This document shows, in pieces, positions 1 to 64,000 of a stretch of 64,000 nt of DNA (position 1 is the first letter of the stretch; each line of letters opens with the position of its first letter). A program made the position numbers and the translations under genes. Origin of the DNA: Mobula hypostoma (lineage: Eukaryota); the NCBI RefSeq assembly GCF_963921235.1, contig NC_086108.1, positions 434,001 to 498,000 on the forward strand. The letters run 5' to 3'. A model generated the notes under the pieces. The model ran no database searches. It saw only the letters and a list, made by a program, of their open reading frames with translations, and was not told where the DNA came from.

Positions 1-1810
1 TCTCAAATTTCAGGGTGAATTCTATCATATTATGATCACTGTCTCCTAAGGATTCCTTTACCTTAAGCTCCCTAATCAAATCTGTATCATGACATAGCAC
101 ACAATCCAGATTTGCCATTCACCAAGCTGTTCCAAAAAGCCATCTTGTAGGCATTCTACAAATTCCCTCTCTTGGGTTGTAGCACCAACTTGATTTTCCT
201 AATCTGCTTGCATATTGATATCCCCCTTTTTACATGTCTTTTCCATTTCCCAATATAATTTGAAGAGCATTTGCTGAATACTGTAATTTACAACCTCATC
301 CTGAAAGCCAAGTGACTGAACCCTCTTGACCATCCTCTCATGTGGGACCTTGTCAATGCCTTTGCTGAAGTCCATGTAAACTGCATCCACTGCCTCTCTT
401 GCATTAACTTTCCTGGTAACTTATTCAATAAACTTGTTTAGAAAGACCTACCACACAAAAAACTAATGTTGATTATCCATAATCAGTCCCCATCTATTGA
501 AATATTTATATATCCAGTCCCTTTGAATATCTTCTAATAACTTACCCACTCCTGATGTCAGAAACAGAATCAGAATCAGGTTCAATATCATCGCATATGT
601 CGTGAAATTTGTTGCCTTTATGGCAGCAGTACAATGCGATATATAATAATTCCCTGTTGATTACAGCCTTTCTTAAACAACAGAGCAACATTACCCCATC
701 CTCCAGTACATCATGCATCTTAAATACCTCTTCTAGGGCTCTAGAAAGTTATGCACTCACCAATTAAAGACCTTATCAGGCCCTGGGAACTTATCCAGCC
801 CAATTTGCCTCAAAACAGCGAGCACCTCCTACTCTGTAATTGTATATGGTCCACGACCTCATTGCTGCGTACCTCGCTTCTATAGACTCCATGTCTATCT
901 CCCAAGTTCAAAATTCAAAATAAAGTTATTATCAGTGCACGTTCATGTCACCACAGAGATTCTTTTCTGCAGACATATTTAGCAAATCTATAGAACAGTG
1001 GCAGTAAACTGTAAGCAAACTGTGCAAATGCAGACAGAAATAAATAACAATATAACAGAGTCCTTAAATGAGTGTAGCTTTTGTTCAGGAGCCTGACAGT
1101 TGAGGAGTAGTAACTGCCCTTGAACCTGGCGTAGTGAGTCCTGAGGCAGCCGAACCTTCTACCTGTTGGCAGCAGCGAGAAAAGAGCACGGCATGGGTGG
1201 GGAGGATCTTTGATGATGGATGTTGCTTTTCTACGGCAACCTTTCATGTAGATGTTCTCAATAGTTGGGAGAATTGTTCCCGTGATGTACTGGGCTAATT
1301 CCATGTCCTTTTGTAGGATTTCCCACTCAAAGGCATTGGAGATCCCATAGCAGCCAGTTGGCACACTTTCTACCACAGATCTATAGTTTTCCAAGCTTCT
1401 TGATGACATGCCGAACCTCCGCAGACTCCTGAGGAAGTAGAGGCACTGTCGTGCTTTCTTCACGATAATATTTATGTGATGAGTCCAGGATAGGTCATCT
1501 GAGATAGCGACAGCCAGGAATTTAACGTTATTGACCCTCTCTACCTCTGACCCTCCAATGAGTACTGGTTCATTGACCTCTGGTTTCCCTCTCCTGAAGT
1601 CTGTCATCAACTCTTTGGTCTTATAAGTAAATACAGATGCAAAAAATCCATTGAAGGCCTTCCCTATTTCCTTCGGCTCCATGCATAGATGATCAATCTG
1701 ATCTTCTGGATTAATTTTGTACCTTACTATCTGTTTTCTCTTAATATATCTGGAGAAGCCCTTGTGATTCACCTTCACCTTGCCATCTTTTAGCCTCCAG
1801 ATTTCTTTCT
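1..1810 (-). mobile_element. Degraded CR1 LINE ORF2 fragments, interrupted by a Rex1/Babar piece
   Basis: Minus-strand peptides DAVYMDFSKGIDKVPH (RT) and KGFSRYIKRK...FFASVFT (linker); many stops and indels. Confidence 0.75.
915..1620 (-). mobile_element. Rex1/Babar-type LINE 3' fragment
   Basis: TKELMTDFRR...VERVNNVKFLAVAISDDLSWTHH...KKARQCLYFLRSLRRFG in ORF 948..1778, typical of the Rex1/Babar RT C-terminal region. Confidence 0.75.
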
Positions 1811-2019
1811 TAATTGCTCTCTTACATTTCTTATGCTCCTCAAGTACCTCATTTGTTCTACCTACCTGTACCTGCTGTGTACCTTCGTCTTCTTCTTAAC
1901 CAGGCCTCGACATCTCTCAAAAATCAAGATTCTGACAGGAACAAATCATTTCTGTACTTTCAAAATTTAATTTTTGAAGGCCTCCCACTTACTAAACATA
2001 CCTTTGTCAGAAATCACCT

Positions 2020-3480
2020 GGGCGGGTAGAAACAGGATGATTTGGTAAATTAATGTGTGACTGAAAAGCTGGTTCGGGAGCAGGGCTTCAAATTCATGGA
2101 TCATTAGAGTCTCTTCTGGGGGAGGCATGACCTGTTCAAAAGTGACGGGTTGCACCTGAACCTGAGGGGAGCCAATATTCTCTGGGGCAGGGTTGTTAGA
2201 GATGTTCGGGAGGCTTTAAACCAATTTGGCAGAGGGGTGGGAACCTGAATGAAAGGACTCAGGATAGCACCAATAGTAAAAAGCAAAGATAGTGTGCAGT
2301 CAGACTGTCAGGAAAGGCAGACAGATGATAGGATAGAATTGCAGCCAGCAGGGTGAGTATCAGGGTAGTAGGGATACAGAATCAATAGGAGTAGCCAATA
2401 CAGTACTCAAAGTGTTATATCTTAATGCATGGAGTATAAGAAATAAGATGGATGATCTTGTTGATCTATTACAGATTGTCAGGTATGATGTTGTGGCAAT
2501 CAGTGATTTGTAGCTGAAGGATAGTTGTAGTTGGGAGCTGAATGTCCAAGGTTACACGTTGTATCGGAAGGATAGGAAGGTAGGTAAATGGGCTGGCATG
2601 GCTCGGCTGGGAAAGAATGACATCAAATCAGTCAGAACTTGCGACTGATCTTGAATCCTTGTGGGTTGAGTTAAGAAACTGCAAGGGTAAAAGGACCCTA
2701 ATGGCAGTTATATACAGGTCTCCCAGTAGTAGCTGGGATGTGGACTATAGATTACAACAGGAAATAGAAAAAGGCATGTCAAAAGGGCAACATTATGATG
2801 GTCTTGAGAGATTTCAACATGGAGGTTAATTGGGAAAATCAGGTTGGAAATGGATCTCAAGAGAATAAGTTTGTTGAATGCTTAGTAGATAACTTTTTAG
2901 AACAGCTTGTCATTGAGCCTACTAGGGAATCAGCTATACTGGATTGGGTATTATGTAATGAACCAGGGGTGATTAGGGAACTTAAGGTAAAAGAACCCTT
3001 AGGATTGAGTTCAACTTGAAATTAGATAGGGAGCAAGTAAAATCTGACATAGCAGCATTTCAATGGAGTAAAGGAAATTACAATGGTATGACAGAGGAGT
3101 TGGCCAAAGTAAATTGGAAGGAGCTGCTGACAAGGATGACAGCAGAACAGCAATGGTGTGAGTTTCTGGGAAAGTGAGGAAGGTGTGGGATAGATGTATT
3201 CCAAAAATGAAGAAATGCTCAAATGGCAAAATAATACAACAATGGCTGACAAGGAAAGTCAAAGCTAATGTAAAATCAAAACAGAGGGCATACAACAAAG
3301 CAAAAATTAGCAGGAAGACAGAGGATTGGGAAGCTTTTAAAACCCTACAGAGAGCAACTAAAAGAATCATTAGGACAGAAAAGATGAAATATGAAAGCGA
3401 GCTAGCAAATAATATGAAAATGGATAGTAAAAGCTTTTACAAGTATTTAACAAATAAAAGAGAGATGAGAGTGGATGTAG
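2020..3480 (+). mobile_element. Degraded CR1 LINE: ORF1 esterase end, TTTAAAC junction, APE endonuclease
   Basis: DGLHLNLRG-like end of ORF1; WVELRNCKGKRTLMAVIYRSP; EPTRESAILDWVLCNE; TTTAAAC at 2215-2221. Confidence 0.85.
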
Positions 3481-3982
3481 GCACAAAATAATCTGCAGAT
3501 GCTGGGGTCAAAGCAACACTCACAACACGCTGGAGCACGTCGGGCAGCATCCGTGGAAAAGATCGGTCAACGTTTCGGGCCGGAACCCTTCGTCAGGACT
3601 GTAGAGGGAAGGGGCAGAGGCCCTATAAAGAAGGTGGGGGGAGGGTGGGAAGGAGAAGGCTGGTAGGTTCCAGGTGAAGAACCAGTAAGGGGAAAGATAA
3701 AGGGGTGGGGGAGGGGAGGCAGGGAAGGGATAGGCAGGAAAGGTGAAGAAAGAATAGGGGAAAACACAATGGGTAGTAGAAGGAGGCAGAACCATGAGGG
3801 AGGTGATAGGCAGCTGGGGGAGGGGGCAGAGTGACATAGGGATAGGGGAAGGGAGGGGAAGGGAATTACCGGAAATTGGAGAATTCTATGTTCATACCAA
3901 GGGGCTGGAGACTACCTAGACGGTATATGAGGTGTTGCTCCTCCAACCCGAGTTTAGCCTCATCATGGCAGTAGAGGAGGCC
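3481..3982 (-). mobile_element. Penelope-like element 3' fragment: GIY-YIG C-terminus, 3' UTR and hammerhead motif
   Basis: Minus strand reads LLYCHDEAKLGLEEQHLIYRLGSLQPLGMNIEFSNFR*, followed by a pyrimidine-rich UTR and a CTGACGA...GAAAC motif. Confidence 0.85.
3564..3601 (-). ncRNA. Minimal type I hammerhead ribozyme (Penelope-associated)
   Basis: Minus strand CAGTC-CTGACGA-AGGGTTCCGGCCC-GAAACGTT-GACCG: CUGANGA and GAAA cores, stem I CAGTC/GACCG, stem II GGG/CCC, palindromic AACGTT stem III. Confidence 0.7.
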
Positions 3983-3984
3983 AG

Positions 3985-4310
3985 TTATGTTGCTGCTTAG
4001 TTAAGGCATGGAGTTCCAGAATGGGGAATCTACCATGTGTTGCAGCTTTATAAACCTCTGATCAGGCTACATGTGCAGTATTGCATTTAATTACAGTCAT
4101 TCCATTTCAGGAAGGATATGGAGGCTTTTGAGAAGGTGCAAAGGGGTTATACCAGCATACTGCCTGGATTAGATGGCATGTGGTATAAGGAGAGTTTGGA
4201 CAAACCTGGGTTCTTTTCTTCAGAGCGGTGGAGGCTAAAGGGAGACCCAAATGAAGTTTATAAAATTATGAGGCATAATTTTAGATATCTGTTATCTTTT
4301 ATTCAGAGTT
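3985..4310 (+). mobile_element. Degraded CR1 3' ORF2 fragment
   Basis: EAFEKVQRGYTSILPGL...ERWRLKGD..EVYKIM. Confidence 0.7.
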
Positions 4311-4389
4311 GAAATCTCTGCAGAGCATTTGTGATGAGAGTCCTTGACAAGATAGGTTTGGGCCCAGTTGATGGGGTATTCAAGGCTAG

Positions 4390-5820
4390 GATCAGAATCA
4401 GATGTATCCTGAAATTTGTTAACTTAGCAGCAGCAGTTCAATGCAACACATAATAGAGAATAAACAAATAAATAAATAAATAACAGTATATGTATATTGA
4501 ATAGATTAAAAATCATAAATAATATATATTAAAAAAGTGAGGTAGTGTCCATTCAGGAATTGGATGGTAGGGGAGAAGAAGCTGTCCTTGAATGGCTGAG
4601 TGTGAGCCTTCAGGCTTCTGTACCTCCTATCTGATGGTAACAGTGAGAAAAGGCATGGCCTGGGTGCTGGAGGCTGCCTTTCTGAGACACCGTTTCTTGA
4701 AGATGTCCTGGGTACTTTGTAGGCTAGTGCCCAAGAAGGAGCTGACTAACTTTATGATCCTCTTTCAGTCCTGAGCAGGGGCCCCAAACATAACAGACAG
4801 TGATGCAGCCTGTCAGGATGCTCTCCACAGTGCATCTAAAGATGTTTTTGACTGGTTTTGTTGACAAGCCTGATCTCTTCAAACCCCTAATGAAGTATAG
4901 GCTCGGCCTTGCCTTCTTTATAGCTGCATCGATATGTTAGGACCAGATTAGGTTCTCAGAGACCTTGACACCCTGGAACTTGAAACTGATCACTCTCTCT
5001 ACTTGTTATCCCTTTATGAGGATTGATATGTGTTCCTTCGTCTTACCCTTCCTGAAGTCCACAATTAGCTCTTTTGTCTTACTGACACTGAGTGCCAGGT
5101 TGTTGCTGCGACACCACTCTACTAGTTGGTATATCTCACTCCTGTACGCCTTCTCATCTCCATCTGAGATTCTACCAACAATGGTTGTATCATCAGAAAA
5201 TTTACAGATGGTATTTGAGCTATGCCTAGCCACACAGTCATGGTATAAAGAGAGTAGAGCAGTGGGCTAAGCACATGCCCCTGAGGTGCACCAGTGTTGA
5301 TCGTCTGCAAGGAAGAGATGTTATCACCAATCCGCACAGACTGTGGTCTTCTGTTTATGAAGCTGAGGATCCAATTGCAGAGGGAGGTTCAGAGGCCCAG
5401 GTTCTGTAAGTTCTTAATTAGGATTGTGGGAATGATGGTATTAAATGCTGCACTGTAGTCAATGAACAGCATCCTGACATAGGTGTTTGTATTGTCCAGG
5501 TGGTCTAAAGCCCTGTGAAAAGCCGTGAAGATTGCATCTGCCATTGACCTATAGTGATGATAGGCAAATTGCAATGGGTCCAGGTCCTTGCTGATGCAGG
5601 AGTTCAGTCGAGTCATGACCAACCTTTCAAAGCATTTCATCACTGTCGATGTGAGTGCTACTGGGCGATATCATTAAGGCAGCCACGTTATTCTTCTTAG
5701 GCACTGGTATAATTGTTGCCTTTTTGAAGTAAGTGGGAACTTCCAACTGTAGCAGTGAGAGGTTGAAAATGCCCTTGAATACTTACGCCAGTTGGCCGGC
5801 ACAAGTTTTCAGAGACTTAC
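4390..5820 (-). mobile_element. Rex1/Babar LINE RT and 3' end, degraded
   Basis: MKCFERLV...LDPLQFAY...[41 protein letters not shown]; tail seen as atcagaatcaga on +. Confidence 0.85.
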
Positions 5821-5840
5821 CCCGCTGCTCCATAGTGGCC

Positions 5841-8800
5841 TTTACACTAGAATGGTTGGGGTGGTGGGAATCAAATTAAAGAGATGAGGAGAGAGGGGGT
5901 TAGTTCACAACAGGGGGATAGGAACAAGTGCAGAGAGACAGAGGGGGGTAAAATGAGAGTAGAAGCAAAAAGTAGTAAGGTGAAAAGTAAAAGTGGCAGG
6001 CCGGCAAATCCAGGGCAAAAATCAAAAAGGGCCACTTTTCAACATAATCATATTAGGGCTAAGAGTGTTGTAAAAGTGAGCCTGAAGGCTTTGTGTGTCA
6101 ATGCATGGAGCATTCATAATAAGGTGGATGAATTGAAAGTGCAGATTGTTATTAATGATTATGATATAGTTGGGATCACAGAGACATGGCTCCAGGGTGA
6201 CCAAGGATGGGAGCTCAACATTCAGGGATATTCAATATTCAGGAGGGATAGACATGAAGGAAGGGGAGGTGGGGTGGCGTTGCTGGTTAAGGATGAGATT
6301 AACGCAATAGAAAGGAAGGACATAAGCCGGGAAGATGTGGAATCGATATGGGTAGAGCTGCATAACACTAAGGGGCAGAAAACGCTGGTGGGAGTTGTGT
6401 ACAGGCCACCTAACAGTAGTAGTGAGGTCAGAGATGGTATTAAACAGGAAATTAGAAATGCGTGCAATAAAGGAACAGCAGTTATAATGGGTGACTTCAA
6501 TCTACATATAGATTGGGTGAACCAAATTGGTAAGGGTGCTGAGGAAGAGGATTTCTTGGAATGTATGCGGGATGGTTTTTTGAACCAACATGTCGAGGAA
6601 CCAACTGGAGAGCAGGCTATTCTAGACTGGGTATTGAGTAATGAGGAAGGGTTAATTAGCAATCTTGTCATGAGAGGCCCTTTGGGTAAGAGTGACCATA
6701 ATATGGTGGAATTCTTCATTAAGATGGAGAGTGACATAGTTAATTCAGAAACAAAGGTTCTGAACTTAGAGAAGGGTAACTTTGAAGGTATGAGACGTGA
6801 ATTAGCTAAGATAGACTGGCAAATGACACTTAAAGGATTGACGGTGGATATGCAATGGCAAGCATTTAAAGATGGCATGGATGAGCTACAACAATTGTTT
6901 ATCTCAGTTTGGCAAAAGAAAAATCAAGGAAGGTAGTGAACCCGTGGCTGACAAGGGAAATTAGGGATAGTATCAATTCCAAAGAAGAAGCATACAAATT
7001 AGCCAGAAAAAGTGGCTCACCTGAGGACTGGGAGAAATTCAGAGTTCAGCAGAGGAGGACAAAGGGCTTAATTAGGAAGGGGAAAAAAGATTGTGAGAGA
7101 AAACTGGGAGGGAATATAAAAACTGACTGTAAAAGCTTTTATAGATATGTAAAAAGGAAAAGACTGGTAAAGACAAAAGTAGGTCCCCTACAGACAGAAA
7201 CAGGTGAATTGATTATGGGGAGCAAGGACATGGCAGACCAATCGAATAACTACTTTGGTTTGTCTTCACGAAGGAGGACATAAATAATCTTCCAGAAATA
7301 GTAGGGGACAGAGGGTCCAGTGAGATGGAGGAACTGAGGGAAATACATGTTGGTAGGGAAGTGGTATTAGGTAAATTGAAGGGATTAAAGGCAGATACAT
7401 CCCCAGGGCCAGAAGGTCTGTATCCCAGAGTGCTTAAGGAAGTAGCCCAAGAAATAGTGGATGCATTAGCGATAATTTTTCAAAACTCTTTAGATTCTGG
7501 ACTAGTTCCTGAGGATTGGAGGGTGGCTAATGTAACCCCACTTTTTAAAAAAGGAGGGAGAGAGAAACCGGGGAATTATAGACCGGTTAGCCTAACGTCG
7601 GTGGTGGGGAAACTGCTGGAGTCAGTTATCAAAGATGTGATAACAGCACATTTGGAAAGCGGTGAAATGATCGGACAAAGTCAGCATGGATTTGTGAAAG
7701 GAAAATCATGTCTGACGAATCTCATAGAATTTTTTGAGGATGTAACTAGTAGAGTGGATAGGGGAGAACCAGTGAATGTGGTATATTTAGATTTTGAAAA
7801 GGCTTTTGACAAGGTCCCACACAGGAGATTAGTGTGCAAACTTAAAGCACACGGTGTTGGGGTTAAGGTATTGATGTGGATAGAGAATTGGTTGGCAGAC
7901 AGGAAGCAAAGAATGGGAATAAACGGGACCTTTTCAGAATGGCAGGCAGTGACTAGTGGGGTACCGCAAGGCTCAGTGCTGGGACCCCAGTTGTTTACAA
8001 AAGCGGTCCCCAACCACCGGGCCACGGAGCATGTGCTACCGGGCCGCGAGGAAACGATATGATTTGGCGATATGAGTCAGCTGCACCTTTCCTCATTCCT
8101 TGTCACGCCCACTGTTGAGCCTGAACGCACGCGAGGTCATTACGCACGCGACATCCATGTCAGCGCGGGAAGGAGATCAACTCCTCGAGCTTGCAAATGA
8201 TGGTAGGCTGAAAAGTATGTTTGACATAACGAAATTGAGTGTATTAGCCTCTTATCACCTATATTTCGGTCATGATTCACACCCCTGCGTTCCCCCCCCG
8301 ATCAGAATCGCCAAAAAGGATTTGTAGAAAAAAATTGGGAGGTACACGCATGCGCACTGTTGCCCGCGCAAGGCGTCATGGTCATTGTAGTCTTTCTCGG
8401 GGTAAACACAACGTATTTGACTGCTACTCTTATCCGTTGGCAACCCTAACCAACCCCACCTCCCCGGGTCGGCCGGTCCGCAAGAAAATTGTCAATATTA
8501 AACCGGTCCGCAATGCGAGAAAGGTTGGGGACCCCAGTTGTTTACACTATAAATTAATGACAGGTGAGGAAATTAAATGCAGCATCTCCAAGTTTGCGGA
8601 TGACACGAAGCTGGGCGGCAGTGTTAACTGTGAAGAGGATGCTAAGAGGATGCAGGGTGACTTGGATAGGTTAGGTGAGTGGGCAAATTCATGGCAGATG
8701 CAATTTAATGTGGATAAATGTGAAGTTATCCACTTTGGTGGCAAAAACAAGAAAACAGATTATTATCTGAATGGTGGCCGATTAGGAAAAGGGGAGGTGC

Positions 8801-9530
8801 AACGAGACCTGGGTGTCATTATACACCAGTCGTTGAAAGTGGGCATGCAGGTACAGCAGGCGGTGTAAAAGGCGAATGGTATGCTGGCATTTATAGCAAG
8901 AGGATTCGAGTACAGGAGCCGGGAGGTACTACTGCAGTTGTACAAGGCCTTGGTGAGACCACACCTGGAGTATTGTGTGTAGTTTTGGTCCCCTAATCGG
9001 AGGAAGGACATCCTTGCCTTAGAGGGAGTACAAAGAAGGTTCACCAGATTGATTCCTGGGATGGCAGGACTTTCATATGATGAAAGACTGGATCAACTAG
9101 GCTTATACTCGTTGGAATTTAGAAGATTGAGGGGGGATCTTATTGAAACGTATAAAATCCTAAAGGGATTGGACAGGCTAGATGCAGGAAGATTGTTCCC
9201 GATGTTGGGGAAGTCCAGAACGAGGGGCCACAGTTTGAGGATAGAGGGGAAGCCTTTTAGGACCGAGATTAGGAAAAACTTCTTCACACAGAGAGTGGTG
9301 AAACTGTGGAATTCTCTGCCACAGGAAACAGTTGAGGCCAGTTCATTGGCTATATTTAAGAGGGAGTTAGATATGGCCCTTGTGGCTAAAGGGATCAGTG
9401 GGTATGGAGGGAAGGCTGGTACAGGGTTCTGAGTTGGATGATCAGCCATGATCATACTGAATGGCGGTGCAGGCTCAAAGGCCCGAATGGCCTACTCCTG
9501 CACCTATTTTCTATGTTTCTATGTTTCTAT
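5841..9530 (+). mobile_element. CR1 LINE (subfamily A), 5'-truncated at the ORF1/ORF2 junction; APE and RT with a few lesions; contains a hAT insertion
   Basis: GITETW, MGDFN, SDHN, NYRPVSLTS, SGVPQGSVLGP and KFADD motifs; (CTATGTTT)n tail at about 9510-9530. Confidence 0.95.
8001..8537 (+). mobile_element. Internally deleted hAT (Charlie/Buster-like) DNA transposon
   Basis: Terminal inverted repeats GGTCCCCAACC / GGTTGGGGACC; internal DQLLELANDGRLKSMFD resembles a Buster-type transposase segment. Confidence 0.75.
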
Positions 9531-10430
9531 TCAAAGCACTTCATGACGATTTCACTGGGCAGAAGTGATTTAGTTGTGAAAGTGTCAGGTTCTTTGGTAC
9601 AAAGGAGCTGGTGGCGGATTTGAAACATGTGTGGACAGTAGCCTGAATGAGTGAAATGTTGAAAAGGTCTATGAAGATATCAGTGAGCTGGTGTGCACAC
9701 TCCCCTAGTACTCAGTCCGGGATGTTCTCTGCCCAGCCACCTTATGGAGGTTGCCTCTCTGCAGAGTGCATCTCATGTCTGCTGCTGTCACAGAAAGTGG
9801 CTGCTCACCTGGGAGGAGGTAGCTTTCCTGGCTGCTGTTGTTACATGCCTGGAAGCATACAGAAAAGTTATTTAAAGCTTCAGAGTACAGTTGACACTAT
9901 TTTTTATCTTGCACAGTCAGGAATGCTCTTGATACCCAGCTGGAGATTACTGACTTTTTTTGTGTGTGTGACAGTGGTCTTTGCCCTCTGTATGCCTAGC
10001 TGGTTTTGCCGAGCTGCTCTAATAGCTGATGTGAAGGGAGCACACCTTCGCATTCAGCCAGGGCTTCTGGTTGGGATTTGAGATGTCTGGCCACCCTCTA
10101 CACAATTACAGATGTAGCTGGAGACAGAGGAGGCAATATTCATGTGGCTCACGTCTTCTCCATTTGTCATGCCCCCTTGGATATCTGCCAGTTCCTCTGT
10201 TCAGAACAGCCCTGAACCTGAGATTGCCTCATTAGGCCAAACAGTGATGGTCCTTTCATCAGTCCCACAATGCCTTTAGCCTTCACTTGCACATTCCCAG
10301 CAAGAAGACAGTAGCAACAGCCAGGACGCCCAGAAGGAGAGAAACTCTGCTAGAAGCAAAGACACTGCAAGGGCACGAGAGGAGGTTTAAGTGTCATTTT
10401 AAGTATTTTAGAAATGCTGCTTAAAACAGG
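9531..10430 (-). mobile_element. Highly degraded LINE fragment, probably Rex1/Babar-like
   Basis: Starts tcaaagcacttcatgac, like the MKCFE region at about 5630; otherwise decayed. Confidence 0.4.
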
Positions 10431-10689
10431 AACACATACAGAGACACACAATAAGATTAAATCCACACAAGCACATATCAATCTACATTCTTTCACCAGG
10501 ATTCACGTTCCAACAATACAATCTCAGCACACATATCAAGAATTTGGAAGAATCACATGAAAAGTCCACTAACACGCTTTATCTATTCCATTTAGGCAAA
10601 CGATGCTAGGAATAGGAGGGAGGCCTCACACACTGGAGAGGCATCTCAATGATGCCAAATATCCTCCATAGCATTCCATCATTGAATCC

Positions 10690-11275
10690 TCAACTATCGC
10701 ACTATGGCATTACTCTTCATCAATAAATAAACTGGAATAGCAACGTACACAAAATCACCTCAGCACAGGTCAGTGCCCTAGATCCTGTGGTAAGCAACTT
10801 GTCCAAAGTATTTTCGTCATCGACAAGGCTCAGCCAGAAATGTGATAGAATATTCTCCACTTGCCTGGATGAATACAGTTCCAAGAACCTTCCAGAAGCT
10901 CAAAACCATGCAATTCATAGCAACCAACTTGATAGCCACCTCATCCGGAGCCATTCACCCACTTCACGTAATGCACAGCAGCAGCAGTCAGTACGATCTA
11001 CAAGATGCACTGCAGCATCTCACAAGACTCTTCCAAACCTATCACCTCGACCACATCGAAGGACAACAGCAGCAAGTACATGGGGACACCACCATTGACT
11101 TCCGAGACAGACACCATCCTGAAGAGAAGTTCATCACCCTTCCCTTACCGTTGCTGGGTCAGAATCGCAGAACTTCCTCCATAACAGCATTGTGAGTCTA
11201 CCTACACTTCATGGATTATAGTTATTCAAGGAGGCAGCTCATCCCAGATTCACAAGGACAATTATGCTGGTCACC
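10690..11275 (+). mobile_element. Degraded CR1/L2-group LINE 3' fragment
   Basis: EYSPLAWMN..., a WNSLP-like segment and ttcaaggaggcagctca near the 3' end. Confidence 0.5.
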
Positions 11276-11326
11276 CTCATTCCTCCAAATATTAAAGAAA
11301 TAGGACCCAACTATACTGACTCTGAG

Positions 11327-14300
11327 ACATAGAAACATAGAAACATAGAAAATAGGTGCAGGAGTAGGCCATTCGGCCCTTCGAGCCTGCACCGCCATTT
11401 ATTATGATCATGGCTGATCATCCAACTCAGAACCCCGCCCCAGCCTTCCCTCCATACCCCCTGACCCCCGTAGCCACAAGGGCCATATCTAACTCCCTCT
11501 TAAATATAGCCAATGAACTGGCCTCAACTGTTTCCTGTGGCAGAGAATTCCACAGTTTCACCACTCTCTGTGTGAAGAAGTTTTTCCTAATCTCGGTCCT
11601 AAAAGGCTTCCCCTCTATCCTCAAACTGTGGCCCCTCGTTCTGGACTTCCCTAACATCGGGAACAATCTTCCTGCATCTAGCCTGTCCAATCCCTTTAGG
11701 ATCTTATACGTTTCAATCAGATCCCCCCTCAATCTTCTAAATTCCAACGAGTACAAGCCCAGTTCATCCAGTCTTTCTTCATATGAAAGTCCTGCCATCC
11801 CAGGAATCAATCTGGTGAACCTTCTTTGTACTCCCTCTATGGCAAGGATGTCTTTCCTCAGATTAGGGGACCAAAACTGCACACAATACTCCAGGTGTGG
11901 TCTCACCAAGGCCTTGTACAACTGCAGTAGTACCTCCCTGCTCCTGTACTCGAATCCTCTCGCTATAAATGCCAGCATACCATTCGCCTTTTTCACCGCC
12001 TGCTGTACCTGCATGCCCACTTTCAATGACTGGTGTATAATGACACCCAGGTCGCGTTGCACCTCCCCTTTTCCTAATCGGCCACCATTAAGATAATAAT
12101 CTGTTTTCCTGTTTTTGCCACCAAAGTGGATAACTTCACATTTATCCACATTAAATTGCATCTGCCATGAATTTGCCCACTCACCCAACCTATCCAAGTC
12201 ACTCTGCATCCTCTTAGCATCTTCCTCACAGCTAACACTGCCACCCAGCTTCGTGTCATCCGCAAACTTGGAGATGCTGCATTTAATTCCCTCATCCAAG
12301 TCATTAATATATATTGTAAACAACTGGGGTCCCAGCACTGAGCCTTGTGGTACCCCACTAGTCACCGCCTGCCATTCTGAAAAGGTCCCGTTTATTCCCA
12401 CACTTTGTTTCCTGTCTGCTAACCAATTCTCCACCCACACCAACACCTTACCCCCAATACCGTGTGCTTTAAGTTTGCACACTAATCTCCTGTGTGGGAC
12501 CTTGTCAAAAGCCTTTTCAAAATCCAAATATACCACATCCACTGGTTCTCCCCTATCCACTCTACTAGTTACATCCTCAAAAAATTCTGAGATTCGTCAG
12601 ACATGATTTTCCTTTCACAAATCCATGCTGACTTTGTCCGATCATTTCACCGCTTTCCAAATGTGCTGTTATCACATCCTTGATAACTGACTCCAGCAGT
12701 TTCCCCACCACCGACGTTAGGCTAACCAGTCTATAATTCCCCGGTTTCTCTCTCTCTCCTTTTTTAAAAAGTGGAGTTGCATTAGCCACCCTCCAATCCT
12801 CAGGAACTAGTCCAGAATCTAACGAGTTTTGAAAAATTATCACTAATGCATCCACTATTTCTTGGGCTACTTCCTTAAGCACTCTAGGATGCAGACCATC
12901 TGGCCCTGGGGATTTATCTGCCTTCAATCCCTTCAATTTACCTAATACCACTTCCCTACTAACATGTATTTCGCTCAGTTCCTCCATCTCACTGGACCCT
13001 CTGTCCCCTACTATTTCTGGAAGATTATTTATGTCCTCCTTAGTGAAGACAGAACCAAAGTAATTATTCAATTGGTCTGCCATGTCCTTGCTCCCCATAA
13101 TCAATTCACCTGTTTCTGTCTGTAGGGGACCTACTTTTGTCTTTACCAGTCTTTTCCTTTTTACATATCTATAAAAGCTTTTACAGTCCGTTTTTATGTT
13201 CCCTGCCAGTTTTCTCTCATAATCTTTTTTCCCCTTCCTAATTAAGCCCTTTGTCCTCCTCTGCTGAACTCTGAATTTCTCCCAGTCCTCAGGTGACCCA
13301 CTTTCTCTGGCTAATTTGTATGCTTCTTCTTTGGAATTGATACTATCCCTAATTTCTCTTCTCAGCCACGGGTGCACTACCTTCCTTGATTTATTCTTTT
13401 GCCAAACTGGGATGAACAATTGTTGTAGTTCATCCATGCAACCTTTAAATGCTTGCCATTGCATATCCACCGTCAATCCTTTAAGTGTCATTTGCCAGTC
13501 TATCTTAGCTAATTCACGTCTCATACCTTCAAAGTTACCCCTCTTTAAGTTCAGAACCTTTGTTTCTGAATTAACTATGTCACTCACCATCTTAATGAAG
13601 AATTCCACCATATTATGGTCACTCTTACCCAAGGGGCCTCTCAGGACAAGATTGCTAATTAACCCTTCCTCATTGCTCAAAACCCAGTCCAGAATAGCCT
13701 GCTCTCTAGTTGGTTCCTCGACATGTTGGTTTAAAAAACCATCCCGCATACATTCCAAGAAATCCTCTTCCTCAGCACCTTTACCAATTTGGTTCACCCA
13801 ATCTACATGTAGATTGAAGTCACCCATTATAACTGCTGTTCCTTTATTGCACACATTTCTAATTTCCTGTTTAATACCATCTCCGACCTCACTACTACTG
13901 TTAGGTGGCCTGTACACAACTCCCACCAGCGTCTTCTGCCCCTTAGTGTTACGCAGCTCTACCCATATCAATTCCACATCTTCCCGGCTTATGTCCTTCC
14001 TTTCTATTGCGTTAATCTCTTCTTTAACCAGCAACGCCACCCCACCTCCCCTTCCTTCATGTCTATCCCTCCTGAATATTGAATATCCCTGAACGTTGAG
14101 CTCCCATCCCTGGTCACCCTGGAGCCATGTCTCTGTGATCCCAACTATATCATAATCATTAATAACAATTTGCACTTTCAATTCATCCACCTTATTACGA
14201 ATGCTCCTTGCATTGACACACAAAGCCTTCAGGCGCTCTTTTACAACTCTCTTAGCCCTTATACAATTATGTTGAAAAGTGGCCCTTTTTAATGCTTGCC

Positions 14301-15292
14301 CTGGATTTGTCGGCCTGCCACTTTTACTTTTCTCCTTTGTACTTTTTGCTTCTACCCTCACTTTACACCCCTCTGTCTCTCTGCACTGGTTCCCATCCCC
14401 CTGTTGTGAACTAACCTCCTCACGCCTAGCCTCTTTAATTTGATTCCCACCCCCCAACCATTCTAGTTTAAAGTCATCTCAGTAGCCCCCGCTAATCTCC
14501 CTGCCAGGATATTTGTCCCCCTAGGATTCAAGTGTAACCCGTCCTTTTTGTACAGGTCACGCCTGCGCCAAAAGAGGTCCCAATGATCCAAAAACTTGAA
14601 TCCCTGCCCCCTGCTCCAATCCCTCAGCCACGCATTTATCCTCCACCTCATCGCATTCCTACTCTCACTGTCGCGTGGCACAGGCAGCAATCCCGAGATT
14701 ACAACCTTTGCGGTCCTTTTTCTCAACTCCCTTCCTCGCTCCCTATATTCTCCTTTCAGGACCTCATCCCTTTTCCTACCTATGTCATTGGTACCTATAT
14801 GTACCACGACCTCTGGCTCCTCATCCTCTCACTTCAGGATATCTTGGACACGATCAGAAATATCCCGGACCCTGGCACCAGGGAGGCAAACTCCATCCGG
14901 GTCTCTGGACTGCGTCCACAGAATTGCCTATCTGACCCCCTTACTATTGAGTCCCCTATCACAACTGCCCTCCTCTTCCTTGCCCTACCCTTCTGAGCTA
15001 CAGGGCCAGACTCTGTGCCGGAGGCACGGCCACTGTCGTTTCCCCCGGGTAAGCTGTCCCCCCCAACAGTACTCAAACAGGAGTACCTGTTGTTAAGGGG
15101 CACAGCCACCGGGGTACTCCCTATTACCTGACTTTTCCCCTTCCCCCTCCTAACCGTGACCCACTTGTCTGCCTCCCGTAGCTTCGGCGTGACCACCTGC
15201 CTGCAACTCCTCTCTATCAACTCCTCACTCTCCCTGACCAGATGAAGGTCATTGAGCTGCAGCTCCAGTTCCGTAACGTGGTCCCTTAGGAG
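11327..15292 (-). mobile_element. Near full-length CR1 LINE (subfamily A): ORF1 SGNH esterase plus ORF2 APE-RT, one frameshift in each
   Basis: ORF1 motifs VVIGDSIVRG, HIGTND, DGLH; ORF2 segments of 626 aa and 377 aa; (CATAGAAA)n tail on + at 11327. Confidence 0.96.
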
Positions 15293-16189
15293 ACAATGTG
15301 TAAAATTTGACTATCCCATGTTCTAAAATATCTTACTGATGAAATATCTGAACTTTAGCAGTGCATAACCTTCTCAGTTAAATTTCTTTATCGATTATGA
15401 GAGAATGTCTCTTTGGTTTCCATTCCCTCCCCTTTCTCTTCCCCATTTTTCTCTTCCTGCCCCCTTCCCAAACTCAGTCCACAATAGAGACCCATATCAG
15501 AATCAGGTTTATCATCCCTCACGATGTAATGGAATTTTTTTCATGGCAGCAGTACTGTGCAATACATAAAATCACTGAAGTACTCTGTAAACGTCTTCCA
15601 CACCCTAGCTGTACACACGTGCCTAAGACTTTTGCACAATAGTGTGTGCACTTTGATAATATATTTACTTTGAACTTTGAACATGAAGTTTCTTAATTGT
15701 CCTTATTATATCTGTATATTGTCAAAGATAGATGGGAGTAGAAGCTGTCCTTGAACCTTGTGGCACATGTTCTTGGGCTTTTGCATTTCCTACTGGATGG
15801 GAGAGGGGATAAGAAAGAATGTGGGAGAGGTCTTTGGTCTGCTTGCTGCTCTACTGAGGCAGTGAGAAGCGTAGACAGAGTCCATATTGGTGAAGTTGAA
15901 TTTGGCGCTGTATTCATAACACCCTGCATTTTCCTGCAAGATGATAATGAGGTAGATTGTGAGGTCATGGCCGGTTTGTTGTCGTACAAGAGGCTGGTTT
16001 CCATGGTGTGCTGAGCCGTTTCCACAGCACTCTTTATTTTCTTGTGGAGGTCACGAGCGAGATCATAATGAGGTAGATTATGAGGTCATGAGTCCATCTG
16101 TTAACTGCAAAGTTGGCGAAGACCATCGCAGAGGTCTCTTTCTCCCTGGAATATCATTTCCAGTTCTTAAGTATTCCTTCGGGTCAGGC

Positions 16190-16903
16190 ATGCAGCTTCA
16201 TGTTTCACGGATGCTTCCTGTGCTGGTGGTTCTCGGACTGTCGGCGGGCGGGGCTGCCATTGCCTTCAGCTGGTGGGCCTGCCAGAAGTTCATCAGGAAG
16301 GGCCCCCAATCTGGGGCAGCCAATCCTAGAACTAGCACCAACCAGCTAGAAGATTGTGGTGAGGATGAAGGAAAGGAGCAAGGAGCTAGGCCCCAGGAAC
16401 TGGCAGTTAGAAGGCTAAGGTCCAAGCCAGCTGTCGGGCACTTACTTCAGGGGGTAGCTCGTCCAAAGAGGAAGCCAGTGGCTGAACAATGGTTTACTGG
16501 GAATGGGAGAGTGAAAAACAGAAAGGTGAGCCAAGCAACCATCAAGGATGAGCAGGAATGGAATGACGAAGAGAGACTGCGCGCTGAGCTGGATGTCACC
16601 AGATATGTTCAGCTGAGTGGGGAAATGAAGTCGGAAGGTGAGAGACCAGAAAGTCAACAAAAGGGGTCTGTGGGGAAGAGATCAGCCAAGGAGATGGAGC
16701 GATCAACGAGATCACGACAAAAAAGAGGACAGCAACGTGTAGGTCGCAATGCCAGCAGAGATGGGCAAAAAAGTAGACAGGAGCAAGGCAGACTGGTTCC
16801 CAGAGTAAGAGAAGTGGTGTCTGAAGATGGGGAAAAGAAATCAACGAGTTGGAAAGAGGAGTCCCTGGATCTGGTAAAAAAACACAGAAGTCTGGAATCC
16901 TAA
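16190..16903 (+). CDS. Orphan ORF with an N-terminal hydrophobic anchor and a charged low-complexity body; possibly a first exon of the PLC-delta gene
   Basis: Within a stop-free 945-nt frame (15959-16903); MLPVLVVLGLSAGGAAIAFSWWAC followed by an R/K/E/Q/S-rich region; no TE motif recognised. Confidence 0.4.
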   Translation: MQLHVSRMLPVLVVLGLSAGGAAIAFSWWACQKFIRKGPQSGAANPRTSTNQLEDCGEDEGKEQGARPQELAVRRLRSKPAVGHLLQGVARPKRKPVAEQWFTGNGRVKNRKVSQATIKDEQEWNDEERLRAELDVTRYVQLSGEMKSEGERPESQQKGSVGKRSAKEMERSTRSRQKRGQQRVGRNASRDGQKSRQEQGRLVPRVREVVSEDGEKKSTSWKEESLDLVKKHRSLES

Positions 16904-17009
16904 TTCTGGTGGAGCTGAGGAAGGTACAAGTGGTAGTATAAATAGATCTGTCCATGTGTGTATGAGAGAGAGAGTCTGAGAGATTAAATGTATAGGCAAA
17001 TTTAATATA

Positions 17010-17460
17010 AAATACAGTCAGTGGTTTCTTGTAGCCACTGAGCGTATGTTCAAAGTCTTCTGCTACTGTAGTGCACTCACTTCATGTTGTGCAGTTAGAG
17101 ATGTACTCCACATTGTAACGTGTGATTTTCTGAGTGTCTTCTGCCTTCCTGTCAGTTTGAACTAGCCATTCTCCTCTGATATCTTTCGATTTTTGCCCAC
17201 AGAACTGTTGTTCACTGGATAGTTGTTTTGTTGTGCTTGAAAATCCCAAGAGATCAGCAGTTTCTGAGATAATCAAACCACCCCTTCTGGCACCAACAAT
17301 CAATTAATGGTCAAACTTGCTCAGATCACATTTCTTCCCCATTCGGATGTTTGGTCCAAACAAAACTGAACCTCTTGGCCATGTCTGCATGCTCTTATAC
17401 ACTGATTTACTGCCATCTAGTTGATTGATTCTATATTTGCATTAATAGCAGTTGTACAAA
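17010..17460 (-). mobile_element. Tc1-like non-autonomous remnant
   Basis: IVGARRGGLIISETADLLGFS resembles the Tc1 N-terminal HTH; same family as 21408-21901. Confidence 0.6.
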
Positions 17461-17692
17461 GTGTCAGATGGTTTTTGTTGTATATTTAATATTTGAGTAA
17501 TATTATAATTATATTGTTGGATAAGCATTCTTTGTTCATTGAAGTAATTCATTATGGGTTATATATGTAAATCTGAATTATATATGTCACCACACTGCCC
17601 ATGATATGTGCACACCTTGCTTAAAATAAAGTCAATGTGAGACTCCTGTGACTTCCTCTGATTTAGCTTAATGTTTTGAAGTCGCAAAAAAC

Positions 17693-18080
17693 TTGAGTCT
17701 AGAAGAATGAGGGGGGATCTCATTGAAACCTATCGAATGTTGAAAGGCTAGATAGAGTGGACGTGGACAGGATGTTTCCAATAGTGGGAGAGCCCAAGAC
17801 CAGAGAGGAGAGCCTCAGAGTAGAAGGGCAGACCTGTAGAACAGAGGAGGAATTTCTTCAGCCAGAAGATGGTGAATCTGTGGCGTACTCTGCCACAGAT
17901 GGCTATGGAGGCCAAATAATTGGGTATATTTGAAGCAAAGGTTGATAGTTTTTTGATTAGTAAGTGCTTCAAAGCTTAGAGCAATAAGGTAAAAGAATCG
18001 GGTTGAGAAGTATAATAAATCAGCCATGATGGATTGGCAGAGCAGACTTGATGGCCAAATTCTGCTACTATATATTGTGC
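17693..18080 (+). mobile_element. CR1 3' end fragment
   Basis: RRMRGDLIETY...FFSQKMVNLW-like sequence followed by a CR1 3' UTR. Confidence 0.75.
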
Positions 18081-18225
18081 TGAATTGACTTTGTGGACCC
18101 TAAATGGAAATCAGTTGTTGTATTTGTTTATAACACAATCATCACTATGTTTCAAAACATCACGTGCAGAATACTGGAGGAACTCGGCAGGACAGTCAGC
18201 ATCTATGGAGAGGAATAAAGAGTTG

Positions 18226-20360
18226 ATATCTCATGTTGACAGCACATGGGATGATGTTTTTGCAGGGAAATGTACCATGGACATGTGGACGATGTTTAGA
18301 GATCTCTGGCCAGATGTTAGGGATAAATTTGTCCCGGTGAGGAAGATAAAGAATGGTAGGGTGAAGGAACCATGGGTGACAAGTGAGGTGGAAAATCTAG
18401 TCAGGTGGAAGAAGGCAGCATACATGAGGTTGAGGAAGCAGGGATCAAATGGGTCTATTGAGGAATATAGGGTAGCAAGAAAGGAGCTTAAGAAGGGGCT
18501 GAGAAGAGCAAGAAGGGGGCATGAGAAGGCCTTGGCGAGTAGGGTAAAGGAAAACCCCAAGGCATTCTTCAATTATGTGAAGTGAAAAAGGATGACAGGA
18601 GTGAAGGTAGGACCGATTAGAGATAAAGGTGGGAAGATATGCCTGGAGGCTGTGGAAGTGAGCGAGGTCCTCAATGAATACTTCTCTTCGGTATTCACCA
18701 ATGAGAGGGAACTTGATGATGGTGAGGACAATATGAGTGAGGTTGATGTTCTGGAGCATGTTGATATTAAGGGAGAGGAGGTGTTGGAGTTGTTAAAATA
18801 CATTAGGACGGATAAGTCCCCAGGGCCTGACGGAATATTCCCCAGGCTGCTCCACGAGGCGAGGGAAGAGATTGCTGAGCCTCTGACTAGGATCTTTATG
18901 TCCTCGTTGTCCATGGGAATGGTACCGGAGGATTGGAGGGAGGTAAATGTTGTCCCCTTGTTCAAAAAGGTAGTAGGGATAGTCCGGGTAATTATAGACT
19001 AGTGAGCCTTACGTCTGGGGTGGGAAAGATGTTGGAAAAGATTCTTAGAGATAGGATCTGTGGGCATTTAGAGAATCATGGTCTGATCAGGGACAGTCAA
19101 CGTGGCTTTGTGAAGGGCAGATCGTGTCTGACAAGCCTGATAGAGTTCTTTGAGGAGGTGAGCAGGCATATAGATGAGGATTGTGCAGTGGATGTGATCT
19201 ACATGGATTTTTTAGTAAGGCATTTGACAAGGTTCTACACGGTAGGCTTATTCAGAAAGTCAGAAGGCATGGGATCCAGGGAAGTTTGGCCAGGTGGATT
19301 CAGAATTGGCTTGCCTGCAGAAGGCAGAAGGTGGTGGTGGAGGGATTACATTCAGATTGGAGGATTGTGACTAGTGGTGTCCCACAAGGATCTGCTCTGG
19401 GACCTCTACTTTTCCAAATTTTTATTAACGACCTGGATGTAGGGGTAGAAGGGTGGGTTGGCAAGTTTGCAGACGACACAAAGGTTGGTGGTGTTGTAGG
19501 TAGTGTCGAGGATTGTCGAAGATTGCAGAGAGACATTGATAGGATGCAGAAGTGGGCTGAGAAGTGGCAGATGGAGTTCAACCAGGAGAAGTTGAGGTGG
19601 TACACTTTGGAAGGACAAACTCCAAGGCAGAGTACAAAGTAAATGGCAGGATACTTGGTAGTGTGGAGGAGCAGAGGGATCTGGGGGTACATGTCCACAG
19701 TCCCCTGAAAGTTGCCTCACAGGTGGATAGGGTGGTTAAGAAAGCTTATGGGGTGTTAGCTTTCATAAGTCGAGGGATAGAGTTTAAGAGTCGCGATGTA
19801 ATGATGCAGCTCTATAAAACACTGGTTAGGCCACACTTGGAGTACTGTGTCCTGTCTGGTCGCCTCACTATAGGAAGGATGTGGAAGCATTGGAAAGGGT
19901 ACAGAGGAGATTCACCAGGATGATACCTGGTTTAGAGAGTATGCATTATGATCAGAGGTTAAGGGAACTAGGGCTTTACTCTTTGCAGAGAAGGAGGATG
20001 AGAGGAGACATGATAGATGTGTACAAGATAATAAGAGGAATAGATAGAGCGGATAGCCAGCGCCTCTTCCCCAGGGCACCACTGCTCAATACAAGAGGAC
20101 CTGGGTTTAAGGTAAGGGGTGGGAAGTTCAAGGGGGATATTAGAGGAAGGTTTTTTACTCAGAGAGTGGTTGGTGCGTGGAATGCACTGCCTGAGTCAGT
20201 GGTGGAGGCAGATACACTAGAGAAGTTTAAGAGACTACTAGACAGGTATATGGAGGAATTTAAGGTGGGGGGGTTATATGGGAGGCAGGGTTTGAGGGTC
20301 AGCACAACATTGTGGGCCAAAGGGCCTGTGCTGTGCTGTACTATTCTATGTTCTATGTTT
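18226..20360 (+). mobile_element. 5'-truncated CR1 LINE (subfamily B) RT region
   Basis: KSPGPDG, SGVPQGSALGP, KFADD and WNALP motifs; tail ctattctatgttctatg. Confidence 0.93.
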
Positions 20361-20448
20361 TATGCCCACCCCATCCAATTCCCATTCACTGCCCCAGCCC
20401 TGCATCCTCTATTTTTCAGCCTGATGTATCCTCTGTTTTCCTCAGAAG

Positions 20449-20613
20449 GCATCATGGAGGATGAAGATATCAAGGCTATGCTCAGAGGATGCTCCATGCT
20501 GAAGATCAAGTCTAGCTCATGGATTAAGCCCCGGTTTTACAAGCTCCTGGTGGACTGTAACACAGTTTGGTACAATTCGCAAAAGATCCTGAGGACAGCC
20601 AGAAGCAAAATCT
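20449..20613 (+). CDS. PLCD3: Phospholipase C delta-like gene, PH-domain exon (N-terminal half)
   Basis: GIMEDEDIKAMLRGCSMLKIKSSSWIKPRFYKLLVDCNTVWYNSQKILRTARSKI matches the PLC-delta PH start. Polypyrimidine tract plus CAG/AAG tandem acceptor (exon start 20446 or 20449); donor GTGAGT at 20614; phase 1 on both sides. The paralogue (D3 vs D1) is uncertain. Confidence 0.85.
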
Positions 20614-20874
20614 GTGAGTTTGTACAGGTGTTGGAGGAATGGTGGGACAGGGACTGTGTTTAAAGGCAGTCCAACAATGCAAGTGATTACTCCTGGTACG
20701 GCACCATGCTGATACCAGTAGAGTTGCTGCTTCAAGGCACCAGTGACCTGCTTTCTATCTTTTAGTTATTTTATTTATGTTATTTTATTTAGAGATACAA
20801 TGGGGACAGGCCCTTCCAGCACAGTCAGTTGCATTGTCCAGCAACCCACCCATTTAACGCTAGGCTAATCACGG

Positions 20875-21056
20875 AACAATTTATAAAGACAAATTAACTT
20901 ACTAACCAGTACATCTTTTGACTGTGGGTAGAAACCAGAGCATCCAGAGGAAATCCACGCACTCACGGGAAGAACTCCCTACAGATAGCATGGGAATTGA
21001 ACTCCAGACGGTGACCTTCCAAGCTGTAATAATGTCGCTCTAACCACTGCGCTACT
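20875..21056 (-). mobile_element. tRNA-derived SINE remnant (V-SINE/HE1-like)
   Basis: Minus strand GTAGCGCAGTGGTTAGAGC A-box and GAGTTCAATTCC B-box; similar sequence at about 37860-38005. Confidence 0.55.
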
Positions 21057-21407
21057 CTGACTTTTGATCTGTCTGTGTGGAGTTTGCACCTTGTCCCTAT
21101 CACCATTTGTATTTTGCCCAGGAAGTTTGCATTTCCTCACATTTATTATTGTCACGGGACGAGGTACTGTGAAAAGCTTTGTTTTGCAATAATCATTTTG
21201 CATTAAAATAGACTTCTTTTAAAAATTGTGTTCTTTCTTGAACAGATTGTATCTAATTTTATTTTCTTATGAATAATGCTGAAAGTAAGTTTTTCACTGC
21301 ACCTGTACACACATATGACGATATCAATGACTTTGACTTTGACAGATATGCATATTATTTAGAACCCAAGTATGTTGAAGTATTACAATAACAGAGTTCT
21401 GAATATA

Positions 21408-21901
21408 CACTCAGAGGCCACTTTATTAGGTACAATTGTACGTTAATACAAATGACTAATCAGCCAATCACGAGGCAGCAACTCAATGGATTAAAAACAT
21501 GCAGATATGGTAAAGAGTTTCAGTTGTTGTTCAAACCAAACATCAGAATGGTGAAGAAATGTGATCTTAGTGACTTTGACAGTGGAATGATTTTTGGTGC
21601 CAGATGGTATGGTTTGAGTATCTCCGAATCTGCTGATCTTAAAGGTGGCGAGAAACCCAAAAAATAACATCCAGTGAACATCAGTTCTGAGGGAGAAACT
21701 ACCTTGTTAATGAGAGAGGTCAGAGGGGAATGGCCAGACTGGAAAGCTGACAGTCACTCAAATAATCACGTCACAACAGTGAAGAGCATCTCTGAATGCC
21801 CATGTTGAACCTTGAGGTAGACAGGCAGAAGACAACAAACATACGGTCTGTGACCACTTTATTGCCATACGGGAGATACCTAATGGAGTGGCTACCGAGT
21901 G
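21408..21901 (+). mobile_element. Tc1/mariner non-autonomous element
   Basis: TA-flanked degenerate TIRs CACTCAGAGGCCACTTTATTAGGTA / TACCTAATGGAGTGGCTACCGAGTG; internal GMIFGARWYGLSISESADL. Confidence 0.7.
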
Positions 21902-22279
21902 TATTTGTCACATGTACATCATAACATACAGTGAATACATTTTGCATCAAGTCAAGTCAGATGGAGATCAAAAGTACATCCTTACTGCATGATGGGTCTT
22001 TGCAGGAACCTTATAGCAGTGGATTCAAAATTGTCCTTGAGTCTGTCCTCATATTCTGGAGCTATTATATCTTCTGTCCAATGGGGAAGGATGGGGATCG
22101 GAGGAAGAGAGAATGACAGGTGGGAGGATTCCCTGATGATGTTGGTGACTTTAAAGTCTTGTAGCTTAATTGACCATTGTAAATTGCCCCTAGTGGGTAG
22201 GTGAGGGGTAGAATCTGGGGGGAGTTTAGGTGACTGTGTGGAAGAGGACAAGTAAGTTACTTGTGAAGAATAGGAATAG

Positions 22280-22765
22280 AAAGTATGTGTGTGAGGTTGG
22301 TGTTCTGTACTGGGTGTTGGGTGTTGGATGTGGGATGTCCAGGAGACTCCCAGCCTCTCAGATGACCACATCTGTGCCAGATGTGTCAAGCTGCAGCTCC
22401 TTAGGGATCACGTTAGGAAATTGGAGATGCAGCTCAATGACCTTCGTCTGGTCAGGGAAAGTGAGGAGGTGATAGAGAGGAGCTATAAGCAAGTAGTCAC
22501 ACGAGGGCCTCGGGAGACAGATAAGCGGGTAACAGTCGGGAGAAGGAAGGGCAAGAGTCAGTGGCTAGAAAACACCCCTGTGGCTGTCCTCCTTAACAAT
22601 AAGTGCTCCTGTTTGAGTGCTGTTGGGGGGGATGAGCTACCTGGGGGAATCAACAGTGGCCACACCTCTGCAACAGAATCTGGCCCTGTGGCTCAGAAGA
22701 GTAGGGAAAGGAAGAGAATGGCAGTAGTGATAAGGGACTATATAGTTAGAGGGTCAGACAGGCAG
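22280..22765 (+). mobile_element. CR1 ORF1 fragment (Cys-rich N-terminus and coiled coil)
   Basis: MWDVQET...HICARCVKLQLLRDHVRKLE...VVIRDYIVRGSDR. Confidence 0.8.
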
Positions 22766-23018
22766 AAAAGGAACCTTTCAGAAAGGTTCAATTGGTCATT
22801 GTAAATTGTCCATCAGTAAGTTGTTGGGTGATGTGGCTCACTGGGCCGGAAGGATCTGTTCCGCACTATATTGCTAAATAAATATTTAAATAACAGTTTG
22901 TGTTTGTCGTTCTGGATTTCCAGCACCAGCAGAATTTCCTATGATTATGAATCTGTGTCTGAATCCTTTATTCTGATCTCTGCCTCTCTGTTACTCCCCA
23001 CCCCCTGACCCACTGCAG

Positions 23019-23247
23019 TCCTGATTGACAACATCCAGGAGGTGAGGCCGGGTCACCAGTCAGACAGCATGCAGCTGTACGCCGACCAAATGCCCGTCAA
23101 CTGCTGCTTTACCATCGTCTTTAAGTGCTGCAGGAGGAACTTGGACCTGGTGGTCCCTGATGCCAAGATGGCCTGGCATTGGATTAACGGACTCACCAAG
23201 CTCAGGGACAAAGACTTTGTCGTGAAGAGACAGCACGTGCACCAGCA
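23019..23247 (+). CDS. PLCD3: Phospholipase C delta-like gene, second PH-domain exon (3' boundary uncertain)
   Basis: CTGCAG acceptor; joins the previous exon in frame (T|TC = Phe); LIDNIQEVRPGHQSDSM...CFTIVFKCCRRNLDLVVP...WINGLTKLR. Confidence 0.85.
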
Positions 23248-24759
23248 TACTTCACAGTGTGTACAAAGGTGTTGTTCCCTTTGTCTTGTCTGAAAGCATC
23301 ACTGTCTGCTTCCACTCCATGTAGAAGGTGAAACACAAGAGCCACATGGGAATTACCCCCATCTCAGTCAACGTCTCCTGATGAAACATTATAAAGCAGT
23401 GCTTGTCAACTGTTTCCTGCTCATCACCCACTTGTGACTTTTATTTACTTCTGTGCCCCCCAAACAACCTAGTTCCCATTAGTTGCTTAAGATTTGTTTG
23501 GTATTATTCAAACATATTCAACATTTATGTTTAATAGGTTATAGGTATTATTCTATGTTAAATATAATATTATAGGTGTATCTTAAAAATAAAGTTATTT
23601 GAAAACCCTGAAAAGAATACATTATTTATAATATGTATTTATCATTTTCTTTCAATCAGCAATGAAAAAACGCTCAAAATTATTAATTTGAGTGTTTAGA
23701 CTCTTCCTCAGTGTCGACAAAAGGATCGTGGATTCGAGGAGGAACGGAAACAGACATCAGTGTAGTCGAGAGGGTGAGCATTGCAATCTCCTCGGTGTAC
23801 ACATCACCAAGGATCTCACCAGGACTCTACATAGCAGCCATGTGGTGAAAAAAGTATAACAGTGTCTCCTTCACCTCAGAGGGCTGAAGAAGTTTGGCAT
23901 GAGTCTTCAAATCCTCAGCACTTTCCACAGGGTCATCCTGACTGGCTGTGTCATTGCCTGTGTCATGGAAACACGAACTAAGAACACCAGAGCGGCTAAT
24001 AGTTTTGTTTTAAGAGTTTACTAACATGATATTATGGAGAGTCTGCAGCAGTCTCCACCACCACCAGAACTCTGATTTTTTTTGGTTATACAGAGCTCAT
24101 ATTTATACAGCAAGACAAACAACTTCACATAACTTTGTTTAGATCCCACAGTTAGTACAGGATCAATTGTTGAAAAGGTTTGTCAATTGTCTCCCAGCGC
24201 CAGTCTAACAGTCCCTCTTTATTCCATGTTATCAGGACTCATAATTTACCCCCAGACGCATCCTCTCTCCTGGTCCCAGGAGCTCAATATCCTGTTGATT
24301 TGAATTCCTGGCGCTGTGCTTATCATTCAAGGCTATTCTTGACTCGCATCAGCAGTCTAAGTCCAGATGCACGAGAATGGTCAAGTAGCCCATCATTCAC
24401 TAGTTTTAACTATTTCCACCACAAATCCCTCCTTGTCGATCTTTCTGATTAACACTTAAATATTCGTAGTCCCTTCTTTCTGAAAAGGGGGCTCATAACC
24501 CACTGGATAAGGGTGCATTCTTAAACATTCCTCTTCATAGTAACTATCCCCTTCTTCCCCCGTCCCACGATGTGAGATTGCGCATAGAGTAATGTTACCG
24601 TCTCTGCCGGCTTTGGCTTTGACCTTGGAGGGGCACAGACCCAAAAAATGCATAGTCGTTTGACACAATGAACCACCACCGCTAAGCAGATCAGGGCAAT
24701 GAGCCCAAAAGGAGGGGCTGCAACCAGGAATCTGTTCCTTCTCCTAGCACTAATTTAAC

Positions 24760-25077
24760 CTACCTAAAGAAATGCCAGCCTTCTGGAGGGGCTTGAGGGT
24801 CCAGTCTATGTATCTCATCTTGCAGTTGGCTCATATGTTCTGACACATGGGTCATAGCACCAGGTATGTAGGTGCAATATTCTTTCCCTACTAGTGCACA
24901 GACCCCTCCTTCCTTGACTAGTACATAGTCTAGGGGCACTCTGTTCTGTAAGGTCATCATTTCCTGCTTCAGAATGGCAAATCCCTCTATAGTCTCACTG
25001 GCCAACTGGTCTAGTTCTAAACCTATATTGTCTATTACAGGGGTAGGCAATCTTAAGCACAAATGATTTTCTAGCAT
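24760..25077 (-). pseudogene. env: Retroviral env transmembrane subunit fragment
   Basis: LQNRVPLDYVLVKEGGVCALVGKEYCTYIP = immunosuppressive domain plus degenerate CX6CC motif. Confidence 0.85.
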
Positions 25078-25802
25078 GCGTTATTCATTAATTTGAGGCA
25101 AAACATACCTAGATGTATTTAAATGGATAATTCCCATATTTCAAGTTTTTTATGGCATTTATCTGGCCCACCGTCCGCTCATTAATACACGATCTGGCCC
25201 ACAGAGGCAAAAAGGTTGGCTCATCTGTGGGTATTATTTACTGTACCCCACCAGGGGAGTAATCCTGCCAAAAACTTATTCCCCGCAGAAGGACAGACGA
25301 CTGGAACGTCATCTTTGAACCTACTAAGTGCAAGGCGATGGTGATGTCTAGGAAGAGGAATCCATCTAACCCCGACCTGTATTTTGGGAACTGCAAGCTG
25401 GATTTAAAGAAGGAGCTGGTAATCCTTGGTGTGGGATATCACTAATACTGCTAATATTTCCTTTGGTTCCCTCAGCTTCAATTCCTCTTTCCTGAGGCCC
25501 TTCTCTCGTTACAGTGATGTCTGCTCCCCTGGGGGCGCCAGGTGGCTGAACTTTTGGCATGGGGAGTTGTATGGAGGGTGTACAGGTCATCCCAAGGCAA
25601 TCGTCATCATTATTAAATCGTCTATTTCACTGTTGGCTGCTGATGGGGCACTGACCAGTACGGGGAGTCAGGGATAAAGTCCTGCGACAGGCTTCATTTC
25701 AGCACAGCCTTTTCTGTTTCAGGCTGCTTCCTCTCCCTTTCCCTGGGAAGTTGGTGTCTTTAGCCACCTCCTTCCATCGTTTAAAGTATCTTAAGACTTT
25801 GT

Positions 25803-26127
25803 TGGACAGCAAGAACATCCAACAAATCAATTATTCGAAGAAATACAGCCAGACTGCTCACTAGGAGACTTGATTATGAGACAAAAACTCAAATATTTTG
25901 ACTACTTCATGAGAAGACAGAATTTCTTGGAGAAGACTCTCACGCTAGGTAAAACAGGAGGTAAAAGAAGGAGAGGACGACAGAGGCTATGATGGATAGA
26001 CAATATTATTCAGACAATGCATATCCCTTCGGGGATCTTAAAGAGACAGTTTCCAACAAGAAGGCTTGGTGTGCAGGAGTCCATGAGGTGACGAAGAGTT
26101 GGACTCGACTTAACGATTGAACAACAA
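25803..26127 (+). mobile_element. RTE (BovB-like) LINE 3' end
   Basis: WTARTSNKSI..., LEKTLTLGKTGGKRRRGRQRL; 3' end GTCCATGAGGTGACGAAGAGTTGGACTCGACTTAACGATTGAACAACAA. Confidence 0.75.
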
Positions 26128-26780
26128 GGGGAATCAACATCCCAATTTGAGTGGCCATCCCCATTTCGGGTGGCGTCCACCCAGTGCTGGATTAGTCTCA
26201 AATTAAAACCTTTGTGTCTTTGAGCAAGGCACTTAATCACACATTGCTCTAGTCTCTGTGCGAGGAGTGGCGCCCCACACACTTCCAATCTGCGCCTTGT
26301 AGGGCATGAAAATGCCCGACGCAGGCCTCTCATGGTCTGAGTTGACATTCCCTCCCTCCTTAATTTTGTAGCCCGAGCTTGTTTTCTTCTCAAGTTTTCT
26401 TCCAGCCTCAGTTGTGCAGGTGTCTTGGCTTACTCTGAGTCACTGGCCGGACGCTAGGGTACTGACTACCTTCCCTTCTCCCAGGGTGGTCTCTGGCAAC
26501 TACCCCCCTTTCAGCTACAGCAGTTCCAAAGTAATTCGGACCCTACCCCTCTTTCAGCTAGGGCAGTCCCCTATTTAACGTGGCCCTCTTTGTTAGCCTT
26601 TCTTCAAATCTCGCTTCACGGAGATCCCATCCTTGTCACCAGATTCTGCCATGGGAACACGAACTAAGGATGTTAGTTAGTGTGACTAAGAGTGACTTGA
26701 GCTTTGTTTTAGGAGTTCATTAACATGACATCATGGACAGTCTGCAGCAGTCTCCACCACCACCAGAATTCTGATTTTTA

Positions 26781-27094
26781 GATAATTAAAGGCATCCGTT
26801 AGTCTTGCGAGACCATGGATCTGCACCTGGAAAGTCTTCACTCTCCAGGGTGCAGGCCTGGGCGAGGTTGTATGGAAGACCAGCAGTTGCCCATGCTGCA
26901 AGTCTCCCCTCTCCACAACACCAATGTTGTCCGAGGGAAGGGCATTAGGACCCATACAGTTTGGCACTAGTGTCGTCACAGAGCAATGTGTGATTAAGTG
27001 CCTTGCTCAAGGACACAACACGTTCCCTCGGCTGGGGCTCGAACTCACGACCTTCAGGTAGCTGGTCCAATGCCTTAACCACTTGGCCACGTGC
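26781..27094 (-). mobile_element. tRNA-derived SINE with a CORE-like segment, inserted in the ERV LTR
   Basis: Minus strand GTGGCCAAGTGGTTAAGGC (A box), GAGTTCGAGCC (B box) and GTGTCCTTGAGCAAGGCACTTAA; partial second copy at about 26210-26350 (+). Confidence 0.7.
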
Positions 27095-27416
27095 TCATAC
27101 TTTTTTTGATAATGCAGTGCTCATATTCATACAGCAAGAAAAACAACTTCACATAACTTTGCTTAACATCCCACTACCTGATCAACTGTGGAAAAGATAT
27201 GTTAATTGTCTCTCAGCAGGAGTCTAACAGTCCTCTTTATTCCATTATTAGGACTCATAATTTACCTCCAGATGCATCCTCTCTCCTGGTCCCAGGGGCC
27301 TAATACCTTATTTATTGGAGTTCCTTGTACTGTGCTTATCTTCCAAGGTTACGTTGGAGCTGCTCCAGAGTGGTCAAGTATCCCATCATACACTAGCTTT
27401 AACCATTACCACCACA

Positions 27417-27736
27417 ATCTCAAGAGTGAGTTTGTTGAATGCCTACGAGATGGTTTTTAGAGCAGTTTTTCATTGAGCCTACCAGGGGATCAGTTATATT
27501 GGATTGGGTGTTATGTAATGAACCAGAGGTAGGCAGCCAGTGATTGAGTTCAGTTTGAAATTTAATAAGGAGAAAGTGAAGTCTGATGTAGCAGTATTTT
27601 AGTAGAGTAAAGGAAATTACATTGGTATGAGAAAGGAGTTGGACAAAGTAAACTGGAAGGCCATGCTGGCAGGGACGGCGGCAAAGCAATAATGGTGCGA
27701 GTTTCAGGGAAAACTGAGGGAGACGCTGGACAGGTG
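27417..27736 (+). mobile_element. CR1 endonuclease/linker fragment, target of the Gypsy insertion; resumes at 31807-31826
   Basis: EFVECLRDGF; ctggacaGGTG|...|GGTGtattccaaaaacaaag restores the CR1 DRCIPK sequence. Confidence 0.75.
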
Positions 27737-30700
27737 TGTAGCCCCCCAGGCCGCCCTCAGGGTCACTCGGCTCGCTGTCGTCTAGGGAAACAGCCTCGGC
27801 CCCGCCAAACTGGGTAATTCGTTTGTGTGGATGCTGTGTGATGTACCCCACCCCGCCCAAATAACAGACAATACACCGGATACGATTAAATGATGTACAG
27901 TTTATAGATGTTACTGGAACTATACAATTAAGAGAGAATAAAATATAAAAGGAAAATAAAAGGCGCCACACTTATCAGAGTTCAATCTCTTCGTGCACAA
28001 AACCATTGGAGCTCCAGGACCACCTTCTTCACCCTGCGACCCCTCGGACCACCTCGACCGGCCGCCTGGGACCAACAACGGTGGTCGACCAGACGCTCCA
28101 ACGAGTCCGTGTCCGTCTCCTCGCCAAACGCCCTCCTCGGGGTCCGACCCTGTTTGCGGACATCACAGCACCTGGTCCATCCTCTGTCTCACTCTCCCGC
28201 TTCTGCCCCAAAACCCCGCACATACAGTATCTTCAAATACACCAAAACCATAACAACGATCCCAATTGGTTAATAGCACTCTCTTATCACACTCTAAAAT
28301 AAAACAAGCTGCTAGCGCAAACTTTCTCAGCGTTTAACACAACAAAGCGGCATTCCCCAGATTAACATAACAAAGACGCCATTTTAATTAGCTTCCGCAG
28401 TAACATAAAAGACGAAACCCCCTTACACTCTCCCCCCACCAAATAAAGTCATGTCCTCATGACTTCTAATTAACTCGCCACCCAGTCCTACAGACACACA
28501 ACACACACATACACAGATACACACAGTGACAGTGCTCCCCAAACAGTGGACCTTACTCACGTCCCACGGGCGGTAAATAGGCCAACCTATCTGGGATTGA
28601 GACCTCCGTACCCCCTCACCTAAACCCAAAAGGCTCAGACACTACTAGGGATACATCGGGCCTGTTTGCCAACTCCTCTCTCACTCAGGCCAGCACTACA
28701 GCTCGGAGCCCCCAGTCCTGTGTCCGGGGCCCCGCCTCTCCTCCTTCCCAATCCTGCCGCAACTCAGACTGCCCACAGCTAGCCCTCCCCACTACACCTG
28801 ACTCAGTGGGAGAAGGGCCAAAGGTCTCTTCCTCAATCACAGGGAAGTTAGCGAAAGGCAGCATGTTCCACATGTGCAGCACATCATCCTTCGAATCCGT
28901 ATCCTTCCTCATTCCCTCGATCGATAGCTGCTGGTTAAGTTTCTCCAAACTGAAACATTAAGCCGGGGCTACCCCTTCAGTCTCCTGCAGTCGAGACGTC
29001 AGCTTCTTCGGGGACGACTTCAACTCTCGCCACAGCCTCAGCAGTTCTGACTCAGGGTTTCTGGCCATCTCAATCTGGGACGCAGTTACCCCACCAGCTT
29101 CTTCCACCCTGACCTGAAAAGCAGCAGATAAAGAATGTTCAGCCTCCGGTTGTTTCTTCCTCAGGACGTCTTCCAGGTCAACGTTCAGTTTTTCCACATC
29201 ATTTAAACTCGCGATAGTCATCTTCAGGTTCCTTTCAAGCGTCTGCCTCCCTTTTCCAAGATCTGTCCTCCATTTGTTTACCTCCTCGGGAGTGTAGTCA
29301 AACTCCCCTCCCTGGGCTCTCGGTTTTCTGTTGACCTTAGTCAGAACACTTCCATGATCTTCCCCAACTTGCAAGTCTTCCAATCTGTTCTGAATGGACG
29401 TCTTGAGTTTCTGCTGATCCCTTCGAAGGTGGGTCATTGTTTCTTCTCGCTGGATTAATTCGTCAGTATATGACCGCAGTGCGGTGCAAATCTCCTCTCT
29501 TCCCTGTGTCTCATTCAGATTGACGACCTGGGTTTCCATCCCCCGGTCCACCACCGTCTGTCCCAACACCAGGAAGTTCAACTGGTATGTCGGGTCATTT
29601 TCCTCACATTGCACCAAACTCCTCCGGCCAAAAACTCCTCCACATTTGACACTTCGCTTCGGTCGCCCGGGCTCAGCCACTCGCCTCGCCTCATAGTCCC
29701 CCCGGGCGAATCCAAGCTCTAGGCGGTCATCCACATACGTCAAAACTCCACACACCTTCACTTCCCCCATGGTCTTCCTCATGCCCCGCAGGAAGGATGC
29801 AGGGGCTCCGGATATGCCCTTGGGCATCTTTTCGGATCGGAAGAATCCTAGGGAACTAGTAACGGCCATCTTCAGCTCAACAGCCGCACTCCTCAGGATC
29901 TGGCAACGTCCACCTCTCAGATGCAGCACATTAAACCACATCGCATCATCCACGCACACGCTGCCTTCCTCTTCCACGCCCCTAGGGTCCAGTTGCCGCG
30001 ACCTCTCTCTCACTGAGGTGTCTTCAGCGGTCAACTCCCCTCCCTCGTGGTAGTTCAGAGCATCTACTAAGAGGGTCTCACCCTCAGCTACTTTCCCCAG
30101 GACGTACCACCGCTGGGTCTCGTTTAAATTCGGTACCGGCTCAAGGCTGCTTCACACGTCCTCAGAAGCAACTCGACACACTGGGTGCCCAGAAAATGCC
30201 CCCATGAACTCCAGGGTCATTAACCAATCATCGTCTTCTGTATAACTACTGCCACGAGTACCCAAAGTCTCCGGTGCCCTTGCGGTTGTCAAGGGTAAAT
30301 GCTTCAGACACCGGTTGTAAAATGAACTGTACAACAACTTGATCTGTGCCCTGGGGTCGAGGATAGCTTTAGCATTGCTTCCCTCTATCCATAACAACAC
30401 CCTGGGGAGTGGTCCCTCTAGCCTTCAGGAATAGGGTCTTTTCCTTTCGGAAGTTCATTGGTACATTGCTGGGAACGTGCTTCCCCAGAGACCCCAAGCC
30501 GTTCCCCCACTGGGCCTCCACTAAGTTTCCCGACACCTCTCTGATCAGCTGCACAACTGATCCCCTGAAATGATCCCCCTGTCACTGCAAGCAATTTAGC
30601 CGCCCTCCTAGCCAGAGAAGACACACTGAAAACTTTCCCCCCTCTTTCAAATAACTGACAGCTGTCACTACGGTGTAAGTGAACATGACAGCTCTAACAC

Positions 30701-31806
30701 CGTCACCAGCCCGCCTACTCAAACTTTCAACCGATCCCTGTCGCTCTCCCTCAACCGAGCACTGCCACTCATCTAACAACTGAGAGATCCGCTCCGCCCA
30801 CGTCTCGCACGCCTCCGCCCCTCTTGGGGTGGACACTATCCCAAACGCCAGGTGGAGCCTGCCAGAGCTAGAACATTTATTCGCAGACTCTACCTCCAAA
30901 TCAGACCACTCTTTCCTCTCTCTCCCAACTGCATGGACAGCCCCGAGTGCCACCTCCAACTCGTCAATGCCAGCCCGAACTCGAACAAAGACCTCACCCA
31001 CAACACATACAGCAATCACCAGCAAATAACCCACAGAGACACACATTACAGATTTAAACAGGGTACCCACACAGCATACCAACAGACTCAAGCATCCCGG
31101 ACAAGCCCCCACAATGTAGCCCCCCTGGCCACCCTCAGGGTCGCTTGGCTCGCTGTCGTCTAGGGAAACAGCCTCGGCCCCGCCAAACTGGATAATTCTT
31201 TTGTGTGGATGCTGTGTGATGTACCCCACCCTGCCCAAATAACAGACAATACACCAGATGCAATTAAATGATGTACAGTTTATAGATATTACTGGAACTA
31301 TACAATTAAGAGAGAATAAAATATAAAAGGAAAATAAAAGGCACCACACTTATCAAAGTTTAATCTCTTCATGCACAAAACAGTTGGAACTCAAGGACCT
31401 TCTTCACACTGCGACCCCTCGGACCACCTCGACCGGCCGCCTGGGACCACCAATGGTGGTCGACCAGACGCTCCACACGAGTCCATCTCCGTCTCCTCGC
31501 CGAACGCCCTCCTCGGGGTGTCCGACCCTGTTCGCGGACATCACAGCACCTGGTCCATCCTCTGTCTCGCTCTCCCACCTTCTGCCCCAAAACCCCGCAC
31601 ATACAGTATCTTCAAATACACCAAAACCATAACAACGATCCCAATTGGTTAATAGCACTCTCTTATCACACTCTAAATTAAAACAAGCTGCTAGCGCAAA
31701 CTTTCTCAGCGTTTAACACAACAAAGCCGCATTCCCCAGATTAACATAACAAAGACGCCATTTTAATTAGCCTCCGCAGTAACATAAAAATCGAAACTCC
31801 CTTACA
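27737..31806 (-). mobile_element. Non-autonomous Gypsy-type LTR retrotransposon with captured myosin rod sequence
   Basis: Near-identical TG...CA LTRs at 27737-28427 and 31115-31806; 4-bp TSD GGTG; PBS at 31094-31111 TGGGGGCTTGTCCGGGAT (tRNA-Pro type); PPT at about 28428-28440; degenerate gag ([25 protein letters not shown]), protease (AILDPRAQI) and RT (GFFRSEKMPKGISGAPASF, YVDD). Confidence 0.93.
28915..29500 (-). pseudogene. Captured intronless sarcomeric myosin heavy chain rod fragments (MYH16-like)
   Basis: LEDLQVGEDHGSVLTK, LKMTIASLNDVEKLNVDLEDVLRKK, RVEEAGGVTASQIEM...ESELLRLWREL and KKLTSRLQETE...CFSLEK match successive myosin II rod motifs. Confidence 0.8.
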
Positions 31807-31828
31807 GGTGTATTCCAAAAACAAAGAC

Positions 31829-32980
31829 AGGGCCCACAACGGGCCCCACAATTTGGACGCGGCCACAATGACCCCACGGACAGTGGAAACCGCATCCCAA
31901 AGGGGAGAGGGGAACAGACCCTCCACCTCCAGGGATGGCTTCTGGGTCAGCCGTGACCGGACCCGTATCACACCCGAGCCCCAGAAAAAGACCGCTCAGG
32001 CTGCACCCCGTCCGTCGGCGACGAGTAAAATGAACTTGAGTCCGGTAATTGTGCTGCGGGACTGTCTCAGACCAACAGGTCCTGAGAACAACACGTGTAG
32101 TGGGAGTTCCGGCACCGTCCACGGGAGGGCGCTGGAGCTAGTTAACCCACTCGACGCCGATGCGGCCCCACTGCCCCAGTCACAGGAACAGAGAAGACGC
32201 TGGGTGAGCCCCTCGGAGAAGACGCAATCCAACCCAGGAGCAGGGCCCCAGCCTGCCGCTCCCACGGCCTCCCTGACCCAAGACTCTGAGGAATCAGCAC
32301 CCCACCCCACACCAGTGCGGATGGGCACACAGACAAGGGGAGCCAGTACATGAGGACCGAGCAAGTCTTCCACCCCAGGGAACCACACAGCCCGAGAGTC
32401 GGAGGACATGGGACAAACAAGAGGACAGGTAACCCCTATTTGCAACAACCAGGAGGGTCAAATAACGAGGCATCCTCACTCTAAACAGAAAAATGTAACT
32501 TGGAAACTAAGGCCCCTTAAACCTATACTAATTATAGAGAACTCTAACATTTCCAGGATTAAAAGATGCCCGAATAAGGATGTTCAATTGGACAGCTTTC
32601 CGGGAGCCAAATTCACCCATGTCACTGCTATCCTGACAAAGTTAGAACCACAACTGGAAACTAAGAAGGTTATCCCTTCCTTTGGAATAAACGATAGGTC
32701 ACATCAATCAGCAACAGTGACGAAACAGCTTCAGCAATTATTAAGAATGGCCCATATTAAATTTCCCAATGCCAGTATCTGGGTGCCAGAGCTGAACCTT
32801 AGCCACTGTTTGACAGAGGCAGAACAAGCAACCCTGGGCCAACTAAATGAGGTTATTAGAACTAAGAATTATATCCCTGCAATCTTGGTGAGGCAGTTTA
32901 AGGTAGACACAGACCACATCCATTGGACAGGAAACACAGCCCTGACCGTAGTCAAGAGGTGGATGCAGTCTTTAACCTAG
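31829..32980 (+). CDS. Penelope upstream ORF: disordered region plus SGNH hydrolase-like domain (one in-frame TGA at 32351-32353)
   Basis: ORFs 31808..32353 and 32408..32980 share one frame; SGNH blocks IIENSNI (degenerate GDS), SFPGA, SFGIND, DHIH. Confidence 0.7.
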
Positions 32981-35189
32981 AGTGGAGACAAAGCCGAGAG
33001 AGGCAGGGTCCACCACTGGGAGAGACCATCGTGAACCTCTCCCGTACATTCATCCCTACAGAAACCCAGCAAAAGGTTCTGAACAGGGGCCTCACTTTTG
33101 TCCCGACTGCAAAACTCCATAAGGAGCAGATAGAGGGGGACATGGATAAGTTCTACAAGAGAGTGGTACTCGTCGACTTCTTTGGGGAGTCAGAACGTAG
33201 AAAGACCCCTTTCACCCCTCCCTCAGACTGGATGCCCAAGAGGAGGTACAGGCCAGAAGCAGTCCTACAATTTGAGAGCACACTGAATGAGATAATGGAG
33301 AGGGAGAGAGAGGTACAGGATAAACCCAATTTAACCAGGAAGGAGAGAGCAGCCCTGAAGGAGTTGAGGGAAAATATGGATATTGTTATCAAACCAGCAG
33401 ATAAAGGGAGCAGCATAGTGATCATGGGCAAACAGCAATATCTATTTGAGGCACACAGACAATTAAACAACACGGAGCACTACACTAAACTAAAGGAACC
33501 TATATACTGGGAAACACACACAGAAATCAGGAACATTCTGCGAGAACTAGAAAGGACTAGATACCTCGGGAAGAAGCAGGTGGAGTACCTGACAGGGATA
33601 CAGCCACGAGCAAGAAAGTTCTATATCCTCCCCAAAATACACAAGAACCCAGACTCATGGACTGTTCTGGGAGAAATACCACCCGACAGGCCCATCGTGT
33701 CGGACTGCGGCAGTGAATCATACAGGATAGCAGAATACATTGATGCCTTCCTTAACCCACTATCGCAGAAACACTCCAGCTACGTCAAGGACAAGTACCA
33801 CTTTGTCTGGATAGTCAATTCCATGTCAGTGCCCCCTGAGGCCATACTCGTCACCATGGACATTGAAAGCCTGTACACCAATATAGAAACAGACAGGAGT
33901 ATAGAGGCAGTGAGGGATATCCTTCGGGAGAACCCTCAGCTTGAGAGACCAGACGAGGCCTTGATAGAACTCCTTCACCTCAGCCTAACTAAAAATGACT
34001 TTGAATTAAATAATGAATTCTATTTACAAGTCAAGGGCACAGCGATGGGAAAGAAGTTTGCTCCAGCCTATGCCAATATATACATGGCAAAATGGGAGGA
34101 AATAGTTTATCCAAAGTGTCCCAAAAAACCCATGTGTCTCTATAGATACCTGGATGACATCTGAGGAGTGTGGACGCACTCGGAGGTAGAATTAGAGGAA
34201 TTTATTCAAATCCTAAACACTCATCATCCATCCATTAAGGTTAAGGCCGCAACAGATAGGGAGAAAATTGACTTCGGTACTTCGGAAAATTCACTACGGT
34301 ATTTAAACAAGCACCAGAAAATGGCAGCCAGAAACTAGCCACCAAAGCATTCTTTAAAACCACAGACACACACACCCTCCTACACACCGGGAGCCACCAT
34401 CCCAAACACACCTTCAGAGGCATTGTCAAAGGACAGCTGACCCGGTTTCACCGCATTTGCACCAGGGCAGAGGACTTCCACCAAGCCACTACTATCCTCT
34501 TCTCTGCACTTAGACACAGGGGCTACAGCAGACGGAGACTCAGACACATCAAATCTAACTTTTTAAAAAGTATCACAAATCCCCGACCACGGGACAACAC
34601 AACACGAAAACTACCCTTGATAACAGGATACAGTGGGATGGCAGTGAATATCCACAAGAGAGTTAAAACACACTTTGAAGAGCTAAAAGCAGAAGGGGGG
34701 ACACTGGGACAATACACCATAGTCTCAGCCTTCAAAAGGGGTAGAAACTTAAAAGACATACTAGTCACTACCAAAGTACAAACAGCGCCAAACTGCAAGG
34801 TGGGAAACTGCAGGGCGTGCATATACATACAAATTTCAAAAAGCATACACAACAGAGTTACAGGGAAGTGGGCTGAGATAGAGCAGAGGATAACTTGCGA
34901 ACAAAAGAATGTAGTATATGCAATCCAGTGTAAACAATGCCATATTATATACATAGGGGAGACGGGCAACAGCCTGAGAACCAGACTCACAGGACACCTC
35001 AGTAATATCACAAGAGGAAACCAAAACAGACCAGTTAGCAGGCACTTTCTGGAGCATGGAATGTATTCCTTAGCAATCCTGGGCCTGGAAACCAACATAA
35101 ACTGGTCAAACCTCCAAAGAAAAAGAGCAGAGAGGAGATGGATTGAAAGACTACAGATATATTCCCCAAATGGCCTAAACGAGGCCTAA
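32971..35189 (+). pseudogene. Penelope RT-GIY-YIG ORF, disrupted by a TGA after YLDDI and a frameshift near 34280
   Basis: ORFs 32923..34164 and 34617..35189 plus the intervening thumb region (TDTHTLLHTGSHHPKHTFRGIVKGQLTRFHRIC). Confidence 0.9.
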
Positions 35190-35944
35190 AGAGCTAGGCC
35201 AACAATATAAAATATACCCACTGGAGGGCCAACACTGCACCCAATAATTAAAAACATTGAGAAAATTAGAGGAGGGAGGAAGAGAAGGATCCTCATCACT
35301 GAAACAAAATTAAGACAGGTGACCATTAAATAGGAAAGGTACGTCCTTCTTGGGAAATAGAGCCTAACAACTAGGCCCCAGAACAGAACATAATTCCCCG
35401 AATAGAGAGAGATAAAGTTAGAAATTATAAATCTACAAGTGATAACCACTAGGAAGAATAGACTTGTAACGACCAGTTTGATCCAGACACAGCCCTCGCC
35501 CCATCCTCCCAGTTTGCCCCCATGGGGTAGAATGCATCCCCAGCACATGGCCCTGCCCTGAAACCTAACATCTTCACACCCCAGAAACACAGGTTCTCTT
35601 CTTGTCAGGGGGCCAAACTCACCCCACACCACCGGTTATACCTCCCACCGCCCAGCGGACCCCCCCTCGATCCTTCCCCCCCAACCTGATCAAGGACCTC
35701 ACACCCCAACTGAACCAGACAGCGCCCAAGTGGACCCCGGCCACACCCCCACAAAGGGGCCTACTTAACGATGGACCCCGTGCTCCTTTTCTTCCCACAC
35801 CTCCATGGGTAGGCCTGCGTGCACATTCCTTGGCCATATCCCTAAACATAACGACTTCACCCATCCTACGCACCCCCATAACCCTGAGCCCTCTCTCCAC
35901 TGGGGGGCCAAGTTCACCCCACTACACCACCGGTTGGGGTGCTG

Positions 35945-35969
35945 TAACCCTAACCCTAACCCTAACCCT
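35945..35969 (+). repeat. Short interstitial telomeric repeat (TAACCC)4
   Basis: taaccctaaccctaaccctaaccct; shorter tracts at about 37094-37108 and 37648-37665. Confidence 0.85.
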
Positions 35970-38190
35970 CCCACCACCGCAAAGTCCTGTGACCTCACTA
36001 CCCAGCCATACACCTCAGCCTAACACCTCCAACCCCTCAACACACCCTCATAAACCCTAGCCCTCTTCCCACCCGGGAGCCAAGTTCACTCCACATCACC
36101 AGCAGCCCCCCACCCCACAAACATCCCCAACCCTACACTTCACCCTAATCCTAATTTCCAATGGACCGTGCACCCCAAATAACCCAAGCTAGTACCCCAA
36201 AAAAAGGGGTTTGCATAGCACCGGCTCCCACTGTCCCCTCTCGCATCCCACCCCCTCCATCAGCCTGGGTGCTCTTTCAACCACTCCCTCCACCGCAAGG
36301 TCCCGCAGCCCCACCTCCCAGTCATACCCCCGGTCCTGATGCCTCTAGCCCTCCAACACACCCCCATAAACCCGAGCCCTCTCCCCACCAGGGAGCCAAG
36401 TTCACCCCACATCACCAGCACCACGCCACCCCACAAACATCCCCAACCCTACCTTTCACCCTATACCCAACTTCCAATGGACCGTGCACACCATCTAAAC
36501 CGAACAGCACCCCAAATAACCCAAACCACACCCCACAAAAAGGGCTTATGTAACAGTCCTTTCTCCTACCCCTAAACCTAACATCTCCAACCCTGCTACA
36601 CACCCCCATAAACCCAAGCCCTCACCCCATCAAGGGGCCAAGTTTGCCCAATATTACCAGCAGTTAGGCTCCTATTTCAGCCCTCCCCCCTACTGCAGGG
36701 GACAAACCCCACCCACAATGCCATTTGCCACCCACCCCACCTCCCTTCGCTGTGAATCCTCAACCCCCATTACCTAACTCTACCCCTGGGCATGTCCCTC
36801 CCCACAACACCCCTCAATTAGCTACCGCACAACCCCCAGATCACAGCACACAGTCCCTATAAAAAAGACCCCAAATCCAAAACACTATCCATAGGCAATA
36901 ACTCCACTATTGTAACTTAAACTCCAGAATGGAGGTTGAAGAGGAGGAAGATCCTAGTAAACGAAAGTTGGGGACCGAGATGATGATGACGTGGGCCAAA
37001 TACAAAGTGGCAGGGTAAAGTGATACTGCATCTCCAGTACGAGATCCACAAACACTAGAGGGATATTTTGCCCACTGACCGCATACTCGTATCCTAACCC
37101 TAACTCTAAAGCCGGGCCTCATCAACCCTGGCTGGGTCGCCTCGGGGAGGGTGTCTAATGATGAAAGACCCAAAACACCCCATGATCCGAGGTTGCATTA
37201 CTGATGATGTGTCCCAGTGCACACCCGGTTCATTGAACCAAGTGGTGTCGGAGCACGATAATGAAAGGCATGGGCCAGGTTCACCTGGCTTCACCACACG
37301 AGCCTATGCACCATAGCACATCGTAACTCACCACTCAAAACTCCGCAGCCTTCCCTCTCCTATCCACACACATATCCATCCATCAGCCCAACACTCAAAG
37401 CTAATCCTAAGGTCCAAGGGGGCACACTTCCCCAGAAACCCTCGGCACATCCCAATTAACACTGGCCAAACCCCCACAAACCCGATAACCTGTGTCAGGA
37501 GGGGCAAGATCCAAGAAAGGCAAGTGTTGGACCTGGTTAATGAAGGCGTGGGCCAGACCAAAGTGGCAGGGTCGCGTGAAATTGAATCTTAAGTGACAAG
37601 ATCAAAAACCACAAGAGGGCTGATTCGCCTACTGCCCGCATACTCTCAACCTAACCCTAACCCTATCTGTTATCTGTAGTTTTAACCCAAACATTGCTGC
37701 TACAGAGAAACCATTACATCAGCAGTTAACATCACAGAGAGAATTCATTCGCCTTAGCAGTTAACGTTACTGAGGAACCTACAGTTGTAAAGTGATACAG
37801 CTTGCTAACAGGCCCTTCTTGCCCAATGGGTCCACATCATCCAGTTACACCGACGTGATCATTTAATCTACTGACCTAAGCAGAGCACCAGGAGGAAACC
37901 CAGATGCTCAAGGGAAGAACTTACAAACTCCTTACAGACAGTGGTGGGAACTGAACTGGGTCGCTGTTGCTGTGATGGTGTTATGCTAACCGCTGAGGTA
38001 TTGTGCTGCCCAACTGGTGGGGGGGATGGGTGGGTTAATGAGTTGCTGTAACTTTCCTCCAGTGTGTGGGAGGGAGGTACAATCTGAGGGGCAGTCGTTA
38101 GAAACGTGAGATATTAAAATAGGATCAGTGTGGAGGGGTGCTTGATGTTGGATTAAAATAGGATCAGTGTGCTGGGGTGCTGGACCCAGA

Positions 38191-38311
38191 AATATGGACT
38201 GCAGTCTCGATAACCCGCAGGCTTGATGAAGGATCTTAACCCACAAATATGGACTGCAGTCTCGATAACCCGCAGGCTTGATGAAGGATGTTAACCCACA
38301 AATATGGACTG
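38191..38311 (+). repeat. 55-bp tandem duplication in a degraded Penelope-type 3' end
   Basis: aatatggact recurs at 38191, 38246 and 38301; the two full units differ at one base. Confidence 0.85.
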
Positions 38312-38689
38312 TTCATTTCCCTCCACAGATGCTGCCTGACTCATTGAGTTCCACCAGTATGTTACTCTAGTTTCAGCATTTGCAGTCCCTTATATCTCTC
38401 TCTCTCTTGATTTAAACCATTCCTCCTATACCCACCTCAGCCCCTAGCCCCTCTCCTTCATTCACACCATTTGCCCATCACCTGCACACTCCTTCCACTG
38501 AATTTCCCCCTCCCCCCACTGTTCTCCCCAGTGCCACCCCAATTCCCGTATTTGGTTCCATGCTGCATTTTTCTCATCTGGATCCACCCATCACATCCGA
38601 GCTTCTGTCACTATTCCTGCTCTCCCCTCCTCCCATCTGCCGGCTGCTGCTCTTCTCCTGGATACACCAATCTCTGCTAAACCGTAGGA

Positions 38690-39790
38690 CCATCAGACCA
38701 TCAGGTATAGGGAGCAGACTTACGACATTTGGCCCATCAAGTCTACTCTGCATTTCATCACGGTTGATCTATTTTCCCTCTCAGCCCCAATCTTCTGCCT
38801 TTTCCCTATCTCCTTTCATGCCTTGACTAATCAAGAATCTATCAACTTTTGCCTTAAATATACCCAATGACTTGACTTCCACAGCTACCTGTGGCAGTGA
38901 ATTCCACAGATTCACCGCTCACTGGCTAAAGAAATTCCTCCTCGTTCCTCCTCCTCCATTCTAAAAGGACACACCTCTACTCTGAGGCTGTGTCCTCTGG
39001 TCTTAGACTTCCTCACCATCAGAAACATCCCCTCCATATCCACTCCATCAATGCCCTTTGACATTGAATGAGACCACCCCTCATTCTCCTGAATTCCAGT
39101 GAGTAGAGGCCCAGAGTTAACAAACGCTCCTCATATTACCAACCTCTCAATCCTGGACTCATTTTCATGAACCTCCTTTGAACCCTTTCCAATGTCAGAA
39201 TATTCTTTCTTAGGTAAGTGCTCAAACCTGCTCACAGTGTTCCAAGTGAGGCCTCACCAGTGCCTTATAAAACCTCAACATTACATCCTTGCTTTTTTTT
39301 TTAGTCTAATCCTATCAAAATTAATGCTCCAATTGCATTTTCCTTCCTCACCACTGGCTCAACCTGCAAATTAACCTTTAGGCAACCCTGCATGAGGACT
39401 CCCAAGTCCCTCTGTAGCTCAGATTTTTGAATTTTCTCTCCTTTTAGAATATAGTCTCTGCTTTTATTCATTCTGCCAAAGTGCATGACCATTCACTTCT
39501 TGACACTCTATTCCATCTGCCAGTTCTTTGCCCATTCTCCTAATTCTCCTAAGTCCTTTTGGTAGCCTTTCTACTTACTCAAAGCTGCCTGTCCCTCCGC
39601 CTATCTTCATATTGTCTGCAGCCGTGGCCAAAAAATCATCAATTCTGTCTTCCAAGTCATTTTATTTTAAAGCGGCTGCAACACAGGCCCCTGTGGAACA
39701 CCACTAGTCATTGGCAGCCAGTCAGAAAAGGCTCCCTTTATTTCCACTCTTTGCCTCCTGCCAATCAGTCTCTGCTTTCCTGCTTCTTAT
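38690..39790 (-). mobile_element. Degraded CR1 3' portion
   Basis: VMHFGRMNKSRDYILKGEKIQKSELQRDLGV and a CR1 3' UTR. Confidence 0.8.
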
Positions 39791-39845
39791 TTCTTCAAAT
39801 AATCCCATTAGGTTTGTCAGGCATGAGTTTTCTTGAGCAACAAGA

Positions 39846-41510
39846 GGAACACCTCACCAGCCTCCGCATTCAGCATGTAATTCTCCGAAACCTCTGCCAC
39901 CTCCAATGGGATACAACTATCAAACTCACCTTTCCCCTCACCCACTTTCTGCTTTCTGCGGCAATCACTCCCTATGTGACTTGCTTGTCCATTCATCCCT
40001 CCACATTGATCTCCCTCCTGGCACTTACCCTTGCAAGTGGAACAAGTACGACACGTGGCCCTTACACCTCCTCCTTCACTACCATCCAGGGCCCTAAACA
40101 GTCCTTCCTGGTGAGGCGACACTTCATCTGTGAGTCTATTGGGATCATTTACTGTGTTCAGTGCTCCCAGTATGGCCTCCTGTACATCAGTGAGACCTGA
40201 CGTAATTGGGAGACCACTTCACCAAGAATCTACACTCCATATGCCTGAACAAGCAGGATCTCCCAGTGGCCAACCATTTTAATTCCACTTCCCATTCCTA
40301 TTCTGATATGTTCATCCATAGCCTCCTCCACTGTCATGATGACGCCACACTCAGGTTGGAGGACCAATACCTCATCTTCCATTTGGGTAGCCTCCATCCC
40401 GATGGCATGAACATCGATTTCTCAAACTTCCGGGAATGGCCCCAAGCACCTTCCCCCCTCTCCATTTCCAATCCCTTTTTCCCTCTCTCTGCTCATCCTG
40501 CTGCCCACCCATTGTCTCCCTCTGGTGCTCCTCCCCGCTTTTTCCTTCTTCTGTGGCTTTCTGTCTCTTCACCATCAATTCTTACTTCATCCCTCCCCCG
40601 ACAACTTTCATTTATCACCTGGTGGTTCTCTCCCCTTCCCCCACCTTCTAAATCTACTCCTCAGCATTCTTATCTCCAGTCTTGCTGAAGAGTTTCGGTT
40701 CTCCAAGGCAGAGTACAAAGTAAATGGCAGGATACTTGGCAGTGTGGAGGAGCAGAGGGATCTGGGGGTACATGACCCCAGATCCCTGAAAGTTGCCTCA
40801 CAGGTGGATAGGGTAGTTAAGAAAGCTTATGGGATGTTAGCTTTCATGAGTCGAGGGATAGAGTTTCAGAATCGTGATGTAATGATGCAGCTCTATAAAA
40901 CTCTGGTTAGGCCACACTTGGAGTACTGTGTCCAGTCCTGGTCGCCTCACTATAGGAAGGATGTGGAAACATTGGAAAGGGTACAGAGGAGATTTACCAG
41001 GATGCTGCCTGGTTTAGAGAGTATGCATTATGATCAGAGATTAAGGGAGCTAGGGCTTTACTCTTTGGAGAGAAGGAGGATGAGAGGAGACATGATAGAG
41101 GTGTACAGATAGTAAGAGGAATAGATAGAGTGGACAGCCAGCGCCTCTTCCCCAGCGCACCACTGCTCAATACAAGAGGGCATGGCTTTAAGGTAAGGGG
41201 TGGGAAGTTCAAGGGGGATATTAGAGGAAGGTTTTTTACTCAGAGAGTGGTTGGTGCGTGGAATGCACTGCCTGAGTCAGTGGTGGAGGCAGATACACTC
41301 GTGAATTTTAAGAGACTACTAGACAGGTATATGGAGGAATTTAAGGTGGGGGGGTTATATAGGAGGCAGGGTTTGAGGGTTGACACAACACTGTGGGCCG
41401 AAGGGCCTGTACTGTGCTGTACTATTCTATGTTTAAAATGTCGGCTGTACTTTTTTTTCCATAGGTGCTGCCTGGTCTGCTGAGTTCCTCCAGCATCTTG
41501 TGTGTGTTCC
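39846..41510 (+). mobile_element. Degraded Penelope-like GIY-YIG 3' fragment, split by a CR1 insertion at 40700-41433
   Basis: IIYCVQCSQYGLLYISET...PVANHFNS...LGSLHPDGMNIDFSNFR; the 3' end resumes at about 41435 (ctgctgagttcctccagc). Confidence 0.8.
40700..41433 (+). mobile_element. CR1 (subfamily B) 3' fragment
   Basis: Near-identical to 19620-20360 and 52657-53390. Confidence 0.92.
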
Positions 41511-41729
41511 CTTGAGGAAACCATGCTGACTACAGCTTATTTTATCATATCACACTGAAGCCACGTCCTTAACAATTGACTCCAATATCTTCTCTACCAC
41601 TAAGATCAGACTAACTGGCCTATCATGTCCTTTCTTCTGTCTCTCTTCCTTCTTGAAGAGTGGAGTGACATTTGCAATTTTCCATTCCTCCAGAACGATC
41701 CCAGAATCAATTGATTTTTGAAAGATCAT

Positions 41730-43364
41730 GCCATTCATTGATTCAATTTAAAATTGTACTTCGTTATCATTTGACGAAGGAGAGATTTTCTAAAATCTTT
41801 TCTGTTGATAGTCATTGTGATAGATGTAAAACTGAGATAGCTACACTGACACATATGTTTTGGTCTTGTTCTATATTGGAACAGTTCTGGAAGTCTGTTT
41901 TTTCAACAATTTCTAAAGCACTTAAAATTAATCTACAACCTAATAAATTAACTGTGCTTTTTGGAATAATTCCTCAAAGTATTCGTGGTATTTCTGTGTC
42001 TGACCAATGTGTTATTGCATTTGTTACATTGATAGCTAGGAGGGCCATTTTGTTGAAGTGGAAGGATACATCGGCTCCCACTTTGTCACAATGGTTCTCT
42101 CAAGTGATGCTATGTCTTAGTGTGGAGAAAATTAGAAGTCAAACCTTTGAACCTTTATTTGATTTTGAGAAAAGATGGGGCTCATTTGCTCGTTATTATT
42201 GTCACGTGATCAGCAATAAAGAATATATCGAGTCAGGATTTATAAACAAACAAACATTTATTAAACCCTGATAAACAATGGAAAAAAACAAAAACCCTAA
42301 CCAGAAGTAAGCGGCTATGCGGCTATTCGGTAAACCGCTACTCAGTACTACTTCTTAAAGCGATAAATGCGAAGCCAGTTCTTAAAGCGATAAATTCAAA
42401 CACAGTTCTCTGATTGGTAAATTTTAAAGTCCAAGAGATTTATATAGTCAATTAGGAGAGACTTTCATGGGAAGTAACGAATTCCTCGGAAACACAATGT
42501 CACTGCCACTCCCAGTCGGGTCCTGCCTCGTCCGTAGGATTCACGACGATGGAAATAAAACAGTTTTAAAGGCACTGACCTTCCTCCATAGAATAGATCC
42601 TGCACAGCCTTTCTACCACTTTTAGCAGAGGCTATCTCATGCAGATCACTCTTCCTTGAACAAATTCAATAATAGTCGATCCTTTCCAAACCAGTCGAAC
42701 GTCTCCTTCAGGGTCCCGTCTTCACTCTCCAATGTTACTGAAAAGATACATTAACAAACTGGGCAGCGATTGGTCAAACTGCCAGCTCAGACTTCTGTAA
42801 CTTACATTAGAACATAAAATTCCATTTAAAATCAAAACTGCGTCATAATGCAAATACACAGTGGAGCGGAGTATCTTATCGACGTTCTAACTGGAAAAAC
42901 TAACTGCGTCACCAGGGATCTTCCCTTTTATACCCGTGGTGAACATATCATCACGTGACCTCACATAGGCGGGAAAATTACGTCAGGTGACCTCCAAACG
43001 ATCATTACATCATTCTCACAAGAAAGTCACAAGATCTCCTTGAGGTATGTACATTATCATTTGAGCTAATTGATAGATTTTTTCCACGATCTAATTGTAA
43101 GTTTTTTGGGTTAGGGTTAGGGCTTCTTGCTGGCGGTTCGATGTTTATTTTTAGAGGCTATTTGTATGACGCATGGCTCTGGGGTTGTACACCTGATGGG
43201 TTCTTTTTCTCACTTTTTCTGCTTAGTAGGTTTTTTTTGTTATCACAATTTTTTTTTCAATCTTTAAGATAATGTCTTTTTTGAGACATTGTAAGTGTTG
43301 GTACTTCAATGTACTCGTGTTATTTCTTTTGTATAGTATAACAATAAAGAGATTTCAAAAGAAA
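41730..43364 (+). mobile_element. 5'-truncated L1/Tx1-clade LINE with a 17-bp TSD; contains a solo LTR
   Basis: HSLIQFK...CDRCKTEIATLTHMFWSC (CCHC finger); AATAAA plus an A-rich tail; TSD GATTTTTGAAAGATCAT at 41713-41729 and 43365-43381. Confidence 0.9.
42200..43053 (-). mobile_element. Solo LTR
   Basis: TGTCAC...TGTACA termini; 4-bp TSD TTAT; minus-strand TATAAAA (about 42926-42932) and AATAAA (about 42257-42262); removing it restores the L1 C-terminus RYYHLS*. Confidence 0.85.
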
Positions 43365-43590
43365 GATTTTTGAAAGATCATTACTAATGCCTCCACAGTC
43401 TCTTCAACCTCCTCTTTCAGAACCCTAGCATGTATACCATCCAGTCCAGATGATATATCTACCTTCAGATCTTCCAGTTTCCCAAGAACTGAGTAACTCC
43501 TTAATAATGGCAAGATCCCACACTTAATGCCCCCTAAAACACTCAAACTTCTGGCATACTGTTAGTGGCTTGCACTGTGAAGACTGGTGC

Positions 43591-44916
43591 TTTGCGCATT
43601 TGGTTTCAATTCAGAAAATTTTTTGATCTTAATCAATTCGGGTTAGCGATTCCTATTTTAGGTAACATATTTTTTCCTCCCTCTTTTATGGATCGCGCTT
43701 TTCAAACTTGGAAGACTAAGGGTATTTTACGGTTTTTGGATTTATTTTTAGATGGTTCCCTTATGTCTTTTGAACAATTATCTAATAAATATAACTTATC
43801 AAGAATACATTTTTTTAGATATTTACAAGTTAGAAATTTCCTAAGTACTATACTTTCTTCCTTTCCAATGCTTCCTCCTATATATATTTTAGACTCGATA
43901 ATTAACCTTAATCCATGTCAGAAAGGTGCATCGGCTATGATTTATAATATTATGATGAAACTTAGGAAAGCTCCATTTGATAAGATTAGGGTAGATTGGG
44001 AACAGGAATTGGGGCTTACCATTTCTGTGGATGATTGGGGGCAGATTTTACAATTAGTTAATACTTCCTCTATTTGTGCTAAACATTCCCTAATTCAATT
44101 TAAAGTGGTTCATAGAGCACATATGTCCAAAGATAAGTTAGCGCGTTTTTACTCGCATATTAATCCTTTCTGTGATAGATGTTCGGGGCAGATAGCCTCT
44201 TTAACTCATATGTTTTGGTCTTGCCCTACTTTGGAAACTTTTTGGAGAGATATTTTCAATATTGTTTCTAAGGTATTAAATACAGATATCTCTCCTCACC
44301 CTATCACTGCTATCTTTGGACTACCTAAAATTTCTAGTAATCTTTCCCCTTCAGCCCGTAGAATGATTGCATTTCTTACTCTAATGGCGAAAAGATGTAT
44401 TTTACAACATTGGAAAGAGCTTAATGCTCCAACTACCTTTTTTTGGTTTTCTCAGACGATTTTATGTTTGAATCTGGAGAAAATTAGAAGTAACCTTTAT
44501 TTTTCATTTAAATTTGAACAGATTTGGGGACCTTTTATTCGATATTTTCATTTAATGTAATATTTACCCTTCTTGTTTTTTCTTCACTGTTTTAATGGAG
44601 GTCGGGATTGAGGACGTGATTTTAAGTTTAACTCTGTTTGGTTTCAAGTTAGCCCATTGCTTTGCTTTGCTTTTAGTTAGTTGCACGGTGGGTTTTTTTT
44701 TGGGGTTTTTTTTTCTTTTTTTTTCCATTGATATATATAAAATCTAGTATACTATTATGTTATCTTGGTTTCTTATGCTTAAATTACATTGTTTGTAGTA
44801 TTTTCTTTTTGGTATTGTTATCTTTTGGAATTTTATTATACTTTAACATTGTATTAATGTTTATATGGCTTACCTTTTTTGTATACTTACTCAATAAAAA
44901 GATTTAAAAAGAAAGA
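43591..44916 (+). mobile_element. 5'-truncated L1/Tx1-clade LINE, open ORF2 C-terminus, 11-bp TSD
   Basis: Stop-free frame to 44560 with CDRCSGQIASLTHMFWSC; T-rich 3' UTR, AATAAA, (GAAA)n tail; TSD AAGACTGGTGC at 43580-43590 and 44917-44927. Confidence 0.92.
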
Positions 44917-47900
44917 AAGACTGGTGCAAAATACTTATGCAGTTCATCCGCCATTTCCTTGCCCCCCCCCCCCCATTACTACCTCTCTGGCATCATTTTC
45001 CAGTGGTCCGACATCTAACTTTTAATATGAATATCCTCTTTAATATTATTGGCTAGCTAACCTTCCTATCCCATCTTCTCCTTCTTTATGACTTATTTAG
45101 TTGCCTTTGTTGGTTTTTAAAAGTTTCCCAAACTTCCCAAAAACTTTTGCCCCCTCTTTGATTTTTATGTTGGCTATAACTTCTCTCGTCAGCCACGGTT
45201 GTGTCATCCTGCCTTTAAAACACTTCTTCCCCTTTGAGATGTATTTATCCTGTACCTTCCAAATGGCTCCCTGAAATTCCAGCTATTGGTACGCTGCCAT
45301 AATCCCTGCCAATGTTCTTTTCCAATCAATTTTGGTCAGCTCCCCTATCATGCCTCTGTAATTCCCTTTACTCCGTTGTAATATTGATATATGTGTCTTT
45401 AGCTTCTCCTTCTCAAATTGCAAGGTGAATTCTGCCGTATTATGATCACTTATCCCTAGTGGTTCTTTTACCTTGAGGTACTTAATCAATTCTGGTTCAT
45501 TACACAACAACTAATCCAGAATAGCTAATCCATCTAGTGGGCTCAACCACACGCAGCTCTTAAAGGCCATCTTGTAGGCATCCCAGAAATTCCCCATCTT
45601 GGGATCCAGCACCAACCTGATTTTCCTATTCAACCTGAATGTTGAAATCCCCCATGACTATCATAACATTACCCTTTGGCATGCATTTTGTATTTCCCAT
45701 TGTAATTTGTAGACCATATCTTTACTACTGTTTGGGTGTATGCATATATTTCCCATCAGGGTCTTTTTATCCTTACAGTTCCTTAATTCTACCCACAGCA
45801 ATTCAACGCCTTCTGAGGTTAAGCCACCTCTTTCTAATGACTTGATTTCATATTTTACCAACAGAGCCACACCACCCTTTCTGCCTTCCTGTATGTCCTT
45901 TCAATACAATATGTATCCTTGGACGTTAAGCTGCCAGCTATAATCTTCTTTCAGCCACATTCAGTGATATCTACAATGTCATACATCCCTATCTGTAAAT
46001 CTGCTACCAGTTCATCGCCCTTATTCCGTATACTGCATGCATTCAAATATAACACCTTCAGTCCTCTATTCACTCTTTTAGATTTTGTCCCCCTTCTACA
46101 TTGCAACTCATCCTGTTATTTGCAATTTTGCCTTTTCATCAGCCTGTCCTTGCTAGGAGTCTCACTACACACTACCTCATCCTCAGCACTATCACTCAAG
46201 TTCTCATCCCCTTGCCAAACTAGCTTAAACCCTCCTGAACAGTTCTAGCAAACCTACCCGCAAGGACATTGGTCCCCCTTGCGTTCAGGTGTAACATGTG
46301 CCTTTGTACAAGTCATACCTTCCCCAGAAGTGATCCCAATGATTCATAAATTTGATCCCCTACCCCCTGCACTAGTGCCTCAGCCTTGTATTCACCCGTC
46401 AAATTATCCTATTCTTACCTTTATTGGCGCGTGTCACATGCAGCATTCCAGAGAGTACTACCCTAGACGTCCTGTTTCTCAGCTTTCTACCTAGCTCCAT
46501 AAAATCTGCCTTCAGGACCTTCTCACTCCTACCTATGTCATTGGTGCAAATGTGTACCAGGACTTCTGGCTGCTCACCCTCCTCCTTTCGACTACCATGG
46601 ATCCAATCCGAGACATCCCTAAGCCTGGCACCTGGGAAGCAACATACCATCTGGGTGTCTCTATCATGCCCACAGAATGTCGGCTCTGTTCCTCTGACGA
46701 TGGAATTTCCGATACCCACTGTAGTGCTCTTCACCTCTCTTCTCTTCTGAGGCACAGTACCAGACTCAGAGCCAGTGCAGCCATCCCCCTCAGCAGTATC
46801 CAAAGTGGTTTCATTATTATTGTGGGCATGGCCTCAGGGTACAGTGCAATTCTCCTCCTCCTGTCAGTCACCCTGCTACCTGTCTCCTGAAACTTAGTGA
46901 TGACTACCTCCTTGTAACTACTATTTATCACCCCCTCATTCTTCTGTATGAGCCGAAGGTCACTGAGCTGTGGCTCCAGTTTCTTAACACATTCTCTGAG
47001 AAGCTGCAGTTCAGTGCACCTGTTGCAGATGCATTTATCCGGGAGAATGGAGGTTTTACAGAACTCCCACATCTCACACAAAGCACAAAACACTGCTCCT
47101 GGAGCCATTCTTGCCAAACAACTATGCCCTAACAAATGAGGAATGAAGAGTTAAAAAAAGAGAAACTTACTAGACTTATCTTGCCCAAGCCTGATGATCC
47201 AAAGCTACACCAAACAATGGTACATTCACAACGAGGGCCACTCTGCTTGTTCCATTTGCCCTTTCTAATGAATCCCACGTAGTCACTGGTTGCAGTCCAA
47301 CTCTGAAAAACCTTGATTCACTCTTCACCTATTTTTACTGATTACAATCAGTTCAAATGAATGGTGTTAACCTGAGCATCCCCCTCAACCTCCCTGATCA
47401 GGGTCATGTGAATCCATGGGAGCAGGTGGTGAATGGTCGTATGATCACAAGTCCTGTTCATGTGACCGTGGACGCCAGACAGACAATCTCTGAAGAGTAT
47501 TGATTATGGCTGGGGTCACCTGTCTTGTAAAGGCACTGCCTAGAAGAAGGCAATGGCAAACTACTTCTGTAGAAACATTTGCCAAGAACAACCGTGGTCA
47601 AGGAGAAACCACGATCACCCACATCATACGACACGGCACATCACGAACAAACAGATTTATCTGGCAGTGCATTCCATGCACTGTCTGTTTGTGAATATGC
47701 CTCTTATCTAGTCACCTTTAGATTATGACCCCTCATATTAGCAATTTCCATCCTCGGGAAAAGTCTCTTGCTGTCCACTGTATCTCTGCCTCTCGCCTTG
47801 TATACATCTATCAAGTCACACCTCACCCTAAAGAGGAAAGTTCTAGCTCACTCAACCAACCCTCGTAAAGCTAGGAGCCTCATAGCCCCAGATCCCAGTG

Positions 47901-49264
47901 AAAGAGTGAGCTGCTGGAGAACTTGGATGGGTTGGGAGGGGTTGGTGAGTATCTGTGGAGGTTCAGAGATGGTCAACATTTTGAGTGGGACCCTGCATCA
48001 GGCTCTGAGGTGTCAACTATTCCTCAACACTCAGCCTGCTGGGTTCCTGTCACATGTTCCAGTGTCTGCTGTCTCTCCTATGTCGGCATCAATAACTATC
48101 AAAAGGCACCAGGCTTCCCTCAGGACGATATGTAGTGTGTGGGATTATGCTGCAACTCTTCCAACTGCCCCGTTAGCTCTCGCCTTTCTTTCCTCACAAT
48201 TGTTTCTGAGAGTTAGGCCAGCTGCTTAGGGAGGCAAGGACCAAGTGGAGTGATGTCCGTGCCGGGCACTGTCCTAGATTGTCTGGTAGGACACTGACCA
48301 CAGATGGCACTTCCAGCTCTGTGTCTAACCTGTGGCATCCCTGTGCAGAAAATATGTGATGCGATGATGTACGGGGGAGCTTCACTCTGTATCCAACTCT
48401 GTCCATGCCCTGGGTGTGTTTGATCACTATGTTTAGAGGATTCTTTAATCCGTATCACATAGAGAGAGACAGAGCAGAACAAGAAAGTGGTATGCACCAG
48501 CTGCTCATACGACCATCCACCACCTGACTTTACATGACCCCGATCAGGGGGGTTAAGCAAGTGCTACACCTTGCCTAAGGGTGACCCGCAGTCTAGTGGA
48601 GGGAAGGAGTGCCTTACACCTCCTTTGGTAGAGACATAACTCCACCCTGCCATCCAAAATTAGTTGATAGAAAGAAATATAGAAATCTACAGCACATTAC
48701 AGGCCCTTCGGCCCACAATGTTGTGCCGACCACGTAACCTGCTCTAGAAACTGCCTGGAATTTCCTTATCCCAGAGCTCTCTATTTATCTAAACTCCATG
48801 TACCTATCTAAGAGTGTCTTAAAAGACCCTCTTGCATCCACCTCCACCACCTTCGCTGGCAGAGTGCATTCCACACACCCACCACTCTCTGGTACAGATG
48901 TGCCTGACACTGTATATCTCCAGGGTACAGTACCGATAAGGATGTGTCTCTCAAAGCAACACACTGAATACCCAATCAATTATCAAATAACTCACAACTG
49001 CACCTCTTTACTGTCTGCTACCCGGAAAGGACCATCTCCTTATACACCTCCCACCTCATGCTCTGATTTATTCACTCCAGATTCTGTCCCTAAGGATTAG
49101 ACCATGGATCCCTAACTTGAATGCTAAGCTCCCTCTATTCCTCAATACTGCCGAAAACCCCACCATTCATGATATAGATTCATCTCAATAAACTTCCAAC
49201 ATGCATCACCTCACATTTGTAAGGTCCATTCAACTCCATCTACCATTTTTCAGCCCATCCTCAG

Positions 49265-52200
49265 CAAGCACGTGAAGGTCGGCCTGTGAACAGCGGGAGA
49301 GTTTAAAAAGCGAGCTGATTAAGAAGGGGAAGGTCATTTCTTCGGCAGTTTGAACGGGGCACAACTGTGCAAGCGCATGAAGTTCTGCTTGTGAGACAGC
49401 GGGAGAGTTTAAAAAGCGAGCAGATTAACGGAGCGGGCGACGGAGTAGTGGGAGACAGAATAGAAAGGCTTTGGCTCGAGGGGCTTCGGCGAGCAGAGGC
49501 TGAGGACGAGCTTGTTCCCAGTGAGGTAAGGCCGGGTAAGTTCCTTTAATTAATCAAATTAACATAGAAGTAGGTAATGGAGGCAGCAGTCAGAGCAGTC
49601 GAGTGCTCTGTTTCCAGTATGTGGGAAGTCAGGGTGGGCAGAATTGTCCCTGATGACTACACCTGTAAAAGGTGCATCCAGCTGCAGCTCCTGACAAACT
49701 GAGTTAGGGAACTGGAGCTGGATCTGGATGAACTTCAGATCATTCGGGAGGCAGAGGCAGAAATAGACAGGAGTTTTAGGGAGACAGTCACCCCTAAGAG
49801 TCAGGAGACAGGTAGCTGGGTGACTGTGAGGAGAGGGAAGGGGAATAGATAGAATGAGCAGAGCACCCATGTGGCCGTTCCCACAGTACATAAGTACATC
49901 GTTTTGGATACTGTTGTTGGGGACGACCTACCAGGGACAAGTTGCAGTGGTTGCGTCTCTGGCACCGAGACTGGACCCTCAGCTCAGAAGGGAAAGAGGG
50001 AAAAGTGGAGAGCAGAAGTGATAGGGGATTTGATAGTTAGGGGGACAGATAAGAGGTTCTGTGGGAGAGATCGAGAATCCCGGATGGTCTGTTGCCTCCC
50101 TGGTGCCAGAGTCTGTGATATCTCGGATCGAGTTCTCAGTATTCTCAGAAGGGAGGGTGAGCAGCCAGATGTCGTGGTCCATGTAGGGACCAATGACGTG
50201 GGTAGGAAGAGTGAGGAGGTTCCGCAAAGAGAGTTCAGGGAGTTAGGTGCAAAGTTGAAGGACAGGACCTCCAGGGTTGCAATCTCAGGATTGCTACCCG
50301 TGCCACGTGCTAGTGAGGATAGAAATAGGAAGATAATGCAGCTAAATACGTGGCTAAGGAGTTGGTGCAGGAGGGAGGGCTTCATGTTTCTGGACAATTG
50401 GGCTTTGATCCAGGGAAGGTGGGACCTGTTCCGACAGGACGGATTGCACCTGAACTGGAGGGGGATTAACATCCTTGCGGGAAGGTTTGCTAGTGCTGCT
50501 CCAGGGGGGTTTAAACTAGATTTACAGGGGGAGGGGAACCAGAGTGTTAGAGCAGATAGTGAGGTGGAGGAGGATAAAGGTCATGCGAGAACTGCAAGTA
50601 TAGTGCATGGAGTAAAGCCACGTCCAATATATAAAGAGGCTTTGAGGAAAGAGAAGCAGAATAAATGGTGTAAAGGTAGTAAGGTAGAAAGGCGAAAGTG
50701 CGTGTACTTCAATGCAAGAAGCATCAGGAACAAAGGTGATGAACTGAGAGCTTGGATACATACATGGAATTATGATGTAGTGGCCATTACAGAGACTTGG
50801 CTGGCACCAGGGCAGGAATGGATTCTCAATATTCCTGGATTTCAGTGCTTTAAAAGGGATAGAGAGGGCGGAAAAAGGGGAGGAGGGGTGGCATTACTGG
50901 TCAGGGATACTATTGCAGCTACAGAAAGGGTGGGTAATGTAGCAGGATGCTCTTTTGAGTCAGTATAGGTGGAAGTCAGGAACAGGAAGGGAGCAAATAC
51001 TCTATTGGGGGTATTCTATAGGCCCCCTGGTAGCAGCAGAGATACCAAGGAGCAGATTGGGAGGCAGATTTTGGAAAGGCGCAAAAATAACAGGGTTATT
51101 ATCATGGGTGACTTTAACTTCCATAATATTAATTGGCACCTGATTAGTTCCAATTGTTTAGATGGGGCAGAGTTTGTTAAGTGTGTCCAGGACAGATTTC
51201 TGTCACAGTATGTTGACAGGCCGACTAGGGGGAATGCCATACTAGATCTAGTACTAGGTAATGAACCAGGTCAGGTCACAGATCTCTCAGTGGGTGAGCA
51301 TCTGGGAGACAGTGACCACTGCTCCCTGGCCTTTAACATCTCTTGCAGGATGTTAGGGATAAATTTGTCCCAGTGAGGAAGATAAAGAATGGTAGGGTGA
51401 AGGAACCATGGGTGACAAGTGAGGTGGAAAATCTAGTCAGGTGGAAGAAGGCAGCATACATGAGGTTTAGGAAGCAAGGATCAGATGGGTCTATTGAGGA
51501 ATATAGGGTAGCAAGAAAGGAGCTTAAGAAGGGGCTGAGAAGAGCAAGAATGGGGCATGAGAAGGCCTTGGCGAGTAGGGTAAAGGAAAACTCCAAGGCA
51601 TTCTTCAATTATGTGAAGAACAAAAGGATGACAGGAGTGAAAGTAGGACCGATTAGAGATAAAGGTGGGAAGATGTGCCTGGAGGCTGTGAAAGTGAGCG
51701 AGGTCCTCAATGAATACTTCTCTTCGGTATTCACCAATGAGAGGGAACTTGATAATGGTGAGGACAATATGAGTGAGGCTGATGTTCTGGAGCATGCTAA
51801 TATTAAGAGAGAGGAGGTGTTGGAGTTGTTAAAATACATTAGGACGGATAAGTCCCCGGGGCCTGACGGAATATTCCCCAGGCTGCTCCACGAGGCGAAG
51901 GAAGAGATTGCTGAGCCTCTGGCTAGGATCTTTATGTCCTCGTTGTCCACGGGAATGGTACCAGAGGATTGGAAGGAAGCGAGTGTTGTCCCCTTGTTCA
52001 AAAAAGGTAGCGGGGATAGTCCGGGTAGTTATAGACCAGTGAGCCTTACACCTATGGTGGGAAAGCTGTTGGAAAAGATTCTTAGAGATAGGACCTATGG
52101 GCATTTAGAGAATCATGGTCTGATCAGGGACAGTCAGCATGGCTTTGTGAAGGGCAGATCATGTCTAACAAGCCTGATAGAGTTCTTTGAGGAGGTGACC

Positions 52201-53392
52201 AGGCATATAGATGAGGATAGTGCAGTGGATGTGATCGACATGGATTTTAGTAAGGCATTTGACAAGGTTCCACATGGTAGGCTTATTCAGAAAGTTAGAG
52301 GGCGTGGGATCCAGGGAAGTTCGGCCAGGTGGATTCAGAATTGGCTTGCCTGCAGAAGGCAGCGGGTGGTGGTGGAGGGAGTACATTCAGATGGGAGGGT
52401 TGTGACTAGTGGTGTCCCACAAGGATTGGTTCTGGGATCTCTACTTTTCGTGATTTTAATTAATGATCTGGATGTGGGGGTAGAAGGGTCGGCTGGCAAG
52501 ATTGCAGACGACCCAAAGGTTGGTGGTGTTGTAGATAGTGTAGAGGATTGTCAAAGATTGCAGAGAGACATTGATAGGATGCAGAAGTGGGCTGAGAAGT
52601 GGCAGATGGAGTTCAACCCGGAGAAGTGTGAGGTGGTACACTTTGGAAGGACAAACTCCAAGGCAGAGTACAAAGTAAATGGCAGGATACCTGGTAGTGT
52701 GGAGGAGCAGAGGGATCTGGGGGTACATGTCCACAGATCCCTGAAAGTTGCCTCACAGGTAGATAGGGTAGTTAAGAAAGCTTGTGGGGTGTTAGCTTTC
52801 ATAAGTCGAGGGATAGAGTTTAAGAGTTGCGATGTAATGATGCAGCTCTATAAAACTGTGGTTAGGCCACACGGAGTACTGTGTCCAGTTCTGGTCACCT
52901 CACTATAGGAAGGATGTGGAAGCATTGGAAAGGGTACAGAGGAGATTTACCAGGATGCTGCCTGGTTTAGAAAGCATGCATTATGATCAGAGATTAAGGG
53001 AGCTAGGGCTTTACTCTTTGCAGAGAAGGAGAATGAGAGGAGACATGATAGAGGTATACAAGATATTAAGTGGAATAGATAGAGTGGATAGCCAGCACCT
53101 CTTCCCCAGGGCACCACTGCTCAATACAAGAGGACATGTCTTTAAGGTAAGGGGTGGGAAGTTCAAGGGGGATATTAGAGGAAGGTTTTTTACTCAGAGA
53201 GTGGTTGGTGCGTGGAATGCACTGCCTGAGTCAGTGGTGGAGGCAGATACACTCGTGAAGTTTAAGAGACTACTAGACAGGTATATGGAGGAATTTAAGG
53301 TGGGGGGGTTATATGGGAGGCAGGGTTTAAGAGTCGGCACAACATTGTGGGCTGAAGGGCCTGTACTGTGCTATACTGTTATATGTTCAATG
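49265..53392 (+). mobile_element. Near full-length CR1 LINE (subfamily B) with 5' UTR and an internal deletion at about 51341
   Basis: ORF1 from ATG at about 49577 (ECSV..MWE..CKRC, GDLIVRG, HVGTND, DGLH); EN; 521-aa RT segment; 3' tail. Confidence 0.95.
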
Positions 53393-53872
53393 TCACCACT
53401 ACATCGATACCTCTCTCTCACCTTCTTAACCACCATCAAATCTGTAATGACTCTCTCTTGTCCATGAACTTACTGATCTAGCCTCTGATCTAGAGTTGAA
53501 ATCTCATTTCCATCATGAGCATGAGCCTCCATAATATCCAGGACATCTTCAAGGAGTGAAATTTCAGAAAACGGTTTCCATTATTAAGGACCATCACCAC
53601 CCAGGACTTAGCTGTTTCTCTCTGTTACCGTCAGGAAGGAGGTACAGGAGCCTGAAGGCACAGGATCAATGATTCGGGAGGAAGCTCTTTCCCATCTGCT
53701 ATCTGATTTTTAAGTAGGTTTTGAGCCCATGAACATTTCCTCACTACTTTTTCTTTAATTTCTGCCTTTTCACGACTTATTTAATTTAACTATTTAATAT
53801 ATTCAGTATATACTTACAGTAATTCACGCTTTTCATCTATTATTATGAATTTCATTGTACTGCTGTAAATTT

Positions 53873-56800
53873 CATAGAAACATAGAAACATAGAAAATAG
53901 GTGCAGGAGTAGGCCATTCGGCCCTTCAAGCCTGCACCGTCATTTATTATGATCATGGCTGATCATCCAACTCAGAACCCCACCCAGCCTTCCCTCCATA
54001 CCCCCTGATCCCCGTAGCCACAAGGGCCATATCTAACTCCCTCTTAAATATAGCCAATGAACTGGCCTCAACTGTTTCCTGTGGCAGAGAATTCCACAGA
54101 TTCACCACTCTCTGTGTGAAGAAGTTTTTCCTAATCAAGGTCCTAAAAGGCTTCCCCTTTATCCTCAAACTGTGACCCCTTGTTCTGGACTTCCCCAACA
54201 TCGGGAACAATCTTCCTGCATCTAGCCTGTCCAATCCCTTTAGGATTTTATACGTTTCAATCAGATCCCCCCTCAATCTTCTAAATTCCAACGAGTACAA
54301 GCCCAGTTCATCCAGTCTTTCTTCATATGAAAGTCCTGCCATCCCAGGAATCAATCTGGTGAACCTTCTTTGTACTCCCTCTATGGCAAGGATGTCTTTC
54401 CTCAGATTAGGGGACCAAACCTGCACACAATACTCCAGGTGTGGTCTCACCAAGGCCTTGTACAACTGCAGTAGTACCTCCCTGCTCCTGTACTCGAATC
54501 CTCTCGCTATAAATGCCAGCATACCATTCGCCTTTTTCACCGCCTGCTGTACCTGCATGCCCACTTTCAATGACTGGTGTATAATGACACCCAGGTCTCG
54601 TTGCACCTCCCCTTTTCCTAATCGGCCACCATTCAGATAATAATCTGTTTTCCTATTTTTGCCACCAAAGTGGATAACTTCACATTTATCCACGTTAAGT
54701 TGCATCTGCCATGAATTTGCCCACTCACCCAACCTATCCAAGTCACTCTGCATCCTCTTAGCATCCTCCTCACAGCTAACACTGCCACCCAGCTTCGTGT
54801 CATCCGCAAACTTGGAGATGCTGCATTTAATTCCCTCATCCAAGTCATTAATATATATTGTAAACAACTGGGGTCCCAGCACTGAGCCTTGCGGTACCCC
54901 ACTAGTCACCGCCTGCCATTCTGAAAAGGTCCCATTTATTCCCACTCTTTATTTCCTGTCTGCTAACCAATTCTCCATCCACATCAATACCTTACCCCCA
55001 ATACCGTGTGCTTTAAGTTTGCACACTGATCTCCTGTGTGGGACCTTGTCAAAAGCCTTTTGAAAATCCAAATATACCACATCCACTGGTTCTCCCCTAT
55101 CCACTCTACTAGTTACATCCTCAAAAAATTCTATGAGATTCGTCAGACGTGATTTTCCTTTCACAAATCCATGCTGACTTTGTCCGATCATTTCACCGCT
55201 TTCCAAATGTGCTGTTATCACATCTTTGATAACTGACTCCAGCAGTTTCCCCACCACCGACGTTAGGCTAACCGGTCTATAATTCCCCAGTTTCTCTCTC
55301 CCTCCTTTATTAAAAAATGGGGTTACATTAGCCACCCTCCAATCCTCAGGAACTAGTCCAGAATCTAACGAGTTTTGAAAAATTATCACTAATGCATCCA
55401 CTATTTCTTGGGCTACTTCCTTAAGCACTCTAGGATGCAGACCATCTGGCCCTGGGGATTTATCTGCCTTCAATCCCTTCAATTTACCTAACACCACTTC
55501 CCTACTAACAAGTATTTCGCTCAGTTCCTCCATCTCACTGGACCCTCTGTCCCCTACTATTTCTGGAAGATTATTTATGTCCTCCTTAGTGAAGACAACC
55601 AAAGTAATTATTCAATTGGTCTGCCATGTCCTTGCTCCCCATAATCAATTCACCTGTTTCTGTCTGCAGGGGACCTACATTTGTCTTTACCAGTCTTTTC
55701 CTTTTCACATATCTATAAAAGCTTTTACAGTCAGTTTTTATGTTCCCTGCCAGTTTTCTCTCATAATCTTTTTTCCCCTTCCTAATTAAGCCCTTTGTCC
55801 TCCTCTGCTGAACTCTGAATTTCTCCCAGTCCTCAGGTGAGCCACTTTCTCTGGCTAATTTGTATGCTTCTTCTTTGGAATTGATACTATCCCTAATTTC
55901 TCTGCTCAGCCACGGGTGCACTACCTTCCTTGATTTATTCTTTTGCCAAACTGGGATGAACAATTGTTGTAGTTCATCCATGCAGCCTTTAAATGCTTGC
56001 CATTGCATATCCACTATCAATCCTTTAAGTGTCATTTGCCAGTCTATCTTAGCTAATTCACGTCTCATACCTTCAAAGTTACCCCTCTTTAAGTTCAGAA
56101 CCTTTGTTTCTGAATTAACTATGTCACTCTCCATCTTAATGAAGAATTCCACCATATTATGGTCACTCTTACCCAAGGGGCCTCTCACGACAAGATTGCT
56201 AATTAACCCTTCCTCATTGCTCAAAACCCAGTCCAGAATAGCCTGCTCTCTAGTTGGTTCCTCGACATGTTGGTTCAAAAAACCATCCCAAATACATTCC
56301 AAGAAATCCTCTTCCTCGGCACCTTTACCAATTTGGTTCACCCAATCTACATGTAGATTGAAGTCACCCATTATAACTGCTATTCCTTTATTGTACACAT
56401 TTCTAATTTCCTGTTTAATACCATCTCCGACCTCACTACTACTGTTAGGTGGCCTGTACACAACTCCCACCAGCGTCTTCTGCCCCTTAGTGTTACGCAG
56501 CTCTACCCATATCGATTCCACATCTTCCCGGCTTATTTCCTTCCTTTCTATTGCGTTAATCTCTTCTTTAACCAGCAACGCCACCCCACCTCCCCTTCCT
56601 TCATGTCTATCCCTCCTGAATATTGAATATCCCTGAACATTGAGCTCCCATCCCTGGTCACCCTGGAGCCATGTCTCTGTGATCCCAACTATATCATAAT
56701 CATTAATAACAATCTGCACTTTCAATTCATCCACCTTATTACGAATGCTCCTTGCATTGACACACAAAGCCTTCAGGCGCTCTTTTACAACTCTCTTAGC

Positions 56801-57626
56801 CCTTATACAATTATGTTGAAAAGTGGCCCTTTTTAATGCTTGCCCTGGATTTGTTGGCCTGTCACTTTTACTTTTCTCCTTAGTACTTTTTGTTTCTACC
56901 CTCACTTTACACCCCTCTGTCTCTCTGCACTGGTTCCCATCCCCCTGTTGTGAACTAACCTCCTCACACCTAGCCTCTTTAATTTGATTCCCACCCCCCA
57001 ACCACTCTAGTTTAAAGTCATCTCAGTAGCCCCCGCTAATCTCCCTGCCAGGATATTGGTCCCCCTAGGATTCAAGTGTAACCCGTTCTTTTTGTACAGG
57101 TCACGCCTGTGCCAAAAGAGGTCCCAATGATCCAAAAACTTGAATCCCTGCCCCCTGCTCCAATCCCTCAGCCACGCATTTATCCTCCACCTCATCGCAT
57201 TCCTACTCTCACTGTCGCGTGGCACAGGCAGTAATCCCGAGATTACTACCTTTGCGGTCCTTTTTCTCAACTCCCTTCCTAGCTCCCTATATTCTCCTTT
57301 CAGGACCTCATCCCTTTTCCTACCTATGTCATTGGTACCTATATGTACCACGATCTCTGGCTCCTCACTCTCCCACTTCAGGATATCTTGGACACGATCA
57401 GAAATATCCTGGACCCTGGCACCAGGGAGGCAAACTACCATCTGGGTCTCTGGACTGCGTCCACAGAATCGCCTATCTGACTCCCTTACTATCGAGTCCC
57501 CTATCACAACTGCCCTCCTCTTCCTTGCCCTACCCTTCTGAGCTACAGGACCAGACTCTGTGCCAGAGGCACGGCCACTGTCGCTTCCCCCGGGTAAGCT
57601 GTCCCCCCCAACAGTACTCAAACAGT
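53873..57626 (-). mobile_element. CR1 LINE (subfamily A), ORF1 esterase and ORF2, inserted in a Rex1/Babar 3' tail
   Basis: Near-identical to 11327-15292; Rex-type sequence on both sides (53520-53870 and 57627-57670 ...ctgattctga). Confidence 0.95.
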
Positions 57627-59289
57627 TGAGTACACATGCCGGTGATATTAAAACCTGTTTCTGATTCTGAATTCTACATCCACATCCAAGTCATTGTGAG
57701 GACTTACAGGTGAACAATGAATGAGGTTGGATTTTATGTACGCAGTGAGTTGGATCATAAGATGCAGGAGTGAAATTAGGCCATTCGGCCCATTGAGTCT
57801 GCTCCACCAGTCCATCATGGCTGATTTATTATCCCTCTCAACCCCATTCCCCTGCCTTCTCCCCATAACCTTTGATGCCCTGACTAATCAAAAAACTATC
57901 CAGCTCCCCCATCTCCCTTCATCCCTCCCTTATCTCACGCCCCTTCATCTTCCCCTTTCCTGTTCTCCCCCTCTCCTCTTTTCCCAGGGTTCACAGGGGT
58001 AGTTGGTGGGTGGCTATCACTGGTAACTCTACGTTCAAACCTGCGTGTACTTACTGACCAGTGCAGCCGCTCCTTGGCCTTTGCCCAGAACAGGGGAGCA
58101 TCCTACACAGACAGGAAGCCACCCCATCTCGTGGCTGGAACAGATGTTTTCGTCTGGAGATAAGGGTCACGTGGTGGAAAATGAGTGTTTCAGAGGAAAT
58201 GGCAGTATGCGTCTGCTTGCTTCTAGATTAAAAACTGCATCCTGGTCAAATGGTGACAAGGAGATAAAGTTTTCCCTTTTCTCCTCCATCCCTCAATTGA
58301 CCCCATCCTCTTGTCTGTCTGTCCCCCCCCCCCAGCTCTTTGTGTCACTAACCTTCTAGTCTCCTTGGATTTATTCTCACTTCAATTGCCACTGTTCCGC
58401 ACAAGTGACCTTGGGCCAATTCCAACTGGGAAAAATAGCAGACAGGCACACAGTGCGTTAGTAACTGGATTTCATCCAGCCACCAATTAGCTACTTATTG
58501 GACAGACTGTAGTTGACAAAAGTTAACCTCTTCTCTGCCAATGATACCTTTCCTTTGAGTGAACACTCCCAAGATACCTTCCAGGAATGTTAACAGTCGA
58601 TGCCTGACTACACTGGGAGATTTTGGGAAGTCAAAAGTCTGATGTCTGTGAGTCTATTGGAATCAGCCTGATCTAGGGTTGTGTGGGTGAGTGGGTGGGT
58701 AGATAGAAGGGAGGAAAATGACCTGTTTTAGAGTCATAAAAAAATACAGCAGGGAACAGGCCCTTTGAGCCATCTAGTCCATGCCAAACCATTTGAACTG
58801 CCTACTCCCACCGACCTGCACCAAGACCATAGCCCTCCATACACCTAACCAAATTTCCCTTAAATGTTAAAATCAAGCTTGCATGCACTATTTGTGCTGG
58901 CAGCTTGTTCCTCACTCTCACCACCTTCTGAGTGAAGGGTTCCCCTCTTGTTTCCCTTAAACCTTTCACCTTTCACCCTTAACCCATGATCCTTAGTTGT
59001 AGTTCCACCCAACTTCAATGGAAAAAGCTGTTATTGTTTGTTGTTGCTTGTGTTGTTCTGCCAAGCATTGTGGGCATGCAATGTTTGGCACCAGAATATG
59101 TAATGACACTTGGCGATTGCCCCAGCTCATCCTTGTGCATTGATAGTTAATGTAAATGACACATTTCATTTTATATTTCAATGTACATGTGATAATTAAG
59201 TCTGAATGTGAATTTGAGAAGGATAGACAGAGCCCATAGAAGTGGATGCATTATTAACCTGTGATTATACCAGCTGTTCTACTGAGGCC

Positions 59290-60080
59290 TGTTGCTGAGC
59301 AAAGGGATCTTGGGGTCCAAGTTCATAGCTCCAAGAAAGTGGCTACACAGGTCGATAAGGTGGTTAAGAAGGCTTATGGAATGGTTGCTTTTATAAGTTG
59401 AGGCCTTGAGTTCAGAAGTCAAGAAGTTATGTTGCAACTTTATAAAATTCAGATTTGGACTTATTTACCATATGTACATTGAAACGTAAAGTGAATTGGT
59501 CATTTGCATTAACAATCAATGCACAAGGATGAGCTGGGTGCAGCTGCCAAGGGCCATATCTGGAGAATTGCACACAGTCCTGGTCGCCCCAGTACAAGAA
59601 GGATGTTGAGGCTTTGGAGAGGGTGCAGAAGAGGTTTACCAGGATGCTGTCTGGTTTAGAGGGCATGTGCTATCATGAGAGGCTGAACAAACTTGGGGTG
59701 CTTTCTTTGGAGCATCAGAGGCTGAGGGGAGATCAGATAGAGGTTTACAAGATTATGAGAGACAGAGATAGAGTAGACTGAGTGCAGCCTTTTCCCAGGG
59801 TAGAAATGTCTAATACTAGAAGGTGCATTGAAGGTGAGGTGGGGAGGGAGGTAAGATTTTTACTCAGAGTGGTGGATGCCTGGAATGCACTGCCTGGTCT
59901 GGTGGTGGAGGCAAACACATTTGGATAGGCACGTGGATGTGAGGAAGATGGAGGAATTTGGACATTGTGTAGGTAGAAGGGATTAGTTTTTTTTGGGGGG
60001 GGAGGTTAATTTACTTTTTATCTGGTTCAGCACAACACTGTGGGCTGAAGCGTGTGTCCCAGAGCTGTACTCTTCTATGT
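59290..60080 (+). mobile_element. CR1 3' fragment
   Basis: EQRDLGVQVH, LERVQKRFTRML and WNALP-like segments. Confidence 0.8.
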
Positions 60081-60494
60081 TCAAAGTTCAGAGTACATTT
60101 ATTTTCAAAGTATGTCTATATTATACAAACTCACAGGCAGCCACAAAACAAATAAATCCAAAAAATATATATATAGGAAAAGAAGACAGTTAAACACCCG
60201 ATGTGCAGAGAAAAAAAAACACAAGCAAATTGTGTTCTTAAATGACGTCCGTATGAGAGTCCTACAGTTCAGCGTGGAGCCGAGTTAACCTCGTGGAGCA
60301 GTGATCTGAGCTAGCCCCAACACGCTGACCTACGTAATCGTGGGCTGTCATGTTGGCACTGGAATGTGTGGCAACACTTGTGGGCCGCCCCCCCCCCAGC
60401 ACGTCCTTAGGTTATGTTGGTTGCTAATGCAAAGGATGCATTTCACTGCATGTTTCAATGTACATGTGATAAATAAATGAATGTGAATCAGAAA

Positions 60495-61825
60495 ACCTAC
60501 TTCAGAAACAGAATTGGGTTTAATATCACTCGCATATGTTGTGAAATTCGTTAGCTTTAAGGCAGCAGTAATAGTTAAGTTAAAAAAAAAGGAGTGAGGT
60601 AGTGTTCATGGGTTCAATGTCCATTCAGAAATCGGATGCCAGAGAGAAGAAGCTGTTCCTAAATCATTGTGTGTACTTTCAGGCTTCTGTACCTCCTTCC
60701 CAATGGTAATAATGAAAGGAGGGCATATCCTGGGTGTGGGGGTCCTTAATGGTACATCACTCCTTGAAGATGTCTTGGGTACTATGTAGGCTAGTACTCA
60801 TTTTGGAGGTAACTAATTTTACAAGTTTCTGCAACTTACTTGATCCTGTCTGCAGCCTCGTCTCCCCCACCCCCCACACCAGGCTGTGATGCAACCCGTC
60901 AGAGTGCTCTCTGCGGTACAGTTGCAGAAGTTTTCGAGTGTTTTAGTTTTGCTTTCTTGTTTTCTCATGAACTCAAAAAATATATCTGAAGAAGCCGAAA
61001 ATCTGAAATAAAACAGAAAATGCTGGAAACACTCAATGGGCCGGGCAGCATCTGTGGAGGGAGGGACAGTTTAACATTTCAGGTTGGTGAGACTTCATCG
61101 GAACTAAATGAGAGTATTGAAAATCAGAATACTGTAGATGCTGGAATTAATTCTGTATTCAAAGTTCAAAGTAAATTTATTATTAAAGTACATATATGTC
61201 ACCATGTACAACTCTGAGATTCATTTCCTTGTGGCCATACTTAATAATTCTATAGAATAATAACTATAACAGAATCACTGAAAGACCACACCAACTTGAG
61301 TGCTTAACCAGTGTGCAAAAGACAACAAACTGCAAATACAAAAGGAAAGAAATAATAACAATAAATAAATAAACAATAAATATCAAGAACATGAGATGAA
61401 GAGTCCTTGAAAGTGAGTCCATAGGTTGTGGGAACAATTCAGTGATGGGGCGAGTGAAGTTCAGTGAAGTTATCTCCTTTGGTTCAAGAACCCGGTTGAG
61501 GGGTAATAACTGTTCCTGAACCTGGTGTGAAACCCAAGGCTCCTGTACCTTCTTCCTGAGTGCATGTCCTGGATGGTGGGGGTCCCTGATGATGAATGCT
61601 GTCGTGCTGCGACAGTGCTTCATGTAGATCTGCTCAATGATGGGGAGGGATTTACCTGTGATGGACTGGGCCATATCCACTACTCTTTCATACCAGGCTG
61701 TGATGCATCCAGACAATAGGTTCTCCACTACACATCTGTAGAAGCTTGTCAAAGTTATAGATGCCATGACAAATCTCTGCAAATTCCTAAGGAAGCAGAG
61801 ACACTGCTGTGCTTTCTTCATGAGA
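60495..61825 (-). mobile_element. Degraded Rex1/Babar 3' fragments
   Basis: KKAQQCLCFLRNLQRF...FYRCVVENLLSGCITAWY...IIRDPHHPGHAL. Confidence 0.7.
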
Positions 61826-62629
61826 TAAAGAGAACTTCTGGCCCATTGGCCTTTATGAATCAGAGTATTGAGTACAGGGGTTGGGATGTAATGCTTGAAG
61901 TTGTATAATATGTCGATGAGACCAAATTTGGAGCGTTGTGTACAGTTCTGGTCATCTATTATGTCTAGTTTAATTATCATTCAACCATTCATGAATATAG
62001 TCAAACAAAACAGTGTTCCCTGGAGCCAAGGTGTAAAACATACACAGCACAAGGCACACACAGCACATACAGGATAGGAAGCAAACATACAGTCTTACAA
62101 AACAGAAGTGTGTATATATAGCCCAAGCCCCTGAGTGCCATGTTTTCAAATTGTCGGGTCATGGGTGCAATTGGCAAGAAAACACGATTTTCAGTAATCC
62201 ACAGACAAATATATGCCCACAATCCAGCAAGAGAGTCCAGCCCCCAACCAAACATGGATGCTGTGCTACACTGCCTCGGGATCTCCTCTCCTAAATTGTA
62301 GCAACAGCTAAGTCCACGGCTTGAGGCCTAGTCCTTGCTACTGCCAGAGTACACAACTCGCCCATCCGCTGCCACACCAACAAACAAGGGAAATGGAATT
62401 ACGGCATCTTAGGTTATCAATGCCCAACAGGGTCTTGCGATTGCAAGAGAAAATGTCCAAGCAATCTCCCAACAACACAGTAGCAGGCAGCAACACAAAC
62501 GGCTTGCTGACCTGCAGTACCCAAAGTTCTTAAAGTCCATTATTGACTTGGGATCATAAAAAAATACAAAAACACCTTTGGTTGTCCCTGGAGAGGCCAC
62601 TGTGTCCAAACACACTGCCATCATACTGG

Positions 62630-63130
62630 AAAGATGTTAATAAGATTGAAGGGTAGAGAGAAAATTTACAGGGACTTTGCTGGGACTCAGGACATGAGTT
62701 ATAGAGAAAGGTTGAGTAGCTTATAACTTTATTCCCTAGAGAGTTCCTTTTCTTATGCCATGGAGCCTTATCATTAACTGGAACCCCTGATAGAGGTGTA
62801 CAAAATTATGAGGGGTATAGATAGGATGAGTGCTTTTTCCCCTCAGGTTGAGTGAGACTAAAAGTAGAGATCATAGGTTTAGAGCGAAAGGAGGATCTGA
62901 GGGAGAACTTCTTCACACAAGGGGTGATACAGGTGTGGAACGAGCTGCCATTGAAAGCAGGTCCAATTGCAACACTTAACGGAAGTTTGGATAGGTAAAC
63001 GGATGTGGGGGGGAATGCGCGGGGGGATATGGAGGACTATGGTCCAGGTGCATGTCAATGAGAATAGACAGAGTTTGGCATGGGCTAGATGGGCAGAAGG
63101 GCTTGCTTCTGTGCTGTAGTGCTCTATGAC
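62630..63130 (+). mobile_element. CR1 3' fragment
   Basis: IEVYKIMRGIDR, FFTQGVIQVWNELP and a CR1 3' UTR. Confidence 0.7.
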
Positions 63131-63818
63131 TTTATAAAAACAGAAAGTGCAGAATCTGAAACAGTCAAAAAAGCAGGGGCTATAACCCTGAAACATTAAC
63201 CATTTCTCTCTCTACAGATGCAGCTTGCTATGCTGAATTTTTACAAAGGATTTTTTGTGTGTACAAATATAAAACCAGCTTTTTCTCGTTCCTAGTATCA
63301 CATAAAATCCAAGACTCACAGAGAGATACAGCATAGAATCAGGCCTTTCATACCATTGAGTGAGGACACCCAGCAGGACTGACAAAAACAAGACCTGACA
63401 CAGGGCGAATGAGCTCCTTGCAAGCCAACGGCCATCTTCCGTGGAAGAGATGAAAGCCTCACCACGTATCTACGAATCATATGCTATGCACCTAGTTAGA
63501 GAAGACATGGTCAACTTGGATGCTGCACCATGTGCCTGGGCCCGCCCAAGGCCTCCGCCTAAGGAAGGGCCGAGCTCGAAGAAGCAGCCGTGGATGGAGG
63601 CCGACACGGCCTCGGGCTCGAGTTCAGTGGGGGCGGCGGCCAGCGAGAACAGCTGGAGGAGGGGCTATACTCAGTGCTGTCGAAGAAGATGGAGGTGCAT
63701 AGCCACCAACCCTGGATTCGGGACAGCACCCACTGACTGACTGACCATTGAGTCCATCCTGACCACCAACCACCCATTTATACTCATCCTACATCTGGTG
63801 TGTTCCCCGCTTCCTTTC

Positions 63819-63900
63819 CAGTCCTGAAGAAGGGTCTCAGCCCAAATTGTCGACTACTTATTCATTTCCATGGATGCTGCCTGACCTGCTGAATTCCTCC
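63819..63900 (+). mobile_element. Penelope-type 3' end with a degenerate hammerhead
   Basis: CAGTC-CTGAAGA-AGGGTCTCAGCCC-AAATTGTC-GACT followed by gatgctgcctgacctgctga; the GAAA core is mutated. Confidence 0.6.
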
Positions 63901-64000
63901 ATTTTTTTAAAATCCCATTTTATTTTCCCCACGTTTTTCGCCTAGATTTTACCCCTCACCTACAATTTACAGCGGTTAATTAACCCACCCGCTCATCCGC

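Follow-up and report, generated by a model that had tools for sequence, protein, structure and literature searches.

In retroviruses, gypsy-type LTR elements and coronaviruses, a heptamer of the type X_XXY_YYZ (U_UUA_AAC in IBV) lies in the upstream frame and the ORF coding for the enzyme follows in the -1 frame without an AUG (searched part of PMC5009743). U_UUA_AAC, A_AAA_AAC and G_GGA_AAC are listed there among the heptamers on which mammalian ribosomes shift most readily (Atkins, 2016, PMC5009743). The same part of this review states that the HeT-A gag needs a shift, and the term CR1 was not found in it.

For the Dictyostelium elements TRE5-A and TRE3-A, a -1 frameshift is needed for ORF2 according to a figure legend of a review (PMC5911963). 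SART1 and L1 also have a bicistronic LINE RNA and translate ORF2p as a protein of its own, starting at an AUG that overlaps the stop or lies close to it, SART1 by UAAUG coupling and L1 by termination-reinitiation (searched part of PMC5972666). Furthermore, in some Penelope-like elements ORF1 is set off by a frameshift together with a pseudoknot, as stated in the legend to Fig. 1 of PMC8557442, which leaves the type of element and the site unspecified.

In most vertebrates, elements of the CR1 group dominate among the retrotransposons, as described in the searched part of PMC13343379. How canonical CR1 makes its ORF2p is not stated in the searchable papers. The word "frameshift" is absent from the searched main texts of PMC13343379, PMC4120745, PMC3905857 and PMC2734521 (in the last, "frame-shift" denotes mutations), and "overlap" is absent from those of PMC13343379 and PMC4120745, so that a recoding signal is not described there. 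In the open full-text literature, a body to which subscription papers, the first CR1 descriptions and the Repbase reports do not belong, no paper was found whose title or opening of the abstract describes -1 frameshifting in CR1.

Here, we describe the junction of ORF1 and ORF2 in CR1 elements from a window of 64,000 nucleotides of Mobula hypostoma. These elements are like the retroviral and coronaviral systems in the heptamer and in the frame of the enzyme ORF. In contrast to these systems, they are non-LTR elements, the stop codon follows directly on the heptamer, local folding found no significant hairpin, and a G tract is present after 10 nt. TRE5-A and TRE3-A are alike with respect to the -1 position of ORF2, but belong to another clade and host kingdom and have another ORF1. 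It is probable, as judged from the conservation described below, that CR1 elements with an esterase ORF1 make ORF2p by programmed -1 frameshifting, which would result in an ORF1-ORF2 fusion.

CR1 elements of the window

The window is repeat-rich vertebrate DNA. The elements at the sites studied consist of an ORF1 with an SGNH esterase, an ORF2 with endonuclease and reverse transcriptase (APE-RT), and a (TTTCTATG)3 tail. Within ORF1, a Cys motif or coiled coil is combined with the esterase, which in the sister copy of subfamily A matches PF13472 (Lipase_GDSL_2) with an E value of 4e-16. In ORF2, the APE endonuclease precedes the reverse transcriptase, and the Pfam matches are PF03372, PF14529 and PF00078. 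The (TTTCTATG)3 repeat forms the 3' end of both subfamily-A copies, which carry these short octamer repeats and no poly(A). We take this octamer tail, (TTTCTATG) x3, to be of the type typical of CR1.

This is the canonical CR1 anatomy with an esterase ORF1; the class is assigned from the anatomy, the only tree being that of the esterases, which separates these elements from the ZfL2-1-type clade. ORF1 with zinc finger or coiled coil and SGNH esterase, APE-RT ORF2 and octamer tail are all shared with the canonical vertebrate CR1 (type IVB) of the searched parts of PMC4120745 and PMC13343379, which places them in the same family, and consensi with the label CR1 in the searched part of the PMC13343379 supplement have a matching junction. 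The closest homolog of ORF1 is a Mobula hypostoma protein with 94% identity. The features are given in Table 1.

Table 1. Features of the CR1 elements and of a Penelope-like element in the window (positions within the window).
Feature	Position	Strand	Basis
Remnant of ORF1, CR1 subfamily A, with coiled-coil region and SGNH/GDSL esterase; ends Leu-Asn-stop	14463..15292	-	tblastn with P0001
Putative slippery heptamer T TTA AAC (U_UUA_AAC) in the ORF1 frame	14466..14472	-	sequence
ORF1 stop TAG directly 3' of the heptamer (TAA/TGA in other species)	14463..14465	-	sequence, consensi
TGA closing the ORF2 (-1) frame, two codons 5' of the heptamer	14479..14481	-	frame scan
Candidate stimulator: G tract (G6-T-G3) behind a spacer of 10 nt	14446..14455	-	G4Hunter 1.48; same place in consensi
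Linker of 86 codons in the -1 frame, heptamer to APE start motif; stop-free, Met-free, fast-evolving	14215..14472	-	
First in-frame ORF2 ATG (codon 215), just before GDFN, deep in the endonuclease	13825..13827	-	
ORF2 (APE endonuclease and RT); a frameshift near 12580-12596 breaks this copy	11427..14478	-	
Octamer tail (TTTCTATG) x3, 3' end	11328..11351	-	
Heptamer and TAG, second subfamily-A copy (element 53873-57633)	57007..57016	-	
Subfamily B junction: G run, heptamer, TAG; one extra base in this copy	50504..50519	+	
Subfamily C junction: TTTAAGC (heptamer, one change), then TAG; a stop 5 codons upstream closes the -1 frame	46220..46229	-	
Subfamily D junction: heptamer intact, stop reads CAA, decayed copy	2215..2224	+	
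5' truncation point of a subfamily-A copy, falls on the heptamer	5840..5850	+	alignment starts at 5840
Penelope-like element junction T TTA ACC TAG	32971..32980	+	esterase-like ORF 32354-32980, -1 RT ORF 32902-34164, GIY-YIG 34272-35189

The heptamer at the ORF1/ORF2 junction

The original prediction named six sites at which the heptamer, twice with one change, occurs across subfamilies, and all six strings are present at these coordinates. They represent four independent subfamilies, three with the exact heptamer and one with a single change, but three of the six sites carry caveats. The predicted layout, ORF1 ending in xxT TTA AAC TAG with ORF2 in the -1 frame, is found at 14466-14472 (-) and 57010-57016 (-), but not at 50510, where the two ORFs are fused, nor at 2215, where the stop reads CAA. 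The copies at 14466 and 57010 belong to one subfamily (A) with 97.6% DNA identity, and the ORF1 remnant of the former has one internal frameshift near 14840-14891 that concerns this copy. The site at 46223-46229 (-) represents another subfamily (C) and reads TTTAAGC. The site at 5841-5847 (+) marks the 5' end of a subfamily-A copy that is truncated, and therefore does not count as a junction of its own. This copy (5840-9530, +) carries an insertion of about 530 bases at 8000-8530 in the RT region. Its truncation falls exactly on the heptamer at 5840, and the consensi ScyCan_CR1-1b and -14 also start at or inside the heptamer; such truncations could reflect chance, trimming or a preferred break point.

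At 50510-50516 (+), an extra base precedes the heptamer, ORF1 lacks a stop there, and one fused frame extends over 49853-50968. A natural single-ORF family was considered for this copy and rejected, since the family has one base fewer and thereby the ordinary two-frame layout. This was seen in the sequencing runs X1 and X5, which gave 3445 and 3205 contigs of subfamily B, in the consensi of loose contig ends (208 and 205 contigs) as well as in a 1-base gap (32 and 25 contigs); X1 is possibly the source sample, and X9 and X13 gave one uninformative contig each. Within the contigs of X1 and X5, no letter at 50506-50520 varies at 8% or more, compared with about 30 variants in the flanks, a comparison in which alignment seeding may favour conserved stretches.

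TTTAAAC itself is not enriched in the whole window (16 seen, 14.5 expected). Therefore, the signal is the position of the heptamer, which has a probability of about 1e-4 per site.

The -1 frame opens two codons upstream of the heptamer in subfamily A and five codons upstream in C and D. From there it runs through a linker of 86, 67 and 62 codons in A, B and C, respectively, and reaches the APE motif in frame in every one. At 14215..14472, the -1 frame has no stop compared with 6 and 8 in the other two frames, and for A and B together the comparison is 0 versus 4-10; the decayed linker of subfamily C has one stop in the -1 frame versus 7 and 12 in the others. Compared with the copy at 5840, the linker of subfamily A shows 15 nonsynonymous and 3 synonymous changes, and the APE region 11 and 10. 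This dN/dS comparison of the linker does not support an amino-acid constraint.

A scan of the ORF2 frame revealed no in-frame ATG before the NARS motif in A or B. The first Met of ORF2 was predicted about 210 codons after a TTG and inside the endonuclease. It is codon 215 counted from the heptamer in both A copies, which equals 210 after the TTG, and codon 198 in the copy at 50510, in both cases downstream of the NARS (codon 86/67) and TETW (112/93) motifs. An ATG inside GGGGGATGGG was rejected as the start of ORF2, since it reads in the ORF1 frame. The start FKLEW given for ORF2 stands as a conceptual -1 translation, but a tandem slip would yield Leu-Asn followed by Leu-Glu-Trp.

A second, overlapping site of the slippery type, G_GGU_UUA, is possible just 5' of U_UUA_AAC where ORF1 ends in Glu/Gly-Gly-Leu-Asn. 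This overlap is present at C (46223-46233, -) and in the layout of the B family (50504-50516, +).

Conservation in published consensus DNA

The searched part of the PMC13343379 supplement contains about 1000 CR1-group consensi; the counts below cover the first 400 nt of each, and the junctions were judged by eye. TTTAAAC followed by a stop gave 23 matches, 18 of them at ORF1 ends, from 12 species: halosaur (labelled Crack), alligator, bowfin, bullfrog, chimaera, crocodile, coelacanth, sawfish, dogfish, stingray, catshark and bearded dragon. Synonymous variation of the heptamer, which would speak against the original prediction, was sought with 15 synonymous variants (part of the full set), and none of their 26 matches lies at a CR1 junction; all 18 junctions keep T TTA AAC. 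Anchoring the search at the G tract instead gave 10 junctions among the 21 listed of 43 places, the heptamer being present in each wherever the sequence is shown, one being cut by the start of the consensus and one having a garbled stop.

The stop next to the heptamer is TAG in 11 of the 18 junctions, TAA in six and TGA in one. Invariant synonymous letters next to a stop that is free to vary are expected of a slippery site. As judged from these consensi, the heptamer is conserved beyond the need of the amino acids. As a separate observation, SquAca_CR1-3 and -18 from the same supplement contain a second GTTTAAACTA motif in the 5' UTR, upstream of the start of ORF1.

The identity of the stop also bears on a change of frame at the level of the RNA, either via a splice acceptor at CTAG or by slippage of the polymerase in a G run, followed by ordinary translation. 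CTAG resembles a 3' splice site, and subfamily B has a run of about seven G before the heptamer, the length of which varies, with proteins containing an extra Gly. However, the AG is missing at the seven junctions with TAA or TGA, a G run before the heptamer is absent from subfamily A, and the G tract that is conserved is found past the stop. Moreover, an RNA altered by splicing or slippage would give rise to new copies by retrotransposition, yet the two frames persist in the family. Such a change of the RNA appears to be the least probable explanation, and programmed frameshifting on the ribosome accounts for the junctions far better.

More weight has to be given to termination-reinitiation, in which the ribosome, after finishing ORF1, would begin anew in the -1 frame, either at a UAAUG overlap as in SART1 or at a near-cognate codon as in L1; the conserved letters and the G tract would then serve as a signal for reinitiation, and ORF2p would not be linked to ORF1p. 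The claim that ORF2 has no AUG stands for all window copies, where overlapping or near stop-start motifs (UAAUG, AUGA) with an AUG in the ORF2 frame are absent, but three of the 18 consensus junctions, all from sharks (ScyCan_CR1-1a, SquAca_CR1-17a and -6c), have TAATG, its ATG being in frame with ORF2. This makes reinitiation conceivable for some families, and a mixed state of frameshifting and AUG restart is possible in some shark families. SART1 uses UAAUG plus a downstream structure and L1 an unconventional reinitiation (searched part of PMC5972666), and in L1 the AUG of ORF2 can be replaced by any sense codon (searched part of PMC1965478). Near-cognate TTG or CTG codons are present 4-10 codons past the heptamer in the subfamilies of the window, TTG being codon 5 in subfamily A. 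Against this, the other 15 consensus junctions, like the window copies, have no such AUG, and the near-cognate codons are found at differing positions. Furthermore, reinitiation leaves unexplained the canonical in-frame slippery heptamer as well as the apparent switches to Gly-Asn and Lys-Asn described below. As a general explanation it is therefore considered unlikely in comparison to a -1 frameshift.

Conservation in ORF1 protein tails

On the protein level, the heptamer corresponds to a terminal Leu-Asn (LN), which was found in 54 of the 61 homologs of the first search that reach the last helix. The pooled set comprises 258 proteins, of which 191 reach the helix and 182 have tails of up to 45 residues, the other 76 being left out; here, 113 tails end in LN and nine in GN. 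Among 99 distinct tails of 26 residues, L25 and N26 are each present in 93, and the most frequent residue at position 24 in at most 26. Carriers of LN include rays, sharks, chimaera, Latimeria, Xenopus, turtles, Hirundo (swallow), the lizards Zootoca and Varanus, and an eel. Since the LN proteins of vertebrates form one clade, this points to long retention and not to independent origins.

Directly before LN, 14 different residues occur, yet in 103 of 104 tails this residue has a codon ending in T, which the heptamer requires. At the two positions ahead of it, where Glu, Gln and Lys are frequent, this holds for 51/104 and 66/104, and at a buried control position for 98. As a further control, 87 distinct tails of bacterial SGNH proteins with a DGLHLN motif, taken from 138 loci with bacterial-type SGNH genes, contain no LN end, four ends of the slippery type and no heptamer. 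In the ZfL2-1-type clade, which matches the esterase 4C1B, none of nine ends is slippery.

These data also allow weighing whether ORF1p needs Leu-Asn-COOH for its own function, as the end of the last helix or as a binding or degradation signal. The heptamer would then be a by-product, and ORF2 would be made from an internal start or a subgenomic RNA. The Leu does fit the amphipathic character of the last helix, bacterial SGNH tails often end in Leu as well (AL 12 and SL 6 of 87), and the Asn is kept across LN, GN, EN and SN endings. Such a need leaves the fixed TTA and AAC codons and the preceding T unexplained, the distance of LN from the DGLH motif is 25, 26, 32, 36 or 39 residues, and the ZfL2-1 esterase (PDB 4C1B) folds without an LN end. 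An AUG start at codon 215 would also lose the first half of the endonuclease. This makes a purely protein-level origin of the ending very improbable, and a constraint by -1 frameshifting remains the preferred reading of the conserved tail.

Three CR1 ORF1 esterases (P0018, P0082 and P0073) have records assigned to Pseudomonas aeruginosa, Proteus mirabilis and a flatworm parasitic in frogs, which probably represent host contamination; CR1 DNA was sought in viral, metagenome and prokaryote collections and none was found. A weak search for fused ORF1-ORF2 proteins (603-2000 aa, 8000 candidates scored) gave six matches, none of which is an esterase-APE-RT protein by its Pfam list.

Candidate stimulator

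A G-rich tract close downstream had been predicted, and in subfamily A it begins 11 nt past the end of the heptamer. More generally, a G5-6-N1-2-G3-4 tract lies about 8-11 nt past the heptamer in the window copies and in most consensi, and G4Hunter scores of the window CR1 copies are 0.9-1.5. Local folding of 60-160 nt revealed no significant hairpin 3' of the CR1 sites (z -1.8 to +2.3), and a scan for long-range duplexes gave no conserved distant partner for the G tract. Given this result of the local folding, the most likely candidate for a stimulator is the adjacent slow stop in combination with the tract 10 nt downstream, which may act as G-quadruplex or as a protein-binding site. In the searched part of PMC5009743, synthetic G-quadruplexes are reported to stimulate shifting, their natural use being "not currently known but anticipated" in 2016, and in PEMV the shift needs a nearby stop, whatever the identity of this stop.

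Proposed mechanism and its implications

The position and frame of the heptamer, the conservation of its synonymous letters, the open Met-free linker and the closure of the -1 frame just upstream are observed; from these, we infer the slip, the fusion protein and the stimulator. The majority of ribosomes would read ORF1 and halt at the codon after UUA AAC, yielding ORF1p. A minority would slip back by one base on U_UUA_AAC, the P site being occupied by Leu-tRNA and the A site by Asn-tRNA, and would then continue in the ORF2 frame and synthesize ORF1p-linker-APE-RT as a single chain in gag-pol style. Such frameshifting would set a high ratio of ORF1p to ORF2p and tie the enzyme to the coiled-coil/esterase protein.

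The original prediction of a programmed -1 frameshift is thus supported, the evidence being comparative in nature. Points that speak against it are the negative result of the hairpin and duplex scans, the unconstrained linker, the near-cognate codons past the heptamer, the three TAATG junctions and the frequent final Leu of bacterial SGNH tails. The feature is real and deeply conserved, and most likely represents a known kind of recoding in a family for which no description of it was found. CR1 recoding most likely works like the -1 frameshifting of retroviral gag-pol, a likeness that covers the heptamer and the frame.

If this is true, the CR1 enzyme is made as one protein with ORF1p (ORF1p-ORF2p), in contrast to the L1 model that is generally applied to LINEs, and a membrane-binding esterase would be physically joined to the reverse transcriptase. 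Models of ORF2 that begin at the first Met would then be truncated inside the endonuclease. It would further mean that a frameshift signal without an obvious pseudoknot has been kept across jawed vertebrates and is open to study.

Relatives with other endings and a Penelope-like element

The esterase tree was calculated from 94 thinned cores with the tails left out. Here, the sister group mixes the endings GN, KN, EN and LN at 25-39 residues. Seven of the nine GN endings read Gln-Gly-Asn, and Gln precedes LN in 0/104; KN is present at position 27 in six relatives, and all GN and KN endings have a compatible preceding residue. GN fits G_GGA_AAC and KN fits A_AAA_AAC, and these apparent switches of the slippery class are deduced from the protein ends. 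An FF/FL ending class was dropped as evidence, since its labels extended over a span of 10 positions and dipeptides of the slippery type make up 4.2% of positions.

The window also contains a Penelope-like element (32354-35189, +), the RT ORF of which lies in the -1 frame with its first Met at codon 57. Its junction matches that of CR1-A in 15 of 16 bases. By blastp, its ORF1 has no detectable similarity to that of CR1 (E 0.3). Four homologs were found, and the three complete ones all end in Leu-Asn-x-stop; therefore, the site is probably one change off the CR1 heptamer. With its esterase-like ORF1, the -1 RT ORF and the near-identical heptamer-stop, the element is similar to the Penelope-like elements with an ORF1 set off by a frameshift (PMC8557442) and to the esterase-bearing Neptune-like elements in the searched parts of PMC5408684 and PMC3905857. 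A text tying the frameshift of Penelope-like elements to an esterase ORF1 was not found in the literature searched, and the supplement of PMC8557442 gave no relevant match.

A tentative and rather doubtful extension would be that the esterase ORF1 travels between classes of retroelements (vertebrate CR1, the sister lineage and Penelope-like elements) together with a terminal -1 frameshift cassette, switching between U_UUA_AAC, G_GGA_AAC, A_AAA_AAC and possibly U_UUU_UUN. Here, the shift of vertebrate CR1 would be driven by the adjacent stop and the G tract, as G-quadruplex or protein-binding stimulator, and not by a pseudoknot.

Finally, an ORF of 397 codons without a Pfam match is present in the window at 28958-30151 (-), and its flanks at 27420-27971 and 30582-31349 are similar to each other and possibly LTR-like.

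Follow-up and report, generated by a model that had tools for sequence, protein, structure and literature searches.

An LTR element with a composite interior

The window analysed here is a 64-kb stretch of contig NC_086108.1 of Mobula hypostoma, and its positions 27737-31806, read in minus sense, correspond to a complete but decayed LTR element. The LTRs are direct repeats with TG..CA ends and the 4-bp sequence CACC on either flank, and the interior represents the remains of a single long frame that ran through gag, a protease-like region, a partial reverse transcriptase (RT), a myosin rod and a short tail. The features, in the sense of the element, are as follows:

31807-31810, no strand: target site duplication CACC, 5′ side in element sense (sequence reading)
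31115-31806, minus: 5′ LTR, 692 bp, TGTAAG...GCTACA (repeat pair and alignment)
31094-31111, minus: primer binding site (PBS) TGGGGGCTTGTCCGGGAT, 18 nt, beginning 3 nt past the LTR (sequence reading)
30558-31046, minus: gag remnant in frame A, from the ATG at 31046-31044, with a weak PNMA-like capsid match (tblastn and Pfam)
30421-30651, minus: linker piece, legible in a second frame only and frameshifted relative to the family frame (tblastn pieces in three frames)
30155-30424, minus: protease-like piece in frame C, with the motif AILDPRAQ at 30344-30367 (frame alignment)
29597-29959, minus: RT remnant, fingers and palm only (Pfam, PDB sequence search and family-frame alignment)
29792-29827, minus: RT motif MPKGISGAPASF (sequence reading)
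29726-29737, minus: RT motif YVDD (sequence reading)
28916-29572, minus: myosin-rod-derived insert (alignment to PDB sequences and to the myosin-16-like protein P0009)
28688-28915, minus: conserved tail, with the motif GMRK, found in old and young subfamilies
28685-28687, minus: stop codon TGA ending the frame of the tail
28428-28440, minus: polypurine tract (PPT) GGTGGGGGGAGAG, 13 nt, adjoining the 3′ LTR (sequence reading)
27737-28427, minus: 3′ LTR, 691 bp (repeat pair and alignment)
27733-27736, no strand: target site duplication CACC, 3′ side (sequence reading)

The paired CACC duplications, the 18-nt PBS and the 13-nt PPT are present, as the sequence-only reading of this locus had described. 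The PBS is presumably that of tRNA-Pro; a tRNA gene search of the 64-kb window detected no tRNA gene. The gag remnant is 91% identical to amino acids 1-163 of the long frame of another copy, L049 (tblastn), and the Pfam PNMA match strengthens from E 6.4e-4 in the window copy to 2.2e-5 in L049 and 1.2e-14 in the old copy L061. We take the piece at 30155-30424 to be protease-like from its motif AILDPRAQ. Its frame is closed by an in-frame TGA (30152-30154) that is specific to this copy, other copies having a Cys codon there. Database searches with the family frame returned relatives of the tail only in ray copies of the same element family.

Both RT motifs, MPKGISGAPASF and YVDD, are present in the open reading frame in which they had been recognised. 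Assignment of this RT to Gypsy elements holds at the level of the family, whereas the window copy taken alone gives a Pfam RVT_1 match below the cut-off (E 0.074) and a weak match to the Ty3 RT among PDB sequences (E 0.41). The family frame is 34-42% identical to the RT of full Gypsy pol proteins, and the frame of copy L051 matches the RT of pol proteins with E down to 5e-25. The matching pol proteins have a PNMA-type gag and the order RT-RNaseH-integrase; the three that were scanned for domains are Gypsy-type, one of them with a PNMA gag. In agreement with the sequence-only reading, Pfam detected neither RNase H nor integrase domains in the window frames, and the same was true of eight long frames from other copies, so that a complete PR-RT-RNaseH-integrase pol is found in none of them. 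Because these two domains are lacking, we classify the element as Gypsy-derived and non-autonomous rather than as an autonomous Gypsy element. An RT-RNase H frame in copy L059 (7525-8526) was considered as the missing half of pol and rejected; it lies inside a nested second LTR pair (5943-6206 and 8712-8975).

The longest open stretch of the window copy is a minus-strand frame at 28958-30151, open over 397 codons from stop to stop, within which the previously noted 358-codon ORF begins at TTG 30034 (first ATG at 29941). It had been suggested that this long frame could be under selection; it is instead the longest stretch left of an ancestral frame of ~800-840 codons, disrupted in this copy by two stops (TGA 30154-30152 and TAA 28960-28958) and at least two frameshifts, which lie upstream. 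The TAA falls within the myosin insert and is specific to the window copy; as had been proposed, myosin-like sequence resumes beyond it, the alignment of the third myosin piece running across the stop.

Specificity of the myosin similarity and affinity to MYH16

In the numbering of P0009, the insert spans residues ~901-925, 966-1081, 1139-1172 and 1385-1415. A search of PDB sequences aligned amino acids 224-339 of the ORF without gaps to Myosin-4 977-1092 (E 2.8e-6) and the second piece, EEAGG..QIEM, to Myosin-4 1107-1184; among the 13 sequences listed at E ≤ 10, 11 were myosin II heavy chains and two were Ty3 RT. The third piece, KKLTSRLQE.E, aligns to residues 1378-1415 of a myosin-16-like protein. 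All three non-adjacent rod parts of the sequence-only reading were thus recovered, in order, by alignment to myosin heavy chains. The insert is not a functional myosin gene: it has no motor domain and only ~220 rod-derived residues, and Pfam recognised neither the head nor the tail domain of myosin in frames of the window (Myosin_tail absent at E ≤ 1).

The affinity to MYH16 suggested earlier is borne out by match ranking, trees and the names given to copies by NCBI. The best long matches of protein P0007, in a search of 5.8 billion proteins, were to myosin-16-like proteins (E 4e-12), compared with 5e-6 for fast-skeletal myosin, and a whole-database search of 1.84 billion proteins returned a 1943-aa myosin with E 2.9e-9. 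The 120 matches listed for P0065, a candidate family member from Narcine, are mostly MYH16, myosin-16(-like) or masticatory myosins, and some copies are named 'putative uncharacterized protein MYH16' by NCBI. The old copy L061 is 47-51% identical to eight MYH16-type proteins (49-51% to seven of them) and 45-48% to other myosins; for the window copy the values are 44% to shark MYH16 and 33-36% to other myosins. In the tree, the element clade (100% support) is a neighbour of the MYH16 clade, and a split with 98% support separates both from the host fast-skeletal cluster. The element clade is basal to the chondrichthyan MYH16 group rather than nested within it. This basal placement could be due to long-branch attraction, or it could mean that another ancient paralogue was the one captured. 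The insert's source appears nearer to MYH16 than to the remaining sarcomeric myosins. The likely MYH16 locus of the host itself is on C36, at ~112.72 Mb, where a candidate exon (C36:112722928-112723185) has 69% identity to P0009.

An abundant family in rays

The insert is not private to the window copy. A first look at the genome, with the insert taken as 563 nt, gave 831 candidates for it, 2,825 for the 2-kb interior and 4,724 for the LTR. Each of the 40 insert matches that were scored carries the insert, with 95-100% identity along 560 nt or more of the 563, which agrees, together with the missing RNase H and integrase, with the non-autonomous multi-copy family that had been postulated. Host-derived coding sequence between PBS and PPT recurs across copies L047-L061. 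Copies with long frames read from gag to tail in one frame, of 716 aa in L049 and 677 aa in L051.

Six diverged copies (L047, L048 and L058-L061) match both the family frame and P0009, with a rod identity of 46-58%; five of them also match the upstream pol region, L060 matching in rod and tail only. The diverged subfamilies, which differ by ~0.2-0.3 per site, retain more of the rod than the window copy does: it is contiguous over residues 880-1130 in L058 and L059 and over 976-1107 in L047, and extends to 1176 in L061. Deletions in the rod are large, repeated and different between subfamilies, and those fixed in the young lineage are all in frame.

Related proteins occur in five ray species, with open-frame gene models in four rays other than Mobula hypostoma. 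Gene models derived from the family bear names such as 'myosin heavy chain, skeletal muscle-like', 'cardiac muscle isoform-like' and 'myosin-6-like', and one isoform model of SDHAF3 in Hypanus terminates in element-derived sequence. Contigs from four runs cover 30 of 30 bins of the element, a coverage that cannot show transcription as the RNA nature of these runs is only guessed.

The LTRs of the window copy had been called near-identical and the family recently mobile. The alignment does not sustain either description: 654 of 688 aligned bases are identical (95.06%), with four indel events and a K2P distance of 0.051, and the distances of LTR pairs range from 0.051 to 0.072 across the window copy and seven others.

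Origin of the insert

The element at 27737-31806 is very probably one dead member of a non-autonomous Ty3/Gypsy-type family that is abundant in batoids and carries, as a passenger, captured rod cDNA of a MYH16-type myosin, a jaw-muscle type. In the ancestor of the family, the part of pol beyond the RT palm (thumb, RNase H and integrase) would have been replaced by an internal portion of this cDNA, from about residue 880 to about residue 1420, giving one frame composed of gag, protease, partial RT, myosin and tail. The capture may have occurred by copy-choice of the RT onto a co-packaged spliced myosin mRNA, or through a read-through or recombinant RNA of equivalent effect. Since then, a putative autonomous Gypsy relative would have copied the family in trans by means of the family's own LTRs, PBS and PPT, and later in-frame deletions at ELEE-type repeats in the rod would have left the three non-adjacent myosin pieces of the window copy. 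The core of the sequence-only reading is upheld, namely that a Gypsy-type element long ago captured the mRNA of a muscle myosin after splicing and that the insert is joined in frame to the truncated RT that precedes it.

Our one reason for placing the capture at the RNA level is the lack of introns, poly(A) and an inner target duplication. The element stretch is uninterrupted across five exon junctions of host sarcomeric MYH genes (~884/885, 966, 1025, 1073 and 1103), a comparison made with paralogous sarcomeric genes of the host and not with the MYH16-type source, and with junctions taken from HSP ends (~±3 aa). The DNA around the insert junction shows no poly(A) in L061, L047 or the window copy, and no inner target duplication was found there in old or young copies. 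Upstream, the myosin joins the element inside the reading frame of the RT, and the frame is kept across this junction in two of the four old copies checked, the other two having frameshifts due to decay.

These observations bear on two other explanations of the insert. Spurious matches are common for coiled coils, and the window frame has no Pfam Myosin_tail match at E ≤ 1, so that the similarity might be a generic coiled-coil resemblance, or else the insert a later retrocopy private to the window copy. However, 116 residues align with myosin collinearly and in register without a gap, old copies share 46-58% identity with MYH16 across stretches of as many as 254 residues, whole-database searches return myosins with the E-values given above, and the insert is common to thousands of candidate copies. 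The myosin-specific alignments, the copy counts and the junction DNA lead us to reject both possibilities, which we regard as extremely improbable. The capture could also have taken place at the DNA level, if a LINE-made processed pseudogene of myosin had landed in a Gypsy master element, or recombination or deletion had joined the two, and the composite had then been amplified. The expected outcome is the same, an intronless host cDNA flanked by element sequence; LINEs are abundant in the window, and a genome search with Pfam Myosin_tail, besides non-muscle-type myosin genes, found other intronless tail fragments, which have no nucleotide similarity to the element. Against such an origin, the captured piece is internal coding sequence without an mRNA 3′ end, its junction is devoid of poly(A) and inner duplication in old and young copies alike, and the upstream junction falls inside the RT frame. 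We consider a DNA-level event improbable and favour capture from a spliced RNA.

Drift of the myosin residues and the open progenitor frame

The selection tests sampled 29 young and six old copies, including nine long-type copies chosen for their long frames. Constraint on the myosin residues gave no clear sign in codon tests. The NG86 omega is 0.60-0.67 in the true frame and 0.64-0.89 in five shifted or antisense frames; between deep subfamilies it is 0.54-0.81 for the myosin part and 0.49-0.90 for all three parts, against 0.56-1.02 in shifted-frame controls. Hydrophobic occupancy of the heptad a/d positions is 0.51-0.53 in the element and 0.62-0.72 in real myosins, and Pro plus Gly amount to 7-9 per 100 residues compared with ~1-4.5 (0.53 and 7.3 in the window copy). 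The myosin residues thus appear to behave as a drifting passenger whose heptad pattern is eroding.

The state of the frame as a whole is different. In the 29 copies, stops fall in 31 codon columns, with 0-4 per copy, each common to at most six copies, and each frameshifting indel is common to at most four of 28 copies. As reconstructed from these sequences, the progenitor frame of the young family is uninterrupted, which counts against a pure passenger status. Variants shared between copies lean towards synonymous changes, with non-synonymous to synonymous counts of 7:6 for shared and 50:7 for singleton variants in gag/linker (p 0.011) and of 16:18 and 41:20 in the myosin part (p 0.08), and none of 68 shared variants creates a stop. 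With ~3.7% of substitutions creating a stop, 677 codons would stay stop-free along a neutral path of 0.06-0.16 substitutions per site with a probability of 0.011 to 5e-6, path lengths being estimated from single decayed copies under assumed star phylogenies.

It is conceivable that the element makes use of its chimeric frame. Replicating lineages would then be selected for a translatable gag-PR-RT-myosin-tail frame in which the myosin piece acts as a spacer or an oligomerising helix, or the translation of which protects or packages the RNA in cis. The improbability of a neutral stop-free frame, the distance of ~0.2-0.3 per site between subfamilies, the lean of shared variants, the in-frame rod deletions throughout the young lineage and the open-frame gene models of four other rays all point in this direction, but the true-frame omega is barely lower than in the controls, Pro and Gly accumulate as the heptads erode, and parts of the rod have been lost repeatedly and differently among subfamilies. 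Moreover, in-frame deletions are expected anyway from template switches between codon-phased repeats, the nine long-type copies were selected by frame length, and the path lengths depend on single decayed copies and assumed star phylogenies. On balance, we find a functional frame rather unlikely, and prefer the interpretation of the rod as a passenger.

Comparison with known captures and significance

We read the ray family as a further case of a known phenomenon, the transduction of host mRNA by retroelements. According to the passages on Bs1 in PMC13317346, this LTR retrotransposon of maize carries transduced fragments of host genes (sources cited there: Jin and Bennetzen, 1994; Elrouby and Bureau, 2001, 2010), and BARE-2 is named among non-autonomous LTR elements. 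Like the ray family, Bs1 is described there as defective, with host coding fragments in its interior within a hybrid ORF, and among the routes discussed is a switch of template between RNAs packaged together (PMC13317346). As far as those passages go, Bs1 is a plant element with pieces of three genes, whereas the ray family is a vertebrate Ty3/Gypsy relative with a fragment of one gene, fused to the truncated RT that it follows; its candidate copies number in the thousands, and it has several deep subfamilies and relatives in five ray species.

Among vertebrates, the sections of PMC4299795 that concern crocodilian endogenous retroviruses (ERVs) describe captured host mRNA in CrocERV29 (KIT-ligand) and CrocERV31 (nectin3). 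These share with the ray family a germline location, intronless host coding sequence, several copies and a capture that predates speciation; they are, however, retroviruses with whole ORFs (in nine and six copies), forming a separate gene or replacing env, for which purifying selection is reported (PMC4299795). Compared with these accounts, the ray family has a partial rod fragment that replaces RNase H and integrase in frame with pol, no clear residue constraint and far more copies.

The ray family also resembles acutely transforming retroviruses in being defective and helper-dependent, with viral genes replaced by in-frame spliced host cDNA. Those retroviruses, with their Gag-onc fusions, are short-lived exogenous agents, and selection acts on what the captured gene does; the ray family, by contrast, is endogenous and has persisted by vertical inheritance, and its captured fragment is a structural one without evident activity. 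BARE-2-type elements have partial coding capacity, with LTR, PBS and PPT intact and pol defective or absent, and are mobilised in trans; unlike the ray family, they are without captured host coding sequence. The searchable literature on such capture concerns mostly plants, exogenous oncogenic retroviruses and a few crocodilian ERV copies, and the titles listed by our searches of the literature on gene capture by LTR retrotransposons, with Repbase and Dfam outside their scope, included no description of the ray family. No paper was found that links such capture to a myosin heavy chain.

The family would represent a capture of spliced host mRNA by a Ty3/Gypsy-type element in a vertebrate, followed by amplification to thousands of candidate copies. 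It is also a hazard for annotation: in no fewer than five ray species, parts of the family have been annotated as gene models, and ray genomes hold many false "myosin-like" genes because the family has copied the myosin fragment widely. The many dated copies offer a natural experiment, recording the decay of a coiled coil without constraint, and raise the question of why a helper-dependent element keeps its frame open. One answer, which we judge unlikely, is that helper-dependent lineages have been selected, for perhaps ~200 million years, for a single frame of ~800-840 codons through a freely drifting myosin spacer; the timescale is that of Stein et al. (2018), as quoted in bioRxiv 10.1101/2025.02.26.637739. 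In that case, the capture would predate the split between electric rays and stingrays or mantas, and translation through the captured myosin sequence would be needed in cis, perhaps to protect the genomic RNA against nonsense-mediated decay or to link its translation with packaging.

Structure of the element

A complete LTR element occupies positions 31806 to 27737 on the minus strand of the window, with the following features:

LTR pair, 692 and 691 bp, minus strand, starting with TGTAAG and ending with GCTACA
CACC, 4 bases, direct repeat on both flanks of the element
Primer-binding site, 18 nt, 3 nt inside the 5′ LTR
Polypurine tract, 13 nt, abutting the 3′ LTR

The flanking duplication and both priming sites are thus as proposed in the sequence-only reading. 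The LTRs, described there as near-identical, have diverged: they agree at 654 of 688 aligned bases (95.06%) and differ by four indel events, with a K2P distance of 0.051. Under an assumed neutral rate of 0.5–2 × 10^-9 per site per year, which has no ray calibration behind it, the window copy would have inserted about 13–51 My ago.

The minus-strand frame at 28958–30151 is open for 397 codons from stop to stop; the open frame reported earlier is real, but its count of 358 codons begins at a TTG, and 327 remain from the first ATG. Compared with the longer open frames of other copies, the window interior reads as the remains of a single ancestral frame, running from the ATG at 31046 to the TGA at 28687–28685 and interrupted by frameshifts near 30430–30650, a TGA (30154–30152) and a TAA (28960–28958); at these two stop positions other copies have Cys and Lys. 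Along this frame lie a gag remnant with a weak match to the PNMA capsid (E 6.4e-4 in the window, 1.2e-14 in an older copy), a stretch carrying AILDPRAQ that we take to be protease-like, the N-terminal portion of a reverse transcriptase (RT) with the motifs MPKGISGAPASF and YVDD, the myosin-like part and a conserved tail. Domain searches of the window frames and of the long frames of other copies found neither RNase H nor integrase, both already noted as missing. A TG-rich short simple repeat (28490–28530), passed over as a repeat in read placement, lies between the frame stop and the polypurine tract.

Repeats make up most of the window. Directly beside the 5′ side of the element, 32902–35189 (+) holds two frames, with an RT match in one and a GIY-YIG nuclease domain in the other, a pairing typical of Penelope-like elements. 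Four other stretches, at 5851–8062 (+), 11427–14478 (−), 49853–52908 (+) and 53953–57690 (−), are of LINE type and contain domains for apurinic endonuclease and RT; a GDSL-lipase/esterase-like frame precedes two of them. The long frames 948–1895 (−) and 61264–61980 (−), each with a short Pfam ALKBH8_N match (E 6e-7 and 8e-6), probably belong to another repeat family.

Origin and history of the myosin-like part

Database comparisons show that the similarity to myosin is real. In a search of all PDB sequences, ORF residues 224–339, a range of 116 residues, aligned without gaps to Myosin-4 977–1092 (E 2.8e-6), and 11 of the 13 sequences at E ≤ 10 were myosin II heavy chains. The related ray protein P0007 matched teleost myosin-16-like proteins (E 4e-12 among 5.8 billion proteins), followed by fast-skeletal myosins (5e-6), and the long frame of L051, another copy of the family, matched a 1943-aa myosin (E 2.9e-9 among 1.84 billion representatives). 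The three non-adjacent rod pieces recognized earlier map to about 966–1081, 1139–1172 and 1385–1415 of the myosin-16-like protein P0009, the last spanning the TAA; E-values of the BLAST comparisons placing pieces and old copies on P0009 come from tiny local databases and were not taken as significance.

Matches to the myosin rod as well as to the frame of the family are present in six diverged genomic copies (L047, L048, L058–L061), five of which show a further match to the upstream gag/pol region. Their rod part is longer and far nearer to MYH16 (46–58% identity). It covers P0009 880–1130 contiguously in L058 and L059; in L047 it runs from 976 to 1107 and, after a gap at 1108–1142, on to 1176; in L061 it extends to 1176, where a join between two ELEE-type motifs leads from about 1176 to about 1385. 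An alternative join, from about 1107 to about 1393, is present in L058, L059 and L060, and L047 and the young family carry additional deletions that differ between the two. These different deletions and joins show that the three window pieces arose by successive deletions in one initially longer fragment, not by three separate captures. The DNA inspected at the 3′ junction of the insert contains no A-tract or inner duplication. Nested in the old family copy L059, at 5943–8975, is a small LTR element that has a separate RT-RNase H frame.

The sarcomeric MYH genes of the host are clustered in tandem on contig C68 (at least eight genes at 15.31–15.89 Mb, with short rod-region introns). Their exon junctions, taken from HSP ends, fall at about P0009 884/885, 966, 1025, 1073 and 1103; all five positions are crossed uninterrupted in old copies and two in the window copy, so that, relative to these paralogues, the insert lacks introns, as expected from the earlier reading. 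A review attributes additional introns to MYH16, and expression in shark jaw muscle (PMC6402096).

The suggested affinity to MYH16 was upheld by database matches and by phylogeny. Most of the 120 matches listed for the rod-like part of P0065, a protein of Narcine, belong to MYH16, myosin-16(-like) or masticatory myosins, those of Callorhinchus and Chiloscyllium among them. Two trees were built on P0009 columns 879–1180 and rooted on two distant myosins, one with 26 rows (leaving out rows that covered under 120 positions, and P0006 and P0081 for patchy placement) and one with 33 rows (leaving out P0011 as a duplicate). Both trees unite all sequences carried by the element in a single clade (100% support). 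This is the sister group of the MYH16 clade, and a 98% split sets it apart from the fast-skeletal cluster of the host and from other fast/cardiac-type myosins. The element clade lies outside chondrichthyan MYH16 and is not nested within it; because its branch is so long, this placement is compatible with capture from an ancestral ray MYH16 and does not prove it.

Separate intronless myosin-tail matches with internal stops occur at C18:48745523–48746731 (L021), C50:30689110–30689772, C184:304888–305403 and C157:172388–172903 (Pfam Myosin_tail_1 up to 432 bits, model positions 514–920). They show about 30% identity to the myosin-16-like protein and no nucleotide similarity to the element, and may be independent retrocopies of non-muscle-type myosins.

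Family size and age

The insert is common to the family. The 3.48 Gb genome of Mobula hypostoma contains at least 831 first-look candidates for the 563-nt insert, at least 2,825 for the 2-kb interior and at least 4,724 for the LTR, figures to be taken as minimum values, not as copy numbers; all 40 scored insert matches are 95–100% identical over at least 560 nt. Nine copies of a slightly longer subfamily (L049–L057) have open frames of 328–716 aa, which jointly cover the interior, beginning at the gag ATG and extending into the tail, and retain 40 rod codons absent from the window subfamily. Their interiors are 91–94% identical to window-type copies and their LTRs just 80–88% (full-length matches), reflecting either faster LTR evolution or exchange. 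LTR pairs, measurable in seven of the nine, differ by K2P 0.053–0.072, and the burst yielding these copies is of about the same age as the window copy. Contrary to the proposal that the family was recently mobile, no sign of very recent mobility was seen in these eight LTR pairs.

Possible selection on the open frame

We compared 29 young copies, 20 selected because they resemble the window and nine because of their long frames; both selections are biased. Overall NG86 omega was 0.60–0.67 in the true frame versus 0.64–0.89 across the five control frames (shifted or antisense). For the myosin part it was 0.47–0.60 versus 0.46–1.12, the antisense frame sharing third positions giving 0.46–0.60, and for the RT remnant 0.64–1.15. 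Against the six old copies, omega was 0.54–0.81 for the myosin part, 0.49–0.90 across all three parts and 0.56–1.02 in shifted frames. A consensus-free comparison of shared and singleton variants gave a trend in the RT remnant opposite to that of the other parts.

Non-synonymous to synonymous counts of two-state variants (shared, in at least two copies)
All parts: shared 42 to 26, singletons 121 to 46, p 0.12
Gag/linker: shared 7 to 6, singletons 50 to 7, p 0.011
Myosin: shared 16 to 18, singletons 41 to 20, p 0.08
RT remnant: shared 17 to 2, singletons 21 to 13, p 0.055

The heptad signature is fading: hydrophobic a/d occupancy is 0.62–0.72 in real myosins, 0.53–0.59 in old copies and 0.51–0.53 in young ones, and Pro+Gly per 100 residues rises from about 1–4.5 in real myosins to 7–9 in young copies. 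Omega, variant counts and heptads therefore reveal no clear sign that the myosin residues are constrained.

The open frame as such might nevertheless be maintained by selection. Any one stop is common to at most 6 of 29 copies and any one frameshifting indel to at most 4 of the 28 compared with the reference, a further difference in all 28 being due to the loss of 1 nt from the reference copy. With 3.7% of substitutions creating stops, 677 codons would stay stop-free along a neutral path of 0.06–0.16 per site with a probability of 0.011 to 5e-6, values that depend on rough path lengths. Since codon-phased repeat switches would in any case produce in-frame deletions, and given these rough lengths, we regard a selected frame as rather unlikely.

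Proposed routes of capture and mobilization

The ray family works like Bs1 of maize and the gag-onc retroviruses. It likewise resembles the crocodilian ERVs that captured KIT-ligand and nectin3 (PMC4299795). What sets it apart from all three is its element type, its host lineage and its copy number, and also its cargo, a partial structural fragment, not a whole gene, which is in frame with the remnant of pol. This fragment may have been acquired by copy-choice onto a spliced mRNA co-packaged with the element, a route reviewed for plant elements (PMC13317346). Relatives of the RT remnant have an autonomous Gypsy architecture with a PNMA-type gag, and a putative autonomous Gypsy of this kind would have mobilized the family in trans; no helper was identified in the Mobula hypostoma genome. 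The literature searches listed general or other-taxon work and no prior description of the family.

Distribution across rays

The RT remnant and/or the identically deleted rod occur in proteins of Mobula birostris (the closest matches, 93–94% identity), M. hypostoma, Hemitrygon akajei and Hypanus sabinus. Narcine bancroftii is probably a fifth species, judging from P0065, which by eye shares about 87% with old Mobula copies versus 58–63% with real MYH16s; its full-length parent was not found among longer Narcine proteins. If P0065 is a vertical member of the family, the capture would be older than the split between electric rays and stingrays, about 200 Mya in the Stein et al. (2018) figures quoted in bioRxiv 10.1101/2025.02.26.637739. 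The last ~120 residues of the Hypanus sabinus protein P0034, annotated as ‘succinate dehydrogenase assembly factor 3 isoform X1’, are element-derived myosin and tail, which suggests exonization or a mis-joined gene model. The practical consequence of the family concerns the annotation of ray ‘myosin-like’ genes.
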